DNA from: a virus
IMG/VR virus record: IMGVR_UViG_3300034374_005671
Location: 1 to 64,000 of that record
Length of the DNA: 64,000 bases
Direction: 5' to 3' (one strand)
Positions 1-64,000 of this stretch are shown piece after piece. How positions within the stretch are numbered: position 1 is the first letter of the stretch; the number at the start of each line of letters is the position of its first letter. The notes under the pieces were generated by a model. The model ran no database searches and had not been told where the DNA came from. It worked only from the letters and a program-made list of their open reading frames with translations. A program made the position numbers and the translations under genes.

Positions 1-330
1 ATTGGCTCTGGAATCATGGATAACTCAATTACAGATAATAGAGGCAGCGGAAAGCGTTCTCCTTTTAGTAACTATCAAGATGGAAGTGGCTTTGGAACTA
101 CTAATAGACCTAAAGGCTTAATCATGCCTAGTGTTGAGGAACTAGCGAAGTCTCAAAAGAGTCCTAAAAAGATGAAAAAAACGCTTAAAAAAGCAACACC
201 CCCTAAACCTAGGAATCAGGGTGCTCGTTTTGATTTAAATTCAAAAGGTCTTAAGAGGGGACGAAAAGGTCCTATCAGTGATAGACGAGCTAAAAAGTTG
301 GATAGAAGAATCCGTAGAAACGCACTATAA
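1..330 (+). CDS. Basic (Lys/Arg-rich) putative virion/core protein, probably 5'-truncated by the window edge
   Basis: Frame is open from base 1 (IGSGIMDNS...). Contains YQDGSG and a very basic C-terminus. IGSG[IV]MDNS recurs at 30694-30720. Confidence 0.6.
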   Translation: MGSGIMDNSITDNRGSGKRSPFSNYQDGSGFGTTNRPKGLIMPSVEELAKSQKSPKKMKKTLKKATPPKPRNQGARFDLNSKGLKRGRKGPISDRRAKKLDRRIRRNAL

Positions 331-339
331 TCTTCTGAT

Positions 340-654
340 ATGAATTATAGAAGAATGTATCAACAAGGAGGAAGACCAATGCCCCAAAGAGGGGCGGGTC
401 AACCTGCTTCACCTGCTAAGGAAGTGTCTCCCCAAGAACTATTCAATAGATTAGTTGAAGAGTTAATGGCTCAAGGACTTTCAGAGGAAGAAGCTGTTGC
501 TGAAGCTAATAAAGTAATGGCTAGTAAAGGAGGAGCAGTTCAAGCTAAAGACGGGGGTAAAATATCTAAAAGGAAAAAGAAAAAGAAATCTACCCCTAAA
601 TATAAAGATGGAGGCACCTTTGGTGTACAAGGAGGCAGGTCGCCTTTCTCCTAA
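340..654 (+). CDS. Small basic protein with repeated xxGG motifs (putative core/cargo protein)
   Basis: 104 aa; MYQQGG, ASKGG, AKDGG, YKDGG and a poly-Lys tract. Confidence 0.65.
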   Translation: MNYRRMYQQGGRPMPQRGAGQPASPAKEVSPQELFNRLVEELMAQGLSEEEAVAEANKVMASKGGAVQAKDGGKISKRKKKKKSTPKYKDGGTFGVQGGRSPFS

Positions 655-689
655 AAAGACCATTTAAAAACCACTTAAAACAACCAATT

Positions 690-1601
690 ATGTATTCAGA
701 ATGCTTTGAAATAGTCAAAGGTAGAGTTTATCGTATTGTAGAAAAAGTAGACGATTCAACTCCAGGAGGATTAAGAGATATCAATAGATATAAAATGGTA
801 TCATACACCGCTGAACCAGCAAGATGCTTGTACATCGGTAACCCTGAAACAGGTAGATATGATACTGGATTTGATGAGAACTCAGTTGAGTTTGCAGGAA
901 AATCTAGCTCTGAAGCCGCGAAAGTTATAAAAGAAAGAAAGGACCTTATCGATTGGTTTAACAGAAAGAAAGAAAATTATTTCAAGACCAATCCTACAGC
1001 TACCGAAAATGATTTTATAGCTTCCGATAACTGCGGTATTGATTTGTCTCACAATGTGATTATTGATACAAATGACATGGACCAATACTTTAAGCTTTAC
1101 ATGGCTTATAGAGGAGGTCAACTTACTCCGCACTGTGACCAAAGTAACCCGAGATATAACGGGTCTTTATATTCAGTAGTAGATACTACTAAGAGTGCAG
1201 AGGACCAAACTACAGCATCTGAAAAGAAATTAGAAGTAATGACTTGGTTTGGAAACTTACACAAGAAAGATTCTGACAGGTTGAAGCAATACTTACAGTA
1301 TGTAGGAGCTTTACGAAGAGGTCAGAGTGCAACAAAAGGTGTAATGCTTTCACTCTTAGAAAAATGGATTGCAGACTCTAGAAACTTAGAATACATTCTA
1401 GAGACAATCAAAGAAACTGATTACGAAGAAATCTTAATTAAGAATAGGATTAACGATTTCGTAAAAAGAAGAAAAATTATTAAAGAAGACGGAACCTATT
1501 ATATAGACGGTGAAAAGCTAGGAAGAACTGTTAATCAAGCTTATGTTACCCTAACTAAGGTTGGAAACGAAGAACTCCTAGAGAAACTTCAACTTGACTG
1601 A
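690..1601 (+). CDS. Conserved crAss-like capsid-module protein (positionally gene-75-like)
   Basis: 303 aa; first of three genes matching the crAss-like gene 75/74/73 block in size and order. Product inferred from synteny. Confidence 0.5.
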   Translation: MYSECFEIVKGRVYRIVEKVDDSTPGGLRDINRYKMVSYTAEPARCLYIGNPETGRYDTGFDENSVEFAGKSSSEAAKVIKERKDLIDWFNRKKENYFKTNPTATENDFIASDNCGIDLSHNVIIDTNDMDQYFKLYMAYRGGQLTPHCDQSNPRYNGSLYSVVDTTKSAEDQTTASEKKLEVMTWFGNLHKKDSDRLKQYLQYVGALRRGQSATKGVMLSLLEKWIADSRNLEYILETIKETDYEEILIKNRINDFVKRRKIIKEDGTYYIDGEKLGRTVNQAYVTLTKVGNEELLEKLQLD

Positions 1602-2269
1602 TGGATATACAAGAAGCATACTTAAGATTTTTAACTAAGGTAAATAAGAACTTAAGTTCTAATAATATAACTGCTTCTAAAGACAGGTTCGTTCTTCTTT
1701 ATAATGAAGAACAGATAAGACGGGTAGAGTACATTCTTGACAATAAGAATGATGACGAGATTAGAGAGATTAACACTTTTCTTGTTCAAAATAACAACCT
1801 ACCTCAAACATCACAGATAGATGACAAGGCGATAGTAGCACTGCCAGATGATTACCTAGACCTTTCCAGTGCTTATGCTTATGCAAAGTCAGCCGATTGC
1901 GAAGGGATTCGATTGAGTCTCTTTGAAATAAAAGACTTTGACTCTGAAAGCTACATATTCGACCCAAACAACGGTCCCTCTCTTAAGTGGAGAGAAGCTC
2001 CTTTCTATGTCGGAGCAAGAGCCTTGAACATCATTACAGATAACTTTGAAATAGAACGAGTACATTTATCGTATTATCGTCATCCACGAACAATTGATAT
2101 TTCGGGATACATAGACATAAATGGAAACGCTTCTACAGATATAGACCCCGAAGGTGACGATGCTTTTGTTAATAAAGTAATTTCGATGTGCGCAGAGTCA
2201 TTCTTCAGGAACTATGGGGATGCCAATCAATTTGGTATTCAAAGGGATAGGATTATTAATAACATTTAA
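1601..2269 (+). CDS. Head-tail connector/ring protein (crAss-like gene-74-type)
   Basis: 222 aa; helical N-terminus (F-x-x-K-V-N-K...LYNEEQ) and the YYRHP motif resemble crAss-like ring proteins. Overlaps the upstream stop (TGATG). Confidence 0.55.
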   Translation: MDIQEAYLRFLTKVNKNLSSNNITASKDRFVLLYNEEQIRRVEYILDNKNDDEIREINTFLVQNNNLPQTSQIDDKAIVALPDDYLDLSSAYAYAKSADCEGIRLSLFEIKDFDSESYIFDPNNGPSLKWREAPFYVGARALNIITDNFEIERVHLSYYRHPRTIDISGYIDINGNASTDIDPEGDDAFVNKVISMCAESFFRNYGDANQFGIQRDRIINNI

Positions 2270-2290
2270 ATTTAACTAAAACTCGAAATT

Positions 2291-4708
2291 ATGAATTCAC
2301 GTTCTCACAATTCAGCGTATTCACGCTTGATGGTTCTCTCAGAATTGGGAGGCCAATCAGTGGCCACTGCAGGAACAGGGTCACTAAGACTTGCTAATGG
2401 GCAGGTTGGTTTATTTAGAATGGCCTCTAAAACTGCAAACGGGCCAACCGCAGTAGCAAACCTTGACGGTTACGGAGCAAAAGAATTGTTCCAAATTCAA
2501 GTTGGTACAGGTCGCACACAGGATGCTGGTAACATGACTAACAAGAACTTTTCAACAATCTCTTTCACAAGAGATGATATTCTTGATGTCACTGTTGACA
2601 CAGCTAAAGCTCCTGTATATTCTTCTGTAACTTTAGGTTACAACGGAGTAGCTGGTACTGGTATCAAACTAAAAGAAAATGAGGCTACTACAGTTTCATT
2701 AAAATTATTCGGTGAGCAACTTTCTTACCTCGGTTTCCGTGATGGAGTTGCTAATATGGAATTCAGCGTATTCTCAGGCTCTCCTGATGCTTGTGATAAC
2801 TGTTTAAATCCATGTGCTACTACTTCTTGTACTTCTATCGTAAGAGACCTAGTTGAAAACATTAGAACTTACGAACTTCGTGCTGGTTCTGATGCTGGAA
2901 CAGGTGCATCTATCAAAGTAGGTGACTTAGTAGACGTTATCGGTACTTACTCTTGTACTCCTGACTTAGTACCTTCTGCTACTACTGTTAAATACAGCCT
3001 CACAATAGAGGATGAAGGCACTGGCGAAGCATTAGCTGCAGTTGCTTCTCAATATACCGAAGATGTAGAAAGAATTTCTAGAGAAGGAATTACTTCTGTT
3101 TATCAATTAGTATCAGGAGGAGGTCTTCCTGCAGCTTTCCAAGCACCTGCTAGTATACTTATTGATGCCTCTGGAGATGAAAGAGAGGTTCGAATTCTTG
3201 AAGATTGTGATACATGCCCTGCAGGTTTCACTCAGTTTCCTGCAAGTGGGGATGGATTCCTTTACCAAGTAGTATTACCTGAAGGCGTAAATACAAGTAA
3301 CGTTCTTGCTCAACTTCAAACTGATACTGCTGTTACTGCTGCTAACTCTTCACTATTAGATACAAATACAAGAGGAACTGGTCCTGTAGGAACAGAAATC
3401 ATTATCTTGAATCTAGATGTGGAAATTACTGTTGAAGAATTAATCGCATCATTAGATAACGATGCAACATTAGCCTTGACTCCTGCTGAGTACGAAGCTT
3501 CTGCTGTTTCACCAGCTGATGCCATCTGTGTTGGCGATGTTGACTATGTAGCTACAACTGCTTGGGTTGCAGGTGAAACTTGTAATCTTTACCAAAAAAC
3601 AATTCAACTTGATGTAGACTTGGATTGTGGTCCTTTCGCTACACCAGCGGCTAAGACTACTGCTGCTAATGCTAAATTAGCTGAGTTACAAGCTATCTAT
3701 CCTGATTTAAGTGTAACGCTTAACGCTGCTAATATCGGAGATTGTAGAGCACGTTTTGACGGAGTATTGACTTCAGAACCAGTATGTGATGGTTGTGAGG
3801 TTGAAGAGCCAATCTTCCCAGCTATGCCAGATGACTATGAGTTTTCTGCTTGGTCTGAAAGAACTGTAGCAGAAGGTGAAATTACTTCTTACACTATCGC
3901 AGCAGGTACACTTTCTGTAGATGCCGCTGATGGAGGTGCAGCAGGAGCTGAAACTTTAACTCAAGGAACTTCTGCAGCATTTGTTTCTACAAGTGGTAGC
4001 GGAACAGGAGCAGTTGTAAAAGTTGAGCTTGATGCTGCAAGTAACACTGTTACTTCCGTAGCCCTTGCTGATGGAGGTGAAGGATTTGCAGTAGGAGATA
4101 CTATTTCTCTTAACATTGCTTTAGCACCATTCTCTACATCTTCAACAGGTACAATCACTCTTACTATTACAGGAGTTGGTGGAGAGTTCCCAGACGATTG
4201 CGAATGTGGTATCAAATTCGTTGCTAAGAACGCTTTCTTATGTCCTCCAGCAATGCTTGCAGAGCAAATTGGAACTTTCACTCCTAAAGGAGTTAAAATC
4301 CAAGTTTCTGGTGGTGAAGCTCCTTCAGTACTTCAAGAGGGTTACCAATATGTAACTACTCCATTCCGTGTAACTCGTCACGAAAGAGACTTTGACGGAA
4401 CTAGCTGGGGTATTAACTACGTGAAGCAAGAGAAAGCTTCTGCTGAGTACTTCGCTGGAATTTCTCCACGAATGAGCTACGCTGAAGGTTACTTGAGTGG
4501 ATTCGAAACTAAGCTTGAGCCTTGTTTACAATATGACAAGTTCACAGTTAAGTTGAGAAGAAACAACTACGCTGGAACAGCAAGCCGCAGAATGGCTGAG
4601 GAAATCAGATACGTATTCTTGATTCCTCAAGGTGCTCAGTGCGCATACCAAGACTTCATTGAAGCTCTAGGTGGAGTGACTGAATGTCCCACAGTAGCAG
4701 GAGTCTAA
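2291..4708 (+). CDS. Large structural protein (auxiliary capsid/gene-73-like), Cys-rich
   Basis: 805 aa with strong high-expression codon bias (GCT, ACT, TTC, AAC), followed by a strong terminator. Contains a GSGTGA...GGEGFAVGD beta insertion of the kind seen in marine phage structural proteins. Confidence 0.55.
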   Translation: MNSRSHNSAYSRLMVLSELGGQSVATAGTGSLRLANGQVGLFRMASKTANGPTAVANLDGYGAKELFQIQVGTGRTQDAGNMTNKNFSTISFTRDDILDVTVDTAKAPVYSSVTLGYNGVAGTGIKLKENEATTVSLKLFGEQLSYLGFRDGVANMEFSVFSGSPDACDNCLNPCATTSCTSIVRDLVENIRTYELRAGSDAGTGASIKVGDLVDVIGTYSCTPDLVPSATTVKYSLTIEDEGTGEALAAVASQYTEDVERISREGITSVYQLVSGGGLPAAFQAPASILIDASGDEREVRILEDCDTCPAGFTQFPASGDGFLYQVVLPEGVNTSNVLAQLQTDTAVTAANSSLLDTNTRGTGPVGTEIIILNLDVEITVEELIASLDNDATLALTPAEYEASAVSPADAICVGDVDYVATTAWVAGETCNLYQKTIQLDVDLDCGPFATPAAKTTAANAKLAELQAIYPDLSVTLNAANIGDCRARFDGVLTSEPVCDGCEVEEPIFPAMPDDYEFSAWSERTVAEGEITSYTIAAGTLSVDAADGGAAGAETLTQGTSAAFVSTSGSGTGAVVKVELDAASNTVTSVALADGGEGFAVGDTISLNIALAPFSTSSTGTITLTITGVGGEFPDDCECGIKFVAKNAFLCPPAMLAEQIGTFTPKGVKIQVSGGEAPSVLQEGYQYVTTPFRVTRHERDFDGTSWGINYVKQEKASAEYFAGISPRMSYAEGYLSGFETKLEPCLQYDKFTVKLRRNNYAGTASRRMAEEIRYVFLIPQGAQCAYQDFIEALGGVTECPTVAGV

Positions 4709-4730
4709 TCGACTGATTCATTAACCTAAG

Positions 4731-4758
4731 AAGGGGGAGGGTATCCTCCCCCTTTTTT
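4731..4758 (+). terminator. Rho-independent terminator
   Basis: AAGGGGGAGG-gtat-CCTCCCCCTT followed by a T tract. Confidence 0.9.
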
Positions 4759-4772
4759 ATAAATATATTATC

Positions 4773-4859
4773 ATGGCTAGTAATCCAGGACTATCAAAAT
4801 TTTTTGAAAGAATGCGTGAACTCGCAGAAAAAATTAAACAACAAAATAACGGGAAATGA
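4773..4859 (+). CDS. Small hypothetical protein (28 aa), not in the ORF track
   Basis: MASNPGLSKFFERMRELAEKIKQQNNGK*; ATGA overlap with the next gene's start. Confidence 0.5.
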   Translation: MASNPGLSKFFERMRELAEKIKQQNNGK

Positions 4860-5905
4860 GTTTATCTAAGTACACAGCGAGTACGCCCACATACGACTTC
4901 TCTATACCAAAGGAAAGAGTAATTAAACAAAATTGCAACATTCCTGTAGGGTATAAGAGACTTTCGTGTTATTTCGCAAATACTGCGGAAAATGGCGTTT
5001 ATTTTAAAGTAGGACAAGAAGGTGCAAAGACTATTGCACTTGGAGGACCTTTAACAGAAGACACAATTGTAGGAAACACTGAGACTGACTTTTCTATCGC
5101 CATCAGTACAGGTGATGATAAGAAAGGAGGTGCAGGTTTTATAGCTATTGAGAAGTTAGATGATAATGGGAAACTGCCTCAAGGTTTTCCCCTTAGAGAC
5201 TTCTTTACAATAACTGATGCTACCGCATTCCCAGGCACCCAAAAAGTAATTAATGAAGAAGGTGCAGTACTATATGTTTCTAAGTTTGAAAACGATTTAA
5301 CTAGAGGACAGTTTGCAATAAAAACAGTCGGTCTAGACTCAGAAGGAACATTAAACCTTCTAAATCCAGGTCAACCTGCTATTTATAGCACAGACATTAC
5401 AACCTCCTATGAGAGTGATGCATATTCCTTTTTAGCTATTAACAACTTAGGAAATCCTGCTACTTTTGGTACGGCAGGAAAGGCTGGTATAATTGTAAGT
5501 GCAACTTCTGTAAGAGAGGATGCAGTCATAAATGTGCTGTCTAGAACTCAGGATGCTACCAAAAATGCAGTAACTACGGTGTCTGCCGAGGATTTTACCA
5601 CGGATATAGGACATTCTTTAGTCCTGCAAGTAAATGCAGGGGTTAAAAACTTTAACTATTCTAAAGTTGTACCAAGCACTAATACCACAACACCAGTCTA
5701 TAGCTTTCCCACACCTAACACATCACCTGGAGCAAATCAAATGCTCATAACAGATAGTAACAGTGTACTTCAGTTTTCTGATATACAAGCTGTACTAGCC
5801 CTTGTACCTGCATATGTAGACAATGCTACTGCTGTTGGAGCAGGATTAGTTGTGGGTGATACCTATTATAACACAACTAGTACTACATATACTAGAGTAG
5901 TATAA
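4856..5905 (+). CDS. Putative fibre/decoration protein
   Basis: 349 aa, beta-rich and Thr/Gly-rich. N-terminal IPK-x6-C motif shared with 5917 and 8055. C-terminal YVDNATAVGAGLVVGDTYY motif. Confidence 0.5.
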   Translation: MSLSKYTASTPTYDFSIPKERVIKQNCNIPVGYKRLSCYFANTAENGVYFKVGQEGAKTIALGGPLTEDTIVGNTETDFSIAISTGDDKKGGAGFIAIEKLDDNGKLPQGFPLRDFFTITDATAFPGTQKVINEEGAVLYVSKFENDLTRGQFAIKTVGLDSEGTLNLLNPGQPAIYSTDITTSYESDAYSFLAINNLGNPATFGTAGKAGIIVSATSVREDAVINVLSRTQDATKNAVTTVSAEDFTTDIGHSLVLQVNAGVKNFNYSKVVPSTNTTTPVYSFPTPNTSPGANQMLITDSNSVLQFSDIQAVLALVPAYVDNATAVGAGLVVGDTYYNTTSTTYTRVV

Positions 5906-5916
5906 AATAAAATAAA

Positions 5917-6588
5917 ATGGCAAAAGAAGTATTAATACCAAAAAAATGGATATGGGATGGAAGTTGTACTTATTCTACTAAGTATGAATTTCTTTCCAAT
6001 TACTTTATAAAGCAACCAGCAACAGCTGGCACTGCAGGACAAGTTCTTGCACTTAACTCTGATTTAGAGCCTGTATGGACAGACGAAGGAGAACTTCCTG
6101 CTCCAGGTACGGAAGGGCAAGTTTTGGCACTAAATGCTTCTTTAGAGCCTGTATGGCAAGATGACAAGACTACTACAATTTATCAAACATCAGATGTACC
6201 TAGTTCTTTTAACTATAAAGGAGATGTTTATATTCCAACCGCAACTGGTGTAACTTTAACTATAGGAAGTGTGCATTATTTAGCAGACAGTGGTGGTGAT
6301 GATAGACTAGCTGTAGTAAATGATGTAACATCTGCAGCGCAAATGACTGCATTTGTAGGTATTGCATTTGATACAGATGATACACAAGGTGTTCTTATAA
6401 AAGGTATTATCAACTTGGGTTCTAACCCTGGAACTAGTATTGGTGAACCTCTTTACTTAACTGGTTCAGGTGCATTATCTTCTACAGCACCATCTGGTGC
6501 AGGAGAATACGTAAGAGTGATGGGATATTATTTAGGGAATAACAAAGTATTCTTCAATCCATCACAAGACTTTATATTATTATCATAA
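5917..6588 (+). CDS. Putative fibre/capsid decoration protein
   Basis: Two GT.GQVLALN..LEPVW repeats; C-terminal GEPLYL...S.TAP..GEYVRVMGY domain typical of phage decoration/fibre proteins. Confidence 0.55.
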   Translation: MAKEVLIPKKWIWDGSCTYSTKYEFLSNYFIKQPATAGTAGQVLALNSDLEPVWTDEGELPAPGTEGQVLALNASLEPVWQDDKTTTIYQTSDVPSSFNYKGDVYIPTATGVTLTIGSVHYLADSGGDDRLAVVNDVTSAAQMTAFVGIAFDTDDTQGVLIKGIINLGSNPGTSIGEPLYLTGSGALSSTAPSGAGEYVRVMGYYLGNNKVFFNPSQDFILLS

Positions 6589-6598
6589 AAATAAAAAC

Positions 6599-6874
6599 AT
6601 GTTACAAGGTTCATTTACATTTAAAGGAATTTCATTACGTACAGCATATCTAGACTTAGCTAAGATAACTCTAGAGAATGGTACAGCAGTAGCTGAGTAT
6701 AGAGTATATGCAGACAAAGCTGCTTTTGAAGCAGACAAGACTCAATACTTAACAACTCACTCTGAAAGTTTTCCTTATACAACAAAGCAAATTGAAACTC
6801 TGTTGGATAACGGTAAAGCCGAAGCTAAAAAAGAAGGTAAAAGGTTTAACGGTTTTACTGACCCTCCAAAATAA
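6599..6874 (+). CDS. Small hypothetical protein (fibre-associated)
   Basis: 91-aa ORF in the operon, A-rich start. Confidence 0.5.
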   Translation: MLQGSFTFKGISLRTAYLDLAKITLENGTAVAEYRVYADKAAFEADKTQYLTTHSESFPYTTKQIETLLDNGKAEAKKEGKRFNGFTDPPK

Positions 6875-6880
6875 TAATCT

Positions 6881-7771
6881 ATGCCTACCATAGACAAACT
6901 TAATGGAGTAACAGCTACTGATATATCATCAGTGGATAACCACAATGCATCTGCTATTGCAAGCATTAATGGTCAAAGTTTAGTTACGTCTACGTTATTG
7001 TTAGATTTATATGGTGCTAATGTAGCTGCTGCTTACTCTTTACGTAAACTTAGAGCAGGATACACAGGTGCAGCAATAAGGGTTAGAGAATCCGTTTTTA
7101 ATACTGAACAAGATATTGGATTTGATTCTAATGGTGATTTAGATGAAGCAGCATTAACAGCTTTTACAAGTTATCCTGGAATGAATGGGCTCATAGTTAA
7201 ATGGTATGACCAAAGTGGTAATGGTAATGATGCTGTTCAACTTAGCACAGGAAGTCAGCCACATATTGTATTAAATAATGTAATACAAAAACATAATGGT
7301 AAACCTGCTGTTGTCCAGGATACAACCCTAGGTAATCCAAGTAATCAGTTTTTAGATACTCCTACAATTAGTGCAGTGCATAACTTTATTGTATTCTACC
7401 AACCTGCCGCAGGTGGTGGTCGAGCATATTACGCTGAATCAGCCACTAAAAAAGTATCACACGATGGATTTAGGATTGACTACGAGGATGGAGTAAACCC
7501 ACGCATAGATGGGGTTGCTAATATTAGAACTGATTACGTATTAAGTGAGGTAAAGTCCTTGAGTGGTACAGTCACAAGTATAATTAATGGGTCAACAGAT
7601 GCAAGTGGCACGGCAAATGTACTGCAAGTTGAAGCACTTATGGGTAATCCAACATCAGGAGGCGGTGCAATTGTAAAAATGCAAGAGATGATATTTTTTA
7701 GTGCAGACAAGTCTTCTGATGCAACAGCTATATCTACAGATATTAACACATACTATTCAATTTATCCATAA
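6881..7771 (+). CDS. Concanavalin A/LamG-like (arabinofuranosidase-B-like) lectin-fold virion protein
   Basis: AAAYSLRKL...YTGAAIRVR...DIGF...KWYDQSGNGNDA signature. Confidence 0.65.
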   Translation: MPTIDKLNGVTATDISSVDNHNASAIASINGQSLVTSTLLLDLYGANVAAAYSLRKLRAGYTGAAIRVRESVFNTEQDIGFDSNGDLDEAALTAFTSYPGMNGLIVKWYDQSGNGNDAVQLSTGSQPHIVLNNVIQKHNGKPAVVQDTTLGNPSNQFLDTPTISAVHNFIVFYQPAAGGGRAYYAESATKKVSHDGFRIDYEDGVNPRIDGVANIRTDYVLSEVKSLSGTVTSIINGSTDASGTANVLQVEALMGNPTSGGGAIVKMQEMIFFSADKSSDATAISTDINTYYSIYP

Positions 7772-8055
7772 TGCATTTATATTATCCATTTCCTGACGAA
7801 GCATCTGTTATTACAGCAAGTGAAGACATTTATGATTTGAATGCTCCCCCAAGAGATGAGCGTACAACCTTATATGCTTTTGATTGGTTTCCTAACTCAG
7901 GCAACCCAACCTATGTTCTTGCATGGAATGATGAGCCACAGACATTTGATACAGGAGATGTATTAGATGGTATCACTGCTCTTACAGAACAGGAAGCTAT
8001 TGATGCTGGTTATGAGATAGATGATGAGCACAGTGGTATGAGGAACTTAGAATAA
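7771..8055 (+). CDS. Small acidic hypothetical protein
   Basis: 94 aa, TAATG coupling on both sides. Confidence 0.55.
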   Translation: MHLYYPFPDEASVITASEDIYDLNAPPRDERTTLYAFDWFPNSGNPTYVLAWNDEPQTFDTGDVLDGITALTEQEAIDAGYEIDDEHSGMRNLE

Positions 8056-8609
8056 TGGCACACAGAAACAAAGACATAGTAATACCAAAAACTTGGATAA
8101 CTGATGGCACTTGCACTGTTAGCAGTAAGTATACCTCTTTACTAGATTTTCTAGATGAGAGGCAAACTGCTTATGCTGAAATGTATTCTGTAAATGGGGG
8201 GCAAACTTTTGAAATAAATGCTACATCTTTTACTCCATTAGAAAACACAGACCGAAGTGAGTTCTATAATATCGACTATGAAGCACCAGTAGGTACTTAT
8301 GGAGATAGCTTTGTAATTAAAATACCAGGAACATATCAATTTGTCGGGGCGTTTGCGGTATCAGTTAGCCAAAATAATGTAGATGTAGAAACTGGGGTAT
8401 TTCACAATGATGTTGAAGTACCAGAAAGTCAAAGTATAAGGTCTTTTCAAGGAGTTAGTGCATCAGGTGCATTTGCAGTAACATTTTTAAAATATCTACA
8501 AGTAGGTGACAAACTAGATGTAAGGTTTAAAGGTTCAGGTACTTTTGATTTGACAGCGGAAGCAATATCTTTTAATTTAAGCCTTTTAAGGGCACATGAC
8601 GGAGCATAA
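8055..8609 (+). CDS. C1q/TNF-like (BclA-CTD-like) trimeric fibre-tip protein
   Basis: F.IKIPGTYQF...L.VGDKLDVR jelly-roll pattern; N-terminal IPK-W motif. Confidence 0.55.
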   Translation: MAHRNKDIVIPKTWITDGTCTVSSKYTSLLDFLDERQTAYAEMYSVNGGQTFEINATSFTPLENTDRSEFYNIDYEAPVGTYGDSFVIKIPGTYQFVGAFAVSVSQNNVDVETGVFHNDVEVPESQSIRSFQGVSASGAFAVTFLKYLQVGDKLDVRFKGSGTFDLTAEAISFNLSLLRAHDGA

Positions 8610-8620
8610 AATAAGAAAAT

Positions 8621-9214
8621 ATGATTGAATTATGGATAGCCATTATAGGGCTTTTGAGTGTTTTTGTAGGTGGAATTCTAGGGGTGGTAAGCTCAAACTT
8701 CGATGCCTTTAAATATATGCTACCAAAGAAGTGGAGGAAGGAGACAAACTTCGGTCAGGTAGTGTCTACAAAACTACATCTAGACACATTAGCTAGGCTC
8801 TTACAAAATAGAGCAAACATAAACAAAGCAGTTCTTGTTCACGTATCTAACGGTGGAACTGTTGTAAAACCAGAGGGACTTTTGTATGGAACAATTATTA
8901 ACCCTACAGAATTCACTCACACATTTAACAAACAAGCTCTTGATAACGAATACATACATATGGTACAAGAAATATATCAAGATGGCAAAACTAAGAGAAG
9001 TGTAAAGGAATTGAATAAAAAAGGATTACTTCGTCCTTTATTGGTAGCACAAAAAGTCGGGGAAACTCATTGCTTCCATGTAAAGGAAATCCACAATAAA
9101 AACAATTTCTGTTACATCTTCTTGGCTGTTGACGTTCACATGGGTGCAACGCTAAATGACGAGGATTTTGATGCAATCAGGAACGTCATCAGTCAGATAC
9201 AAAACATATTGTAA
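8621..9214 (+). CDS. Putative holin (single N-terminal TM plus soluble GAF-like domain, T4 T-like architecture)
   Basis: Hydrophobic residues 3-24 followed by a soluble domain containing HVSNGG; lies upstream of a spanin-like pair. Confidence 0.45.
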   Translation: MIELWIAIIGLLSVFVGGILGVVSSNFDAFKYMLPKKWRKETNFGQVVSTKLHLDTLARLLQNRANINKAVLVHVSNGGTVVKPEGLLYGTIINPTEFTHTFNKQALDNEYIHMVQEIYQDGKTKRSVKELNKKGLLRPLLVAQKVGETHCFHVKEIHNKNNFCYIFLAVDVHMGATLNDEDFDAIRNVISQIQNIL

Positions 9215-9621
9215 TGAATTTGGATATTAAGAATATTTTACGTAAATTCGAAGAGCGTGGAGGAGCCAAGATATTGGACTTTCTCCTTCGTCTTTCTATC
9301 CTATGTATCTTGATAGGAATACTGTTTACTAAGGGTTGCAACTCAAAAGACAGTTACATAGACCAAGACATTATCAACAAGCGTAAGAAAGTAGAGCAAG
9401 AGCTTGATGCTCTTCTTGAAATGACCAAAGACATAAAAAGCAGTCAGTCTAAAATGGACAGTCTGCAAATAAGCATTTATAATGAATTAACCAATTTTGA
9501 AAACCTACTAACTGAAAACATTTATGAAACCGATTCTACTCTTATTATTATTCGCAATACTCCCTTGGACAGCATACTCTCAGGAATCCCCGAATATAGT
9601 GGAGACAATGGAGGTCTTTAG
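9214..9621 (+). CDS. Putative spanin-like membrane protein
   Basis: TM segment LSILCILIGILF followed by coiled coil; overlaps the next ORF by 98 nt. Confidence 0.4.
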   Translation: MNLDIKNILRKFEERGGAKILDFLLRLSILCILIGILFTKGCNSKDSYIDQDIINKRKKVEQELDALLEMTKDIKSSQSKMDSLQISIYNELTNFENLLTENIYETDSTLIIIRNTPLDSILSGIPEYSGDNGGL

Positions 9622-9991
9622 GTTTGAAGCTGATGATACCACGTATGTGATGTTCTATGCTGACGACTATAAAAGGCTTCTTGAGATAGGTAGAGAAAAT
9701 GTTTTATTGAACGAAATAAAAGACTCTCTCACAATAAGCTACAATGCACTTGTAGGGAACATTGATATGTTTGTGATGGAGTACGAAACACTTTTGGAAA
9801 ACCTAGACTCTCTAAAATTAATTGCTACGGACTTACAAAAGAGTTTCAAAAAGTATACGGATGTTACTGAAGACAAACTAGAGAAGGCGGTGAGAAAATG
9901 GTATCGGTGGAGGTCAGTCGGGATGACATCTTTAGGTTTTAACTTCCTACAGGTTGGAGCCTTAGTAACGACTATTAAACTATTGAAATGA
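9524..9991 (+). CDS. Putative spanin-like protein (signal peptide, coiled coil, C-terminal hydrophobic segment)
   Basis: MKPILLLLLFAILPWTAYS signal-like N-terminus; hydrophobic C-terminus. Confidence 0.4.
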   Translation: MKPILLLLLFAILPWTAYSQESPNIVETMEVFRFEADDTTYVMFYADDYKRLLEIGRENVLLNEIKDSLTISYNALVGNIDMFVMEYETLLENLDSLKLIATDLQKSFKKYTDVTEDKLEKAVRKWYRWRSVGMTSLGFNFLQVGALVTTIKLLK

Positions 9992-10563
9992 GCAGTGGAT
10001 TAGACCCAGTATTAAATTTTGAAGTATTTCCTACCTATGATGCTAGGACACTAATTATTGCAGATATATCTGTATGGAAACATCTAGTAGATGAGCCTAC
10101 GTATATAGATGTAACTATTCCTGGTTCTAAGAAAGCGGTAACACATCCTTACGGTAAAAATAAAGTGATGACATACAACGCATCCTCTTTGAACTATGGT
10201 TGTTCCAGTGGATGTGATGATGATTTACCTGACCTTCCAGATGGTATCTACAAGATAAAAATCTATGTATGCGAGGGTACTCAATTTTCTTACGAAAGAA
10301 ATTACCTAAGAACTGTTAAGCTAGAATTAAGAATACAGAAACAAGTTATGGGTCTTAACCTAGAGTGCGTTCCTGATTCTAGCTGTTTAAATAAAATAAT
10401 GCAAGCAGAGTTTATGGTTAGAGGAGCCAAGGCTGACTTGCTTTTTGGAAATATCAAAGCTGCTAAAAGAAAGTATGATTTAGCAGTAGATATTGTTGAA
10501 GATTTAGAAAACTGCGATTGCGGAGAAGACTGCGGAAATGGACACACTACAACGTCATATTAA
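9988..10563 (+). CDS. crAss-like tail hub/fibre attachment protein
   Basis: LPDGIY.I.I motif recalled from crAss-like structural proteins; Cys-rich. Confidence 0.45.
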   Translation: MSSGLDPVLNFEVFPTYDARTLIIADISVWKHLVDEPTYIDVTIPGSKKAVTHPYGKNKVMTYNASSLNYGCSSGCDDDLPDLPDGIYKIKIYVCEGTQFSYERNYLRTVKLELRIQKQVMGLNLECVPDSSCLNKIMQAEFMVRGAKADLLFGNIKAAKRKYDLAVDIVEDLENCDCGEDCGNGHTTTSY

Positions 10564-10789
10564 TACCCAAGACTCTATCTACGAAAAGATACAGAGGCAC
10601 TATCAGAACAAGTCTGATGGTTTGCTTCATAAATATATCTTTGATATGGAGTATAGTTTCAACATACCTGATTACTTCGTAGTAAAGGCTATGGAAAGTA
10701 TTATCTGTCAAGACCTTGACTGTGACTACAAAGTGACCGATTGCATGTTGGAAGAAATGAATATATACCTAGAAAAAAATAAAAAATGA
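10538..10789 (+). CDS. Hypothetical structural protein
   Basis: 83-aa ORF overlapping both neighbours. Confidence 0.5.
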   Translation: MDTLQRHINTQDSIYEKIQRHYQNKSDGLLHKYIFDMEYSFNIPDYFVVKAMESIICQDLDCDYKVTDCMLEEMNIYLEKNKK

Positions 10790-11271
10790 GTTGTAATAGT
10801 TATAAATATAGCGATACTTGTGGGCAATCTATCTATGCTACTTGTGTGAATGTAGAACATGACTTCATCGCACCTTCTAGTTTAGCAGGAGAGACTTGTA
10901 CTGACTTAGATGCAGCCATAACAGACATATATGCTCTTATCAATAAGACTTATGTAGACATGGCAGGAGACATTTCAGGTGCTACTGGGGGACCATACGT
11001 CAAAGGATGCCTTGACTACTCTCCTACAGCAGATGCTGACATCACTCCCATCCAAGTTTTGAACAAACTAACTTCAGAAGTTTGCACGATAAAAACAACA
11101 TTAGATGAGTTACCTGATTTTGATGACTTACAATACATTCCTACTCTTAATTTTGATAATATAAACATTCCTATTGGTTGTTTTAGTGGGACTTGTGACC
11201 CAGACCCTGCAACCTTAGAAGAATTGTTAAATGCTATTATCTCAAAACTTTGCACTTGTTGCTCATCATAA
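10786..11271 (+). CDS. Cys-rich structural (fibre-base) protein
   Basis: 161 aa, many Cys, repeated L..(I/L)I..(L/V)C helices. Confidence 0.55.
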   Translation: MSCNSYKYSDTCGQSIYATCVNVEHDFIAPSSLAGETCTDLDAAITDIYALINKTYVDMAGDISGATGGPYVKGCLDYSPTADADITPIQVLNKLTSEVCTIKTTLDELPDFDDLQYIPTLNFDNINIPIGCFSGTCDPDPATLEELLNAIISKLCTCCSS

Positions 11272-11283
11272 AATAATAATAAA

Positions 11284-12015
11284 ATGGCTTGTAAAACTTG
11301 TAATGAAGTAACTGTACAAAATTGCGATACTTGTTATTGTGATAATAGTGTATGTACGCCTTGTAAAATAAAATTACCCGATAGATGTATTACCGTTACA
11401 TCTGCTTTACCTAATATTGGTGACAATCTAAATTGCCAGGACCTTAACACAGTTCTTTTAGCTTTGAATAGTAAGGCAGGTCACATTGCCTCTAATCAGT
11501 TTTTTGCAACTGATGGCACTAACGACTTCCCTATCACTTCTGATGATGAGTACAGATGGGCTGGTGAGGTAGCTACAGGGGTAAACTTGTGGGACCAAAA
11601 TATTTACACAGAGGGACTTGACTCTGCACCAACAGCGTTCAGTAATGCTTCAGACCAAAGAATGGCAGGTATTCCTGTTCCTTTTGATATTGCAGCAGGA
11701 GCCAAGTTAGTCCTTACAGGTACGTTTACAAATACAAACAATGTTCAAATTAACGGTAAAGTTGCTGTAGGATTTACAGCTTGTGCATCACCTGCCACAG
11801 CAATAACTCAGTTAGTAGAAGCATCTGAGACTCCTAACTATGATATAGAAACTGCTCAGATAGGAAGCATGTACACAACCTGTTTTAGAAAAGAATTTAC
11901 GGTTCCTACAGGAGGTATAGCTAAGGGTACCAATTTACTTGTGGTAGGATGGCAAGTAAGTCAAACATTGACTCCTACCGATAATCTAATAGTTAGTTGG
12001 ACACTATCTAATTAA
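11284..12015 (+). CDS. Cys-rich N-terminal fibre protein
   Basis: CxxC clusters at the N-terminus, beta-rich C-terminal domain. Confidence 0.55.
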   Translation: MACKTCNEVTVQNCDTCYCDNSVCTPCKIKLPDRCITVTSALPNIGDNLNCQDLNTVLLALNSKAGHIASNQFFATDGTNDFPITSDDEYRWAGEVATGVNLWDQNIYTEGLDSAPTAFSNASDQRMAGIPVPFDIAAGAKLVLTGTFTNTNNVQINGKVAVGFTACASPATAITQLVEASETPNYDIETAQIGSMYTTCFRKEFTVPTGGIAKGTNLLVVGWQVSQTLTPTDNLIVSWTLSN

Positions 12016-12030
12016 GATAAATAAAAACCA

Positions 12031-12180
12031 ATGGAAAAATTTATTATAGATAACAATCTGATGAATGATATAAAATTAGTAATACTAAATAGTAAGCAAG
12101 ACACTTTCCCTATTCAAAAAGTAATTACAATTTTAAATCAACTACAGAATCTACCTAAACTAGAAAAAGAAGAAAAATGA
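12031..12180 (+). CDS. Small hypothetical protein (49 aa), not in the ORF track
   Basis: [49 protein letters not shown]; A-rich leader; ATGA overlap with 12177. Confidence 0.55.
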
Positions 12181-13313
12181 GTTGTAGCAGTAGTAGCAGT
12201 TGTACTTGCACTTGTAGCAGTTGTAGTTCAAGTTGCAGTAGTTGTACTTGCAGTAGTTCAAGCTGTAAGACAGGATGTAATTGTGGTAGTCTAGGATGCA
12301 GTCATTTACTTGATGATAAATGCATTAGACTCACAAACGCATTGAATGTTTGTGGAGTAAAGACTATCCCTGCAGGGACATACTATGATAGTGCTATAAA
12401 AACAATTGTAGATACTATTTGTGCAAATGTAACCACAGGTGCAACAGGGCCCGCTGGTCCTACAGGACCTACTGGACCTACAGGAGCGACTGGTGCCACA
12501 GGTGCTACAGGCCCTGCTGGGCCAACAGGTCCAACAGGGGCTACAGGGGTAGGAGTGGCTTCTACCTCCTATGCAGCTGGTACTGGTATTTTAACATTTA
12601 ACTACAGCAATGGTACATCTTTTTCTACAGGAGATTTAAGAGGTGCTACGGGTGCTGCTGGCCCTACAGGTCCAACGGGTCCTACAGGTCCAACGGGAGC
12701 CACGGGAGCCACAGGGGCTACAGGTGCCACAGGTGCAACTGGTGCTGCAGGTACGAATGGTACGGATGGTGCTGATAATATGGCTATCCTGTACACAAAT
12801 TTCACACCCCAAGCCTCAACTTCTACTTCTTTTACAACGGCTTCTGGTTTTGAATACCCGCTACCAGCGAACACTTTAGATGCTGATGGAGAGTACTTAC
12901 ACATAAGAGTCTTATTTACAGGACCTTCAGGAGGAGTTTTCACTCTTGATGGCAATGCAGTAAAGTTACGTTTTGGGGGTAGAGATTTAGTTAGAAGACT
13001 ACCCTCTCTCCAAACATTTTTAGCAAAAAGCACAAAATCAGAAGCTTTGTTTAGATTAGATATAAAATTACGTAGAAGTAGCTCCAGTACATTAGCCGTA
13101 GAGGTAAATAAAGAAACAGCTACTTCACTAAGAGCTGCCTACGATTATTTACCAAATTATGCCATCCCCTGTACTGATGCAGCTGGTACACCAGAAGCAA
13201 TGTCTTCAATTGATTTCACTATACTTAATGATATAGAAATCCAATTAGCAGATGTTGCTTCAGCAGGTAACATAGTAGCACAAACTATGACAATAGTCCA
13301 TTATAAATCATAA
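12177..13313 (+). CDS. Collagen-like tail fibre protein with Cys/Ser-rich N-terminus
   Basis: Two Gly-X-Thr triple-helix tracts; metallothionein-like N-terminus. Confidence 0.8.
12438..12776 (+). repeat. Collagen (G-X-Y)n repeats, two blocks (~12438-12548 and ~12642-12776)
   Basis: GAT/GPT/GPA triplets. Confidence 0.9.
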
Positions 13314-13316
13314 GAA

Positions 13317-14063
13317 ATGCCTTTAATAAAAAAACAAGAAAGTTTTGAAATAGTAAGTGGAGGTAACACCTTTAACCTAGATGTAGAGTCTAGAACTACT
13401 TCTTACAGGATATATTCTTCAGCACCTGTGACTCCAGTAGGTAACCACTCTTTTACAGTATCAGGTACACCAGTAGAAGGTATGACCTTTACATTTAGAT
13501 ACTTAGCTGATGCAACACTAAATTCTCCTGTTGTTATCAGTATCTTCGGTTCTACAATGCCTAGCGTACTTGGAAACAAAAATCATACTATTACAGCATA
13601 CTATGATGGAGCCTCTTGGGACGTACAGTTTGTACCCGACTTAGACCAAACTGGTACATTACCTTACGATGTCTTACCTCAAGATGAAAGTTTCACCGCA
13701 GTCAATGCTTTCGGAGGAGCTTCACCAGCATTCGCAAACGCTGATTATACTTCATCAGGGACTACAGCACTTGGCTTTAGATTAAGGGGGGACAAGAGAG
13801 TAGAGTTTAGAGGGGTTGTAGACAGTGCTGCAGGGGTTAATAGTCAGTTATTTACTCTTCCTGCTGGGTATCGCTCTGGCAGAGACAAAACATACCCATT
13901 CACAGTTAGAAATGTAACTGATAGTGCTTGGGAAACAATGACTCTAACAATAAATGGTACAACCTCTGGTACTCCAGGACAGGTAGAAGTTTCTGGATTA
14001 ACGGGTGCTAAAAACTATAAAATATACTTTGATAGCTTTGTAGCTTATCGAATTGATGAATAA
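13317..14063 (+). CDS. Tail fibre/receptor-binding-associated protein
   Basis: C-terminal VEFRG...LFTLPAGYR motif common in phage fibre domains. Confidence 0.55.
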   Translation: MPLIKKQESFEIVSGGNTFNLDVESRTTSYRIYSSAPVTPVGNHSFTVSGTPVEGMTFTFRYLADATLNSPVVISIFGSTMPSVLGNKNHTITAYYDGASWDVQFVPDLDQTGTLPYDVLPQDESFTAVNAFGGASPAFANADYTSSGTTALGFRLRGDKRVEFRGVVDSAAGVNSQLFTLPAGYRSGRDKTYPFTVRNVTDSAWETMTLTINGTTSGTPGQVEVSGLTGAKNYKIYFDSFVAYRIDE

Positions 14064-14096
14064 TGAGGGGTTTTGGTTGGTTTTCCCCCATAACAG

Positions 14097-14125
14097 GAGG
14101 GCTCTTGGAGCCCTCTTTGTTTTTG
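14097..14125 (+). terminator. Rho-independent terminator
   Basis: GAGGGCTC-ttg-GAGCCCTC followed by TTTGTTTTTG. Confidence 0.8.
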
Positions 14126-14132
14126 TAAGAAA

Positions 14133-14164
14133 TTTGGTTATATCATATATATTTATTAAATTAG
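14133..14164 (+). promoter_or_regulatory. Bacteroidota primary-sigma-type promoter (-33 TTTG / -7 TAnnTTTG-like)
   Basis: TTTG-N20-TAAATTAG immediately upstream of ATG 14169. Confidence 0.55.
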
Positions 14165-14168
14165 AAGA

Positions 14169-14870
14169 ATGACTATATATCAGTTCATATCAGACGTAAG
14201 TAACTCTATCCAGGCCATAAATAAGGATGACCGTGTTAGCGATAGGTATATTTACTCTCTAGCTAAAGATTATACTAGCTATATTTTATCCCAAAGACCT
14301 TTAAGAGACGTATTCAGAGATAGTTCTATCTTCACTGAGGTGACTTGTGTAGAGATGGAACGAATAAGAGCTGACAAGTGTGAGATAGCAGAGTTTAGAA
14401 AGTGTGATAAGATAATGAGAACTACTTGCAAGCTTCCTGATATATTCAATTCTTCCATAGGTCCTATCATTATATCAGTTTCCAACATCACAGGTGAAAC
14501 TGAATACCAAAGACTAAGAACCCTTGCTGATTTTAAAACTCAGCAAAAAAGAAAATTCCAAAATGCTGCTAGTTACTTCTACTTAGCAAATGGCTATTTG
14601 TACGTGGTAGGCAGCACTCCTGAAATTGTAACCGTTAACGCCTTGTTCACAGATAAATTAGAAGCAGAGTCTTTTACTGAATGTGGGCAGAAGGTAGATG
14701 CTTGTGCTACCCCGTATGAATTTGATATTGTTATACCAAACAAATATATCTCTACAGTGAAGGACCAAGTAATCCAACATATAACTACAACATATAAATC
14801 AATACCTGCTGATGAAAATTCTGACTTAGATTCTAATCAGAAGATGGGTCCTGGTATGAGGTCGAAGTAG
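14169..14870 (+). CDS. crAss-like tail ring protein
   Basis: 233 aa; N-terminal DDRVSDRYIY, YFYLANGYLY; lies before the IHF-like, tubular and muzzle genes. Confidence 0.55.
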   Translation: MTIYQFISDVSNSIQAINKDDRVSDRYIYSLAKDYTSYILSQRPLRDVFRDSSIFTEVTCVEMERIRADKCEIAEFRKCDKIMRTTCKLPDIFNSSIGPIIISVSNITGETEYQRLRTLADFKTQQKRKFQNAASYFYLANGYLYVVGSTPEIVTVNALFTDKLEAESFTECGQKVDACATPYEFDIVIPNKYISTVKDQVIQHITTTYKSIPADENSDLDSNQKMGPGMRSK

Positions 14871-14871
14871 T

Positions 14872-15375
14872 ATGAGTAAATTTAAAAGAGGAGATAGGAA
14901 AGCATCATCCTGGGGTAAACCAGTAAATGTCCTAGGAGACAAACATTTTGCAAGGAATGTGATGAGAGATAATCCTGACTTGAAAGGTAGGTACACTACC
15001 CAAGAATGGAGAAAGATAAGAGATGACTTCTTTGAGTTAGTAGGAGACATCATGGTGGAGCAACCAAATGGAGTAGTTTTAGATGGTTTAGGGTACTTTT
15101 GTTTCCCTGCATACAATAAGAGGGTAAAAATACCTTTAACGAATCAAACCACATTCCAAACAGGAGGACTAGTATACTACACTCAGTTCTTTGGAAAACT
15201 ATTTAATAGATTATTTCCTGGTGGCCTATCATTTGAACTAACTAGAAAACAAAAGAAAAAGTGGAGAGACCGCTGTTCTGATGGAGCACAGTACCTTTGC
15301 CACTATGACAACGTAAAAAATATAATCGGTAATGGAACAAAATGCCTACACCCCACTAGAACAGTTCATCGCTGA
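14872..15375 (+). CDS. IHF/HU-like protein (crAss-like)
   Basis: FFELVGDIMVE...GVVLDGLGYF resembles the HU/IHF fold; basic; syntenic position. Confidence 0.55.
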   Translation: MSKFKRGDRKASSWGKPVNVLGDKHFARNVMRDNPDLKGRYTTQEWRKIRDDFFELVGDIMVEQPNGVVLDGLGYFCFPAYNKRVKIPLTNQTTFQTGGLVYYTQFFGKLFNRLFPGGLSFELTRKQKKKWRDRCSDGAQYLCHYDNVKNIIGNGTKCLHPTRTVHR

Positions 15376-16285
15376 TATTACTGCTGGTAATTACTTCAAA
15401 GATAATCCACATCTTGTGGATGAAGCATCTATTGCTAGGTGGGTGTATATGAAGTTAAAGAACTTTGGCAGAAACATTATGGATAAGTACGAAAGAACTA
15501 TCCATATTTCTGATTATAGGGGAGAAGTACCTGAAAACTTTTCTTCTTTAGTTCTTGCAGTATTTTGTGAGCCTGACTTTGCATCTATACCTAAAGACTC
15601 CGACCTTTCTAGAGTACAGTCTCGAATCTATGGAGAGCAACTAAAATGTTTTGAAGATAGACTTTGCGAAGAATGTACCCCACAATGTAAGGAAGGAGAC
15701 TGCGTAGAAAGAATAGTTGAAAATCTTTATTTAGAAAATACAAAGATGTCTTTCTACTACAAGAATCCCGTTTATGTAAGATTAGGTAAAGACCTTATAA
15801 GAAGTCAGTGTGAGACTAACTGCATAAATAGAAGTGTAAAAGACAGTCCTTACTCTATAAACATAAAGGGTAAGACAGTGTACGCTAATTTCAAGAAAGG
15901 GACTATCTACCTACAGTACTACGGCATCCCGATGGATGACGACTGTCTACCAGTGATTCCTGTTACTAAGAATGGTTACCTAGAAGAATACTTAGAGTAC
16001 CACGTAAAAAGAAAAATACTTGAAGATGCTATGCTATCTGATGACAGCCCTAACAAACAGGGAATATACAAAGCATTCTTTGAGTTTGAAAGAGACTTAG
16101 AACCAAAAGCAAAAGCCGACACATCTAATATTGATATGGTTGCTCTATTTAGAGCAATGGGGACTAATAGATTCCGAATGCACAAGTATGATGTTAACTT
16201 AGGTTCAATCAAATCGAACTATGATGCTTCAGGACCTGCTGCTGGTTACGGTTCATTCCAAAATCCAAATCCATTTAGATTCTAA
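15332..16285 (+). CDS. Tail tubular protein (P22 gp4-like, crAss Ttub)
   Basis: YSINIKG...NFKKGTIYLQYYGIPMDDDCLPVIP motif; directly upstream of the muzzle gene. Confidence 0.65.
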   Translation: MEQNAYTPLEQFIADITAGNYFKDNPHLVDEASIARWVYMKLKNFGRNIMDKYERTIHISDYRGEVPENFSSLVLAVFCEPDFASIPKDSDLSRVQSRIYGEQLKCFEDRLCEECTPQCKEGDCVERIVENLYLENTKMSFYYKNPVYVRLGKDLIRSQCETNCINRSVKDSPYSINIKGKTVYANFKKGTIYLQYYGIPMDDDCLPVIPVTKNGYLEEYLEYHVKRKILEDAMLSDDSPNKQGIYKAFFEFERDLEPKAKADTSNIDMVALFRAMGTNRFRMHKYDVNLGSIKSNYDASGPAAGYGSFQNPNPFRF

Positions 16286-19200
16286 TGAAGCCACAAAGAG
16301 AAGTCGGAGTAGCTAAACAAGGCATGAATAAGGACATTCACGTAACGTCCTTAAATGAAAATTCATATATTCATGCCCTCAACGCTAATTTTCAAGGTCA
16401 AGACGGAGACTCTGTTAACTTACAGAACGAAGAAAGTAATATTCTTTGCTCTAAGTTTGTTGAGGGGTTTCACGTTATTGGGGTACAGCATGACAACACA
16501 GGGGAAAGGACATACTTCTTTTTAACTAATCCAACTACTAGAGAGTCTGAAATAGGTTATATAGCTGACCTCGAGAATCAAATATCTTTCACAGACACAA
16601 TACAAGAATGCGACTGCGACATTAAATCTTTACTTTCTAGTGGGTTAGAAAGCGTAGCCCAAGTTGCTACCTGTACTTATGTGACATTAATAGCTGACCA
16701 TGGGACCAAGCCCTGTCAAGGAAGTTCCGAAGGGGCAGGGTGCCTAGGTTTCAATGTTAACTATCCTATATCCTCAATAATCAAACAAGAAAAATGTGGG
16801 GATGTATTATATTTCACAGATGACCTCAACCCTAGAAGACGAGTAGAAGTTGCAAAGCCTGAGCAGTATAATAAGAAAACTGTATTTTGTGATGACGACA
16901 CAGACCCCGCCTGTGATTGCGGTAGAAAGGAAGTAACTGTTTGTTTTAACTGCGATAAACTAAATATTTTACCAAGTAGTGAGAAACTTTGCATAGATAT
17001 TCTTGGTAGTGTTGTAGGAGGTAAAACAAGGCACGGTCAGTATCTTTTCTTTGCAGGGTACTGTGACTCCCAAGGTAACCTCGTAAATAACTATGTTGCT
17101 GCTTCGGGTGCCTGTTCTATAAACGATGAAAACAGAGAAGTTTATCAACAATTTGAATTAGACACTCTAACTAATTTATCTATAAAACTAAAGATAAATA
17201 ATTTAGACCCATCTTTTGACTACTATAAAGTAGCAGTATTACAGCGAAACGCTGTGGATGGAGCAGAGAATGCTTTTGTAGTAGATATCCTCCCAACGTC
17301 TACTAGTGAATTACTTTACTCAGGAAGTCAAGAGTTACAACCTATAGATGCTAGAGAACTAGTAAGAGAGTTACCTGACTACCTAACAGCTAAAACAGTA
17401 ACGCAAGCAAACAATCAATTATTCTTTTCTGACCTTGAGGCTCGCCCTGACCCTAACTTGCAACCTGTTGTCAACTTTATGGGGCAGTTTGCAAAATGGA
17501 GAACAGCTATTTCAGAAGAAGGCTTATACAAAACTACTAGAGGCACAGGTTCTTTTAAGGGGTACATGAGGGATGAAGTAGTGCCTTTCGGTATTAGATT
17601 CGTTACTAACCAAGGATACAAAACTCCAGTATACCCACTAATACCTAGAGTAGCTACAGACCTTGGTGATAAGTATTTTGATAGTCACCATGCAACACAT
17701 GGAGCGACTCTTATACAAGCAATTGCAAACGCTTCATCTAAGAAAGCTTTAGAGCTTGATTTACCTGCATATGGAACTAATTTGGCAACTAGTCCTTGGA
17801 TAAACGATGTTTATTCTGTTTTAAAGAACGGTAATAATGGATGTGCAAACGAAGAAAGAATTTATAAGTGGCAGTTCTACAATACAGCCACTAACTTAGG
17901 CCCGATTCCCAACGCTAACTGCTCAACTGCAGACTTCACTACAGTCTACAAACTTGTAGAAAGAATTTGTGTTACTGATAGAATAGGAGATAATTCTATT
18001 AGAATAAATCAAGCTAACGCACCTATAGTAATAGATGTAGATGAAGACGAGTATGATTATACTACTTTCTTTAACTTTGTAAATGACAGGCAGGAAGATA
18101 TTGAAAGAGCCTATCTGCTTGGCACACCTGCAGAAAAAGCTATATTAGCTTTCTTACTAAAAGATAGCTATAAAGAAGGTGGGCTAAAAGAGGGAGAAGT
18201 GGTTTGTTGTGACCCAGATACCCCAGAGAGCTTGTTTGATGAAGGATGTGATTTAGATGATTTAAGTCCTTCTGATGAAATCGTAGACTTTTTGTCTTTT
18301 GACGAAATTAATGGAGCTACACCTGAACTAAATGAGGTTCCTGTAAAATGCCAAGACATATCAAGACCCCCTACACCTGATGTAGATTCTTTTGTAGAGA
18401 CTGATAGTGAGGGTGACCCTAAAAACGACAATGAAGATAATGCGATTAAGTACGGCCCTGACCCCGATAACCCTGAAAATGAAACTGATGAGTACGAATT
18501 TTGGGTAGCAGATAGAAAAGACACCAATAAACACGATTTTGTTTTTAAAAGAACTAAATCTTTGTTTGGTAAAGACAGCTGTGATGATGCTCAGTTTCTA
18601 GCTACAAATTACGAAGGAGAAGGAACATATCCATATACTTTCCACATATCTCCACTATTTCCTGAATTGGATATAAACACCGATAACTTTTCTACAAGTC
18701 CAGACACACCTATTCCTTTAGATACAAATTCTCCTTATCATCAAATCATACAACTAGTAGATAACACGTTGCCTGCAGGATTTGGGGGAGCACTTGACTT
18801 CATATCTAGAACAGCAGAAGAGCTTCCGTTTAGAAGTCTTGCAGCACCAGGAGTAATAGGTACAAATCCCACTCAAGTTCCTCATAATTGGTTTAGAAAA
18901 TTTCCAAATCAACCATTCAATGCAGGTAATATAACTTTTCCTATAGATGTATTAACAGGAGAACCTCTTGGCGATAGAATAAAAAAAGATAATTGTTATC
19001 AAAAAGGCGACATTTTTGAAGGTGGGTTTTTCACTAAGAATCAGTCTATTTCTTGGTCGGGAGGGTCTAGTGGAAGTTTTATAGGGGGAGCGTTAACAAG
19101 CTTTACCCCATTCCCAGCTTTACCTAATCAGGGATTTCTAGGTAGGAATGCGATATTCTTCAAAATAAAAGTAGATAAAACAAAACCCACTTTGGTTATA

Positions 19201-22200
19201 TCACTATCCGATATAGCAAACGGACCAAAGGCTAAAAACAAAAAAGATTGTTTGTGGTATCCTGCTTTTGTTAGAGTTTCCCTATATAAAAATTGTGATA
19301 TTGATTATACTGATGCGTTTGCCCATACCATACCTAATATAGACAACACTAATACTGTCTGGGAAAGATGTGGAGGATATACAGGTAACGACCCATTCAT
19401 AGACCAAAATTCTTTTTTGTATAGAATGGGCTCAAGAAGGGCTTCTGGTGGAAGAATACCTGATGGAGATATAAATAAAATAGTTATCCACTTAGCTGAT
19501 AACCCTACTATGTTTGATGGTGTAGACGAAATAATAGTCGCAGTGGACACACCTCTTGTTTCAGTCACTCATATGGGACGGAACAATAGGTCAGACTATG
19601 GTGGCGCAGGGTTAGGCTCTGCTGGTCTACAGGCTAATCATACAAAACAGTATTTTTATGCTTCAGGTACTTGGGGTACGTTAAATATAAAAGCTGATTA
19701 TCCTCCAATAGACAAGATAGAATTGATAAATGGGGGAGAACTTGCAATAAACCTAGAGAAAACTTGTGTATTTGAGACTAGATGCCCTTTTAAAGTGTAT
19801 GAAGACTTAGTTTGCAATCCTGTACCATTTGAATATGGTAACTTCTCATATTGGGAGTCTACCCTTAACTATCCAAACAATAATTTCTTGTATGATAGTC
19901 AAAGCGTGGTGATTACCGAGGCAGACATCCCACCTGATATCAGGACTGAGTTCCAAAACGTATTTACAAATGGTGCCCCTGCTGCAGGACAGCCTTACGT
20001 ATTATCAGATGCTGCTGACTTTAGTTGTAAGCCAATTAGGCACTTCAAGTTCCCTGACTTCAACACAGCACCTGCATTTGACCAAGATGCTATACCATTC
20101 AGAAAAAACAATATATTCCCTATTGGATTACACTTGGATAATGAAGTAATTGAGGCTTTCCTTGATATTGCTGTAAATAATAATTACATAAATCAAGAGT
20201 TTAGGGATTCTATAACTCACTACGAAATATTTAGAGGGGATACTAAATTTGATAGGTCTGTTATAGCCAAAGGGTTATTGTATGATATGTATCAGTATCC
20301 TGAGTATGAGTTTTCTACAGAAGACTCTAACACAGACAATAATGCTTGGTTTAGTAATTTCCCTTACAATGACCTTTCTAACAACAAGTTATTGTATCAA
20401 GACGAAGACAGAACTGAATACATCCCCCACCCTTTTAGGAATTCAAGAGCTGGGGCAGCTCGTAAATCTAACTACAAATATACTTTCCACTCTCCTGAGA
20501 CTAGCTTTGATAAGCCTATACTACCTTTTGAAATGTATGTGGAGTCTCACTTTACGGGGCAGAGTAGAGGGTCGTTTGTGGCTGTAAAGAATCACCCTGT
20601 CTTCACAGTACTATCACCAAGAGCACATAGGTTGGCCAAGATACTAGCGGCTACAGAAACGTCTTTTGAAGTTCTTGCATTGAGTACAGAACTTTTTATA
20701 CAGGTCCAACAAGCTTCAGGAGGTGTGATACCTATTGGTAAGGTAGCAGCTTGGATAGCTTGGGCCATACTTGCTGGTTCTGCTGTGGCGAGTTCTATAC
20801 CTGCAGGTAGACGAAGAAGAGTGGAGTGGGAAGAAATATTTTACAATAGAGGAGAGCGACATAACTTTGCTTACTATTATTCCTCAGTAGGATATTACAA
20901 TCAATTCTCTAGAGCAAACAACGATGAGTTCAATACTTATGGACTGGTGGGAGATAAGCTTAGAGGACTAAAAGAAAGACTGTATATTAAAGATGGTAGA
21001 TACAGAATAGACGAAGCATTTGACAGTCAACCTACTGTCATAAACAATACCTTTAGAGAGTCTTCTGTATTCTTAAGTCTAGGTTCCGAAGTAGAATCTA
21101 CTTTAGAACAAGATTCTAACTTTAACTACTCATTTAATTTAGAACCACCTGCCGCTATAAGAAATAGAGACAATAGTAGATATGCAGCTAGTGACCACAC
21201 TTGTGTAAATGTAGGGGATAGAACACCAGAAACTACTAGAAGTATTGCATCTCCTTATGTCTCATTAAAGCAGTTTATCCCAAATCAGCATGGAAACATA
21301 AATGATTTGAGATACATATACACTTCATACTGTGGCAAGTTGGGAACAGACAACTCTTGTGATATAGTTTATGGAGGAGATACATTCATCAATAGATTCT
21401 ACATAAAAAGAAAGTTCCCATTCTTCTTAGCACCTATGATAGATGGTAACAATTCTTTACCTGACCTCATACCTTTTAACTATCAAGACGTTAGAAATAT
21501 TGGGTATCCTAAGTATTACTTAAACTACCGAATGAGTGAGAGGGATGAAAGCACAAGTCTAGGTAGTATACCTAATATGGTGTCTGACTATGAGTTAGAT
21601 TGTTTCTCGAAAGGTAACAAATATATTGTTCCTCCGTCCAAGTTTTACTTGTACTATTACGGTATACCAGGATTTATGGTAGAGTCAGCCATGAACCTAG
21701 ATTTCCGATACGGAGAGAACGAAACAGACAAAGGATATTATCCTGCTCAGTCTGACTTCTATAACTGGACTCAAGAAAGTGTAGTACCTATTAGAGAAGA
21801 CAATCAATATTTCTACTGGAATGTATACTCTACTGAGAATGATAGAGTTGGATACAGGTACTTACCTGATAATTATGACCCAGCAGAGTTTAATTGTAGA
21901 TTTGACCATTATGATAGAACTATCTACTCATTGCCTGATACAAACGAGCAAGACCTCTTAGATAATTACAGAGTCTTTTTGGCTAATAACTTCTACGATT
22001 TCGGTAGCAAGTACGGACCTTTGAAAGCCCTGCATAGTATAGAGTCTGCTAAGGTTCTAGGTTTATTTGAGAATGGTGTGGTAGTATTTAATGCATACAG
22101 CACTATCCAAGCTACAACCGATGACTATTTGGTTGGTAATGCAGGTATATTTGCAAATAGACCCCAAGAGTACTTTAAATCAGACCTAGGGTACGGAGGA

Positions 22201-23373
22201 ACTCAACACACAGCGTTTGCCACTTGCCAGTACGGACATTTTTGGGTTGATGCCAAGAGAGGCAGAGTATACTCTGTTCAACCAGGAGGTGCAGGTATGC
22301 AAGAGATTTCTCAGAATGGCTTAGGTAATTGGTTTAGAGAAAATCTTCCATTTAGAATAAAGAAACAGTTCCCTAACATATCAGACAATATGATAGACAA
22401 TCCATATGAAGGATTAGGCATATCAATGGTATGGGATGATAGATACTCAAGATTATTCGTCACCAAGCTAGATGCCAAAGTAAAATCAGGTATCACTATA
22501 TACGATGGACCTAAAGAAACACTTCCATGTGTACCAGGAGGGTCTATCACAATTGACGTTAGATACGAAGATGATAAAGAAAAGTTAGATTTTTGGTATC
22601 TTTCTCCATCTCCGTTCTGCGAAGGACCGACTTTAGTACACCCACAAACTCATCCAAACATATTTGACTCTGCTTCTTGGACTGTATCGTATAGTCCTAT
22701 TACAAAGTCATGGGTGTCTTTCCACTCGTTCTTACCTAACTATTATGTAGCTCACAATAACTACTTCTCTTCAGGACTTAATTTCGGTTCTAATTCAGGT
22801 ATTTGGAATCACTTACTTGGTAGTAATCAAACGTTCCAAGTATACTACGGAACACTGTACCCTTGGATTATTGAGGTACCTGTGAAGCAGAACTACAACA
22901 CAAGAATGTACGAAGACTTCTCGTATCGACTTGATGTTAGGAGATACAGCAATGAGTATGATTATCACTATTTCCCTGAAAACTTTGATACAGCTGTATT
23001 CTACAATGACAGAGAATCTACAGGTTTGCTAAACCTTATAACTCAACAACAGAACAATCAACAACAATTGATTGAATTACCTAGATTTACTGGTAGTGGA
23101 GTTGATATATTAGCTACTAAATCAGACTATACTTGGTCAGTAAACTTCTTCCTAGATAACCTTAGAGAGAATCATACCTTACCAATATGGAATCATGCAG
23201 TAAACAATGTAGGTAAGAGCCTAAATGCAACAGCATTTAACTATCAACCTACATTCAAAAACCATATTAGAGGACAGTATCTCATTGCTAGGCTATCTCA
23301 GAATAATGAGTCCCGACTCAAGTATATCTTTGAACACTTCATTTCCGATTCACTACTTTACGATGCTTATTAA
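16285..23373 (+). CDS. Tail stabilisation/muzzle protein (P22 gp10-like, crAss Tstab)
   Basis: 2362 aa; GMNKD N-terminus, LYFTDDLNPRR, GYMRDEVVPFGI, GGDTFINRF, YGHFWVDAKRG, WTVSYS...WVSFHSF beta-propeller motifs. Confidence 0.75.
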   Translation: MKPQREVGVAKQGMNKDIHVTSLNENSYIHALNANFQGQDGDSVNLQNEESNILCSKFVEGFHVIGVQHDNTGERTYFFLTNPTTRESEIGYIADLENQISFTDTIQECDCDIKSLLSSGLESVAQVATCTYVTLIADHGTKPCQGSSEGAGCLGFNVNYPISSIIKQEKCGDVLYFTDDLNPRRRVEVAKPEQYNKKTVFCDDDTDPACDCGRKEVTVCFNCDKLNILPSSEKLCIDILGSVVGGKTRHGQYLFFAGYCDSQGNLVNNYVAASGACSINDENREVYQQFELDTLTNLSIKLKINNLDPSFDYYKVAVLQRNAVDGAENAFVVDILPTSTSELLYSGSQELQPIDARELVRELPDYLTAKTVTQANNQLFFSDLEARPDPNLQPVVNFMGQFAKWRTAISEEGLYKTTRGTGSFKGYMRDEVVPFGIRFVTNQGYKTPVYPLIPRVATDLGDKYFDSHHATHGATLIQAIANASSKKALELDLPAYGTNLATSPWINDVYSVLKNGNNGCANEERIYKWQFYNTATNLGPIPNANCSTADFTTVYKLVERICVTDRIGDNSIRINQANAPIVIDVDEDEYDYTTFFNFVNDRQEDIERAYLLGTPAEKAILAFLLKDSYKEGGLKEGEVVCCDPDTPESLFDEGCDLDDLSPSDEIVDFLSFDEINGATPELNEVPVKCQDISRPPTPDVDSFVETDSEGDPKNDNEDNAIKYGPDPDNPENETDEYEFWVADRKDTNKHDFVFKRTKSLFGKDSCDDAQFLATNYEGEGTYPYTFHISPLFPELDINTDNFSTSPDTPIPLDTNSPYHQIIQLVDNTLPAGFGGALDFISRTAEELPFRSLAAPGVIGTNPTQVPHNWFRKFPNQPFNAGNITFPIDVLTGEPLGDRIKKDNCYQKGDIFEGGFFTKNQSISWSGGSSGSFIGGALTSFTPFPALPNQGFLGRNAIFFKIKVDKTKPTLVISLSDIANGPKAKNKKDCLWYPAFVRVSLYKNCDIDYTDAFAHTIPNIDNTNTVWERCGGYTGNDPFIDQNSFLYRMGSRRASGGRIPDGDINKIVIHLADNPTMFDGVDEIIVAVDTPLVSVTHMGRNNRSDYGGAGLGSAGLQANHTKQYFYASGTWGTLNIKADYPPIDKIELINGGELAINLEKTCVFETRCPFKVYEDLVCNPVPFEYGNFSYWESTLNYPNNNFLYDSQSVVITEADIPPDIRTEFQNVFTNGAPAAGQPYVLSDAADFSCKPIRHFKFPDFNTAPAFDQDAIPFRKNNIFPIGLHLDNEVIEAFLDIAVNNNYINQEFRDSITHYEIFRGDTKFDRSVIAKGLLYDMYQYPEYEFSTEDSNTDNNAWFSNFPYNDLSNNKLLYQDEDRTEYIPHPFRNSRAGAARKSNYKYTFHSPETSFDKPILPFEMYVESHFTGQSRGSFVAVKNHPVFTVLSPRAHRLAKILAATETSFEVLALSTELFIQVQQASGGVIPIGKVAAWIAWAILAGSAVASSIPAGRRRRVEWEEIFYNRGERHNFAYYYSSVGYYNQFSRANNDEFNTYGLVGDKLRGLKERLYIKDGRYRIDEAFDSQPTVINNTFRESSVFLSLGSEVESTLEQDSNFNYSFNLEPPAAIRNRDNSRYAASDHTCVNVGDRTPETTRSIASPYVSLKQFIPNQHGNINDLRYIYTSYCGKLGTDNSCDIVYGGDTFINRFYIKRKFPFFLAPMIDGNNSLPDLIPFNYQDVRNIGYPKYYLNYRMSERDESTSLGSIPNMVSDYELDCFSKGNKYIVPPSKFYLYYYGIPGFMVESAMNLDFRYGENETDKGYYPAQSDFYNWTQESVVPIREDNQYFYWNVYSTENDRVGYRYLPDNYDPAEFNCRFDHYDRTIYSLPDTNEQDLLDNYRVFLANNFYDFGSKYGPLKALHSIESAKVLGLFENGVVVFNAYSTIQATTDDYLVGNAGIFANRPQEYFKSDLGYGGTQHTAFATCQYGHFWVDAKRGRVYSVQPGGAGMQEISQNGLGNWFRENLPFRIKKQFPNISDNMIDNPYEGLGISMVWDDRYSRLFVTKLDAKVKSGITIYDGPKETLPCVPGGSITIDVRYEDDKEKLDFWYLSPSPFCEGPTLVHPQTHPNIFDSASWTVSYSPITKSWVSFHSFLPNYYVAHNNYFSSGLNFGSNSGIWNHLLGSNQTFQVYYGTLYPWIIEVPVKQNYNTRMYEDFSYRLDVRRYSNEYDYHYFPENFDTAVFYNDRESTGLLNLITQQQNNQQQLIELPRFTGSGVDILATKSDYTWSVNFFLDNLRENHTLPIWNHAVNNVGKSLNATAFNYQPTFKNHIRGQYLIARLSQNNESRLKYIFEHFISDSLLYDAY

Positions 23374-23375
23374 TT

Positions 23376-26300
23376 ATGATTAGACTAGATTTAAATAAAA
23401 AGTTAACTAAGGCTGAAAACGGTACAGTTATACCTGTAGCTAGACATCAAAATTATTTTACAGTTGACCCATTTGGGGAAGGTCTAGATAGACCAAATAA
23501 TAATTTGTATGATGAGAGAAATAGGGGAGGAAGTAATGCATATTCTGCACCAACTTCAGGAGGGCAAGGGTTCTATGGAGAAGCTACTAGAAATAGAACA
23601 AATGCAGATGCAATAGTACAAAGCCAAATAGCACAAGAAACTCAAGCAAGAATTGACGAGGAAAAAGAAAGACAACAAGAGATAGACCGAAACACCCTGG
23701 CTCCATATAGTTACTATAGGAAGTATGATTTAGATAAAAAGCCTATTGCTGGTTATTCTCCTGGAACCCCAGGACACACATTTGCATTGTATGGAGAGGA
23801 TATAAAAAATTATCAGTACGGATTCGACAGTGCAGAAGATAACATTGCATTAGCGAATCAGTTAAGAGGCATATATACAGATTACACAGGCTCCGAAAGG
23901 CAAGAAAAATTAGATGCTCTTAGAGATGCACAGTATCAAAGATACCTTATGAATCCTGAACGTTTGGCGGCTATGGACCAAGATATAGCATATAATGAAG
24001 GTATACAGTCTAACGTAGATAGGGATTTTGGACCAGGTGTTGATAATGCTAGGGCTGATGTTAATAATTTTAGGTATCAAATGAGATGGGACCCTTTATT
24101 ATGGCAAGATAAAAAATTACCTCCTAAAAACATAAACTACAATAGTTTAAATTCACAAATACACACTACTCTTGGTACTTTGGGAATGGTTCCAGTATTT
24201 GGAGAACCTTTTAACTTGTTAGATGCAGGGTTATACCATCTTGAAGGAGATAATTTCAACAGAAATCTATCACTAGGCTCTATGATACCCTTTTTAGGAA
24301 ATGCTACAGGAGGTGCTCAATTGGCTAGAAAAGGATTTCAATATGGAAAAAATTTCTTTAGGAGGGGAGCATCTGCAGCTCCTACGATAGCGAGAGGAGC
24401 TACCAATATTCCTTCTCCTCAATTTAGAGGAGTAAATAGACAATTATTTCAATCGGATATAGATTATGGAAAATCATTAGGGCTAGACATTAATAATGTA
24501 GATGACTTAATGAAGAATTATAATTTAAGAAACAGAACATACAGAGCGATTGATGTAAATCCTAATACATTTAATGACCCAGGATTCAGACAAGCCGCAA
24601 CAAATGTAGGGGTTGATGTAGAGGACGTTGATGCACTTACAACATATATGGGCTCATCAGTTCCTTACAAAAGGATAGGCAATGTATACACAGAGGGTTT
24701 ATTGAAAAACACGGGAGATAGCAAATCATTTATGTTCACATCTCCAAACAAAGACTTTACTACAAATTACATTAGAAATGCAGATAATCCCTATGTTTTT
24801 AGGTACCCCATATTTAATGATGATGTTACTAACCTAACTAATACTGATATACTAAACAGAATACGTTATGGTACGAGAGATAATTTCAGTAATGTTGGAC
24901 AATTTGGACAAGAATTACCATATGAGTTTTTATTACGTAATCCAGATGCAGCAAAAAGTCTAGGTAAAGGACAAATAGTATCAATGCCACCTAGTGGTAA
25001 TAAACCTTTTGTACAGACAAACACCATACAGTTTGTAGGTAATAGAGGAGATGCAATAATAGACCCTAGTAAAGTTGAATTTATGTCACCTTCTAACCCT
25101 GCTTTTGTTGACTTCCAACAGGGAGGTACGGCAAGAAGACATCAAGATGCAGAACCTCTAACATTAGAGCAAAGGGCAGAAGCTATGGGCGAGAACCCAG
25201 AGTACGCTAGAAACGTACAAAAAATGCTTGATGAGGGGGCAACTATACAAGAGTTAGCCGCCAGAAGAGTAGGTACTGTAAGTGGTTTATCTAAGTTATT
25301 CCCTGATGCTGAAATGGGGACTGCGCCTGAACGAAGTTCAAGCAGAAGCACTAGTAGTTCTAGTAGTCGGGGAGGCGGGTCTGATGTAGAGTCCAGAGCA
25401 GCTGAATTTAATATGTCCCCCGAAAAGTTTGTTGGGTACTACAACAGGGGGGCAAGAATGATTAACGAAGGTAAGAGTATAGATGATTTAGTTAAAATGG
25501 GATATGGCACAAGAGGAGCCTTATCAAGAATGTTCCCAACTGCCCCTACTGAAACAGTTAAGGTGGAGGAAACACCAGAAAAATCTTCAAATCTTGATAA
25601 TTTATCTCAAGAAGAGATTAATGCTCTTTGGGTGCAAATGGGGAATGATATTAAAGATGCTCCAAAGGCAAAGAACCCTGAAGGTACCCGTATAATGAAA
25701 GATTTTCAACCAATAGGATTTCTTGATTACACTCCCCCTCCTCCAACAGTAAATGAAGATTTAGATATACTTAATTCTGCTGCTTCTTTTTCTTCGCAAT
25801 CATTAGACGAAATAAGTACTCCCGACATTTTTAAAGAGAAAAAAGAAGTACAACCGCCTGGTAGCGGGACAGTTCTGCCTGGAAGAAGAAATATCTTTAC
25901 AGGGGAGTATGTAAGACCCGCAGAAGGTAAAGATATTTTTGAAGCTACAGGAGAATTTTTTAATAGAAATATTGTAGAACCTATTGAGGGTTTTGTAGAT
26001 AAAAACATCATACAACCTTTCGAAGAAAAGTTTATTGAACCTATACAAGAGGAAATTGAATTTGCACAAGGAACTTTTAGCCCAGAAGTACAAAAAGATT
26101 TAGCGGCTCTTGAGTCTAGTGAAAATCAACAAAAAATAGCAATGGAGATTCTTCTGAATCCCGACCTCACTATACAAGATGCGTTGAGGGATAGTGGTTT
26201 TACTCATGCAGCTCAGGCTATGGATGATGTAGAATACCTAGAAGAAAATTATGGAGATTGGTATGATTGGTATTTAGACCAAGGTACTACGGCTAAAGCA

Positions 26301-26768
26301 CTTAAGAATATAGGAGAATTTGTATCAGGACAGGACCTTGACGTTCCTCAAGAAGCCCAGGAAGGCATTTCTGCAGGCAGAGAATTTTCTAGAATGAAGG
26401 ACTTTACTGGTATAGAGTTCTTGTCTGACCCTTGGGTTGCAGACAATTACGGTGACCAAATATTTGAATCAGTTATGGGTTACAAACCAGAAGAGGGAGA
26501 ATATGAAGAAGCCCTTCCAATGATACAGGATTTAATAGAAATCCAACAGTTGATGGCTGAACAGGGTTTTGATATTAGTGAAATATTCCAACAAGGAGGT
26601 AAAATAAAACTAGACCTTGAAAAAAAATTAGGAGTAGATATAGACAAGCTAGACCCTTTACCAATAGGTACATCCTACAAATCCCGTAGGTTTTTCCAAG
26701 AAAATCCTCTTGCAGCCATAGCATATGGTAAAAATCCTTTTAGAAAAGCAGGCTCTCCACCAAGATAA
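23376..26768 (+). CDS. Modular putative cargo protein containing a pre-toxin-TG-like segment and a candidate toxin domain
   Basis: 1130 aa; LGMVPVFGEPFNLLDAGLYHLEGD...SLGSMIPFLG; FQQGG x2; internal repeats. Confidence 0.55.
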   Translation: MIRLDLNKKLTKAENGTVIPVARHQNYFTVDPFGEGLDRPNNNLYDERNRGGSNAYSAPTSGGQGFYGEATRNRTNADAIVQSQIAQETQARIDEEKERQQEIDRNTLAPYSYYRKYDLDKKPIAGYSPGTPGHTFALYGEDIKNYQYGFDSAEDNIALANQLRGIYTDYTGSERQEKLDALRDAQYQRYLMNPERLAAMDQDIAYNEGIQSNVDRDFGPGVDNARADVNNFRYQMRWDPLLWQDKKLPPKNINYNSLNSQIHTTLGTLGMVPVFGEPFNLLDAGLYHLEGDNFNRNLSLGSMIPFLGNATGGAQLARKGFQYGKNFFRRGASAAPTIARGATNIPSPQFRGVNRQLFQSDIDYGKSLGLDINNVDDLMKNYNLRNRTYRAIDVNPNTFNDPGFRQAATNVGVDVEDVDALTTYMGSSVPYKRIGNVYTEGLLKNTGDSKSFMFTSPNKDFTTNYIRNADNPYVFRYPIFNDDVTNLTNTDILNRIRYGTRDNFSNVGQFGQELPYEFLLRNPDAAKSLGKGQIVSMPPSGNKPFVQTNTIQFVGNRGDAIIDPSKVEFMSPSNPAFVDFQQGGTARRHQDAEPLTLEQRAEAMGENPEYARNVQKMLDEGATIQELAARRVGTVSGLSKLFPDAEMGTAPERSSSRSTSSSSSRGGGSDVESRAAEFNMSPEKFVGYYNRGARMINEGKSIDDLVKMGYGTRGALSRMFPTAPTETVKVEETPEKSSNLDNLSQEEINALWVQMGNDIKDAPKAKNPEGTRIMKDFQPIGFLDYTPPPPTVNEDLDILNSAASFSSQSLDEISTPDIFKEKKEVQPPGSGTVLPGRRNIFTGEYVRPAEGKDIFEATGEFFNRNIVEPIEGFVDKNIIQPFEEKFIEPIQEEIEFAQGTFSPEVQKDLAALESSENQQKIAMEILLNPDLTIQDALRDSGFTHAAQAMDDVEYLEENYGDWYDWYLDQGTTAKALKNIGEFVSGQDLDVPQEAQEGISAGREFSRMKDFTGIEFLSDPWVADNYGDQIFESVMGYKPEEGEYEEALPMIQDLIEIQQLMAEQGFDISEIFQQGGKIKLDLEKKLGVDIDKLDPLPIGTSYKSRRFFQENPLAAIAYGKNPFRKAGSPPR

Positions 26769-26791
26769 TTTACGTCATAATTTGTAAATTA

Positions 26792-26823
26792 TTTGGTTAT
26801 ATCAAATATGTTTTTTATATTCG
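26792..26823 (+). promoter_or_regulatory. Bacteroidota primary-sigma-type promoter
   Basis: TTTG-N20-TATATTCG; shares ATTTGGTTATATCA with the 14132 site. Confidence 0.6.
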
Positions 26824-26843
26824 TATTTATTCTCTAAATCAAT

Positions 26844-29333
26844 ATGTACAGGAACTTTACTAATAAAAGAAAATTTCAAGATGCTAACTCTATTGGCGCA
26901 GAGGGGACTGTGCAGAATATACCTATTGCTGATGTTAACTTCGATGATAATTACATAGAGCAATTAGAAAGCACTTTACCTCAAGATAATATTGATTTAA
27001 AGTTTGAAGACCTTTCTTTTTCTGCACAACAAGACCCTTACATGCGGCAATACTATGGTATCACGGAAGGTACAACATATAATCCTCCGTCAGGCATGCA
27101 ACCTGCAGGTCCTCCTCAAGCTTCAACACCAGACATGAAGCCTGTAACATTAGGACAAAAAGTTAGGAATAACACGATAAATAGGCTACAAAAAAGGTTA
27201 TCTAATATTGAAGAAGGCAGAGAGAATAAAATAGCTAAGGCTGTAGATTTATTAGGTTTAGGAAATATAGGCACAGCAGGCGGGTATATGCAAGCTTTTA
27301 CTGATTTACCCGAAAGAGCTTTCGCTAGAGCAGGGTACAATATGGAGCAAGGACCTAGAGGTAAAGCTAGAGCACTAGGAAACATAATAGAGGCCAGTAC
27401 AGGGTTGGGAGGAGCTTTTTTGCAAGGGCTTGGTTCTTTTAAAAAGACAAAACCCATGACAGAAGAAGAGTACATCGCAGCTAAAAAAGCAGAGCAAGCC
27501 AAGAAAAACAATACTGTCATGATTGGCGATACCCGCTACACCTTAGTAGAAGATAGCGAGGGTAGAATGACAATTGGACCTGAATACCAAGAAACCGAAA
27601 CTATGAAAATGGGGGGACGAATGGGCCCTAAAGTTATTAAGAATCAAGATTTCTATACAAGACTAGATGAGGCAACTAAAGGAGTGAATCAGTCAGGGAC
27701 TAGGAACACAGCTACACGTTCTGGAGTTGGAGAGCAATATAGCCTTGACCTGTCTACTGTTTTTCAAAGCCCTCAAGATTTGGTGGATTATTATGGCATG
27801 AGCAGTCTTACAAGTGACCCTAAATCTACTTACTATGTTAACCCAGAAAGGGCAAAAAGAATGTATGAATTAGTCACAGGGTCAGGTAAAATAAACCCTG
27901 CTGAACTTCACATGATTATGCAGGCTAGAGGATTAGATTCAGAAGGTTATGAAAATTTAACCAATGCCCAAGTGATGGATGCTATTAATAAGGTTAATGA
28001 GCATATGCCTGGAACATATCAGGCTGGGCCTCAAGGAGGGTTTAGCGGTGAACAAAATTTAGCTGCTGTTCAAACTGCTTTAGACCATTACGGGGGCGTA
28101 AGAAGAGCTTATGGAGTACCTTTTACCCCAGGCCAAACAGCTGAAGAAAGATTTAGCGAACTGTATTATGAAGATTATATGGCTAGTAATCCCAATACAC
28201 CTGAAGGTAATATTGTCAAGTTAGACGGAGGAATGGGAGGTGTTATGCGCTTACAGAATGCCAGCCCTACTATGTTTAATCCTTTTGCAATTCAAACACC
28301 AAGCATCCAACCTTTCACAATGGAACAAGTAGATGCTGATTTTGCAAATGTACCAGAGCCTTCACCATTCATGACTGATTTTGATATGGATGGTATTTCT
28401 GATTATATAGATATTGATGCAGGTGAAGGTACCAATCAAGCTTTACCAGGAGTATTAGGAGGACCATCGATTGCTACCCCCACACCTACAGACTTTTCCT
28501 ACTCTGATGCAAGTAGCCCTGTAGACATGACTACTGATTCCGATGGGGATGGTATTCCTGATTATCAAGATGATTTTGATAATTCTATAGTGTCTGAAGA
28601 GGAAAGACAGAAAGACATAGCCAAAAAACAAAATTCTCTGTTTGGCATGGCAGCATCTTTAGGTTCTGCGGTAGGCTCCGATGATTTAACTTCTCGAGCA
28701 GCTCGTGCAGGTCTAATGGCAGGCCGCTTACTACAAGGAGAAAGCCCTTTAGCATCAACCATAGGGTTGGGAGCAGGGTTAGGTTCGGTTGGATTTGGAG
28801 CTGCAAGGACAATGAAAGGAGCTAGGGCAGAAGCTATCGCCACTGCAGATGCAAGAAAAAGAGCTGCAGAAAGATTAAGACAAGGGATTATGACAGGGGG
28901 TACAAAAGGCAGAGACGTAGCATCCCTAGAATCATATCTACAAAGTTCTACCTACGACCCTATGGCAACAGAGTTTGGCCAAGATGGTATGATGATGGGG
29001 GGTAATAAAGGAGGAATGGCACAAGGTGGCAACCAAGGTACTCCTCCTCCCAAAGGAGTTGTGATTGGACGAAATACTGCCAAGTACTTCCAAAAACCAC
29101 AACTACCTGTTTCACCTAACGGTTTGGTAGAATATCCTAATCAAATGGTTAATGTACCTACAACAGGTACTATAACTATGAATGAAGAAAAAGCAGGTGG
29201 ACCACTACCTGAGTATGTTTTAGCTGTGCCTAACGGAGATACACCAGTCATAATGCAAAATGGTTACGACTATGATTTCCCTAATAGTGACATGGTAACA
29301 GAGATACCCTTAAATCAAGCATTGTATGTCTAA
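26844..29333 (+). CDS. Modular putative cargo protein with Gly/Ala hydrophobic helices and TSP3-like Ca-binding motifs
   Basis: 829 aa; DFDMDGISD and DSDGDGIPD; xxGG motifs. Confidence 0.55.
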   Translation: MYRNFTNKRKFQDANSIGAEGTVQNIPIADVNFDDNYIEQLESTLPQDNIDLKFEDLSFSAQQDPYMRQYYGITEGTTYNPPSGMQPAGPPQASTPDMKPVTLGQKVRNNTINRLQKRLSNIEEGRENKIAKAVDLLGLGNIGTAGGYMQAFTDLPERAFARAGYNMEQGPRGKARALGNIIEASTGLGGAFLQGLGSFKKTKPMTEEEYIAAKKAEQAKKNNTVMIGDTRYTLVEDSEGRMTIGPEYQETETMKMGGRMGPKVIKNQDFYTRLDEATKGVNQSGTRNTATRSGVGEQYSLDLSTVFQSPQDLVDYYGMSSLTSDPKSTYYVNPERAKRMYELVTGSGKINPAELHMIMQARGLDSEGYENLTNAQVMDAINKVNEHMPGTYQAGPQGGFSGEQNLAAVQTALDHYGGVRRAYGVPFTPGQTAEERFSELYYEDYMASNPNTPEGNIVKLDGGMGGVMRLQNASPTMFNPFAIQTPSIQPFTMEQVDADFANVPEPSPFMTDFDMDGISDYIDIDAGEGTNQALPGVLGGPSIATPTPTDFSYSDASSPVDMTTDSDGDGIPDYQDDFDNSIVSEEERQKDIAKKQNSLFGMAASLGSAVGSDDLTSRAARAGLMAGRLLQGESPLASTIGLGAGLGSVGFGAARTMKGARAEAIATADARKRAAERLRQGIMTGGTKGRDVASLESYLQSSTYDPMATEFGQDGMMMGGNKGGMAQGGNQGTPPPKGVVIGRNTAKYFQKPQLPVSPNGLVEYPNQMVNVPTTGTITMNEEKAGGPLPEYVLAVPNGDTPVIMQNGYDYDFPNSDMVTEIPLNQALYV

Positions 29334-32300
29334 AAGTATCTTTGACAGAAACCCTTTAACTGAAATGTTCTCTTCTATAGAAGAAGCAATGAGATGTGCT
29401 GATTCTATGGAGTTAAAGAATATGTTAAGAAACTCATTTAAAAATATAACAACAGACCCTATATTAGGTAAACCGAATAAATCTAAACAATCAATGTCAA
29501 TCACAATAATTGCAGGTGATGACCTTAATAAATTAAATAATATAAACACACTGGAAAACGGAGGAAAAATGAAAAAGTTTAAATACACAGGTAGATATGC
29601 TGATGGTGGTAAAAATTTGAAGCCAATCCCAGCAGACAACAAAGGACTTCAGGCTCTTGCCAAGAAGAATCCTAAGTTAGTTATGGACATGGGATTCAAT
29701 CCTAACAGCGTAGCAGCTAAAACTAAAGGTAAAAAGAAAGGACCTAAAGTTTCTAAGAATCAAGATGTTGAAAGAGTACCTGAGACTGCACGTATAGGTG
29801 ATGACATGAGTAGCATGAACGCTCTTAAAAGACTTTATTATGATTATCTAGCTGGAGAGGGAGCTCAAACTGATAGAGTAATACAGGCTGGAAGGATATT
29901 CCCGTTTGGTCAAATTTTTCAAGCTGCTGAGGGTATAACAGATATAATATATCCTTTTCTGACTGATGAGAGTCAAGCAAAGGAGGACAAACGTAGAGCC
30001 ATCCAGCAAGAAGCTACTGAAGACTTAGAAGAATACAAACAATATTTAAAAGACAAGGGACTATACAAAACACCTTTTGAAACTGTAAAAGGCTTTTTCG
30101 GTTTTCAAAACGGAGGAATGGGACCTAAAGTTCCTAAGAATCAAGGTGGAAGATTAGTTGTACCAGGATTTACTGGTGGTATGATTGACCCAACCACAGG
30201 AGAAAGAGTACCTATGCTTGAGGATTATGTCAGAAAAGGTATGCAGTATTTCATGGGAGATACTACAGCTAACCCACCTAAGTTTCAAAATGCAGACCCC
30301 ACTATCGTACCTTCTGTTACAAACTTAGATGAGACAGTTGTAACTGCTTATCCAAATGAAGGAGAGATGGGAGTACTCAACACCACAATTTATACGCCAC
30401 AAAATGTCTCTAAGAAACAGCTGAGACAGATGAATAGAAATAATGCAGCTCAGGCTATGATGTCAGGAGAGCCTCTTTCTTACGCAGAACTTGCAGCTAT
30501 GTACGGACCGAGAAAAGCTTCTAGAATCATTGCATCGGGAGCAGGTGCTTCAAATTTCAATCAAAATATAAGCGGTGTATCTAGTGCAAATGCAGACGTA
30601 GGGGATGTAACCTCAACTTCAGAAGTAGGAAATGTAAGTTCATCTTCAGTTTCAGATTCTTCAGGAAACGCTATGGACATGCAAGGTGCTAACATTGGTT
30701 CAGGCGTAATGGACAACTCGCAGATGGTAACTAACCAAAACGGTGGAAGAATGACTCCTAACCTTGGAGGATACCCTGACATCCCTTACTTATTTGGATA
30801 TCAGATAGGAGGAATGGTACCTGGTTATCAGAATGCTGCCCCATCCATCAGAAATTTCCCAAGTAGTATTGAAGGATTTCCTAATTTTCAAATGCCTGTA
30901 GCTGGCTCTCCTTCCGAAGGAGGTACCACTGAATTTATGAATTCAGACCAAAGTGTAATGTATAATGAGCGAGCGTGGGTAGAAATGCTTCAGAATCTAG
31001 GTGTTGATGCTGAACAACTATTAGCAGGAGGTGGAGCAAATTTACCTGCATTTTTAGATAAAATGGCTCCTCAATTAAGAAACCAAGTAACTGGTATACT
31101 AGAGGGCGCAGGCATTTCAGTTCCTCAGAGTAATGCACAACTAATTTCAGGCTTTAAGAATTTGCTACAGGAGAACCCTCAAATATTATCTGAGCTTAAA
31201 AAATTAGAGAATATAAGCATGGAGGATGTTATGAATTTGGGTACTGAAGCTCTAGGGGAGCAGGGTATGCAAGGATTATTAGGCATAATCAACAATCCAT
31301 TCTTTAAAAAACTTGAAGGACAAGCACTACAATTTGGACAAGCTATGCAAGGCTCAAAAGAAGTGCAAGATTTACTTGGTCTAATAAATAAGGCTCGAGA
31401 TGTGTATGACGAGGTAAGTTCACAGCCCTCTACTGCTCCAACAACTGGTGGTAGTGCGCCTGCTGCAGGTGATGAAAGCACAGCTGAGGTTGCTACTGCA
31501 GAAGACAATAAAGATAGGTCAAACTATCCTTATAAAGTATTTAAGAATGTTGGTCTTGACATAAAAGACTTCCAAAAAGGTCAATATTCTGACCGTTCTG
31601 CTGATAGCAATAGAGAACTTAGAAGACTTTTACAAGAACATTTAGCTGCAGGAGGCTCACCTGAAACATTTAGTGTCAGACAGACAGCTGAAACTGCTGA
31701 TATTGAAGAGGCTAAAAGGAAATTAATGGAGAACATTACTACAGTTCCAGTTGAATTCGAGGACATTGTGCCTGAAGATGAACTAGAGAAAGTCAGCCTG
31801 AGCGAAGAACAAACGGTCCCAACGTCTCGTAGACAAAATAGACGAGCCAATAGACTTGAGAAGCTTGAAGGCAGACTGGAAAGAACTCAACAAAGAACGG
31901 CAGATAGACAAGCTAGAAGAGACGACAGGCAGCAAAGAAGAGCAGATAATCAGGCGGTTAGAAGCAATCAAATGCAGCAAATAAAAGACCTTAGAGAGCA
32001 AATCCGAGCTGCTAGAGGTAATGCTATGGACGGTATGAGATATTTCCCACCTACCATAGGAGGTAATATTCCTAACGGAGGACAGATGGCACCTGCATTC
32101 AACTTTGCTCAAGACGGCATACTTACTGGTATGCGACCAAATATGATGGCACCACCTTCATATCAAAAAGGAGGCATAATGAATGTACAACCAATGCCTT
32201 ATGACCCTACCTCTCAAGATAGCACTATGCTTGGTGGAGGTACTGCTCCTATGTTCCAAGATGGCACCGATTATCTTAGGAATCTACGTGTACCAGGATA

Positions 32301-32577
32301 TACTGGGGGCATGATTAATCCAATGACAGGAGCAATCATTAGAACTCCCCAAGATATGATTAATCAGGGATTAAACTACTTTGTACCTGATTCTACTAGG
32401 GTATCACCACCTCGAAATCAAGATGGCCAAATGATGAGAGGAATTGCACCAAGTAATGAGCCTTACCACTTAGAGAAATTAGGGATTGCACCAGTGGGTG
32501 GACCATCTTTGAGACCAACTCCACTAGGCCAAATGATGAGACCTATGCCTCTTAATAGAATTCAAAGATTACGCTAA
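29326..32577 (+). CDS. Modular low-complexity putative cargo protein, densest in QxGG motifs
   Basis: 1083 aa, Met/Gly/Gln/Pro-rich; internal duplication VPG[FY]TGGMI[DN]P. Confidence 0.55.
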   Translation: MSKSIFDRNPLTEMFSSIEEAMRCADSMELKNMLRNSFKNITTDPILGKPNKSKQSMSITIIAGDDLNKLNNINTLENGGKMKKFKYTGRYADGGKNLKPIPADNKGLQALAKKNPKLVMDMGFNPNSVAAKTKGKKKGPKVSKNQDVERVPETARIGDDMSSMNALKRLYYDYLAGEGAQTDRVIQAGRIFPFGQIFQAAEGITDIIYPFLTDESQAKEDKRRAIQQEATEDLEEYKQYLKDKGLYKTPFETVKGFFGFQNGGMGPKVPKNQGGRLVVPGFTGGMIDPTTGERVPMLEDYVRKGMQYFMGDTTANPPKFQNADPTIVPSVTNLDETVVTAYPNEGEMGVLNTTIYTPQNVSKKQLRQMNRNNAAQAMMSGEPLSYAELAAMYGPRKASRIIASGAGASNFNQNISGVSSANADVGDVTSTSEVGNVSSSSVSDSSGNAMDMQGANIGSGVMDNSQMVTNQNGGRMTPNLGGYPDIPYLFGYQIGGMVPGYQNAAPSIRNFPSSIEGFPNFQMPVAGSPSEGGTTEFMNSDQSVMYNERAWVEMLQNLGVDAEQLLAGGGANLPAFLDKMAPQLRNQVTGILEGAGISVPQSNAQLISGFKNLLQENPQILSELKKLENISMEDVMNLGTEALGEQGMQGLLGIINNPFFKKLEGQALQFGQAMQGSKEVQDLLGLINKARDVYDEVSSQPSTAPTTGGSAPAAGDESTAEVATAEDNKDRSNYPYKVFKNVGLDIKDFQKGQYSDRSADSNRELRRLLQEHLAAGGSPETFSVRQTAETADIEEAKRKLMENITTVPVEFEDIVPEDELEKVSLSEEQTVPTSRRQNRRANRLEKLEGRLERTQQRTADRQARRDDRQQRRADNQAVRSNQMQQIKDLREQIRAARGNAMDGMRYFPPTIGGNIPNGGQMAPAFNFAQDGILTGMRPNMMAPPSYQKGGIMNVQPMPYDPTSQDSTMLGGGTAPMFQDGTDYLRNLRVPGYTGGMINPMTGAIIRTPQDMINQGLNYFVPDSTRVSPPRNQDGQMMRGIAPSNEPYHLEKLGIAPVGGPSLRPTPLGQMMRPMPLNRIQRLR

Positions 32578-32596
32578 TATATCTCAATACTAAAGT

Positions 32597-35500
32597 ATGA
32601 ATTTTTATAATCTTGACTTACTTTCTAATTACCAAGATGGCGGTAATACTAAGATAGAAGAACAGGTATCAGGTAGATACGTGAAGGGTGTTGCAAAACC
32701 TGAACAGCATGATGTTAATGCTGAGGTTGAGAAAAATGAATTTATACAGTATCCTGATAGAGAGATATCCCAAGTAGACCCAAAAGGTAAATCACACGCT
32801 CAAGGGGGAGAATTTATGAATCTTCCCCCTGAAACTAAAATTTTATCCGATAATATTAAGATTGGTAAAGAATTACGTGATAGATTAGAGGATATGTTTG
32901 GCGTAACTCTAAAAACATCTGATACTATTGCTAAGGCAATGGAGAAAGTAAGGAAGAGTATAGGAATGGAATCCATCCTTGTTCGAATGGAACAATACCT
33001 TAAAAAGATAAAAGAAAATAATAAGGTAAAAGACAAGGACACTAAAAGAGTCAATGAGGAATACTTAGCTAATAAAATCTACGAACTAGAACAAGAGCGA
33101 AATCAAAAGAAAGAACTTGAGAATCAAGTCTTTGAGATGTTGTTTAATGTTCAAGAGACTAGAAAGCAAGCTGAACAAATGGGTGACCCGAATCATCAGA
33201 ATATCAGAAAACGTCCCCCAATAGACCAGCCTACTGAGCAAGAGATGTCTGATTATGAGCAGATGAAGGAGGCAAAACAACCTAAAAATTTGGCTAGACC
33301 AGGACAGCAAGGACCTGAGACTATGCAGGTGATGGCTGAAAATGGTGGAAGACTCATAGAGGTTTTCTTCGATGGGGGGTCTCCTTACGTGGGCAATATG
33401 AATGATATGCAAGCCTTAGAGGTTCAAGCTATGCAAGATGGTTATGATAATCTTGATGAGTTTATTTTTGGTGTTTATTCTGACGGAGGAGGTATACCAC
33501 AAAGGTATAGAAGCAAAGGATTCACCAAAGTAGGTGTAAAGAAAAGAGCACCTTCTGGAGCTAAACACAAATGGGAAGTCCTTGCACGTAAAAAAGTAGG
33601 AGGCAAAACAAGATATAAAATTGTTAAAGGTGGCTTCCGTGGGATGAAAGATTTTAAATCTCACAAAGACCCTAAGAGAAAGAAAAGATTTTGGGACAGA
33701 ATGGGGGGTAAAAACTCTCCCAAAGCAAAAGACCCATTTTCTCCTTTGTATTGGCACAAACGTTTTGGTACTTGGGAAGAAGGAGGAGTGCTAGGATATC
33801 AAAATGCTGGTGAAACAGCATCCGCATTTGCTGCAAGAATGGGTCAGGCTTGGCCTAAAGGTGTAAAAGACCCAGTATACAATGCCGATACTAAAATGTG
33901 GGAATTTGCTGATGGTACACCAGCTATTAGTAGGGGGGATGCTATGAATTTAGCAAGAGATATTAATCGAACAGGTGAGGTACCAGATGCCTATAAAGTA
34001 GCTGAAAATATAAGAAACCAGGGGGGAGTAGCATCCACACCAATTACTCCTAGTGAAGAGCAAACAGCAGCTAACCAGAACGGACCAGTTACTCAATATA
34101 ATCCAGAACCTGTAGATATAGGAGGTGTACCTCACTATGAAGTAATAGTAGATGGTAAACCTTATTTGCTTGAAGCAGGCAAAGTTTCTACCATTCAAAC
34201 AGATGATGGCTCAATATTCCGAGTAGATATGGGAGATGTAGAATCTCAAGATTTTAGTGTGGACACTAGGCAAGAAGCAGGATATAGAACAGGTTACTCA
34301 TCAAGAGGCGATGTAAAAGGTTATAGAGGGGCTGATAAGGCCGCTATTGATGCTCAAATAGCAGAACTAGAATCCGATTTAGCTCCTTTCTTGCAAGCTA
34401 TCGAAGACGGCACAGTACAAGCTGACCCTGAAACAGGCAAGTTTAATTTACCTCTTACTATTAGAGGGGGTAGCTCATCCAGACCTATGGCACTGGGGCA
34501 AACTAAGAGCCAACTTCAGTCTAGTTTTGAAAACTTAATACAATACAATCCTGAATTAGAAGGCCAAGTTGGTTTTATCCAGCCTGATGGTTCAATAGAC
34601 CCTAACAAACAGACTGGACAGGTAGCATTACCTGCAGGATTTCATAATGTATTTGGAGATGAGTTTGACCCAGGAACCATAGAAACTTTCGATTTAGATG
34701 AATTAAGTAGGGGAGGGAAAGAAGGTGAAGAAGCTCTATCTAATATTGGTAATGATGCATTAGCGTACAATAGAAACAGAACCGAGTATGAAGAGGTTCT
34801 CCTTCCTTTCCTAGAACAAAAAGGCTATGATATAGACCAATTTAATGTCTCTAACGAAATGCTACCATACAGAACTGCTGAAGAAACAGCAGCTGACTTA
34901 GGAATAGATTACGAAAAAGTACAAGCAGGAGATTTCTCTGAATTATCAGAGAGATTAGGCAGAGAGATAACCTCGGTAGAACAAGCTAAGGAATTCTTAC
35001 TTGATGCTGCTCAGTTCTCAGGGATTGGAGGGGCTTCTGAAGGAGAATTAACTTCTTTGGTATCTGAAGTAACTCCAGATGACGGAGGGATACCACCTCC
35101 TATAATTCAAGATGACCCTGTTATGGGAGGTCCTATGCTATTATCTACTCCTAGAAGACTAGGCCCTGACCCAATGATGGTTGGACCTTTCATTATGCCT
35201 GAGTACGACAGAGTATCAGCTATGAAGGTATCTCCTCAAGCGGGTTATCAAGCTAATACTAAGCAGGTTAAAGCGGGTATGGACCTATTAACTCAATCAG
35301 TTGGTTCTCAAGCGGGTGCAAATGTTGCTAATCTTTTAGGACAGTCTGCAGAAGGTATTAACCAATTGACAGCTAATACTAATCAACAAAATGCTCAATT
35401 GAAGCAACAAGCTGACCAGATGAATGCTCAAATACAGCAGGCAGAAGCTGCAGCAAGAGCACAGGCATTAGCTACCTTTGGTACAGAATCAATGACAGCA

Positions 35501-35818
35501 TACGCTAATACTTTAGCAGACAGAAGGGCTTACTTAAATATATTGGAAGAAGATAGATTAGCAAGGGATGCAGAAAGAAGACAGCTACAAATTCTTGATG
35601 CAATATACCCTCAATATACATTTGATATGTTTGGAAATGTACTTTACGACCCTTCAAGAGCAGGAGATTTCTACGTACCAGAAACTGCTTTAGCTCAACA
35701 AATATATAACCAAGGAACAGGGACAAGCGGAAGCACTGAGGCAGTAGATGAGAATTTTGATACTAGAACTATTGACGGTATCACATATCTAAGAGCACCT
35801 GATTCGTATCAGAGTTAA
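32597..35818 (+). CDS. crAss-like cargo/structural protein (NAEVE...G.SH..GG N-terminal domain)
   Basis: 1073 aa; NAEVEKNE...GKSHAQGG...ILSD motif, coiled coil, embedded basic domain, Gln/Ala-rich C-terminus. Confidence 0.6.
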   Translation: MNFYNLDLLSNYQDGGNTKIEEQVSGRYVKGVAKPEQHDVNAEVEKNEFIQYPDREISQVDPKGKSHAQGGEFMNLPPETKILSDNIKIGKELRDRLEDMFGVTLKTSDTIAKAMEKVRKSIGMESILVRMEQYLKKIKENNKVKDKDTKRVNEEYLANKIYELEQERNQKKELENQVFEMLFNVQETRKQAEQMGDPNHQNIRKRPPIDQPTEQEMSDYEQMKEAKQPKNLARPGQQGPETMQVMAENGGRLIEVFFDGGSPYVGNMNDMQALEVQAMQDGYDNLDEFIFGVYSDGGGIPQRYRSKGFTKVGVKKRAPSGAKHKWEVLARKKVGGKTRYKIVKGGFRGMKDFKSHKDPKRKKRFWDRMGGKNSPKAKDPFSPLYWHKRFGTWEEGGVLGYQNAGETASAFAARMGQAWPKGVKDPVYNADTKMWEFADGTPAISRGDAMNLARDINRTGEVPDAYKVAENIRNQGGVASTPITPSEEQTAANQNGPVTQYNPEPVDIGGVPHYEVIVDGKPYLLEAGKVSTIQTDDGSIFRVDMGDVESQDFSVDTRQEAGYRTGYSSRGDVKGYRGADKAAIDAQIAELESDLAPFLQAIEDGTVQADPETGKFNLPLTIRGGSSSRPMALGQTKSQLQSSFENLIQYNPELEGQVGFIQPDGSIDPNKQTGQVALPAGFHNVFGDEFDPGTIETFDLDELSRGGKEGEEALSNIGNDALAYNRNRTEYEEVLLPFLEQKGYDIDQFNVSNEMLPYRTAEETAADLGIDYEKVQAGDFSELSERLGREITSVEQAKEFLLDAAQFSGIGGASEGELTSLVSEVTPDDGGIPPPIIQDDPVMGGPMLLSTPRRLGPDPMMVGPFIMPEYDRVSAMKVSPQAGYQANTKQVKAGMDLLTQSVGSQAGANVANLLGQSAEGINQLTANTNQQNAQLKQQADQMNAQIQQAEAAARAQALATFGTESMTAYANTLADRRAYLNILEEDRLARDAERRQLQILDAIYPQYTFDMFGNVLYDPSRAGDFYVPETALAQQIYNQGTGTSGSTEAVDENFDTRTIDGITYLRAPDSYQS

Positions 35819-35829
35819 ACAAGTATAAA

Positions 35830-38800
35830 ATGGCTACAGCTTATTCACAACCTTTACAGTATACACCTTACCAGGAGCAATGGAATAAAGAGCTTCTGGC
35901 TAAGGCTTTGCAGTATAAGCAAGATAAATATGATACAAACAGGCAAGTCATAAAAGAGACTATTGCTCAAGTGTCTAACATCGACTTGATAAAAGACCAA
36001 GATGCTGAATATCTATACGACAGACTGCAAACAGTAGTTAACAACTTAAATACTCAAGGTACAGGTGACCTCTCTCTAGATTCTAGAGCTGATTACCTAA
36101 CAGGGTATGTTGCTGATGTGGCAGACCAAAAAGTAATGAATGGTTACATTGGTACTAGGGCATACAGAAACGTAGTTGCAGAGCACGAGAAGTATAAAGA
36201 AACAGGAGAAGCTTCTGATTTAAATTTATCTTATTCTTTGCAAGATATTAGTGCTTGGGCCAATGATGGCCAAATCGGAAGCGCATTACCTGCAGGAGCA
36301 AATACATCCTATGTAAAGTTTACTGATTTATATGAAAAATACCAAGAGGTAGCAAAAGCTTTACAACCTGATTCATATGTGGTGTTTGAACAATTTGGTG
36401 GAAGCGGATTCACATGGTACAGTCAGGAAGGTCTAAGACTCGATAAAAATAAATTAGTTTCTGCTTTTAATTTAGCTACAGAATCAGACCCTGCCATCCA
36501 AGACCAGTTAAGAGTAAATGCTTGGGGAGCAAATTTAAATGTTAGTGATGCAGATTTCATAGCAACTTTTAAAGAAGATGGAGCAAGAGAAAAAGAAGCT
36601 ATTGGTAGGTACATCAATAGACTAAAAGATGCTAAAGCTAAGAGTGTCAGTTCGTCTGAAATGGCCGAGTTGGATGCTAACATAGCAATATATGAAGAGC
36701 AAGTTAAGCAATATGATGAAGCTCTTATGATGACTGACGAACAGATACTAGCAAATAAAGAATCATACCAGTATCTTTCATACAGAAGTTCTTATTTTAC
36801 TGACTTGGCAGGAGTATTTTCATATGAACAAATGGAAGCACCTAAATTAGTAACAGACCAAGGTGCACTAGAAATGTACAAACAGCAGCAAGCAAACGCT
36901 AGAAACAGAGCTAGAATACAATCAAAAGAAGATATAGCTAGGGCAAAAGCAATTGTCGAAGAGGATAAAATGAGAATTGAAGATGAAAAAGCACTTAAAG
37001 CCTTAGCTATAGAGATACTTAAGGAAGAGGATACGGATATACAAGAGGGAATGTTACGATTCAATCAAGATTTAATTGCTCGTAATCCTGAATACGCTGC
37101 TAAACTAAATTTAGTTACAAACTTTGAAAAGAAAGAACCTAGATTAACCCTTGAAGAAGCTGCAAGTGAATACAATGTAGATTTAGTGGCTGTCAGTGAG
37201 GGAGATTACTCGACTATAGCAAGTGCTATGGGGGAAGGTGCAGTCCTTCCCGAGTTTGAAAGCCCCCAAGAGGCAGCTGCTTTTTTAGTAAGTCAGGCTA
37301 ACATAGCGAAAGGGTTTGACAACACTAACAGTTACGACCCAATGCTTGATGCTTATCTTGCAAACGGAATGATATCTCAAAAACAATATAATGAGATGAC
37401 AGCTGGAGGTTATTCAAATTTAACTCCAGATGAATTCCAACAACTATTCAACCCTATAGAAACAACGGCTGGCGTTCAAAACTTACAATTTGACGACATG
37501 ACTGTCACAACTGATGATGGTGGGCAGGAAGAACTCAATACCCTAAATATTCAGACTAAAATAAATGAGTTCTATGGTAAAAACGATGTGATAGAAGAGC
37601 AAGCCAGAAAAGAACTTGTAACAATATATGGGGAAGAAAAAGGGAATAGACTCTATAGAGAATTGGCAGGACTGGATAATATGTATTACCTTCGAATTAT
37701 TGGAAAAGATACAGACGGTAGCAATATTATTCAAAAAGAGTATGCGACCTACGACAAAGACGGCAAAATAGATATAAAATCCACGGAAGCTGATTGGGAT
37801 AGAAATAATTATCTTTGGAATGAAAATGCTAATGAACCAATGTATTATAAGGACCTAGGTACTAATGATATTCGTGCTATGGTTAATCCAGCCGCATTAA
37901 CTGGTTATAGGCAGGACATACCCGAGGAACAAGTATTTGCAGCTGCTGACAGGTTATCAACTTTAATGACTCAGTATTCCGTAAACGAGCAAACTATAAA
38001 TCACTTAGTAAATGCAAGGGATGGAGTGAGAACAGACTTTCGTTCCATCGCTGACGAGGCAGCAGACAATATCATAGATAATAAATTGAGTTTTTTAATT
38101 CATAACGATAAAGGAGGGTCTTGGAATGCAATGTACAATGAGGATGAAGACTTATGGTTTATTGAGGGTACATGGGATGCGAAGAATATGAGACCACTAT
38201 CCATAGGCGAGGAGGGTGTAAGAAGAAATCTTAGGAATAAACTAGGTCCAGGTAAAATGCCAGGTAAAGAGTATTCTTGGTGGAACTTTACAAAATGGGG
38301 CACATCAGAGGCAGGTACAGCTGACTATATAGAAACATATGATATAGGCACATGGGGGGCCACAAACAAAAACAGAATCAGTTTGGAAGCTAATAATGAC
38401 CAAGCAGAGAGAATCGTATTAGATAACGCCCTACTTCTAACAGCACCTAAAGAGAGTTTTTCTCTTGCAAGGAACAATGAACAGCAGTATCTTAGCTCAA
38501 TTATAGCAGCCAACCAATCTAATTTTGAACCTATAACTGCATCTGATATCGCTATGCTTGGTGAAGGCCAAAATTTACAACTTAAAACAGGAGTTAAGGA
38601 CGAAGGCGACAAAACAGTAGTACCTGCTGCTTTAGGACGTTTCACGGCCCTTACTGATGGTGCAGTGATAGACCAAACAATAAAAAATAATGTAGGAGCT
38701 ACAGAGGACAATGCAGCTACTACAACAGCTATGGATGGTAACGCAAGTATAATTACTACTGGCGGTTACCACTATATTATAGCGGGATATGATACTCGAA

Positions 38801-39381
38801 ATAAGGATGAAGTTAGCGTGATAGGGGGTAAAATACCTGTAGGGGCAATAGATTACTCGCAACCTAACCCTTTTCATGGTACATTACAAAATCAAATTAC
38901 TGCTGCAAAGACTGCAGAAAACAACTACTATATGGAAAGGGTAGTGGCTAATAGACTGGAGTGGGATGCGGAGACTCAGACAGGAGAAAGATATATTGAA
39001 CCTTTGGACAGAGCCCAACAATATTTTTCTCCTAACTTTTCAGTCGATGGTGTTAGTTACACTGCAGAGCTTAACCAATCAATTGAAAGGGTAGGACCCA
39101 ATGATGTAGATTACGGATTGGTTGTAAAAGTTAACAAATTCACTACTGATGAGAATGGTAATAAGGAGCCCCATATATTCCAAGGAGGGGAAGGTAATGA
39201 AAATAATATTGACTTTATATGGACACCTCTTGATGCGAATGGAAATCCTTTAACATTTGATACACCAAGTGATTTTCAATTGTATATTCAAGAAAATTAT
39301 AACGATGAAACAGCTCCTCTTGCTTTTGCATCAGCTATAAATGCATCAAACGAAGTACCAACAACAATAAACAAACCTTAA
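35830..39381 (+). CDS. Large putative ejection/cargo protein
   Basis: 1183 aa; N-terminal Y.P...L.KALQYKQDKYD helical region; lies before the giant genes. Confidence 0.6.
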   Translation: MATAYSQPLQYTPYQEQWNKELLAKALQYKQDKYDTNRQVIKETIAQVSNIDLIKDQDAEYLYDRLQTVVNNLNTQGTGDLSLDSRADYLTGYVADVADQKVMNGYIGTRAYRNVVAEHEKYKETGEASDLNLSYSLQDISAWANDGQIGSALPAGANTSYVKFTDLYEKYQEVAKALQPDSYVVFEQFGGSGFTWYSQEGLRLDKNKLVSAFNLATESDPAIQDQLRVNAWGANLNVSDADFIATFKEDGAREKEAIGRYINRLKDAKAKSVSSSEMAELDANIAIYEEQVKQYDEALMMTDEQILANKESYQYLSYRSSYFTDLAGVFSYEQMEAPKLVTDQGALEMYKQQQANARNRARIQSKEDIARAKAIVEEDKMRIEDEKALKALAIEILKEEDTDIQEGMLRFNQDLIARNPEYAAKLNLVTNFEKKEPRLTLEEAASEYNVDLVAVSEGDYSTIASAMGEGAVLPEFESPQEAAAFLVSQANIAKGFDNTNSYDPMLDAYLANGMISQKQYNEMTAGGYSNLTPDEFQQLFNPIETTAGVQNLQFDDMTVTTDDGGQEELNTLNIQTKINEFYGKNDVIEEQARKELVTIYGEEKGNRLYRELAGLDNMYYLRIIGKDTDGSNIIQKEYATYDKDGKIDIKSTEADWDRNNYLWNENANEPMYYKDLGTNDIRAMVNPAALTGYRQDIPEEQVFAAADRLSTLMTQYSVNEQTINHLVNARDGVRTDFRSIADEAADNIIDNKLSFLIHNDKGGSWNAMYNEDEDLWFIEGTWDAKNMRPLSIGEEGVRRNLRNKLGPGKMPGKEYSWWNFTKWGTSEAGTADYIETYDIGTWGATNKNRISLEANNDQAERIVLDNALLLTAPKESFSLARNNEQQYLSSIIAANQSNFEPITASDIAMLGEGQNLQLKTGVKDEGDKTVVPAALGRFTALTDGAVIDQTIKNNVGATEDNAATTTAMDGNASIITTGGYHYIIAGYDTRNKDEVSVIGGKIPVGAIDYSQPNPFHGTLQNQITAAKTAENNYYMERVVANRLEWDAETQTGERYIEPLDRAQQYFSPNFSVDGVSYTAELNQSIERVGPNDVDYGLVVKVNKFTTDENGNKEPHIFQGGEGNENNIDFIWTPLDANGNPLTFDTPSDFQLYIQENYNDETAPLAFASAINASNEVPTTINKP

Positions 39382-39386
39382 TTAAT

Positions 39387-42300
39387 ATGGCTGCTGATTC
39401 TTCACCAAAATTTAAATTAGGTCAAAGAACTGCTAACATTACTCCACAAGAGGTAAAACAGCAATCAAGGCCTTCTTCTGCCGCTTATAACACTGGTATA
39501 ACTAAAGTAGATAAGTCTACTTATAATGCTGACCTTATAAGGAATACGCACTTTATAGACCCTTTTGAACATTATAAGCCAGTAGGTGAAAATATGTGGG
39601 CATCTCGATACCCAAATTATAGACCTTATTGGAGTGAGGACCAATGGGCTGAAATTCAAACTTCCGAGGAAGTCAGAAGAAATATGCGTAAAAGAGCTTG
39701 GGATGGATTCTGGGGGTCCTTTGCAGGTGGTTTTAAAAATACAAGTGAAAATATAGGAAACGTCCTTGGCCGTGATTTAGGAGGTCTTATAGTTAGCGAT
39801 GCAGGTAAGAAGGCAGGGGAGCGTATGGCAGCTGAAGAAGTTTTATATCCTATTTATACATCTAGAGAAATGAGGCTTGAAGATGCTAAGGCTGACCCAA
39901 GTATAGCAAGCTCATTTATGAAGTATATGCCAGGGGGAGCTGACCCAGGAAGAAGATGGGCACAATTAGGTGCATCATCAGGTTTTACTCTTGGTACACT
40001 AGCCACTGTGGCGGCTGAAGAACTTGCATTAGGGGCTTTAACTTCATTCACAGGTGGGGCAGCAGCTCCTGCTGCGGCTGTAAGAACAGGTAAAAATCTC
40101 AATAGATTAAGGAAGGCTTTTAAGACAATGTTCTCTAGTGGAGGTGATTTTCTTAAAACAACAAAAGCCTTAGCCGCAACAAAAAATGTAGCAAGAGGTG
40201 CAAAAGCTTTAGGCAAGGGAGCACTTTACACAGCTAGAATGGCGAATCTAGCATCTTATGAAGCTTCAATGGAGGCGGGTATGTGGATGGCTGAGTCTAA
40301 AGAAAATTATATTAGAGACTACATGGCTGAAAACGGAGGTGAATTACCTTCTAACGAAGAATTAGCAGAAGCATACGAGAAAATAGAAGAGGGAGGTGAT
40401 TTTTTGTTTACATACAATATGCCTTTACTCACAATGTCTAATCTCATAGTTCTACCTAATATTATTAGGCCAGCAATCCCTTTTAAATTTGGAACAGGAT
40501 TTATACCAAAAACACTCTTTAGAGGAGGTAAGTATAAAGCTTTGGGAGATGTGGTTAAAGAAGGGATGCAAAAAACGATGGGAAAAAGGCTCGGAGGGTT
40601 CGCATTCGGAACGGCAAGACTCACTGGTAAAGTAGCTAAACTAGCAGGCTCAGAAGGTTTTGAGGAAATGGCTCAGGGTATTGGGGGAGAAGCAGCTTCT
40701 AGTATGTATGACCCTGTTAACGGTGAGTATGCAGACACCCTTATGGAACAAATATCAGTTATTGGTAACGCTGCGAAAGAGTCAATGGGCTCTGGTAAAG
40801 GTTGGGATGAATTTGTAGCAGGGGGTCTTATGGGTCTTGGTTTTGGTGGATTTGGAGCAGTTAAGACTATGGTCACTGGGGGGAAAAGCCAACTTCAACA
40901 AAATAGAGAGACAGCTGCTGCAATGAATGCAGCTATGGATGATTTCATACAAGCCACAATGTTTAGTGCTGATAATATCAATGGTGCGACACAAACACAA
41001 ATACAAGCAGAGATATTAAAGGCAGAACAAGAAGGAGACACTAAAAGAGTAAAAGATTTAAAAAATCAAGCAAGAGCTTCTCTTTTCATGACTATGCATA
41101 GGTCAGGTAAAGGTAAAGACTTCGTTAATGATTTAATGGAGCAAGTAGAGATAATGCAAGAAGAAAACCCCGAAGGTGTGGAACTTCTTCTTAATGGTAA
41201 AACTATAGAGGAGACCAAGTTAGAACTCCAACAACAGTATGAGCAGTACTCCAAGGACATGGATATGTACACGAGTGCCTTTGGGATAAACGAAATGACT
41301 GACCCAAATGAGTACAGTGCTACATATAACGCAGCACATTTTCTCGCAGCTTCAGGAACTAAACTTAGAGATGGGCAGGCAAGGGTAGAAAACCTAAGAA
41401 ATGACTTAGCTAAGGAACTTGCTGAGAGCGAAGACGGTAAAGATGCAGATAAAACATTTAAGATAAATGAGATGTTTGAGGTCCTCATGGACCCAACAAA
41501 GCTTCCAGCCGCTATAAGCAGTGTGTATAATTCTTTAGAGACAAACAAAGAGATTCTTAAGAATTCTACAAATGAAGCTGAAAAGAAAGCTTTACAGGAA
41601 ACAATTGATAAACAAGAACAATACTTGTTTGCTCTCAATGCAATAAACAAGCAGGTATTTGATAAGAATGGTAATATATCAGATAACTATGATTCTGCGG
41701 AGGCTATAACGACCATCTTAAATCAGATGCAAAAGGTAGCTCCTTCTGCTGTTAATGAATCTTTCAGGCAAAAGGCTAAAGACCTTTTAAAAATTAACGC
41801 AGAAAACCAAAACATCACCTTCTTCCAAAACGTATTGACAGACCCTAAAGCTCGTGAAGCATACGCATCGAAATTTGTTGAGGCTCGTGAGATTGCCCAA
41901 GCAAAAAACGCTCTTAAAAAAGCTAAGGCTGGTAACAGAATGGTTAGGGGTGTAGACACTGACTTGGCAAATGCTGATAGCATGACAGAGCAAGAGTTTG
42001 ACGAAGCTACAGGTGATGCACAGTTTTCTCCTCAAGACATAGATTTAGTTCTATCTAAACTAGCTTCCATAAAGCAAAATCGTTTTACAGGTAAATACGT
42101 AGTAAATAAAAAGAAGTACGATACTTTAGAAGAAGCACAAGATGCAGCCTTAGATTCTTTACCAATACAAGTCAAAGAAAAAGCTGCCCCTTACAAAGAA
42201 GCATTTAAGAAAAGAGCTAACGCTATTGCTCAGTCTAAGCAAGACCCTAAAGCAGTAGAGGCTGCACAGAAAAGAGAAAAGCCTTTAAGAGATAGAATTA

Positions 42301-45300
42301 AAAGAGCAGAGAAGAAGCAACAAGCCGCTGACGTTGTCCGTAGAGGAGGTGGTAAAACTGTCGCACAGACAGAGTCTGCTTTAAAAAAGAACCAAGAGGC
42401 TCTTGCAAAAACAAAGAAGGACATTAAGGAAGCTCAGACTGAACTAAACCAAGCTACAAAAGCAGTAGAGGCTGAGAATAAAAAGAAAAAGAAAGATGCC
42501 GCTAAATTAAAAGAGGCTAAAGAAAAGCAGGCTAAAGCTAAAGAGAAGGTTGCTGAGTTAAAGCAAAAACAGTCTGATTTAAATAAAGCAATAAAGGCTG
42601 ATACGCAGTATTTACCTGAAATTAAAAAAGTTGAAGAAAAGCAAAATGCTATTGCTGAAGCTAACAAAAAAGGTGACTTAGTAACAGAGTTATCAGCTAT
42701 ACAAGATTTAATTAAAGCAGCATCCACAGGTGAAGTTATATTAAGCAAAGAACAATTAGCCAATTTAGTTGCTAGACGATTGGAAATAGAAAATCAAGGT
42801 TATTCAGTTGAAGCTCCTACTGTAGGACAGGTTATGACGGAGGAGATGGACAACAGTTATGATGTAGAAGAGGTTGTAACTGAAGACTTACCAGAGGGAA
42901 TGTCTGTAGTTAAAGAGGTTAAGCAACCCAAAGTATCCTATCAAACCGAAGAAAACGCAGACCCCGAGGTAAAACAAAAGGGTAAAGTAGTTGTAGCTAA
43001 AGGTATAGGTAATAAAGAGAACTTCAAAGAGCTTGAAACTCAAGAAAAAATAGAAAAAAACGCAGCGGAAAATAACAATCCTGAAGGACAAAAAGCAGCA
43101 CAAGAAAAAATACAAGACGAAAAAGAAACCATTGCTGCTAATTATATGTCCAAAGAGGAAGAAAAAGCTGAAGGAGCAGAAGAAAAATCTATTAAAGAAA
43201 AGATAGACACCGAGACTCCTCTTACTGAGCAGGAGAGAGTAGAACGGGATGATAAGTTAGCAGCTAGATTTAAAAATGCAGAAAATTCAGGCCCAAAAAC
43301 TCAAAATGAGGTAGACAATGATGCTACTCGTTTATCAAGACCACAAACCGAATCTTCTAGAGGAGTCCTTGGTTTGGTATTTGATTATGCCATCATGTCT
43401 CTTTACTACGGTCAAAATCTAACAGGATTTTTATCAAACTCAGCCAGCAGCAACCTCCAAAAACTATTTGGAGGATTGAGAGAAAAAGGCAAAACTCAAG
43501 GTAATGTAAGTATTGCTGTTATAAAACTAAACGATTCACTTATCCCTGAGTCTGAGATTTTAATAGACTTGTCAGAGAATGGTAAAGACAAATTACCTAA
43601 AAACGCTACAGATAGAGACATCACAAGACTGTCAAATAGAATAAATAAAAAACTAGAAGCAGGTGAAACTGTAGTAATAAGAGACAGCAAGAATAGACTT
43701 ATCATTATTAATAGAGGTCTAAACACAAGGCCGTTTCTACAAGCAATTGAGCAAAAGTATAGCTTATATAGAGATGCTTATACTGGTTTAATCAGGGAGG
43801 GAAGTGCTAATGGTAAGATATTTGGTTCTAATTTTAACGAAGGGCAATTCACAGAACAGTCTAAACAAAGACTCGGGCAACTTAGAATAGGTGATGAAGT
43901 ACAATTACGTATCCCTAATAACGAATACAATCAAAACCTCATTGAGCAATATCAAAGAGGCGAAATAACCCAGAGAGATGTATTTGCCAATATGGCTATA
44001 GAGATAGTAAGCGATGGGCATGTAGTAGGTCTTATACCAGGTTCTGAGAAAAATAGTACGTATGAAGTAGAAAGATTCCAAAGAGCTGAACAGCTAAGAG
44101 CTAAAGTGTTTGGGGGTAAAAGCAAAAAAGCTATCGACTCCGTAGTTTCCAAAGTAGGCAAAAGAACAACAGGCTACTTGGCAGGTAAAGTTGAAGTGAG
44201 CCAAAATTTTGTTAAAAGAGCTGGTAAACGTAACCCAGCACAAGACCAAACAGGACAAACAAACACCGTTTTTGTAGGTCTTGAACAGTTTGAACAAGAC
44301 CTAGCTGACAGCGGTGCTAATGTTACTGTAGAATACTTTGTAGGTGAGGACCCTTACACAGCCGTTGATGCTAATGGCAAAAAGATAGGAAATAAGGAGG
44401 CCAACAGAGAAAATTCACCTTTTAGAAAAGGTGCAGTATATATAAAAGTAACAGACAACGCTACACAACAGACACTCACTGTACAAGCAGTCACTCCTAT
44501 GTTTGATAGTGCAGGTAATCCTGTTGTGTCGCCTATGACCTATAATCAAAATGATTTAAAGTCTGAGGCGTTTAAACAAGAACTTTCTACAAATTTAGAC
44601 GGCTCTACAGGACAGCCTATCATATCAACTCAGATATTTGTAGATGGTAAATCATTCTCTTCTAATACCAATGAGACTAACAAATCAGAGACTGTATCCG
44701 ATAAATTTGGAGAAACTCAACAGAAAGGTAACGTAACTGTGGTGCCTGTAGGTGGTAAGCCTGTTCCTGTTACAGGTGCATCTATAGATAATGAAACAGA
44801 TACTTTCAAAGGAGAAGGCCCTGATGGACCGATAGAATTCCCATTAGCTAAGATAGAGGACTTCGCTCCTTACAAAGAAACTAATTCAGCTGCAAGACCT
44901 AAAAATGCTCCTCAAACTTCAGCAAGAAAGCAAGCTGATGAGGCGTTAGCCAGACTACGAAGAATAACTAAGCCAGCAGAAGTTATAGATAGAAGTGCAG
45001 TGCAAGCGGCAGCAGAGATAGTTAAAATAGAAAGACTAGTAGAAGGAGGTCTTCAGTTAAATGAAGATGAGCAAAAAATACTAGATAATGCCAAAGCAGG
45101 ACTTAAAAACGGGGGCTATAGTATAGAGACTAAAATCGAAGGAGAGGTATTAGATAAAGTGCCTACCAAAACAGAAGCAGTTACAAAGTTAGAAGAGGAT
45201 GATACTCTTCCTGAAGGTGTTGTTGTAGTTAAGAAAGTCAACAGACCTGCTGTAACTAAGGGTGGTAACCTAGTAAGTGGTACAGGTAGCAATACAGGTA

Positions 45301-48300
45301 AACCTAATTATACTCTTAGAGTAGGTACAAAGAAAAATACTGAACACGCTGAAAAGAAAGCAGAATTAAAAAGAGAACAAGACAGACTTGCTGCCCTCGA
45401 AGAACAACAGAAGAAACAACAAAAAGAATCTCCTAAGACTAGAACGGTTACTCAAGAAGAAACAGATGCAGCTATAAAAGAATTAGAAGATAGCCTTAGT
45501 AGTTTAAGTTTCCGCACGGGACTTGAAATTAACGAAATTGAATATGGTGGCTTTAGACCTTCTATTACTGTAGGAATTGAAACAATTACTGATGAAAATG
45601 GAAGGGAAACTACCAGAGAATATGTAGGGGATGAAGCTATTGCTGAGGCAAGGGCAAGGGGTATCTCACTTAGAATAGGTAATAAACCAGCACACCTAAA
45701 AAACACCGTACGAACATTAGAAATAAACGGTAAACAATATAGAGTTTTCGGAGAGTTCTACCCAGATGGGACAGTCATATATAATGCTAGTGAGTTAGAT
45801 GCTGCTGGAATACCAATCGCTGACCTTTCTGCGAGTGAGTTTAATGAGTTAATGGCTAGTCAGGAAGTAGAAGAAATAACTCCTGAAGCAAACGTCCCTA
45901 CTGCACAAGAACAAGAAGTTGTAGAGCAAGCAAAACTTGCGTTAGAAAAGAAGGACCCAGAGACTGGTCTTACTAAGCAACAAACATTAGAAATAAAGCA
46001 AGGACAATTAGCTGCCGAAGACCCAGGTAGTGCAGATGCAAAAATTCTTGAAAAAGAGATAGCAGGCCTAAAAGAGGCGATTGCTGTTCAAACATATAAA
46101 ATCAATTATCCTGCAGCTCATATCATACAACTTCAACTAGTCAAGGAGCGACTTAGATTAGAAAAAATAAGAGAAAAAACAGCTGCAGAAAAGAAAAGAT
46201 TATCAGAAGTAAATAAGCTTATTGATGAGATGGACCCTGCTACAAGGGAACAGGAGATAGCAGACAAAAGGTTTGCCAATCGAAAATCTCCTACCGCTAA
46301 ACAAAAGAAAGCCCTTGATGACTTAACTGTAAAATTAAAAGAAAAGTCTAAAGAGCAAAAAAGAAACGGTGAATTTGCTGAAAGATTAAACGATAACAAA
46401 AAGAAAATTAAAGAATTATTCCCTGACCTTTCTGCTGTTGCCGATAATCTAGTAAAATCAAAAGCAAAACCTGCTGTCAAAAAAGCTGAACCTAGAGTAA
46501 CTGCTGAACAAATTGCAGCTAAGTCAGACCGAGTAAATCAGCTACAAGCAGAGCTTGCAAATATAGAGAAAGAAATTGAAAATAACGCTGTTGCACAGGC
46601 AAAGGCTGATAACTCAAACGCTTCTGAGGTACGACCTTCTAGTAAGAATAAAGCTATAAAGAATGCAAAAGAAGGTAGCGAAGCTATTGATGTTAAAAAT
46701 GATACACTCCAAGAAGAGTTAAATCAAGTTAATGAAGAGTTAGCCAAAGCTAATAAAGAGTTCAAGGAAACATCCCAGAAGGTAGCAGAGTTAGAACAAG
46801 AAAGACTAGAAGCTCTTGAGTCGGTACCTGAAGGTGAGAGGGGTGCTGTTGCTAAGGTAGTGGAAGACACCGTAACAGGTTCAGTAGAAGGCACACCTAA
46901 AAACAGACAAGTAGCAAAGAACAATTCTGCTGCTATAGAGAGAATGTTACAGGCTGAACAACAACTAAGTGAAGCACGTAAAAAACTTTCAACTCTTAAG
47001 AAAGAAAGAGAGGCACTTAATACTCAAAAAAATCTAAACACTCAAGAAGGTCTCACCCTCGAAGAGCAACAAAAAGTCACTGAAGAAAAGAATACAGAAC
47101 GTGTTGCAAGACTCAACGAGAGGCAAGAGCAAATTTCTAAAGAATTAGCTGATAAGAAAAAACAAGCGGCTAGTGTATCAGAGGAGCAGGAAAAAGCTTT
47201 GAAGGCTGTAGAGAAAAGAGCAAACAAAGAAGTCACTCTTGAGGAAATTCAAGAAGAAATAGATAGCTTAGAAAATACTGAGTCTGGATTAATTAGAAGG
47301 GTTAACGATATTTTCGAGCAAAGCGTAAGCGTAAAAGAAGTAGCTAAAAAACTAAAAGCACTTCAAGGTCCCACAAATATTGCTGACTTCTTTACTGATA
47401 CACACAAGAAAAGGAATCTTGAGTTAAGTAAAAGAAACGGAAAAGACTTAGTTAGACAGATAGATAAGAGACTCAAAGAGTTAAAGTTAGCGAAGCAAGC
47501 TTTGGAAATCAAAAATTCTCAAGAGAACCAAGAGATTCAGAAGCTAGAACAAGAATTTGATAATAATGCAAATGATTTAGCAGCTGCAGAGGGTGCAGTA
47601 GAAGCATTGAATCAAGAACCTTTAACTAATGAGGAAATACTTGAGGAGGTAGCTGCAATAGAGAATGAGGAAGAGATAGAGGCTCTTAATGAGGAGTTGT
47701 CTAATTCTGAAAGAGAAACCCCTTTAAGTCCTTACGAAATCTTTGATTTACATGATTCTGCTACGGTAGAAGAGGTACAACAGAGATTTGTGCAAATTGT
47801 GAATGAAAACAACTTCTTTGATGCAGATGTCAATACAAAACTAGAAATACTTCTTGCATATAAAACTCTTCTTCAAGAGAGAGGTGCTGCTGCCCAAGCG
47901 ATATCTTTAGATGAACTTCTAAAAAGAGACGATTCTAGACAAGCAAGATTAGATGCCGTAGATGTTCAAGAAACTGTTGCAGCTAAACAGGCTTACATTG
48001 TTCAATATGGACAAGAAGGAGATGTATTTACAATGCCTGATGGTACAACATACACTGTATTGTCAAGGAATGAGGAGGAAGACACTATTACGTTGTCTAA
48101 AGAAGGATACAACCCTATCGTTGTTTCTATATCAGATGGCACCTTAGCAGCATCAGAATTAGAACTAGATAGACAAGATGTGGAGGAGAATCCTCCTACA
48201 GATGCGGAAATCATGCAACTCCTAGAAAAATTATCACAAGGTATTCAACTATCTCCAAGAGAAAACGCCACTATGATAGTGCATAAAGAAAGAATCAAGG

Positions 48301-49445
48301 AGGTTGCAGAACGTATGGCTACTTATAGTACCACATATCAAACACTTGATAAATTTGGATTACAGTACTCTGCTCAAGTTATGTACACATTAGATATAAA
48401 TATGTTTGATGATTTGGCATTAATAGTTGAAAAATATACTACCTTAGTGAAAGAGGGTCAACCCCTTCCAAATAATTTAGAAGAATTAATGTTACAGGCG
48501 GGACTAAGTGCAGAAAGAGTTGATGCTTACAGGCAAAACCTTACGGTAGCAGCATATGCTTCTATATGGGCATACGCTACACAAGCAGATATTTTGATTG
48601 GAGAGCAAAGGTCAGCCACATTAAGAGAGGTTCTTGGTCAGAATGCTGCTGTATTTGACAATCAAATACAAAGACTAGAAAGAATGGATGTGTCAAATAT
48701 GACTCCTGCGCTGTTAAGACAAGCATTAGGCATACCAAGAAGAATAATTGAGGACTTTTTTGCTGAACAATCATTATATTTGTCAGGAACAGATGTTATG
48801 GAAAACATGACTAAAGACCAAATGTTAGGACTATTAGGCTCTATAGGTAACTTTATTGATAGAACGGTAGAAGAAGAAACAGCTACTCAAGTTCTACGTA
48901 ATTATATGGAATTTACTAGAGAGTTGAGAGAGATTGGATTAGACCTTAACGTATCAACTATAGTCCTTACTCAAGAGGGACTAGACTTTGGAACTGGTTC
49001 TCAGCTGGTTTTCAACGACTCAATTGATTTCCTAAGTGAATTTAACGATGTCGAAATGAGTGAGAAGGCCTTAGAGGATATATCGTTAAATAACGAAGTC
49101 ATTAAAGTTAAAAATGATAAGGGGAGCATGTCTGAAGTGAATGTATCCGACTTAACTCCTCAACTCTTAAGCAGTGAACAAGTTCAAAGTGATGTGAAGT
49201 ATGTTAATTCTATCTTAAACGAGCTAGGGGAAGGCATGCAAATGTCTACGGCATACATAGCAGCATCGCATCTTGTTAACGGAAACGCAACCGAGATTGT
49301 ATCTAGAATTTTTGAGAGCAGCAGAGATGTTGAGCAGGTAGTTAGATATAGAGAGTTCACTAGAACAGGAACCTTAAAACCTGTTAATGAGTTCTTTAAT
49401 AGAGAGACAGAAGAAAAAGAAGTAGAAAACCAAATTTGTAAATAA
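39387..49445 (+). CDS. Giant putative ejection protein (3352 aa) with membrane-inserting N-terminal helices and long coiled coils
   Basis: Gly/Ala hydrophobic helices, SEGFEEMAQG motif, extensive E/K/Q/A heptads. Confidence 0.65.
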   Translation: MAADSSPKFKLGQRTANITPQEVKQQSRPSSAAYNTGITKVDKSTYNADLIRNTHFIDPFEHYKPVGENMWASRYPNYRPYWSEDQWAEIQTSEEVRRNMRKRAWDGFWGSFAGGFKNTSENIGNVLGRDLGGLIVSDAGKKAGERMAAEEVLYPIYTSREMRLEDAKADPSIASSFMKYMPGGADPGRRWAQLGASSGFTLGTLATVAAEELALGALTSFTGGAAAPAAAVRTGKNLNRLRKAFKTMFSSGGDFLKTTKALAATKNVARGAKALGKGALYTARMANLASYEASMEAGMWMAESKENYIRDYMAENGGELPSNEELAEAYEKIEEGGDFLFTYNMPLLTMSNLIVLPNIIRPAIPFKFGTGFIPKTLFRGGKYKALGDVVKEGMQKTMGKRLGGFAFGTARLTGKVAKLAGSEGFEEMAQGIGGEAASSMYDPVNGEYADTLMEQISVIGNAAKESMGSGKGWDEFVAGGLMGLGFGGFGAVKTMVTGGKSQLQQNRETAAAMNAAMDDFIQATMFSADNINGATQTQIQAEILKAEQEGDTKRVKDLKNQARASLFMTMHRSGKGKDFVNDLMEQVEIMQEENPEGVELLLNGKTIEETKLELQQQYEQYSKDMDMYTSAFGINEMTDPNEYSATYNAAHFLAASGTKLRDGQARVENLRNDLAKELAESEDGKDADKTFKINEMFEVLMDPTKLPAAISSVYNSLETNKEILKNSTNEAEKKALQETIDKQEQYLFALNAINKQVFDKNGNISDNYDSAEAITTILNQMQKVAPSAVNESFRQKAKDLLKINAENQNITFFQNVLTDPKAREAYASKFVEAREIAQAKNALKKAKAGNRMVRGVDTDLANADSMTEQEFDEATGDAQFSPQDIDLVLSKLASIKQNRFTGKYVVNKKKYDTLEEAQDAALDSLPIQVKEKAAPYKEAFKKRANAIAQSKQDPKAVEAAQKREKPLRDRIKRAEKKQQAADVVRRGGGKTVAQTESALKKNQEALAKTKKDIKEAQTELNQATKAVEAENKKKKKDAAKLKEAKEKQAKAKEKVAELKQKQSDLNKAIKADTQYLPEIKKVEEKQNAIAEANKKGDLVTELSAIQDLIKAASTGEVILSKEQLANLVARRLEIENQGYSVEAPTVGQVMTEEMDNSYDVEEVVTEDLPEGMSVVKEVKQPKVSYQTEENADPEVKQKGKVVVAKGIGNKENFKELETQEKIEKNAAENNNPEGQKAAQEKIQDEKETIAANYMSKEEEKAEGAEEKSIKEKIDTETPLTEQERVERDDKLAARFKNAENSGPKTQNEVDNDATRLSRPQTESSRGVLGLVFDYAIMSLYYGQNLTGFLSNSASSNLQKLFGGLREKGKTQGNVSIAVIKLNDSLIPESEILIDLSENGKDKLPKNATDRDITRLSNRINKKLEAGETVVIRDSKNRLIIINRGLNTRPFLQAIEQKYSLYRDAYTGLIREGSANGKIFGSNFNEGQFTEQSKQRLGQLRIGDEVQLRIPNNEYNQNLIEQYQRGEITQRDVFANMAIEIVSDGHVVGLIPGSEKNSTYEVERFQRAEQLRAKVFGGKSKKAIDSVVSKVGKRTTGYLAGKVEVSQNFVKRAGKRNPAQDQTGQTNTVFVGLEQFEQDLADSGANVTVEYFVGEDPYTAVDANGKKIGNKEANRENSPFRKGAVYIKVTDNATQQTLTVQAVTPMFDSAGNPVVSPMTYNQNDLKSEAFKQELSTNLDGSTGQPIISTQIFVDGKSFSSNTNETNKSETVSDKFGETQQKGNVTVVPVGGKPVPVTGASIDNETDTFKGEGPDGPIEFPLAKIEDFAPYKETNSAARPKNAPQTSARKQADEALARLRRITKPAEVIDRSAVQAAAEIVKIERLVEGGLQLNEDEQKILDNAKAGLKNGGYSIETKIEGEVLDKVPTKTEAVTKLEEDDTLPEGVVVVKKVNRPAVTKGGNLVSGTGSNTGKPNYTLRVGTKKNTEHAEKKAELKREQDRLAALEEQQKKQQKESPKTRTVTQEETDAAIKELEDSLSSLSFRTGLEINEIEYGGFRPSITVGIETITDENGRETTREYVGDEAIAEARARGISLRIGNKPAHLKNTVRTLEINGKQYRVFGEFYPDGTVIYNASELDAAGIPIADLSASEFNELMASQEVEEITPEANVPTAQEQEVVEQAKLALEKKDPETGLTKQQTLEIKQGQLAAEDPGSADAKILEKEIAGLKEAIAVQTYKINYPAAHIIQLQLVKERLRLEKIREKTAAEKKRLSEVNKLIDEMDPATREQEIADKRFANRKSPTAKQKKALDDLTVKLKEKSKEQKRNGEFAERLNDNKKKIKELFPDLSAVADNLVKSKAKPAVKKAEPRVTAEQIAAKSDRVNQLQAELANIEKEIENNAVAQAKADNSNASEVRPSSKNKAIKNAKEGSEAIDVKNDTLQEELNQVNEELAKANKEFKETSQKVAELEQERLEALESVPEGERGAVAKVVEDTVTGSVEGTPKNRQVAKNNSAAIERMLQAEQQLSEARKKLSTLKKEREALNTQKNLNTQEGLTLEEQQKVTEEKNTERVARLNERQEQISKELADKKKQAASVSEEQEKALKAVEKRANKEVTLEEIQEEIDSLENTESGLIRRVNDIFEQSVSVKEVAKKLKALQGPTNIADFFTDTHKKRNLELSKRNGKDLVRQIDKRLKELKLAKQALEIKNSQENQEIQKLEQEFDNNANDLAAAEGAVEALNQEPLTNEEILEEVAAIENEEEIEALNEELSNSERETPLSPYEIFDLHDSATVEEVQQRFVQIVNENNFFDADVNTKLEILLAYKTLLQERGAAAQAISLDELLKRDDSRQARLDAVDVQETVAAKQAYIVQYGQEGDVFTMPDGTTYTVLSRNEEEDTITLSKEGYNPIVVSISDGTLAASELELDRQDVEENPPTDAEIMQLLEKLSQGIQLSPRENATMIVHKERIKEVAERMATYSTTYQTLDKFGLQYSAQVMYTLDINMFDDLALIVEKYTTLVKEGQPLPNNLEELMLQAGLSAERVDAYRQNLTVAAYASIWAYATQADILIGEQRSATLREVLGQNAAVFDNQIQRLERMDVSNMTPALLRQALGIPRRIIEDFFAEQSLYLSGTDVMENMTKDQMLGLLGSIGNFIDRTVEEETATQVLRNYMEFTRELREIGLDLNVSTIVLTQEGLDFGTGSQLVFNDSIDFLSEFNDVEMSEKALEDISLNNEVIKVKNDKGSMSEVNVSDLTPQLLSSEQVQSDVKYVNSILNELGEGMQMSTAYIAASHLVNGNATEIVSRIFESSRDVEQVVRYREFTRTGTLKPVNEFFNRETEEKEVENQICK

Positions 49446-49451
49446 TTTATT

Positions 49452-52400
49452 ATGGCTTGTAGCATAATTAAAAATAAATCAGGAGTACAATCAGTTCTTG
49501 CACCTAATGGTGTTGAATCTAATTTATACCAAGATTTACTTAAATTACCATTTATAGAGGGGCAGAATGATGCGCTCGTGTACCATAACAAAGCACAACA
49601 GTACGCAAAAGATTCTTTCTTTACAGATGGGAATGGGGAACCTGTTCTTATGTTTAGAGCAAGGTCTGCTCCAGACCAATTAGGCTTGATGGGCAATAAA
49701 CTAGTTTATACTACTTCTTTTGCTGAAGCTTTGGCACAAGACAAACAAGGGAAAGGTGTAGAGGTAGGGTTTATGCAGAAGAGAGCTAAAGCCAATGTTC
49801 TTGAAAAGTCTAACACTCCTGCTGAATTTTTTAGAAACACTAGAAATGCAGGACTAGAAATAGGAACAGGTGAACAAGTTCTATCCGAACTAGCAGGTTC
49901 TAAGTCTGTTGTTGTTACAACATCTCAAAATGACTTCAAACCTATTGCTCTTTTTAATAGAGAGACTGATGCTTCTACAGCCGCAGGGTTTGCCACTATG
50001 ACAATGAATTCAGGGTTTGTCAAAAACGAAAAAGTTAATTTATCTAATTTACTAGAGGCACAACCTGCATCAGAAGGGTCTCAGGTGGTAAATGTAGAAA
50101 CAAGAGAAACTGGGGGCCAACCTTCTTCAATAAACGTTATCGTAAATGATAATAACGTTGCTAACATTGATTTGCAACCTATGCTGAATGGTTTTGAAGT
50201 GCCACTGCTAGACTTATCAAATGAAGCATTCCCTGAGACTGTAGCGCATGACATGCTCAAGTTGGCTTTCGCCAAAGTAAAAAAACCTATCTATTCTTCT
50301 AGAGAACTATCTGAACAAGAACGTAATGTGTGGGAAACACTTGTACAGGAACAAGTGGCCACGCAAATGCCTGACGGTAGATATGTTTTAGAGCGCATCT
50401 CTGCGAAGAAAAGAAACAGCAAGAATCAAGATATTTCGATTGCACAATTAAAAAACAACGGGACTATACAAGTTAAATTTAACTCATCAGACCCTCACTA
50501 TGTGTATAAAGGGCAAGTGTACCGCAGTCAAGGAGCTTTAAATAAAGCAGTTAAATTAGATTTGAGAAGAGGTAATGTTAGCGTTACTACTCCCAATAAT
50601 TCTTTTGTGTTTGAATTACAAGACCCTCTTTTTGAAGGGGTGATAGAAGGGTTTGCTGAGGAGATGTTTGGAACTAAAGACTTCCTTACATTTTTTGAAC
50701 AGAATGGCAAGGTCTACATGATGATGGACGAGAATCATGCCAATCAAATATTTAGTGATGTTAAAACCTTTAAAAACCTCCAAGGACAAGAAATGGAGGT
50801 AGATGTACGAAAAGAGTACGAGAAAGTCAAGAAGGGAGGACAAATACAAGATATACCTGGTTTATCAGAAGCAGTTGAAAACATGCTCCTTAGAGATATG
50901 CAAGATGCAGCCCTAGAAGAGGCTAGAAGCCTTCTTGACATGTCAGAACAAGATAAAATGAGGCAACTAACAGGGTTCCTAGATAGACTAGGAATTAATT
51001 TAGTTAGTTTAGACGATTATAAAAAGAGTTACGAACAGAGATTTGGTGTACCGTTAGAGGCAAATGGTTTAGCTGATATGCTTAACAAAGTCGTTGTTCT
51101 TAGTAATGAAGCTGATTTATCTGTTCTAACAGAGGAGGTTGCTCACTTTGCAATCGAATTCTTTAACGACCAAGAAGTTCTTGAAAACATGCTCAAGAAC
51201 ATAGACCAAACTAACGCATACAAAGCGAATGCAGCTAACTACCGAGATGCGTATAGTAAAAAGACTCAGGGAGCAAAAGGTTTGGAGGGAGATGCCCTTG
51301 AGCGTAAAGTAAGAAAAGAGGTTCTAGGTAAAATACTTGCTGATAAAATACAGGATAACTTTGACCAAAGCAGTGCATCCAACTCAGTAGAAACTGGTAT
51401 ATTCAGTATTCTTAGAGACTTTTTTAATCGTTTCTTGGATATATTTACACCAAACAGAGGTAATGTACAATTCTTTGAAGAGTTTGGTCAAACAATAGAT
51501 AATATAGCTCGTGGGGTTGTTGACCCTAACCAAACAGGTATGTTTACTGAAAGGCAAAGTAATGAGTTTTACTTTAGCTTACAAGCTGACCCTACCATGC
51601 AAAGGCTTAGTCAGAGTCTTGCTACCTCAATGGCTTCATATCAAACAAAGTACTTGAGACTTTTAGGTACTGAGAGTGAGGGACTGTCTAAGAGTAACCA
51701 AATGAATGAGATTGTGCAAAAAGCACTTGACCATCAGTTATTGGAAAGTAGTGCTCAGTTTTTAGGTATCATGCGTTCCGATGTTGAAAAGGCTGCTGAT
51801 ATATTCGATAGAGCTGAACGTCAGGTGATAGAAGATTTAAGGCAAGCCAATGCTGGTAACCCACAAACATCTGCTAATGTATCGCCACAGGTTAAAGCAA
51901 ATTTAATTCTAGAAAAAATACCCACTCCTAATGTTATGAATCTAATCACTTATATGAGTGATGTGACTACTGACTTGGATGTTATTGATGCCTTCTTAAC
52001 AGATGCAGCTGCAAGTGACTTGTTTAACCCTAATGATGTTGTAAGGTTACAAGACCTATCTCAAGCAATTAGAACACAGACTGCCCAACTGAGGCCCGTT
52101 GTGGATTCGGTAATTAGAGCTCAAGTAAAATCAGACATTATCGATTTAGCTAGACAAAAAGGAGCTACTGAATCTATGATTAAAGATTTGGAAGCTAAGA
52201 TGTTGTCGGGTGCGGGTTTAAAGGATATGACAATGGCTGCTTCTTATCTATTCTCAGGGTCTGATATGATTTCTAATCCTATATTGTCGTATGGCCTCAT
52301 GGCTATAAGAGAGGAGCAAAATAACGCTAATGGTATGACAGAATCTTACTTTAGTGATTTTGTACAAAAACTCAGAGAAACTAATATGTTTGGCCGTGAG

Positions 52401-55400
52401 GAAGAGTTTTTTGAGAAAGCTGTTAATGGTTCTTATTTCAGGAGCCCTATCGATATAGGAGCTTTTATGAAAGACTTCAATGATGCCAAGCAAGAAATAA
52501 AAGACAAGTACAAAGAGAAAATATCTAAACTAGATACTACAACAGACGAAGGAAATTTTAAAAGACAAGAACTTCTTTCAGAGCAAGCTGAAGAATTACA
52601 AAAAGTCAACGAGAAATTTTTGATGAGCAGGTACGTAGAAAAGCCTGACAACAGAAGAAGAGAAAGAGACACAGTGAACCCTGTCAGCGGCCTTAAAACA
52701 AGAACGCAAGATGCTCAAAGAAGCATAGCTAAGTTTTCTAAGGCTAAAGCAGAGATATATTCAAGATATAGAGACCCTGATACAGGAGAATTTGTAAATA
52801 ATTTCTCTACGAGAGATTTAGATGCTTTAGATGAGATTAAAAAACAAATTAAATTAGAATCTAGTCTTTACAATGCAGCTTTTAGACCAAAGACAGGTGG
52901 TGAGTTGGCCACTGCCCTTGACTTACAGGATTATTATGAATCTTTCCAAGGTGGTGAGATGTCGGAAGCAGCAAAAGATGCATACTACGTGGCTAGAGAG
53001 AAGGTCAAAGCAGAATATGGAGAAAATTCTAAAAACTTTAAAGCTTGGGAAAAAGTATTTTCTATAGAAACTTATGCTGAAGAATCCGTAGAAACTCAGG
53101 CAGAACCTGTAGAGATAGATGAAGAAGCACTGAGAGATGCAAGTATTAAGTATGATGCTACTATAGCATCTATAAGAGCTATGATAAACACTGAGAATAT
53201 AGCTGAATCGGACATCACTCCTTCATTTCTGTATGAAGCTCTCAAGGAAAAAAGAAGAACTATTTTAGCCCCCTACAGGTCTGCTAAACTTAATAATGAG
53301 GTAGATGGAACTAGTTTTAGTAGAAACGAACTTGCTGTAGCAGAAGTTAGAAAGATAGACGAATACTTATCTTTTTTAGTTGGACCAAGAACAAAGAACA
53401 CCCCACGAGGTGAATTTGTAATGAATCAAGAAAGGACAAGCCCTTTCACATTCGAAGCTGTACCTAATCAGTCGTTTAAAGCAAAATTTTTGCAGCTATT
53501 GCAACTAGATAATGAAACAGGTGGCTCCCAACTACAAGATTGGCTCAGAACATTAGAATTAGCTCCAGGAAAATCAGATGGCGTATTCCCTATACCTAGA
53601 GATGCTTACTACGTTACGTTCAAAAAATACAAGGATGGCGTACTTGTTCCAAAAGAAAAAGGACCATCTTTCGTGTGGGAGAGTATGACAGGCGAATCTA
53701 AAGAGTTAAATCCTGATTTTAATTCTGATTTAATAGGTAAGTTTCATCAACCCAGTGCTTGGGCAATGGAAAAGTACCGAGATGACAAATATTTTGAATA
53801 TTTTGGAATTAAAAAGTCAGTTGACCCTTGGTCAGACGTAGCTACTAGAAATACAGATGTATTTGACCTTCTTACGTACTACCAAGAAACTAAGTACGAT
53901 GTTGATAGATATCAAGGGTTAAACAACCATTACTACTTAAGACCTCAAGTAAGAAAGATTGCTAATGAAAGACTTTATAAAGGTCTCACAGACCCATCTA
54001 CTATTCCTGGCTCATTTAAAACTTGGGCTAAAGAAACATTCGTTATTGACTCTACGGATGAAGAATTTGGTGCAGCAAGACCTGATGGCAGCAAACAAGC
54101 AGTAAGAGGGTCTAGAGCAATTCCAAGATATTTCCACATAGAAAAACCACAAGAGGAACTCACGCAAGATGTTGCTTACTCTATGGGTAGATACATGGAT
54201 GCAGGATTTAGATACATAGGTAGGTCTAGAGCATTAATGAAAGCACAGATGGCATTGTTCATGCTAGAGCAGAATGTATATGCAGAGACTGGTCCTGGGA
54301 TACTTAAACGTAAAGGTACTAGTAATTACGCACAGACCATGCGTGAGATGATTGATAGAGACATTTTTGGTAACTTAACTAGTGGTGCGCTAATAGGAAC
54401 TGATGTTAACATAGGTGGTAACCAAGTGAATGCTGCAAAGACAGTCAAAGCTCTTACTAAGTATAGTAAAGGACTTCTCATGTCAGGTAACCCGTTTGTA
54501 CCTGCTACTTCTTATGCTGCATCTAGATTGATGATTAGGGCCGTAGGTAGAGAAGGTAAATTATTCACGGAAAAAAGTAGACGTAGAGCAAGGAGGAAAT
54601 ATTTACTTGATACAGGTAAGTCTATTTTTGATGAAAATACAGGACAATTTATCCCTGGAAACAGAGCAACTTTGCTTATCCAGTATGCAGGGTTGAAAAG
54701 AGACGTAGAAGAGATGTTCACAGGTACTACTCTAAGTAGGGGACGTAGAGCAGCAAGACGTTTTAAACCAGGTAATATTACAGGATTCCAAATATTTAAC
54801 CAAATACAATCCGTTGAGGCTGTTACAGCTGCTTTAGATAACTTTAGGTTGTATGATGGTAAATTTTTGACTCATGCTGCTTTTGTAAATAAATTACTTG
54901 AGGAGACTAACATGACTCGTGACCAAATAGAAAAACAATGGGATAAGCTGAGTGACAAAACATACGACAATTTCTTGACTAGAGAGGGCGAAAGACTAGT
55001 TTTAAATAAAGAAGCACTTAAGAAAGAGGGATTTGACCCTAAAAGCTATCAAATGGTAGAGGCACAAGCAAAAGAATTAGCAAAAACAGCTAAATCTAAG
55101 ATAGATGCTAACTTAGAGGGCTCTCAAGCTGCCCTTCTATCAAGAAGACCTGAGCTCGCTCTTTTCTTCCCTTTCAAAAATTACTTATCTGTATTTTTAG
55201 GCTCTAGGCTTAAGAGGGGAGGATTCGACCCAGTAACAGGTATCTATGATGAAGGGGTGTATAACACTGTATTTGGAGGTACGAAAGGAAAAGATTTATT
55301 TAAAGCTCTTGGTGCTATGGCACTATCTGCAGCAAACTTTAGTGCAGCTAACAACTCTGTGTTATCTCTATTAGACAATACAGACCTTTCTGAAGCACAG

Positions 55401-56000
55401 AAAAGGAACTGGATTAGAATGGGAGCTGATGTTAGAATGTTTACCATCGCAGCACTGTCTGCTTACCTTCTAACTATGTTGGCTTATCAACAAGGGGCTG
55501 ATGGTGAAGAAGATGATTCTCTAGCACTGAACTTTGCATCGTATATCGCTACGAGAGTGTACTATGAGACATTCAGTTCAACTTTCTTTGGTACTGCTTT
55601 CACTCCTCAAGAGATTATGGGTCCAGGTGCAGCTATAGGTCAGTTAACATCTTTCCTTGGGGATACTGTTAAAATTTTAGGTTTTGACCCAACTGCAGAA
55701 GAGGATACTCGTTCTAAGGCAGAAATAGAAAGTGACAGAGGTATTATCAGTGTGCTTGGTATAGAATCACCAAGTGAGTTTACTGGTATGATGGGAGAGT
55801 TGTTTGATAGATATGTTCCCCTATATTATAACTTACACCGTGCAATGGAGTATAGAGCTAATCCTGCACAAATTAGGAAAACTGAATCTAATTACATAAG
55901 ATACAGACCTAGTGTGTTTGGCCAGTGGTTATATAAGTCTTCTAAAGAAAAAGGTAAGGGTGATGAGGGTAAGGCTAAAATAGGAGGAAGTGCATATTAA
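49452..56000 (+). CDS. Giant putative ejection protein (2182 aa) with degenerate zincin-like motif and C-terminal hydrophobic helices
   Basis: MAC...LAPNG.ESNLY N-terminus; TEEVAHFA at ~51129-51152; FTIAALSAYLLTMLAY near the C-terminus. Confidence 0.65.
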   Translation: MACSIIKNKSGVQSVLAPNGVESNLYQDLLKLPFIEGQNDALVYHNKAQQYAKDSFFTDGNGEPVLMFRARSAPDQLGLMGNKLVYTTSFAEALAQDKQGKGVEVGFMQKRAKANVLEKSNTPAEFFRNTRNAGLEIGTGEQVLSELAGSKSVVVTTSQNDFKPIALFNRETDASTAAGFATMTMNSGFVKNEKVNLSNLLEAQPASEGSQVVNVETRETGGQPSSINVIVNDNNVANIDLQPMLNGFEVPLLDLSNEAFPETVAHDMLKLAFAKVKKPIYSSRELSEQERNVWETLVQEQVATQMPDGRYVLERISAKKRNSKNQDISIAQLKNNGTIQVKFNSSDPHYVYKGQVYRSQGALNKAVKLDLRRGNVSVTTPNNSFVFELQDPLFEGVIEGFAEEMFGTKDFLTFFEQNGKVYMMMDENHANQIFSDVKTFKNLQGQEMEVDVRKEYEKVKKGGQIQDIPGLSEAVENMLLRDMQDAALEEARSLLDMSEQDKMRQLTGFLDRLGINLVSLDDYKKSYEQRFGVPLEANGLADMLNKVVVLSNEADLSVLTEEVAHFAIEFFNDQEVLENMLKNIDQTNAYKANAANYRDAYSKKTQGAKGLEGDALERKVRKEVLGKILADKIQDNFDQSSASNSVETGIFSILRDFFNRFLDIFTPNRGNVQFFEEFGQTIDNIARGVVDPNQTGMFTERQSNEFYFSLQADPTMQRLSQSLATSMASYQTKYLRLLGTESEGLSKSNQMNEIVQKALDHQLLESSAQFLGIMRSDVEKAADIFDRAERQVIEDLRQANAGNPQTSANVSPQVKANLILEKIPTPNVMNLITYMSDVTTDLDVIDAFLTDAAASDLFNPNDVVRLQDLSQAIRTQTAQLRPVVDSVIRAQVKSDIIDLARQKGATESMIKDLEAKMLSGAGLKDMTMAASYLFSGSDMISNPILSYGLMAIREEQNNANGMTESYFSDFVQKLRETNMFGREEEFFEKAVNGSYFRSPIDIGAFMKDFNDAKQEIKDKYKEKISKLDTTTDEGNFKRQELLSEQAEELQKVNEKFLMSRYVEKPDNRRRERDTVNPVSGLKTRTQDAQRSIAKFSKAKAEIYSRYRDPDTGEFVNNFSTRDLDALDEIKKQIKLESSLYNAAFRPKTGGELATALDLQDYYESFQGGEMSEAAKDAYYVAREKVKAEYGENSKNFKAWEKVFSIETYAEESVETQAEPVEIDEEALRDASIKYDATIASIRAMINTENIAESDITPSFLYEALKEKRRTILAPYRSAKLNNEVDGTSFSRNELAVAEVRKIDEYLSFLVGPRTKNTPRGEFVMNQERTSPFTFEAVPNQSFKAKFLQLLQLDNETGGSQLQDWLRTLELAPGKSDGVFPIPRDAYYVTFKKYKDGVLVPKEKGPSFVWESMTGESKELNPDFNSDLIGKFHQPSAWAMEKYRDDKYFEYFGIKKSVDPWSDVATRNTDVFDLLTYYQETKYDVDRYQGLNNHYYLRPQVRKIANERLYKGLTDPSTIPGSFKTWAKETFVIDSTDEEFGAARPDGSKQAVRGSRAIPRYFHIEKPQEELTQDVAYSMGRYMDAGFRYIGRSRALMKAQMALFMLEQNVYAETGPGILKRKGTSNYAQTMREMIDRDIFGNLTSGALIGTDVNIGGNQVNAAKTVKALTKYSKGLLMSGNPFVPATSYAASRLMIRAVGREGKLFTEKSRRRARRKYLLDTGKSIFDENTGQFIPGNRATLLIQYAGLKRDVEEMFTGTTLSRGRRAARRFKPGNITGFQIFNQIQSVEAVTAALDNFRLYDGKFLTHAAFVNKLLEETNMTRDQIEKQWDKLSDKTYDNFLTREGERLVLNKEALKKEGFDPKSYQMVEAQAKELAKTAKSKIDANLEGSQAALLSRRPELALFFPFKNYLSVFLGSRLKRGGFDPVTGIYDEGVYNTVFGGTKGKDLFKALGAMALSAANFSAANNSVLSLLDNTDLSEAQKRNWIRMGADVRMFTIAALSAYLLTMLAYQQGADGEEDDSLALNFASYIATRVYYETFSSTFFGTAFTPQEIMGPGAAIGQLTSFLGDTVKILGFDPTAEEDTRSKAEIESDRGIISVLGIESPSEFTGMMGELFDRYVPLYYNLHRAMEYRANPAQIRKTESNYIRYRPSVFGQWLYKSSKEKGKGDEGKAKIGGSAY

Positions 56001-56031
56001 ATCTCTCTTTATCACAATCTAAATTACAATT

Positions 56032-56139
56032 ATGAGTTGGGGAAAAGCAATGTGGAAGTTATATCTTTTTTGCTGGGCATTGATGGCAGGACTTCTAGGC
56101 ACGATGACTTACGTAGCCCTTAAACATTTTATATTTTAG
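56032..56139 (+). CDS. Small single-TM membrane peptide (35 aa), not in the ORF track
   Basis: MSWGKAMWKLYLFCWALMAGLLGTMTYVALKHFIF*. Confidence 0.5.
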   Translation: MSWGKAMWKLYLFCWALMAGLLGTMTYVALKHFIF

Positions 56140-56143
56140 GCAT

Positions 56144-56168
56144 AAAAAAAGGGGAGCTTTCGCTCCCC
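56144..56168 (-). terminator. Rho-independent terminator of the minus-strand module
   Basis: Minus strand GGGGAGC-GAAA-GCTCCCC-TTTTTTT at the convergence point. Confidence 0.9.
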
Positions 56169-56192
56169 ACACACTGGAAAAAGATGATAAGC

Positions 56193-56588
56193 TTAGGCTT
56201 CAGTAGTAGCCTCTGCTTGTTGGTTTTCAGCTTCCTCAGCTTCCATAGCTTTAGTCTGCATAGCTTTCTTATAATCATCGAAATTCATCGTATGACCGTC
56301 CTCAAAGAAACGTCTGTGCATAGTACGATAAATCATACCATATAACTCAGCGATTGGTTGAGCGTAAGGTTGCATAAAGTGCCCGATAGGTTGGTTATTT
56401 TCACCGAACACTGCTTGGGTATTGTCATGGAGAAACTTCTCCAATCTACCCTTAATCTGCATCATCTCTGCACCATACATAGTAAGCTCCGTGTCGGGAG
56501 CATACATTTCCTGTTCGATAGCTTCATAATTGAAGTCATCATTTTGGGGAGTTGCCCCGTTCTGTGAAGTCTTTACTTCAGTTGCCAT
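56193..56588 (-). CDS. Hypothetical acidic protein
   Basis: 131-aa ORF with A-rich start, last gene before the terminator. Confidence 0.65.
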   Translation of the reverse strand: MATEVKTSQNGATPQNDDFNYEAIEQEMYAPDTELTMYGAEMMQIKGRLEKFLHDNTQAVFGENNQPIGHFMQPYAQPIAELYGMIYRTMHRRFFEDGHTMNFDDYKKAMQTKAMEAEEAENQQAEATTEA

Positions 56589-56618
56589 AATAATTGGTTT
56601 AAATTAAAAAATACAAAT

Positions 56619-57617
56619 CTACAAAATATCATTCAATGTATCATCAACTTGTTGAGGATTTTTTTCTTCCTCTTCAGGTTGCCTAACATCAAACAACTTC
56701 TCTACCCACACATCTTCGAATCCTTCCATATCTTCGATATCTCTAGACTTCAACATGTGATAGAAATAATTCCCTTCAGGGATAAAATGGTTATACTTAC
56801 CACCACCTTCTTCTATGAACTGCTCGTCAACGTACTGATAGGCGAACTTAGAGAACACCATGTACTTTCCTGTGGCTCCAACCTTGTAAGGGTTGTATAC
56901 CGCTAATACCAAGTCAGACAACTGAAACAATTGGTCTGACCCGTAGAAGTCTAGTTGGCGTGGTGCCTCTGATGGGTGGTTGCCAACTCTATCGAGTAAA
57001 TCTCTTTTGAGCTGCATCAGAGGTAGGAAGAATACATATGGGTGGTTTTTCTTGAGTTTGTTCATTTCTTCGAACAAAGCATCTATTTCTCCTTTTTCCC
57101 TTCCTTTTACCAAGCCAACGTGGTCGATGGTAATCATTACCTTCTTGTCTATATTAGATTGCAAAAACTCTGCCACCTCATCTCCGAACTGACGAGCTGT
57201 CACAGGTTCCTCATAATAGTACAATCCATCCCTCCTTTCTTGCTCACAGATGTCTTTTATGACTGTCAAGTTGTCTCCGTGTGGAGTATTGAACAGCACT
57301 TCTGACATCTTCATATCCGTCTTCTGCGTAATCTTCCTCAAAAGAAGCTTGTATACAGCAGACTCCCAATTACATCTCAATAGAACGACATCAGTATTAT
57401 TATCAATAACACTGTTCTCAATCTTCTGCATCAGGTACGTCTTACCGTGATTAGACAAACCTCCGATAGTCATTATCGTAGAAGGGAGAAACCCTCCAAG
57501 CAAGTGCCTATCTAACCACTCAAATCCTGTAGATATAGGAGCAATCTCTCCTGTCTGAAACTTGGCTATACTTCTTACAGCCTCATCTGTCTTCTCCTTA
57601 GCTGATTTAATTGGCAT
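56619..57617 (-). CDS. DnaB-like (SF4) replicative helicase
   Basis: Walker A GGLSNHGKT, Walker B ITIDH, LMQLKR, FYGSDQLFQLSD. Start re-assigned to the ATG at 57617 (MPIKS). Confidence 0.8.
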   Translation of the reverse strand: MPIKSAKEKTDEAVRSIAKFQTGEIAPISTGFEWLDRHLLGGFLPSTIMTIGGLSNHGKTYLMQKIENSVIDNNTDVVLLRCNWESAVYKLLLRKITQKTDMKMSEVLFNTPHGDNLTVIKDICEQERRDGLYYYEEPVTARQFGDEVAEFLQSNIDKKVMITIDHVGLVKGREKGEIDALFEEMNKLKKNHPYVFFLPLMQLKRDLLDRVGNHPSEAPRQLDFYGSDQLFQLSDLVLAVYNPYKVGATGKYMVFSKFAYQYVDEQFIEEGGGKYNHFIPEGNYFYHMLKSRDIEDMEGFEDVWVEKLFDVRQPEEEEKNPQQVDDTLNDIL

Positions 57618-58140
57618 TGGCTTTACATTTTGTGTAGAGTCTGCTATCATCGATAGAAAACTTCCTAGCGTATGCATTCGAAGGCTTCCAAATAAACAAG
57701 TCTAATCTAGCCGTGTATTCGGGGTCTGTCTGCATAAGATACTCCTCTACTGTTTCAACAATATGGTCAAAGGTAAACAAATTTTTTGTTTCTTCAACAA
57801 ACTGAGCAAACATTTTTAGTGCCTTGTTAGCACTACCCACGTTACGCCCATAGTCTTTGTATAGCTGTACTAATCTTAGGAAGGTAGCTTTTATCTCATC
57901 ACTAATTCCTGCTGTACCAACATCTCTTAGAAAGCCATTACCTTTTTTAGTTATCTTATACCAATTATCTTTCTTACGAGGTTCCACTAAACCTTCTCTA
58001 AGAAGAAGGCTCATATACTTCTCGACATGGTCAGAATCCATCCACAGCTTATCACAGTCGTTCTGTTTGACTGCAATAAGGAGAACAAATGAAGGATATG
58101 TCATCTGTGCTTTGTCGAGAACATCAAAGTTTATGTACAT
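57607..58140 (-). CDS. Winged-helix protein, putative replication initiator/helicase loader
   Basis: LLREGLV...WYKITKKG wHTH-like pattern; directly upstream of the helicase. Start taken as ATG 58140. Confidence 0.45.
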   Translation of the reverse strand: MYINFDVLDKAQMTYPSFVLLIAVKQNDCDKLWMDSDHVEKYMSLLLREGLVEPRKKDNWYKITKKGNGFLRDVGTAGISDEIKATFLRLVQLYKDYGRNVGSANKALKMFAQFVEETKNLFTFDHIVETVEEYLMQTDPEYTARLDLFIWKPSNAYARKFSIDDSRLYTKCKANAN

Positions 58141-58142
58141 AC

Positions 58143-58232
58143 TCAATCTTTTTTATCGGGAAATAGGTAATCAACTAGAGCTATCACTCCAAATACAATC
58201 ACAATTATCCCACCTATTACTAAAAGTTCCAT
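58143..58232 (-). CDS. Small single-TM peptide (29 aa), not in the ORF track
   Basis: MELLVIGGIIVIVFGVIALVDYLFPDKKD*; fills the gap after the endolysin. Confidence 0.55.
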   Translation of the reverse strand: MELLVIGGIIVIVFGVIALVDYLFPDKKD

Positions 58233-58241
58233 TACTATAAT

Positions 58242-59123
58242 CTATAAACTAACTAACATGTCCATCATCTCCTGTTGGGGATGAATATCACACTTACCTG
58301 TGTTTGTGTTTGTATGGGATAGCACACCCTTAATCAAACCTCTGTACGCTTCTTCTTTCCATTCAAAAGCCTTAGCACCTTCCTTCTTAATCCATCTAGG
58401 AAGTCCCTCACGGATATCAATACCATCTCTCTCAGCAATGAAGTATAACCACTCCCGAACTTTCTCTATCTGTGCATCTGAGAACCTGTGCCACTGACTC
58501 ATACCTTTGAAAGGTTCAGCTAAAGTTACAAATTGAGAAGGGTCTGCTTTTACCCCTGCCCAAGTCTTACCTTCTTTAAGATAACCCCAGTTGCAAATTT
58601 CTAATCCTACAGAATGCTCGTGCATATACTGAGAACCATTTCTACCGATGTGCCAAGCATACGCTCCTGATGGGAATGCCTGTACCATTCTGCCATCGTA
58701 TGTATCATCGTCACCCTTAATAGAAGGACCTCCCAAAACAAACTCAGTTGCAATACGTCCTCTACTATCTCTGCCCCAATGGTCAATACACTTGTAAGGG
58801 TTATGCCATCCTGCTGTAAAGTGCAAGAACGCATACTCCTTTGTGGTAGGACCGTTTAGATACTCTCCTGTGGGCAGGTAATGAGTATCATAAGCAAACT
58901 TCGAGTCGATAGCTTTATCTACGGTCAAATCCGTATCTAGCAGACTCATCGCCTCTAGTGTCTTAGGACCAACAATCCCATCAACTACTAAACCTCTGAC
59001 CTTTTGAAAGGTCTTTACTGCATCCTCTGTTTGAGGACCAAATATGCCATCTACATCGATAGCACCCAAAAAGGACTGAATTTCCATTACCATTCGTCCT
59101 CTACTTCCCATTCTATAAACCAT
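58242..59123 (-). CDS. Endolysin: PG_binding_1 domain plus N-acetylmuramoyl-L-alanine amidase (Amidase_2)
   Basis: VDGIFGPQT...FQ...VDGIVGPKT; LHFTAG, AWHIG, SVGLEI, LSH...KCD zinc ligands. Confidence 0.85.
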   Translation of the reverse strand: MVYRMGSRGRMVMEIQSFLGAIDVDGIFGPQTEDAVKTFQKVRGLVVDGIVGPKTLEAMSLLDTDLTVDKAIDSKFAYDTHYLPTGEYLNGPTTKEYAFLHFTAGWHNPYKCIDHWGRDSRGRIATEFVLGGPSIKGDDDTYDGRMVQAFPSGAYAWHIGRNGSQYMHEHSVGLEICNWGYLKEGKTWAGVKADPSQFVTLAEPFKGMSQWHRFSDAQIEKVREWLYFIAERDGIDIREGLPRWIKKEGAKAFEWKEEAYRGLIKGVLSHTNTNTGKCDIHPQQEMMDMLVSL

Positions 59124-59376
59124 GATTGTAATCTTTATAAGTTATTGAAATCAGTTTATCTAAATAAACTCTTGCCTTCTCTAAATCCTCCAAACCATTC
59201 TTAGATTTGTGGCGAGTCACGTACTTGATAATATTCCCTTCGAAGAAATCCAAGTTGTGAGCTGCGATATAATCCCAAGTTTCTATGTTCTTGTTGTAGA
59301 ACTTAGGATGTGTAGTGCCACTCCTCTTTGGGCTGTGTGGATTATCCATTAAAGGGTCTCTAGTGTTTTGTCCCAT
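59113..59376 (-). CDS. DUF3310/SaV-like (T7 gp1.7-like nucleotide kinase domain) protein
   Basis: HPKFY...IETWDYI...FFEGNIIKYVTR..KNGLEDLEKA; start taken as ATG 59376. Confidence 0.8.
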   Translation of the reverse strand: MGQNTRDPLMDNPHSPKRSGTTHPKFYNKNIETWDYIAAHNLDFFEGNIIKYVTRHKSKNGLEDLEKARVYLDKLISITYKDYNHGL

Positions 59377-59377
59377 A

Positions 59378-59563
59378 CTATTTATTCTTTGCGACACTAT
59401 ACTCAGTATTGTTGTCTGCGTTAACATTCAAGAGGTCTACTAGTTTTTTAGCCTCTTCTTTCGATTCTAAGTTTAGTACAACTCCCAAACTGTCTAACAA
59501 ATATACGCTAGAAGAAGGTAATTGAGAGTGTACTTTAACTTTTTTTATGATTTTATATCCCAT
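59378..59563 (-). CDS. Hypothetical protein
   Basis: 61-aa ORF overlapping the upstream gene. Confidence 0.55.
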   Translation of the reverse strand: MGYKIIKKVKVHSQLPSSSVYLLDSLGVVLNLESKEEAKKLVDLLNVNADNNTEYSVAKNK

Positions 59564-60263
59564 GGGTAATATAGTGTCTACCTTTTTTAATTAAATTAAT
59601 ACTATCGCTCACAAGGGTTGAATCATCCAAGTTGATTATCAACTCAGGGTCGATAGGCACACCTAAGAATCTTGTTTCCAAGTGAAGGTGGGGACCTGTA
59701 GAACGCCCTGTGGACCCAACTAGTCCAATTGCATCCCCTGCTTCTAGTGTGTCTCCTTGTTCTACAAATAATTTTCTGTGGTGGGCATAGTAAGTCTCAA
59801 GACCATTGAAGTGTCTTATAATAACTAAGTTACCATAACCTCCGTTATAACCCCTCTTTGAATACCTTACTACTCCAGGAAACATACTTTTCGTAGTGTC
59901 CCTGTTATTGTATGCTATGTCGATACCATCGTGACTTCTGCCCCAACGCCATCCGTATCCGCTTGTCATTCTCCCATCTACAGGGTAACAATACTCGTGT
60001 TTGTGAGTCACTAAGGGAAGTGTTACAGTATCAGGGGCATCATAATCCCTGTAATGCAATCTATCCCACGAATACGTAGAATCATACAACGTATCGCCCA
60101 TAAGAACTGCTGTATCCAAATCAAACGTAGAGTCTACAATTATAGCAGTCTCTATATCGTAATAATTGTTTACAGTCTTACTGTTTAGCGATGCCCAAAC
60201 CCATAGCATCAATACAGTAATCAATACTAATTTCCAATCAATCATATTTACTTTATGTTCCAT
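59553..60263 (-). CDS. M23 family (LytM-like) zinc peptidase with N-terminal TM/signal anchor
   Basis: HDGID (HxxxD), YAH, STGPHLHLE (HxH). Confidence 0.9.
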   Translation of the reverse strand: MEHKVNMIDWKLVLITVLMLWVWASLNSKTVNNYYDIETAIIVDSTFDLDTAVLMGDTLYDSTYSWDRLHYRDYDAPDTVTLPLVTHKHEYCYPVDGRMTSGYGWRWGRSHDGIDIAYNNRDTTKSMFPGVVRYSKRGYNGGYGNLVIIRHFNGLETYYAHHRKLFVEQGDTLEAGDAIGLVGSTGRSTGPHLHLETRFLGVPIDPELIINLDDSTLVSDSINLIKKGRHYITHGI

Positions 60264-60265
60264 AA

Positions 60266-60349
60266 TTATTTTGCTTCATACCATGATGTGCCAATATTGG
60301 CTTCTGCCCCCATCTCCACTAATCCACTACTAAGATAGTAATTTCCTCC
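60266..60349 (-). repeat. Diverged duplicate of the last 27 codons plus stop of polA (other copy at 61281-61364)
   Basis: 21/27 aa identical, many synonymous differences. Confidence 0.9.
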
Positions 60350-61093
60350 TCTGCTATCCTCCACTTCTCCAAAACTTTTAATACACAATTCTACACCACC
60401 TGTCCTACATTCCGTCATACCCTCAAAATCAATAGAGGGTGTGTACTTGTATTCTTTTGTCAAACGTAATAATTTTTTTTCTAATTCCCAAATTTTAGAA
60501 GCTTCGTTTTCCACGATAGCGACTACTTTGTATTCATAAGGTAGTCTTCCTGAAAAACGTTTCTCCAAAGTATCCCCTGTTATGCCTATTTTGTAGAACA
60601 CCTCCTCATCTTTATTCAATTCTAAGATATATAATTTAGGGTTTTTTTCATTGCTCTTTTCTACCCATCTGTCTTTCTTGTAAGCAGAGTAGTAACCACA
60701 CTTAGGACAACCATGCCCCCTCTGATGGTGTAATGGTTGTTGCCAAAACTCTCCGTGGGTGGGGCAAGTAATTTTCATATCTTCTTGAGAGAGAGTAATG
60801 GTTTCGGGGTGATAAGTGTATTTACCCCCATGAACTGTTTTAAACTGTTTTATTTTTTCTAAAGGCTTTATACTATCTCTTTCTTTTATGTAATCGGCAT
60901 AACATTTTTTACAGCCTGTGTTTACACTTCTTAAATGTAATTGAGGAGAGGTTTCAAACTCAGTATTATGTTTATTACAAAAAACATTTATGCTATTTTT
61001 AGAACCTTTAATTACATCAGGATAAGAAAACTTATCACCATGCATATCTCTGAACCTTTCAATCCAGTCTTTAGTTGTCAGATACTTTCCCAT
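60266..61093 (-). CDS. Free-standing homing-endonuclease-like protein (two DUF723-like Zn modules plus a GIY-YIG-like domain) fused to a polA C-terminal remnant
   Basis: HGDKFSY/HGGKYTY repeats with CxxH...CxxC; LYIL...YKIGIT...KRF...LE; C-terminus GGNYYLSSGLVEMGAEANIGTSWYEAK. Confidence 0.75.
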   Translation of the reverse strand: MGKYLTTKDWIERFRDMHGDKFSYPDVIKGSKNSINVFCNKHNTEFETSPQLHLRSVNTGCKKCYADYIKERDSIKPLEKIKQFKTVHGGKYTYHPETITLSQEDMKITCPTHGEFWQQPLHHQRGHGCPKCGYYSAYKKDRWVEKSNEKNPKLYILELNKDEEVFYKIGITGDTLEKRFSGRLPYEYKVVAIVENEASKIWELEKKLLRLTKEYKYTPSIDFEGMTECRTGGVELCIKSFGEVEDSRGGNYYLSSGLVEMGAEANIGTSWYEAK

Positions 61094-61226
61094 TGTCTTG
61101 CTCCATTGCTTTTATTATAACCATTCTAATATAGGAAGACATATCAAGTCCTAGCTTATCAGCCGCCTTTCTTACTCTTTCTTTTAACTCAGAATCAGTT
61201 CTTACTATTATTTGTACTTCTTTCAT
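61071..61226 (-). CDS. Ribbon-helix-helix protein (RelB/DinJ/CopG-like, 51 aa), not in the ORF track
   Basis: MKEVQIIVRTDSELKERVRKAADKLGLDMSSYIRMVIIKAME: alternating beta strand, helix, G-L-x-M-S-x-Y-I-R helix. Overlaps the nuclease start. Confidence 0.75.
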   Translation of the reverse strand: MKEVQIIVRTDSELKERVRKAADKLGLDMSSYIRMVIIKAMEQDNGKVSDN

Positions 61227-61231
61227 AATTA

Positions 61232-61263
61232 CAATGTTACTACAATTTTATCAATTATCCAAA
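61232..61263 (-). promoter_or_regulatory. Bacteroidota-type promoter driving the RHH-endonuclease pair
   Basis: Minus strand TTTG-N20-TAACATTG, 5 nt before the RHH ATG. Confidence 0.55.
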
Positions 61264-61280
61264 TTTATTACAAAATACTT

Positions 61281-63305
61281 TTATTTTGCCTCGTACCAAG
61301 AGTCTCCTATATTCGCCTCTGCCTTAATATCTACTAAGCCACTTGTTAAATAGTATTGTCCACCTTTAATCATGCAGTCCTCAAGCACTTTTTTATACTC
61401 ATCTACTAGGCTTTCATCCACCTCAAGAACAAATTCATCATGGGGTATATTACATATTCTTACCTTTCGAAAATGTCCATTGTCTACTATATAATCAAAA
61501 AGTAAACAAGCGGCTCGTTTTGTCATATGTGCTGAAGTCGCTTGAACAGGGTTGTTCAAGGCCAACCTGAAGTATTTTCCTTGCCAAGAAAAGTACTTAG
61601 AAAGTTTAGGTCTCATCTTTGTATATACCTTGTATGCCTCTTTGTTTACTACGGTATATGTCTCTCCTTTCTCTTCAGCCTCTTTTTTCTTGTTAGCTTC
61701 TACTTTACCTGCCTTGTACAGCTTCTTATCAGCTTCTCCTGTAGCATCCATCCATTTTTTAAGGTCAAGGAATTGGTCAAACCAAGGAAGGTCTAATTTA
61801 AAACCATCTGCTGATTCTACCCACCCATTCTCAATGGATTCTTGCAGTTTCTTTCTGCCCCAAGTATATACTCCAGGATGTAGTTCTTTGTATAGCTGTT
61901 CTAATCGTTCCCCTTCCTTTACCTCGATATTAAGACTCTTAGCTGCTGTAAAGCCTGTCCCACCATACGAGAAACAGAAGCGAGGTGCTTTGGAGAACTG
62001 CCTTTTATCTTTATGGTTGTTTTTAATTTCATCGTCAGTTAATTCTTGCAGTTCAGGGAATATCAATCTTGCGAATGCAGAGTGTAAATCATCTCCATTC
62101 TTGATTGAGGATATCATCATTGCATCTTGGTGGAGGTCAGCACCGACCACATTTTCTTGGCCTTCGTAGTCAGCCACGACCATTTTATATCCATGTGTAG
62201 CCACAAAGCAATCCCTAGTTCTCTTATTAGCTGGAAAATTAAGAATATTAACCCCGCCACGCCTAGTAGAAATTCTAGCAGTATCCAGCACAGGATTAAA
62301 ATCAGTATAAATTCTGCCATCTTTAATTTTATTTAAAATGTTTTCTCCGTATGTAGATACATCATGCTCTGCTTGTTTGTATGTTAACCATAACTCTACG
62401 AAAGGGTGGCTACTTCTCCTAAGAACATCCTTGTGTAGAGTCTTCTTGTCAGGGTTCTCATCCGATTGTACATCAATACCAAACTCCTCAAAGATAGGAA
62501 TCATTTGTAGAGATGACGACAATAAGGGGATGATACGTGGAGAGCTATCAAACATATCTATCTGTCTGTCCCTATATTTAGGTAACTCGTCATAGACAAA
62601 TTTGACCACATCATCCTTAGCTTTTTCTAGAGCAATCTTGTCTTGCTCAATTTTATCTTTCCATTTAGCTTCTGATATTGGGATACCACACTGCTCCATA
62701 TAGGCAAGAGCTCTGATATATCGACAATGTAGCTTGAATGTTGGTACACATCCTCTGTCTCGCAACCTTTCCCCTAAAACTTTAACTAATTCTAATACTT
62801 TGTCTACGTCATTGAAAGCATATCGAATAGCTTTTGGATTTGACAATTGGGTCTTAGCAATGTTCTTTTGCTCACTCTTATCATAGCTGATACCCAACTC
62901 ACGCTCCATCACAAAACCAAAACCGTGTCTTGTAATTAAACCGTTTCCGTTGTAAAGTATTTTACTTGCAATAAATGTATCGTAAACTTTTTTAGGTACA
63001 AAGTTATATTTGTATAACCACCCAAGGTCGAATGTAAGGTTGTGACCAACCAATGTCTTGCCTTCCAGGAAAGGAGCCACCTCATCAAATGTTATCTCTC
63101 CTCCTAATTGTTGAAGGTCTATAATATAGTTGTCCTTCCCTGTACCTATCTGCACAGAGAACATATGACCGTCTATAGGTTTGAGGGAGGTAGTCTCCGA
63201 GTCAAACGCAATAACATCAGGTAGCACCATATCTTCTAAGGTGCAATAATTGTACGCTCCTATCTTCTCAAAGAAAGGACGATTGTTTGTTATGATATAA
63301 TTCAT
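61281..63305 (-). CDS. polA: DNA polymerase family A with 3'-5' exonuclease domain
   Basis: ExoI FDSET, ExoII GHNLTFD, ExoIII YAFND; motif A ADYEGQE, motif B RQFSKAPRFCFSYG, motif C IPHDE. Confidence 0.95.
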   Translation of the reverse strand: MNYIITNNRPFFEKIGAYNYCTLEDMVLPDVIAFDSETTSLKPIDGHMFSVQIGTGKDNYIIDLQQLGGEITFDEVAPFLEGKTLVGHNLTFDLGWLYKYNFVPKKVYDTFIASKILYNGNGLITRHGFGFVMERELGISYDKSEQKNIAKTQLSNPKAIRYAFNDVDKVLELVKVLGERLRDRGCVPTFKLHCRYIRALAYMEQCGIPISEAKWKDKIEQDKIALEKAKDDVVKFVYDELPKYRDRQIDMFDSSPRIIPLLSSSLQMIPIFEEFGIDVQSDENPDKKTLHKDVLRRSSHPFVELWLTYKQAEHDVSTYGENILNKIKDGRIYTDFNPVLDTARISTRRGGVNILNFPANKRTRDCFVATHGYKMVVADYEGQENVVGADLHQDAMMISSIKNGDDLHSAFARLIFPELQELTDDEIKNNHKDKRQFSKAPRFCFSYGGTGFTAAKSLNIEVKEGERLEQLYKELHPGVYTWGRKKLQESIENGWVESADGFKLDLPWFDQFLDLKKWMDATGEADKKLYKAGKVEANKKKEAEEKGETYTVVNKEAYKVYTKMRPKLSKYFSWQGKYFRLALNNPVQATSAHMTKRAACLLFDYIVDNGHFRKVRICNIPHDEFVLEVDESLVDEYKKVLEDCMIKGGQYYLTSGLVDIKAEANIGDSWYEAK

Positions 63306-63538
63306 TCATCAGGATTCTCGTCAGGGGTCAAACAATCCCCTTTAAAAAATATCTCCTTGCTTAGAACTTCTTCTAGCTGTAATAACTCATCATCTTCCAA
63401 ATCATACACATCGATGTAGTCAGGAACTGAACCTGTAGCTAACAGTCCTGCTAATCTAACTAGGTCATCTTCACATCTAACCTCTTTCCCATATATGTAA
63501 AGACAGCAGTCTTTTACTTCAAATTTTTTACTTGACAT
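63302..63538 (-). CDS. Small acidic hypothetical protein
   Basis: 78 aa, coupled to both neighbours. Confidence 0.6.
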   Translation of the reverse strand: MSSKKFEVKDCCLYIYGKEVRCEDDLVRLAGLLATGSVPDYIDVYDLEDDELLQLEEVLSKEIFFKGDCLTPDENPDE

Positions 63539-64000
63539 TACGCAAATAATTTTATATTAACAAATTCGCAAACACCACTTTTAAATGCCTTTGCGCTGGG
63601 GGTACTTGGCTCAAATTTATCTGAGGTAACCCACATTACATAATTTTTATCTTTATACCAAACTTGTTCTACTGGCTCTCCTTTGTATTTACCGAAACCA
63701 AACATCAAGTTAAAGTCAGACCTTTTAGATTGTTTTTTATATCGTAGAAACTCCTTATCGGTGTACAACCCTTCAGACATAGGGATACCCGTAACAAGTC
63801 TTTCTTTTGCAAACATACCCCACCCATACCCATCAATATCTTCAAAGTTAAGTTCTTCTATCTTACCAAATTTCAAAGAGTTACCTGCTAAGTCTATTAT
63901 CTTACAATCCTTTTTGTTGGGAGCGATACGCACCCCTCTACCCAAGGTTTGGTAGTATATAGCCATCGAATTAGTAGCTCTAGCGTGGATGATAGCATCT
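63538..64000 (-). CDS. SF2 (RadD/YejH-like) helicase, C-terminal part, truncated at the window edge
   Basis: DAIIHARATNSMAIYYQTLGRGVR (motif VI), IIDLAGN, C-terminal FGKYKG motif. Confidence 0.8.
   Translation of the reverse strand, partial: DAIIHARATNSMAIYYQTLGRGVRIAPNKKDCKIIDLAGNSLKFGKIEELNFEDIDGYGWGMFAKERLVTGIPMSEGLYTDKEFLRYKKQSKRSDFNLMFGFGKYKGEPVEQVWYKDKNYVMWVTSDKFEPSTPSAKAFKSGVCEFVNIKLFA

Follow-up and report, generated by a model that had tools for sequence, protein, structure and literature searches.

What is the role of a short peptide, ending in two glycines, that recurs throughout four consecutive genes of a phage? The genes lie in a 64,000-nt stretch of viral DNA, hereafter the window (positions 1 to 64,000 of IMGVR_UViG_3300034374_005671), which is part of an 83-kb contig, and a preliminary description of this DNA had proposed that the peptide is a polyprotein-processing site or a capsid-loading code. 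The contig has a CheckV completeness of 54%, the head-gene region upstream of the window being missing and the portal and major capsid genes being absent from the contig. The genes of this DNA given with coordinates below are on the + strand.

Genomic context of the cargo genes

The block is preceded by a gene encoding a muzzle-type gatekeeper of 2362 aa (16285..23373; phrog_37948, E 3e-302), found in the same position as gp042 of Cellulophaga phage phi4:1 and gp44 of crAss001, and is followed by ORFs of 1183, 3352 and 2182 aa, in an order also seen in phi4:1 and crAss001. In crassviruses, cargo protein 1 has its gene in the block delimited by the muzzle gene on one side and the virion RNA-polymerase genes on the other, and the four ORFs (A to D) occupy this position. 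They most likely encode proteins that this crAss-like phage, of the phi4:1 type, packs inside its particle and injects (internal cargo or ejection proteins); the small basic ORFs at the start of the contig probably belong to the same category.

Two characterised systems can be set beside this block. Protein C1 of crAss001 (gp45; PF25725, crAss_CARG1), whose gene likewise comes next after that of the muzzle, is disordered over much of its length and has segments bound to the portal and the tail (Bayfield et al., 2023; PMC10172136). It carries copies of the core motif too, but as the one motif-bearing ORF of that phage, against four motif-rich ORFs here. The closest cultured relative of ORF D is gp040 of phi4:1 (Lightbulbvirus; PHROG 36695, 'virion structural protein'), with 29% identity over about 200 residues and a GenBank record indicating virion detection by MS/MS. 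The gene order of phi4:1 is the same, namely the muzzle-like gp042, then gp041, gp040 and gp039, but gp040 is the single motif-bearing protein of that phage and its neighbour gp041 exhibits a tail-lysozyme domain and two HExxH motifs with no counterpart here.

Definition and enrichment of the motif

The core motif is [F/Y/W/M]-x-x-G-G, frequently [FY]-Q-x-G-G, with [FY]-Q-[DN]-A as an allelic form; no published description of such a cargo motif was found in the literature. While all the instances and the five dyads first listed were recovered in the ORFs to which they had been assigned, the loose xQxGG-type list proved only weakly enriched, with 62 GG pairs in the six ORFs (A to D and the two small ones) against 40 expected, a modest excess of about 1.5-fold. 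The tightened form is strongly enriched: [FYWM]..GG occurs 16 times against 4.6-5.8 in global as well as 20- and 40-residue local shuffles, 16 being reached in 0 of 1500 shuffles, [FYW]Q.GG seven times against 0.2 in shuffles, and [FYW]Q.[GA][GASN] 11 times against 1.0 expected. As the patterns were tuned after inspection of the data, exact p-values are optimistic, but independent sets repeat the result, [FYW]Q.GG being present 134 times against 5 in 102 distant homologues. The bulky residue-x-x-Gly-Gly pattern of the cargo ORFs is real.

This excess is specific to the cargo. It is not seen in the remaining 34 proteins encoded by the window (16,540 aa), among them those of the muzzle, tail, giant and replication genes (11 against 9-11, and 1 against 0.3), in line with the initial impression that the motif is at most sporadic in the tail, giant and replication genes; the muzzle-type gene taken individually has no excess either. 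The dyad GG-x(2-7)-Q[DN][AG] occurs seven times at five sites (0.32 expected), with at least one in each cargo ORF, as compared to one occurrence (0.33 expected) in the other proteins of the window. Since the Gly codons within the motif follow background usage, selection acts at the level of the peptide rather than the DNA.

Distribution of the motif along the cargo proteins

In ORF A (23376..26768; 1130 aa), a dyad FQQGG-TAR-RHQDA (residues 580-592, nt 25113-25151) is followed by a further FQQGG (residues 1071-1075, nt 26586-26600), and the globular part before the first seam gives a weak ART-PolyVal-like lead (Atlas feature score 0.87, to be read as a lead only). ORF B (26844..29333; 829 aa) carries the N-terminal variant FQDAN (residues 11-15, nt 26874-26888), MKMGG (residues 254-258, nt 27603-27617), the dyad KLDGG-MGGVM-RLQNA (residues 459-473, nt 28218-28262) and MMMGG..MAQGG (residues 716-729, nt 28989-29030). 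The most motif-rich is ORF C (29326..32577; 1083 aa), with YADGG (residues 91-95), FQNGG-MGPKVP-KNQGG (residues 260-275, nt 30103-30150), KFQNA (residues 319-323), the dyad YQIGG-MVPG-YQNAA (residues 492-505, nt 30799-30840), YQKGG (residues 946-950, nt 32161-32175) and MLGGG..MFQDG (residues 968-980), as well as two copies, at nt 30160 and 32290, of a mini-cassette beginning VPG[FY]TGGMI[DN]P. ORFs B and C have a short homologous stretch in common, GPKVxKNQ.

ORF D (32597..35818; 1073 aa) begins with a leader and YQDGG (residues 12-16, nt 32630-32644), followed by a conserved domain (residues 17-200), then YSDGG (residues 294-298, nt 33476-33490), a basic DUF5754-like module (residues 299-392; DUF5754, E 0.0015) common to more than 100 proteins, and the dyad WEEGG-VLG-YQNAG (residues 393-405, nt 33773-33811). 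There may be a relationship between this conserved domain and the part of crAss001 C1 that binds the portal: residues 18-199 of the ORF D model match residues 425-552 of 7qog_M (7QOG chain M) with a VIA-align Z of 5.7 and an rmsd of 3.1 over 99/126 residues, a similarity which is weak in other comparisons (Foldseek E 0.8; hhalign E 0.07 over 31 columns), and ORF D has no match to PF25725 at E up to 0.1, where crAss001 gp45 scores 222 bits.

Regarding the small basic ORFs, which had both been credited with the motif, this holds for the one at 340..654 (104 aa), with YQQGG (residues 7-11, nt 358-372), AKDGG (residues 69-73) and YKDGG (residues 88-92, nt 601-615). The other (ORF 16-330, in a reading frame, 1..330, that is open at the contig 5' end) has only the variant YQDGS (nt 73-87), preceded by an RSPFS element; ORF 340-654 terminates in this element as well.

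The copies sit where chains are flexible and where homology breaks. AlphaFold models ORF D with a pLDDT under 50 over residues 1-18 (the YQDGG site), 294-299 (YSDGG) and 391-403 (WEEGG/YQNAG), and a motif is found no more than 10 residues away from 19 of 88 unique ends of BLAST homology, where 9% was expected (p about 3e-4). The location at borders of unrelated segments is thereby borne out, as is the one near N-termini, four proteins carrying copies in their first 7-24 residues. AENGG and FFDGG of ORF D have to be withdrawn as seams, being beta-turns inside a small sheet in the AlphaFold model.

Cassette turnover and conservation among relatives

Modules between motifs are indeed gained and lost in related genomes, as was anticipated, and the four cargo ORFs are strings of exchangeable modules. 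An optional cassette of about 203 residues in ORF B spans exactly the interval between the MKMGG and MGG copies, with ATGGGNGGN at both junctions; it is gone from P0143 (98% identical to ORF B), which reads ...MQMGG-VMRLQNA. The N-terminal K-[FY]-Q-x-A-[GND] of ORF B is retained in nearly all of ten homologues. The motifs of ORF C are kept in position in P0121, P0122, P0132 and P0139, whereas P0122 is devoid of both mini-cassettes and P0123 of residues 149-477; among these relatives, divergence begins directly after the 492-505 dyad and many indels terminate at seams.

Further away, the position of the motif is kept in relatives down to 29% identity (phi4:1 gp040), and it marks the first cargo protein in phi4:1 (gp040), in Rudgehvirus (gene49) and, weakly, in crAss001 (gp45). 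There are four [FY]Q.GG copies in gp040 and none elsewhere in the 90 kb of the phi4:1 genome, six copies in gene49 against 0.29 expected, and three in gp45 (FDTGG 17, FAEGG 260 and FAYGG 559), a count which alone is non-significant (3 against 1.3). The leader YQDGG of ORF D aligns with YQNGG 324 of gp040 and with the internal FEEGG/YEEGG of P0010-14, so that the N-terminal copy of the former is an internal junction in the latter. In distant relatives, the motif can follow leaders of 3-7 residues only (MEY-MKDGG, MGWLKK-YQQGG), a placement for which a passive linker would have no need. The aromatic/Met and Q/K/E positions are conserved across families without other shared sequence, the residues following GG are poorly conserved, and many relatives end with a conserved acidic tail of about 22 residues beyond the last GG.

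Processing site, recombination seam or docking peptide

Di-glycine processing of core precursors is known for adenovirus adenain, ASFV pS273R and poxvirus I7. The cargo proteins could similarly be polyproteins, or carry propeptides, cut at or after GG by an unrecognised phage protease or a host protease, with small basic modules and effectors set free inside the head or once injected. As in these viruses, Gly-Gly is found close to the ends, and between segments, of basic proteins internal to the virion; the copies 7-24 residues from four N-termini (3-7 in distant relatives) and the short acidic tail are propeptide-like, the sites are exposed and disordered, and small basic modules like DUF5754 are free-standing viral families in Pfam. 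Besides, one copy in crAss001 gp45 lies between tail-located and capsid-located parts, and related phages package Zn-metallopeptidase-like motifs in their cargo genes (crAss001 gp47, Rudgehvirus 'ZnMc_tr', phi4:1 gp041).

Adenain/Ulp1-type processing, as initially suggested, is not supported: the bulky residue stands three positions before the first Gly and not two, and the adenain consensus (M/I/L)xGG is unenriched in the six ORFs (7 against 6.0 expected). Pfam Peptidase_C5, C48 and C39 have no match at E up to 1 in this 54%-complete contig, nor any in the complete, motif-bearing phi4:1, crAss001 and Rudgehvirus genomes; neither the contig, of which the upstream head genes are missing, nor phi4:1 has the HK97-type prohead protease (S78). 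HExxH and HxxEH occur in no protein of the window or of the 83-kb contig, and a motif-rich phage whose complete cargo block is devoid of HExxH indicates that the packaged zincin of other crassviruses is not the general enzyme, although a protease could be encoded in the unseen half of the genome or by the host. No cleavage appeared in the data sets consulted; gp45 was undetected in the published crAss001 gel peak lists, re-read for bands 1-10, and the crAss001 paper reports neither such a motif nor cleavage (0 occurrences of cleav-, proteol- or protease; PMC10172136). With the poor conservation after GG, processing is considered rather unlikely.

The modular build is reminiscent of the polyvalent proteins of phages and conjugative elements, i.e. 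multi-domain proteins of shuffled effector modules co-delivered with DNA (Iyer, Burroughs, Anand, de Souza and Aravind, 2017; PMC5512222), the domain leads in ORFs A and D being weak. These proteins are typically processed by an MPTase zincin domain (PMC5512222), for which this contig has no HExxH, and the paper describes no junction motif (0 occurrences of 'linker' or 'glycine').

The seams could also be passive, that is tolerated flexible joints left by illegitimate recombination at short repeats, uncut and without a partner, as the ATGGGNGGN microhomology flanking the ORF B cassette, the many indels finishing at seams and the GG pairs in low-confidence linkers would suggest. Such an origin explains neither the aromatic/Met and Q/K/E positions conserved across otherwise unrelated families, down to 29% identity, with codons varying freely, nor the motif retained at extreme N-termini, a place that calls for no joint, and it is judged unlikely. 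That there is no feature at all, only chance, composition or simple paralogy among G/Q-rich disordered proteins, is very improbable: the heterogeneous loose list with plain GG at 1.5-fold, the ordinary beta-turns AENGG and FFDGG and the GPKVxKNQ homology of ORFs B and C could be so explained, but the excess is equal under local-window shuffles, the motif flanks unrelated modules, it recurs, in the cargo gene only, in the independent phages phi4:1 and Rudgehvirus (gene49), and it is enriched in the 102 distant homologues.

We tentatively favour, at somewhat short of even chances, an uncut junction or docking peptide that would join swappable modules and serve virion loading and ejection; the docking and the intact chain are what we infer. 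A short linear motif lies in a disordered stretch at each module border and at several N-termini, as a tandem pair where two modules meet. The two glycines would isolate adjacent modules, so that each could fold, unfold and thread the portal and tail independently, and the conserved bulky and polar residues would occupy a docking site present repeatedly in the particle (on the portal, the capsid interior or the scaffold) at loading or ejection. Under this proposal, cassettes could be inserted or lost at seams without functional harm because every module would end in the same peptide, resulting in a plug-in architecture. In crAss001 gp45, copies 260 and 559 come after the tail-bound helix (214-245) and the portal-bound domain (425-552), respectively, and this protein is modelled as one continuous chain from tail to capsid, the continuity being assumed (PMC10172136).

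A capsid-loading code, the second half of the initial proposal, is a plausible candidate reading. The T4 capsid-targeting sequence and the encapsulin cargo-loading peptides, short terminal tags that load an HK97-fold shell, offer a working analogy for docking. The T4 tag is removed at LxE by gp21. Unlike these tags, to which it has no sequence relation, the present motif is also internal and repeated, and its binding to shell or portal is hypothetical. Fairly improbable, in our estimation, is the broader possibility of a general cargo address or maturation code of crassviruses, read either by an unrecognised protease or by a defined pocket, on portal, capsid or scaffold, which would load, order and release modules. 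If true, crAss-like virions would take up and inject any motif-flanked protein, and the presence of gp45 parts on both sides of the portal in crAss001 would also be accounted for.

Significance

No phages of the human gut are more abundant than the crassviruses, whose marine relatives are common. A border peptide specific to the cargo provides a handle on how these phages choose, pack and eject several megadaltons of protein; it accounts for the plugging-in of new effector cassettes and predicts at which places cryo-EM maps and proteomes already available may reveal neo-termini or contacts. Should the peptide act as a loading tag, these phages could be made to carry proteins of choice into laboratory hosts.

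Genomic context of the cargo genes

The window is that half of a crAss-like phage contig in which the virion genes lie. The IMG/VR record of the contig amounts to 83,369 bp with a completeness of 54% according to CheckV. The window begins just past the expected place of the major capsid gene; no portal, terminase or capsid genes were found in this 54% complete contig. Past the muzzle-type protein encoded at 16285-23373 on the plus strand (phrog_37948, E 3e-302), the cargo block comprises four ORFs on the same strand, namely ORF A (23376-26768), ORF B (26844-29333), ORF C (29326-32577) and ORF D (32597-35818), downstream of which lie three giant ORFs of 1183, 3352 and 2182 aa. The same order is encountered in the Cellulophaga phage phi4:1, where the muzzle-like gp042 is followed by gp041, gp040 and gp039 and then by giant proteins, all annotated in GenBank as virion proteins from MS/MS, and in crAss001, where the gp44 muzzle is followed by the cargo proteins gp45 and gp46 and then by gp47, gp49 and gp50 (PMC10172136). 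Because both phages share this gene order, ORFs A-D are, by positional equivalence, the predicted crassvirus cargo proteins, with which they are grouped here, polyvalent proteins being a looser fit. PHROG and Pfam scans gave next to no matches for the cargo and giant ORFs, the phage collection searched for near-identical DNA gave no match and neither did IMG/VR when searched with ORF B for related loci.

Modular organization of the cargo proteins

The most conserved module of ORF D spans residues 17-200 (phrog_36695). When this module is modelled in isolation (pLDDT 80), the only full-length superposition is with 7QOG chain M (Z 5.7, rmsd 3.1, 99/126 residues), i.e. the portal-bound domain of crAss001 gp45, to which the module is likely related judging from the predicted fold; hhalign gave a weak match between ORF D and this domain, and the corresponding Pfam model PF25725 did not detect ORF D. 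The near-invariant E43, E45, E48, H67, E72, S84 and D85 of this N-terminal domain had been suspected to form a protease active site, an idea dropped since the best superposition is on a non-enzymatic portal-binding domain. With the whole ORF D model as query, Foldseek returned nothing with an E of 0.001 or lower, and a PDB sequence profile search returned low-complexity matches only.

Residues 299-392 of ORF D (window 33491-33772) form a basic DUF5754-like module, common to more than 100 otherwise different large phage proteins with 60-68% identity and always bordered by Y-x-D-G-G and W-E-[ED]-G-G. This module is far more conserved than its neighbours, and some of the proteins harbouring it also have L,D-transpeptidase, LysM or tail-lysozyme domains. 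In ORF A, residues 255-585 (window 24138-25130) gave a high-scoring but weak language-model lead to ART-PolyVal, without a supporting profile match. As for the small basic ORFs at window 1-654, ORF 340-654 ends with GGRSPFS and the frame 1-330, open at the contig end, has KRSPFS-NYQDGS; RSPFS being present in both, they have a common repeat unit, and the frame 1-330 may encode the end of a longer protein.

Enrichment of the junction motif

All the motif instances listed in the preliminary description are present in the ORFs. The loose definition given there proved weak, with 62 plain GG vs. 40 expected, and it is a sharper core that stands out: [FYWM]..GG occurs 16 times in the set of six ORFs (A-D and the two small basic ones) vs. 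4.6 after whole-protein shuffling or 5.2-5.8 after shuffles restricted to windows of 40 or 20 residues, a count reached in 0 of 1500 shuffles, [FYW]Q.GG 7 times vs. 0.2 and the variant [FYW]Q.[GA][GASN] 11 times vs. 1.0. No excess appeared in the other 34 window proteins (11 [FYWM]..GG vs. 9-11; 1 [FYW]Q.GG vs. 0.3), nor was the adenain-like [MIL].GG enriched in the six ORFs (7 vs. 6). The tandem dyads, GG-x(2-7)-Q[DN][AG], are real as well, with 7 occurrences at 5 sites vs. 0.32 expected and at least one in each of ORFs A-D.

As these patterns were refined on the same data that were then counted, independent sets carry more weight. In 102 distant proteins having only a module of ~100 residues in common with ORF D, [FYW]Q.GG occurs 134 times vs. 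5 expected and [FYW]..GG 550 times vs. 88. In phi4:1 (90 kb), gp040 is the only ORF with [FYW][QKE].GG, in 4 copies, and in the gut crassvirus Rudgehvirus jaberico the motif is found only in gene49, the first gene past the muzzle, with 6 copies vs. 0.29 expected. In crAss001, gp45 has 3 copies (residues 17, 260 and 559), a count not significant by itself.

Position of the motif at N-termini and module borders

The motif was said to lie near protein N-termini, and four ORFs indeed carry copies at residues 7-20, namely YQQGG at residue 7 of ORF 340-654, YQDGG at residue 12 of ORF D and the variants YQDGS at residue 20 of ORF 16-330 and FQDAN at residue 11 of ORF B, the latter present in almost every one of its 10 homologues as K-[FY]-Q-x-A-[GND]. 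Distant relatives start with MEY-MKDGG, MGWLKK-YQQGG or MKKWLDK-YAEGG, and in many of them a conserved acidic C-terminal tail of ~22 residues directly follows the last [FY]-[KR]-[QE]-G-G. In alignments, the YQDGG near the start of ORF D pairs with YQNGG 324 of phi4:1 gp040 and with an internal FEEGG/YEEGG junction of the homologues P0010-14, where another small basic module stands ahead. Besides, many N-termini of the cargo ORFs (23376-35818) and their homologues read M-x-[FY]-[RK/N]-[RN], e.g. MNFYN, MNYRR and MYRNF, or MFRRK and MTFRRL in relatives, which may be a second terminal signature.

Regarding segment borders, when ORFs B, C and D are compared by BLAST with their homologues, 19 of the 88 unique internal ends lie at most 10 residues from a motif vs. 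9% expected (p ~3e-4); for ORF D alone, 147 of the 220 raw end points are within 10 residues. AlphaFold, given a 24-sequence alignment, modelled ORF D with a mean pLDDT of 65.5; values drop below 50 in short segments, among them residues 1-18, 294-299 and 391-403, where the YQDGG, YSDGG and WEEGG/YQNAG sites lie. AENGG and FFDGG, also listed as motif copies at first, are turns within a small beta-sheet in this model and do not qualify as seams.

Proteases and virion data

The proposal of an adenain-type protease acting at di-glycine sites found no backing, as Pfam Peptidase_C5, C48 and C39 had no match in the contig (54% complete), nor in phi4:1, crAss001 or Rudgehvirus, all with complete genomes, and S78 is absent from the contig and phi4:1. 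HExxH occurs in cargo genes of other crassviruses (crAss001 gp47, Rudgehvirus 'ZnMc_tr' and, twice, phi4:1 gp041) and was found neither in the complete cargo block nor anywhere in the contig's 83 kb. In phi4:1, gp041 (L002 16819-19038), the first gene past the muzzle, combines Phage_lysozyme2 (E 5e-32) with its two HExxH; its positional counterpart ORF A has neither. A 3C-like site, with cutting after [FY]Q, was rejected, since Q occupies its position in just 17% of the wider family. Another protease candidate considered was ORF 690-1601, a conserved head-module ORF (phrog_30348) without known family, falling in Atlas into unnamed viral clusters only; gp063, its equivalent in phi4:1, carries no virion-protein annotation, and ORF 690-1601 could be a scaffold or assembly enzyme.

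No sign of cleavage at the motif was found. The crAss001 structure paper, where the words cleavage, proteolysis and protease are absent, builds gp45 into its model as a single chain that links tail and capsid (PMC10172136); gp45 peptides were detected on either side of residue 260, which does not settle cutting. Peptide-mass fingerprinting was applied to the MALDI peak lists published for the gel of crAss001 virions (PMC6235969 supplement) and works on these data: band 3 is gp47 and gp50 (47 and 50 peaks, shuffled decoys giving 12-15), and band 4 is gp49 and gp44. Across bands 1-10, all but the three smallest (11-13), gp45 was not detectable, which is uninformative on cutting. Bands 1 and 2 (>300 kDa) match gp44, gp34 and gp40 together, a composition that suggests an SDS-resistant tail sub-assembly.

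That the motif is a processing site for an as yet unrecognised protease appears unlikely in view of these negatives on cleavage, C5/C48/C39/S78 and HExxH. Three points weigh on the other side: half of the genome lies beyond the contig, the enzyme may be a new one or come from the host, and leaders and tails that are very short and stop at GG closely resemble propeptides.

Cassette gain and loss

Modules between motifs are gained or lost in relatives, as had been anticipated. Where P0143, a homologue 98% identical to ORF B, reads MQMGG-VMRLQNA, ORF B has MKMGG, ~203 residues and then KLDGG-MGG-VMRLQNA, both junctions of this cassette indel carrying ATGGGNGGN. In ORF C, two mini-cassettes of ~45 residues starting with VPG[FY]TGGMI[DN]P (window 30160-30300 and 32290-32430) adjoin seam half-sites, and its homologue P0122 is without both copies. 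The sequences of ORF C, P0121, P0122 and P0123 part directly after the YQIGG-MVPG-YQNA dyad, and P0123 is without ORF C residues 149-477. A second recurring short element, GPKVxKNQ, is present in ORFs B and C (window 27618-27641, 29761-29790 and 30121-30144), after or in place of the seam, and is the starting point of the large P0123 deletion.

The usage of Gly codons within the motif matches the gene background, so that it is the peptide, rather than any DNA signal, that is constrained, and a DNA-level recombination signal is rejected. That the motif is a passive hinge with a recombination seam is regarded as rather improbable.

Concluding remarks

Given the counts in the independent sets, it is very hard to believe that there is no feature at all. 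No description of such a junction motif was found in the literature searched, and neither the crAss001 structure paper (PMC10172136) nor the polyvalent-protein paper (PMC5512222) describes one. New here are the cassette indel in ORF B at 98% identity, the statistics for tandem dyads, the demonstration of the Q[DN]A form as a conserved allele of the motif, a motif-rich phage without any HExxH (83-kb contig, 54% complete) and an attempt to re-analyse the gel data of crAss001. The motif is tentatively read, at somewhat less than an even chance, as an uncut junction or docking peptide. Its glycines would insulate modules that have to unfold and pass through the portal and the tail, its conserved bulky and polar residues would provide a handle read by a repeated particle site at loading or ejection, and such a common seam would permit the swapping of cassettes.

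What the first reader, a model, noticed from the sequence alone, without database searches (positions are those of the whole stretch)
60266..61364. Endonuclease cassette that duplicates the C-terminus of the DNA polymerase
Seen: polA ends GGQYYLTSGLVDIKAEANIGDSWYEAK* (61281-61364), and the downstream nuclease ends GGNYYLSSGLVEMGAEANIGTSWYEAK* (60266-60349). They are 21/27 identical, but many identical residues use different codons (ggt/gga, tta/ctt, ggc/gga, gta/gtg, gag/gaa, gcg/gcc, ata/att, gga/ggc, tct/tca, tac/tat), so the two copies are distinct alleles rather than a fresh duplication. The remnant continues upstream in another frame: 60378-60352 reads KVLEKWRIA versus polA KVLEDCMIK, and a 2-nt offset joins the nuclease frame to the old polymerase tail. 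Inference: a free-standing homing element entered the 3' end of an essential gene, supplying a recoded replacement terminus (possibly cleavage-resistant) and capturing the displaced terminus and stop. If the tail is functional it could also tether the nuclease to the replisome.
Basis: partly seen in the sequence, partly recalled or inferred. Interest (0 to 1): 0.8.

Follow-up and report, generated by a model that had tools for sequence, protein, structure and literature searches.

The report
Endonuclease cassette replacing polymerase gene end
A selfish nuclease gene and a small regulator gene sit in the end of a freshwater phage's DNA polymerase gene; they brought a foreign copy of that gene's last 60-80 codons and left the original end downstream, a layout known from fungal mitochondria and seen here still polymorphic in nature.

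Summary

- **Empty site.** Seven related phage contigs lack the cassette. In all of them polA abuts the M23 peptidase gene, and their polA tail matches the window's downstream copy. The last 84 nt are 84/84 identical to L003.
- **Foreign tract.** It runs from about 61469 (61530 against L001/L002) to 60380. It holds a diverged replacement for the last 63-83 polA codons, a 54-nt spacer, a 51-aa ribbon-helix-helix (RHH) gene and a nuclease with two zinc fingers and a GIY-YIG/T5orf172-like domain.
- **Remnant.** The native last 112 nt of polA (60379-60266) survive downstream. A 2-nt insertion puts them in frame as the nuclease's last residues.
- **Not an artefact.** Independent metagenome contigs cross both junctions. 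One contig from the same lake sample carries the empty site.
- **Recurrence.** The same nuclease family shows the same gene-end duplication in another phage (L047). It pairs with an RHH gene in two more (L064, L065).
- **Tether idea.** It has no support. The tail is part of the polymerase palm and is modelled as disordered on the nuclease.

Cleavage and homing are inferred, not shown. The layout is known from fungal mitochondrial mobile ORFs. This scan has already reported it in at least eight other genomes. I class it as a clean new member of a known kind.

The parts
61281..63305 (-). Family A DNA polymerase gene (674 aa, 3'-5' exonuclease plus polymerase domains), now a hybrid of a native body and a foreign 3' end.
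   Evidence: Pfam DNA_pol_A E=4.5e-43 and DNA_pol_A_exo1 E=6.2e-22. Matches the Klenow fragment at E=8e-31. 97% nt identity to L001 upstream of 61530.
61281..61530 (-). Foreign replacement 3' end of polA, including motif C (HDE). The minimal tract is 61281-61469, measured against the nearest strain (P0036 and the empty-site contig in X2). The maximal tract reaches 61530, measured against L001/L002.
   Evidence: Identity to L001/L002 falls from about 97% to 63-73%. The tract is 70-75% nt identical to any relative, with dS saturated and dN 0.13-0.19. P0036 has a 99.5% identical body and diverges only after ...DNGHF. The X2 joint lies at 61470.
61227..61280 (-). A 54-nt spacer between the polA stop and the RHH start. 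It holds a TTTG-N20-TAACATTG promoter-like motif. Function is not established.
   Evidence: Sequence read. No terminator was found, and the strict Bacteroidota promoter pattern is no more frequent in the window than chance.
61071..61226 (-). A 51-aa ribbon-helix-helix gene that overlaps the nuclease start by 23 nt. It is probably a DNA-binding regulator of the cassette.
   Evidence: Weak Pfam hits to NikA-like, RelB and CopG, E 1.7e-4 to 7e-4, all below the curated cut-offs. PHROG Arc-like repressor E=2.8e-4. Homologues lie directly upstream of family nucleases in L064 and L065, phmmer E=4e-7 and 2.7e-6.
60380..61093 (-). Native body of the nuclease gene (238 aa). It has two treble-clef zinc-finger modules (about aa 1-60 and 75-135) and a GIY-YIG/T5orf172-like catalytic domain (about aa 140-245).
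   Evidence: phrog_681 endonuclease E=1e-35 over aa 8-230. DUF4379 E=4.7e-6. T5orf172 matches 18 of 24 and DUF723 17 of 24 family members. The AlphaFold model has pLDDT 80.9. Best structural matches are Slx1 and HIGLE at Z about 6, UvrC GIY-YIG at 3.8 and I-TevI at 3.4. All family-invariant residues are present.
60371..60379 (-). Right junction. The 9-nt stretch AAAAGTTTT is shared by the nuclease's own 3' end (IKSF, compare WIKNF and WIKDF in L005) and the polA codons KKVL. It is a likely microhomology crossover point.
   Evidence: DNA alignment with cassette-less alleles. L005 nuclease C-terminus and its duplicate. BLAST boundary at 60379/60380.
60266..60379 (-). Displaced native polA 3' end: 112 nt plus a 2-nt insertion, including the native stop codon. 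It is read as the last 37 or so codons of the nuclease ORF. The last 27 codons are in the old polA frame.
   Evidence: Aligns to L001 3172-3283. The last 84 nt are 84/84 identical to L003. Natural homologues of the nuclease end 2-20 aa after the TEC motif and have no such tail.
60350..60361 (-). Cluster of changes in the remnant: TGTATGATAG--AT in empty-site alleles becomes TGGAGGATAGCAGA here. The 2-nt insertion restores the polA frame. It may be a repair scar or an immunity change.
   Evidence: Alignment. The empty-site contig in X2 lacks the bases at 60351 and 60353. P0002 carries the same change.
59553..60263 (-). M23 peptidase gene. Its ATG lies 2 nt after the shared stop codon (TAATTATG), exactly as in cassette-less phages.
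   Evidence: Pfam Peptidase_M23 E=6.3e-28. The same junction is present in L001-L004, L012, L016 and L018.

Best explanation
A two-gene mobile cassette was copied from an unsampled, diverged relative into the 3' end of this phage's DNA polymerase gene. The cassette is a small RHH regulator followed by a free-standing homing endonuclease of the zinc-finger plus T5orf172/GIY-YIG type.

**Shown**
- The incoming DNA begins inside polA, 189-250 nt before the stop. It therefore supplies a foreign but functional-looking replacement for the last 63-83 codons.
- It continues through a 54-nt spacer, the RHH gene and the nuclease gene.
- It ends at a 9-nt microhomology, where it joins the recipient's polA 112 nt before its stop.
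- The native polA end was displaced downstream and kept its stop codon and its 2-nt spacing to the M23 gene.
- A 2-nt insertion in the remnant puts its last 27 codons in frame with the nuclease.

**Inferred**
- The nuclease cuts cassette-less polA near the junction during co-infection.
- Break repair then copies the cassette and co-converts the flank.
- Both polA-end copies in the carrier differ from the target and so escape cutting.
- The RHH protein represses or times cassette expression.
- The polymerase-derived tail on the nuclease is most likely a by-product of where the junction and the stop codon fell.
For: - **Empty site.** Seven relatives have polA directly followed by M23, and all but L012 have a native-type tail far closer to the window's downstream copy.
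- **Insert boundaries.** The insert is 61280..60380 and the remnant is 60379..60266.
- **Foreign origin of the new end.** It is 70-75% nt identical to any relative, with saturated dS. The upstream 600 nt are 97% identical to L001. The best tail in 5.8 billion proteins is only 83% identical.
- **Near-isogenic strain.** P0036 polA has a 99.5% identical body and a native-type tail.
- **Independent assemblies.** L019 and L020, from two other samples, are 99.8-99.9% identical to the window; L019 spans both junctions and L020 the left one. Contigs from four freshwater runs cross both junctions with 0-1 differences. One X2 contig joins 60379 to 61470, skips the cassette and lacks the 2-nt insertion.
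- **Nuclease class.** phrog_681 E=1e-35. Family-wide T5orf172, DUF723 and DUF4379 hits. GIY-YIG folds head the structural matches. All family-invariant residues are kept.
- **Multi-copy, free-standing family.** The related phage genome G003 holds three copies. One starts inside the last codons of its polA.
- **Second case of the layout.** L047 has an 84-nt duplication of a different host gene's end at 74% identity, flanking a family nuclease.
- **RHH pairing.** The RHH-nuclease pair recurs in L064 and L065.
- **Persistence.** P0002, a diverged allele, carries the same junction and tail, so the fused form has lasted through some divergence.
- **Precedent.** The architecture and its interpretation match fungal mitochondrial mobile ORFs (PMC3630166). 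Phage T5orf172 homing endonucleases with zinc-finger repeats sit near essential genes and at boundaries of genetic exchange (PMC10448857).
Against: - No cleavage, target site or homing was shown.
- The window nuclease itself matches Pfam T5orf172 only at E=0.024, below the cut-off. The structural Z-scores of about 6 are middling.
- The tree does not resolve whether the nuclease next to polA in L005 is the window nuclease's closest relative.
- None of 80 more distant family members lies near a polA, so polA-end specificity rests on two loci.
- The donor lineage was not found.
- The right junction is illegitimate (microhomology), so the founding event could have been ordinary recombination without nuclease action.
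- The cause of the 2-nt insertion and three substitutions is unknown.
Confidence: 0.75

Rival explanations
1. Passenger model. The layout arose from a single illegitimate (unequal) crossover between two co-infecting phages, with no role for the nuclease. The nuclease gene was carried along and may be inactive or serve another purpose.
For: The right junction is a 9-nt microhomology rather than a homologous crossover. The polA/M23 boundary is a mosaic boundary in this phage group in any case: L003 and L004 polA are about 77% identical to the window, while the downstream block is 89-91% identical. No cleavage data exist.
Against: The same nuclease family shows the same gene-end duplication at a different gene in L047. 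A homologue sits at the polA end of a 57%-identical phage. The family is multi-copy and free-standing. All invariant residues are intact. The cassette is polymorphic within single samples, as expected for an element that is spreading.
Confidence: 0.12
2. The frame-restoring 2-nt insertion was selected because it lets ribosomes translating the nuclease ORF terminate at the native polA stop, 2 nt before the M23 start codon. That would preserve the termination-reinitiation coupling that M23 has in cassette-less phages. This reading is compatible with the best explanation. It concerns only why the tail is in frame.
For: Every cassette-less relative has the tight TAATTATG polA-stop/M23-start junction, and the window keeps it exactly. 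Without the insertion, the nuclease frame would stop at a TAG about 64 nt before the M23 ATG, as read from the sequence. P0002 keeps the same insertion.
Against: One frame in three would be right by chance. In L047 the remnant is not in frame with the nuclease. There are no expression data. The three substitutions that accompany the insertion are not explained.
Confidence: 0.2
3. The polymerase-derived tail is a functional module of the nuclease. It might tether the nuclease to the replisome or to polA.
For: The tail's amino-acid sequence is identical in the window and in the diverged allele P0002, whose nuclease body differs at about 5-7% of residues.
Against: The segment corresponds to the last palm-domain strands after motif C of family A polymerases, which is an integral part of the fold rather than a docking peptide. 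It is modelled with pLDDT below 50 on the nuclease. At the body's divergence rate, zero changes in 27 residues is not significant. The DNA is also identical to the polA ends of living relatives, so it carries no signal of independent selection. No other family member carries such a tail.
Confidence: 0.05
4. The RHH-nuclease pair is a toxin-antitoxin-like or inter-phage competition module. The nuclease would attack rival phages or host DNA and the RHH protein would act as antidote. It would not be primarily a homing element.
For: The gene order and 23-nt overlap resemble type II toxin-antitoxin operons. The RHH protein gives weak RelB and CopG-antitoxin hits. The pair recurs in L064 and L065. 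Homing endonucleases are known to mediate competition between co-infecting phages (PMC11620839, abstract only).
Against: The RHH protein is only 51 aa, with about 9 residues after the second helix, which leaves little room for a toxin-binding extension. Most family nucleases have no RHH partner: 3 of 82 loci have one. Competition and homing are not exclusive.
Confidence: 0.08
5. The layout is an assembly chimera of two strains.
For: Two diverged copies of one sequence within 1.1 kb are a classic cause of misassembly.
Against: L019 (1375 nt, a different sample) spans both junctions at 99.93% identity. L020 spans the left junction. Contigs from four runs of four samples cross both junctions with 0-1 differences. 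P0002 is an independently called protein with the same fusion.
Confidence: 0.01

Closest known systems
Mobile endonuclease ORFs (mORFs) of fungal mitochondria that create hybrid genes: Allomyces macrogynus atp6; Glomus sp. atp6, atp9, cox2 and nad3; Rhizopus oryzae atp9; Mortierella verticillata cox2 (PMC3630166)
   Same: An endonuclease ORF sits in the 3' part of an essential gene. It arrives with a foreign in-frame replacement C-terminus. The native C-terminus is displaced downstream and stays close to that of near relatives, while the inserted one is much more diverged. [quoted passage not shown] One of the mitochondrial cases (atp9) has a GIY-YIG nuclease.
   Different: The host here is a dsDNA phage, not an organelle. 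The nuclease is of the zinc-finger plus T5orf172 type. The cassette carries an RHH gene. The displaced host end is fused to the 3' end of the nuclease, rather than the nuclease being fused to the host gene. Carrier and empty-site alleles coexist in the same environmental samples.
Free-standing GIY-YIG and HNH homing endonucleases of T-even phages (SegB, SegF, SegG, MobE): 'intronless homing' with co-conversion of flanking markers (PMC2988022, PMC2330249, PMC2790892)
   Same: The nuclease gene is free-standing, lies between or next to essential genes and overlaps the upstream ORF. It spreads by break repair in co-infection and co-converts flanking sequence. The carrier is immune through sequence differences at the target.
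   Different: The T4-type elements sit between intact genes. The review I searched (PMC2988022) does not mention a retained duplicate of a gene end. Here 63-83 codons of the neighbouring gene were replaced and 112 nt of the old end were retained and translated.
T5orf172 homing endonucleases of ICP1 and other phages, with CapR, DUF723 or DUF4397 zinc-finger repeats (Barth, Dunham and Seed 2023, PMC10448857)
   Same: The domain layout is the same: repeated zinc-finger DNA-binding modules followed by a C-terminal T5orf172 domain. They lie next to essential genes, including replisome genes, and at boundaries of genetic exchange. In-frame loss of a repeat occurs there (gp174*) and here (P0002 lacks part of module 2).
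   Different: In the passages of that paper that I searched for 'duplication' and related terms, I found no replacement of a gene end with a retained remnant and no RHH partner. I did not read the whole paper. The window protein itself scores below the Pfam T5orf172 cut-off.
Aeromonas phage Aeh1 nrdA split by mobE ('genes in pieces', Friedrich et al. 2007, cited in PMC2988022)
   Same: A free-standing homing endonuclease gene entered the coding region of an essential phage gene, which still works.
   Different: In Aeh1 the host gene is split into two expressed halves that reassemble. Here the host gene stays whole because the element brings a replacement end, and the old end is redundant. This comparison rests on the citation and on my own knowledge. 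I did not read the paper.

Membership tests
T5orf172 subfamily of GIY-YIG nucleases (phage homing endonucleases) | The catalytic domain matches the T5orf172 or MUG113 profile. | tested here: inconclusive
   The window protein scores PF10544 E=0.024 (15.6 bits, cut-off 20) and PF13455 E=0.043. Among its aligned homologues, 18 of 24 match T5orf172 (best E=3.7e-6) and 9 of 24 match MUG113.
T5orf172 subfamily of GIY-YIG nucleases (phage homing endonucleases) | The catalytic domain has a GIY-YIG fold. | tested here: met
   For model residues about 141-265, the best structural matches are Slx1 (6seh_C Z 6.1, rmsd 3.8, 102 aligned; 7cq2_A Z 5.7) and At-HIGLE (7wme_A Z 6.1, rmsd 3.1, 95 aligned). Lower matches are UvrC GIY-YIG (1ycz Z 3.8) and I-TevI (1ln0 Z 3.4). 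The Z-scores are middling, but GIY-YIG entries recur near the top. Foldseek with the whole three-domain model found nothing.
T5orf172 subfamily of GIY-YIG nucleases (phage homing endonucleases) | The conserved core motif residues (Tyr...Tyr-x-Gly, Arg, Glu) are intact. | tested here: met
   Y155, K168-I169-G170, R179, E205 and E228 are invariant in 24 sequences, and Y167 is nearly invariant. All are present in the window protein. Assigning them to catalytic roles is by analogy only.
T5orf172 subfamily of GIY-YIG nucleases (phage homing endonucleases) | N-terminal repeated zinc-finger DNA-binding modules (DUF723, DUF4379 or CapR-like). | tested here: met
   PF14311 E=4.7e-6, above its cut-off. 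Two modules have invariant C39/H42/C61/C64 and C110/H113/C129/C132. The model shows two similar modules.
Homing endonuclease gene (functional definition) | Presence/absence polymorphism at one site, with sequence exchange in the flanks. | tested here: met
   Seven empty-site relatives, plus an empty-site contig in the same sample as the carrier. The flank shows a foreign tract of 189-250 nt.
Homing endonuclease gene (functional definition) | Site-specific cleavage of the empty allele, and nuclease-dependent preferential inheritance. | not testable with these tools
   This needs purified protein and phage crosses.
Gene-end-replacing mobile endonuclease ORFs (mORF type) | The endonuclease ORF is inserted in the 3' part of a host gene together with a foreign in-frame replacement end. 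| tested here: met
   The hybrid polA stays open, with motif C and the C-terminal WYEAK intact.
Gene-end-replacing mobile endonuclease ORFs (mORF type) | The native end is retained downstream and is closer to relatives than the inserted end. | tested here: met
   In six of seven relatives the old copy is 79-84/84 nt identical to their polA end, against 57-61/84 for the new copy; in L012 the figures are 68 and 66.
Type II toxin-antitoxin pair (RHH antitoxin plus toxin) | An RHH antitoxin with a toxin-binding extension, encoded upstream of and overlapping a toxin of a known family. | tested here: inconclusive
   RHH-type hits are weak and below the curated cut-offs (RelB E=5e-4, CopG_antitoxin E=7e-4, NikA-like E=1.7e-4). 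The protein is 51 aa with a short C-terminal tail. The 23-nt overlap is present. Binding was not tested.

The most novel reading that the evidence does not exclude
RHH-controlled T5orf172 nucleases may be a distinct class of phage mobile element. They would invade the coding 3' ends of essential genes without an intron or intein by carrying a replacement gene end. In this instance the captured polymerase tail may also have been kept in frame by selection, either to preserve translational coupling to the downstream M23 lysis gene or as a polymerase-derived peptide that acts on the replisome.
Probability: 0.15. Interest if true: 0.65.

Novelty: new member of a known kind. Interest (0 to 1): 0.45.

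Why it matters
- **How the invasion works.** A free-standing homing endonuclease can enter the coding end of an essential phage replication gene without an intron or intein, because the element brings its own replacement gene end. This helps explain why nuclease genes mark mosaic boundaries in phage genomes.
- **A testable system.** Carrier and empty-site alleles coexist in the same lake samples. The two immune copies and the empty target differ at a small, defined set of positions around the junction. The target site, the immunity changes and the role of the RHH partner can therefore be tested with ordinary cleavage and binding assays.
- **An annotation warning.** The last 27 residues of the 275-aa 'nuclease' are polymerase sequence (its last ~37 codons are displaced polA DNA), and the polymerase is a hybrid. 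Tree building or strain typing that uses the polA 3' end would be misled.

Tried and rejected
- **The look-up of encoding contigs was closed.** I could not obtain the DNA or context of P0002, P0035, P0036 or the other database homologues.
- **No close relatives of the cassette genes in IMG/VR.** Searches with the nuclease and with the RHH protein found nothing. The one metagenome scan returned only two near-identical contigs.
- **Donor not found.** The best tail match in IMG/VR is L012 at 80% aa. The best in the large protein database is P0035 at 83% aa.
- **No DNA match to deposited phages.** Protein matches to deposited phages are only about 28% identical, to crAss-like phages.
- **Foldseek found nothing** with the whole three-domain model against the PDB.
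- **PADLOC gave no hit** for the nuclease or the RHH protein.
- **polA is not a general neighbour.** None of 80 distant family loci has a polA within 4 kb.
- **The family tree is star-like.** It does not say whether the L005 nuclease is the window nuclease's sister. A slower tree run did not finish.
- **L005 has no remnant of its polA end** after its nuclease.
- **No support for a promoter or terminator.** The sigma-70 scan was at chance level, no terminator was found, and the strict TTTG-N18-21-TAnnTTTG pattern occurs at chance frequency in the window. The cassette promoter remains a guess.
- **Contig depths are only a weak hint.** Single cassette contigs have about a third to a half of the depth of the flanking contigs in four runs. 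Logan depths are one figure per contig, so I do not use them as evidence.
- **No signal of selection on the fused tail.** It is identical to living polA ends.
- **Complex prediction was not used.** I make no binding claim.

Full report
**1. The observation**

All features lie on the minus strand.

- polA runs 63305..61281 (674 aa) and ends ...KVLEDCMIKGGQYYLTSGLVDIKAEANIGDSWYEAK*.
- After a 54-nt spacer comes a 51-aa ORF (61226..61071).
- Overlapping that ORF by 23 nt is a 275-aa ORF (61093..60266). It ends ...CIKSFGEVEDSRGGNYYLSSGLVEMGAEANIGTSWYEAK*.
- Two bases after that stop, the M23 peptidase gene begins.

The two 84-nt ends share 61/84 nt and 21/27 residues. Eleven codons differ only synonymously. 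In another frame, 60378-60352 reads KVLEKWRIA against polA KVLEDCMIK.

**2. Empty sites and which copy is native**

IMG/VR holds seven relatives without the cassette.

| Loci | Relationship to the window |
|---|---|
| L001, L002 | about 92% nt identity over polA |
| L003, L004 | about 77% nt identity over polA |
| L012, L016, L018 | partial contigs |

- In every one, polA is followed 2 nt later by the same M23 gene (TAATTATG).
- In four of them (L001, L003, L004, L018) polA ends ...KCMIDGGNYYLSSGLVEMGAEANIGTSWYEAK*, exactly the window's downstream copy; L002 and L016 differ from it by one and two residues, and L012 carries a more diverged tail.
- The window's downstream 84 nt are 84/84 identical to L003 and 79-82/84 to L001, L002, L004, L016 and L018. 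The polA-attached copy is only 57-61/84 identical to those.
- BLAST places the insert at 61280..60380 (901 nt). The retained native end is 60379..60266, which equals the last 112 nt of L001 polA plus 2 nt.

**3. The foreign tract is longer than the duplication**

- Window polA is about 97% identical to L001 and L002 down to about 61530. It then drops to 63-73%.
- Over the last 252 nt it is 70-75% identical to every relative, with L012 the closest. Synonymous sites are saturated and dN is 0.13-0.19. The preceding 600 nt are 97.3% identical to L001.
- P0036, a database polA with a 99.5% identical body, shares the window's AHMTKRAAC...DNGHF. It switches to a native-type tail only after that point.
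- The same breakpoint, about 61469, appears as the joint and as loose ends in the sequencing runs.
- The minimal import is therefore about 61469..60380. The 61470-61530 segment is itself polymorphic among strains.
- The donor lineage is unsampled. The best tail match anywhere is 83% aa (P0035).

**4. It is not an artefact, and it is polymorphic in nature**

- L019 (1375 nt, a different JGI sample) spans both junctions at 99.93% identity. L020 (a third sample) spans the left junction.
- In Logan contigs of four freshwater metagenome runs from four samples, contigs cross the right junction (X2, X4, X10) and the left breakpoint (X1, X4) with 0-1 differences.
- In X2, a 2081-nt contig joins 60379 to 61470. 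It skips the cassette, has 77 other letters between the two sides and lacks the two bases at 60351 and 60353. This is the empty-site allele in the same sample as the carrier.
- Two alleles of the nuclease gene, 13 differences in 190 nt, coexist in X1 and X4.
- P0002, a 240-aa protein from another JGI sample, is a diverged allele with about 94% identity over the aligned part. It has an in-frame loss within the second zinc-finger module and the same junction and tail (...SFREMEDSRGGNYY...).
- The fused form therefore arose once and has persisted.

**5. What the cassette encodes**

*The nuclease*
- It matches PHROG 681 (endonuclease, E=1e-35) over residues 8-230.
- It matches Pfam DUF4379 (treble-clef zinc finger, above the cut-off).
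- Of 24 aligned family members, 18 match T5orf172 and 17 match DUF723. The window protein itself reaches only E=0.024 for T5orf172.
- An AlphaFold model (pLDDT 80.9) shows two similar zinc-finger modules and a beta-beta-alpha-beta-alpha domain at residues 140-245.
- The best structural matches of that domain are GIY-YIG nucleases: Slx1 and HIGLE at Z about 6, UvrC at 3.8 and I-TevI at 3.4.
- All family-invariant residues are present.
- This is the architecture described for phage T5orf172 homing endonucleases (PMC10448857).
- Natural homologues end 2-20 residues after the conserved TEC motif. Only the window protein and P0002 carry the extra polymerase-derived residues. In the model, those residues have pLDDT below 50.

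*The 51-aa ORF*
- It is RHH-like, with weak NikA, RelB and CopG hits and a PHROG Arc-like repressor hit.
- Homologues lie directly upstream of family nucleases in L064 and L065, 2-4 nt before the nuclease start.
- The RHH-nuclease pair is thus a recurring module, though a minority one: 3 of 82 loci.

**6. Family behaviour**

- G003 is the complete 130-kb genome of a phage whose polA is 57% identical to the window's. It has three paralogues of the nuclease.
- One paralogue (36% identical, E=1e-41) starts inside the last codons of that phage's polA.
- None of 80 more distant members lies near a polA.
- The tree is unresolved, so a shared polA-end specificity is suggestive only.
- A blind test of the 80 loci for duplicated flanks found one clear second case. 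In L047, the last 84 nt of a different upstream gene (3911-3994) recur at 74% identity immediately after the nuclease (4967-5050). They are complete to the stop codon but are not fused to the nuclease.
- Gene-end replacement therefore recurs in this nuclease family. Fusion of the remnant to the nuclease does not.

**7. The junction**

- The window reads ...ATTAAAAGTTTTGGAGAAGTG... here.
- The L005 nuclease and its own downstream duplicate have WIKNF and WIKDF at this position.
- Empty-site polA has ...AAAAAAGTTTTGGAGAAGTG....
- The 9 nt AAAAGTTTT (60379-60371) are thus shared by both parents. I read this as a microhomology joint.
- This fits a founding event in which the donor had no homology to the recipient downstream of the nuclease.
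- Ten to thirty nt further on, the remnant differs from all empty-site alleles: TGTATGATAG--AT has become TGGAGGATAGCAGA. The next 84 nt are unchanged.
- Without the 2-nt insertion, the nuclease frame would end at a TAG ten codons later.

**8. Mechanism**

*Shown:* the presence/absence polymorphism, the foreign replacement end, the retained native end, the microhomology joint, the intact nuclease motifs and the recurrence of the layout and of the RHH pairing.

*Inferred:*
- The nuclease cuts empty-site polA near the junction during co-infection.
- Repair copies the cassette. The left arm is polA, with variable co-conversion endpoints. The right arm is now the remnant plus M23.
- Both copies in the carrier escape cutting because they differ from the target.
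- The RHH protein regulates the cassette, by analogy with I-TevI autorepression and the overlap-limited translation of the seg and mob genes (PMC2988022).

*Three readings of the in-frame tail:*
- It is a by-product. I favour this.
- It was selected because it keeps termination next to the M23 start codon.
- It is functional on the protein. This is the least likely reading. The segment is the last palm strands after motif C of family A polymerases (window residues 580-645 align to Klenow 517-580 of 605), and it is modelled as disordered.

**9. Comparison with what is known**

- The architecture matches fungal mitochondrial mobile ORFs point for point: Allomyces atp6 and Glomus atp6, atp9, cox2 and nad3 (PMC3630166).
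- Free-standing phage homing endonucleases with co-conversion are textbook (PMC2988022).
- T5orf172 nucleases at boundaries of genetic exchange are described (PMC10448857).
- In a limited literature search I found no phage report of a retained gene-end duplicate.
- This scan has already logged the same layout in at least eight other genomes, mostly phages. I did not check those reports.
- I therefore class this as a new member of a known kind. It has three modest twists: the RHH partner, the in-frame capture of the polymerase tail, and live polymorphism in nature.

**10. Limits**

- No cleavage, binding or expression data exist.
- Logan contig depths were not used as evidence.

Noticed in passing
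L047:3911-3994 and L047:4967-5050: This is a second case of the same layout in the same nuclease family. The last 84 nt of a 130-aa upstream gene are duplicated at 74% identity immediately after the nuclease (3992-4972). The duplicate is complete to the stop codon and is not fused to the nuclease. An RHH homologue also lies about 770 nt upstream on the opposite strand (about 3095-3226).
   Followed up: partly
L064:3815-3946 and L065:3874-4005: Small RHH genes homologous to the window's 51-aa ORF lie 2-4 nt upstream of family nucleases in two unrelated viral contigs. RHH plus nuclease is therefore a recurring two-gene module.
   Followed up: partly
L005:8700-8925: In the 130-kb relative, the nuclease that follows polA has its own C-terminal region duplicated. 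TECRSQLDFTWIKNFIE lies inside the ORF, and LECLSEIDLNWIKDFITEKTNTLQN* lies about 20 nt after its stop in another frame. This suggests an insertion or rearrangement at the nuclease 3' end.
   Followed up: no
L049:4926-5117: A family nuclease (3992-4744) is followed by a 63-aa fragment of a second nuclease of the same family (...YKPKIGFNGSGTECF...). The flanking sequence also shows a short duplication (E=2e-7). This may reflect nested or successive invasions.
   Followed up: no
window 58146-58242, compared with L003:10049-11182: L003, L004, L012, L016 and L018 carry an extra gene of about 372 aa (it begins MKKIGLNMIVKDESKVIKRLLDS...) between the amidase gene and the next gene. The window, L001 and L002 lack it. 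This is a second presence/absence polymorphism 2 kb from the cassette.
   Followed up: no
window 59113-59427: The DUF3310 gene comes in 104-aa and 87-aa forms among close relatives. L002, L012 and L016 lack a 17-residue stretch near the N-terminus (QNTRDPLMDNPH...).
   Followed up: no
window 59400-63400, compared with L003 and L004: The polA/M23 junction is a mosaic boundary. L003 and L004 polA are 74-78% identical to the window, but from the last 100 nt or so of polA onward (M23 and the downstream genes) identity is 89-91%.
   Followed up: partly
window 60548-60737 and 60962-61148 (runs X1, X2, X4): Two alleles of the nuclease and RHH region coexist in single samples. They differ at 13 of 190 nt and at 12-16 of 136-187 nt. 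The second allele may be the P0002-like form that lacks part of zinc-finger module 2.
   Followed up: no
G003 (genome of L005): C1:105512-105973 and C1:110289-110789: Two more paralogues of the nuclease family lie in the same 130-kb phage genome. One overlaps the start of a DEDD-exonuclease-like gene (FFDIET motif).
   Followed up: no
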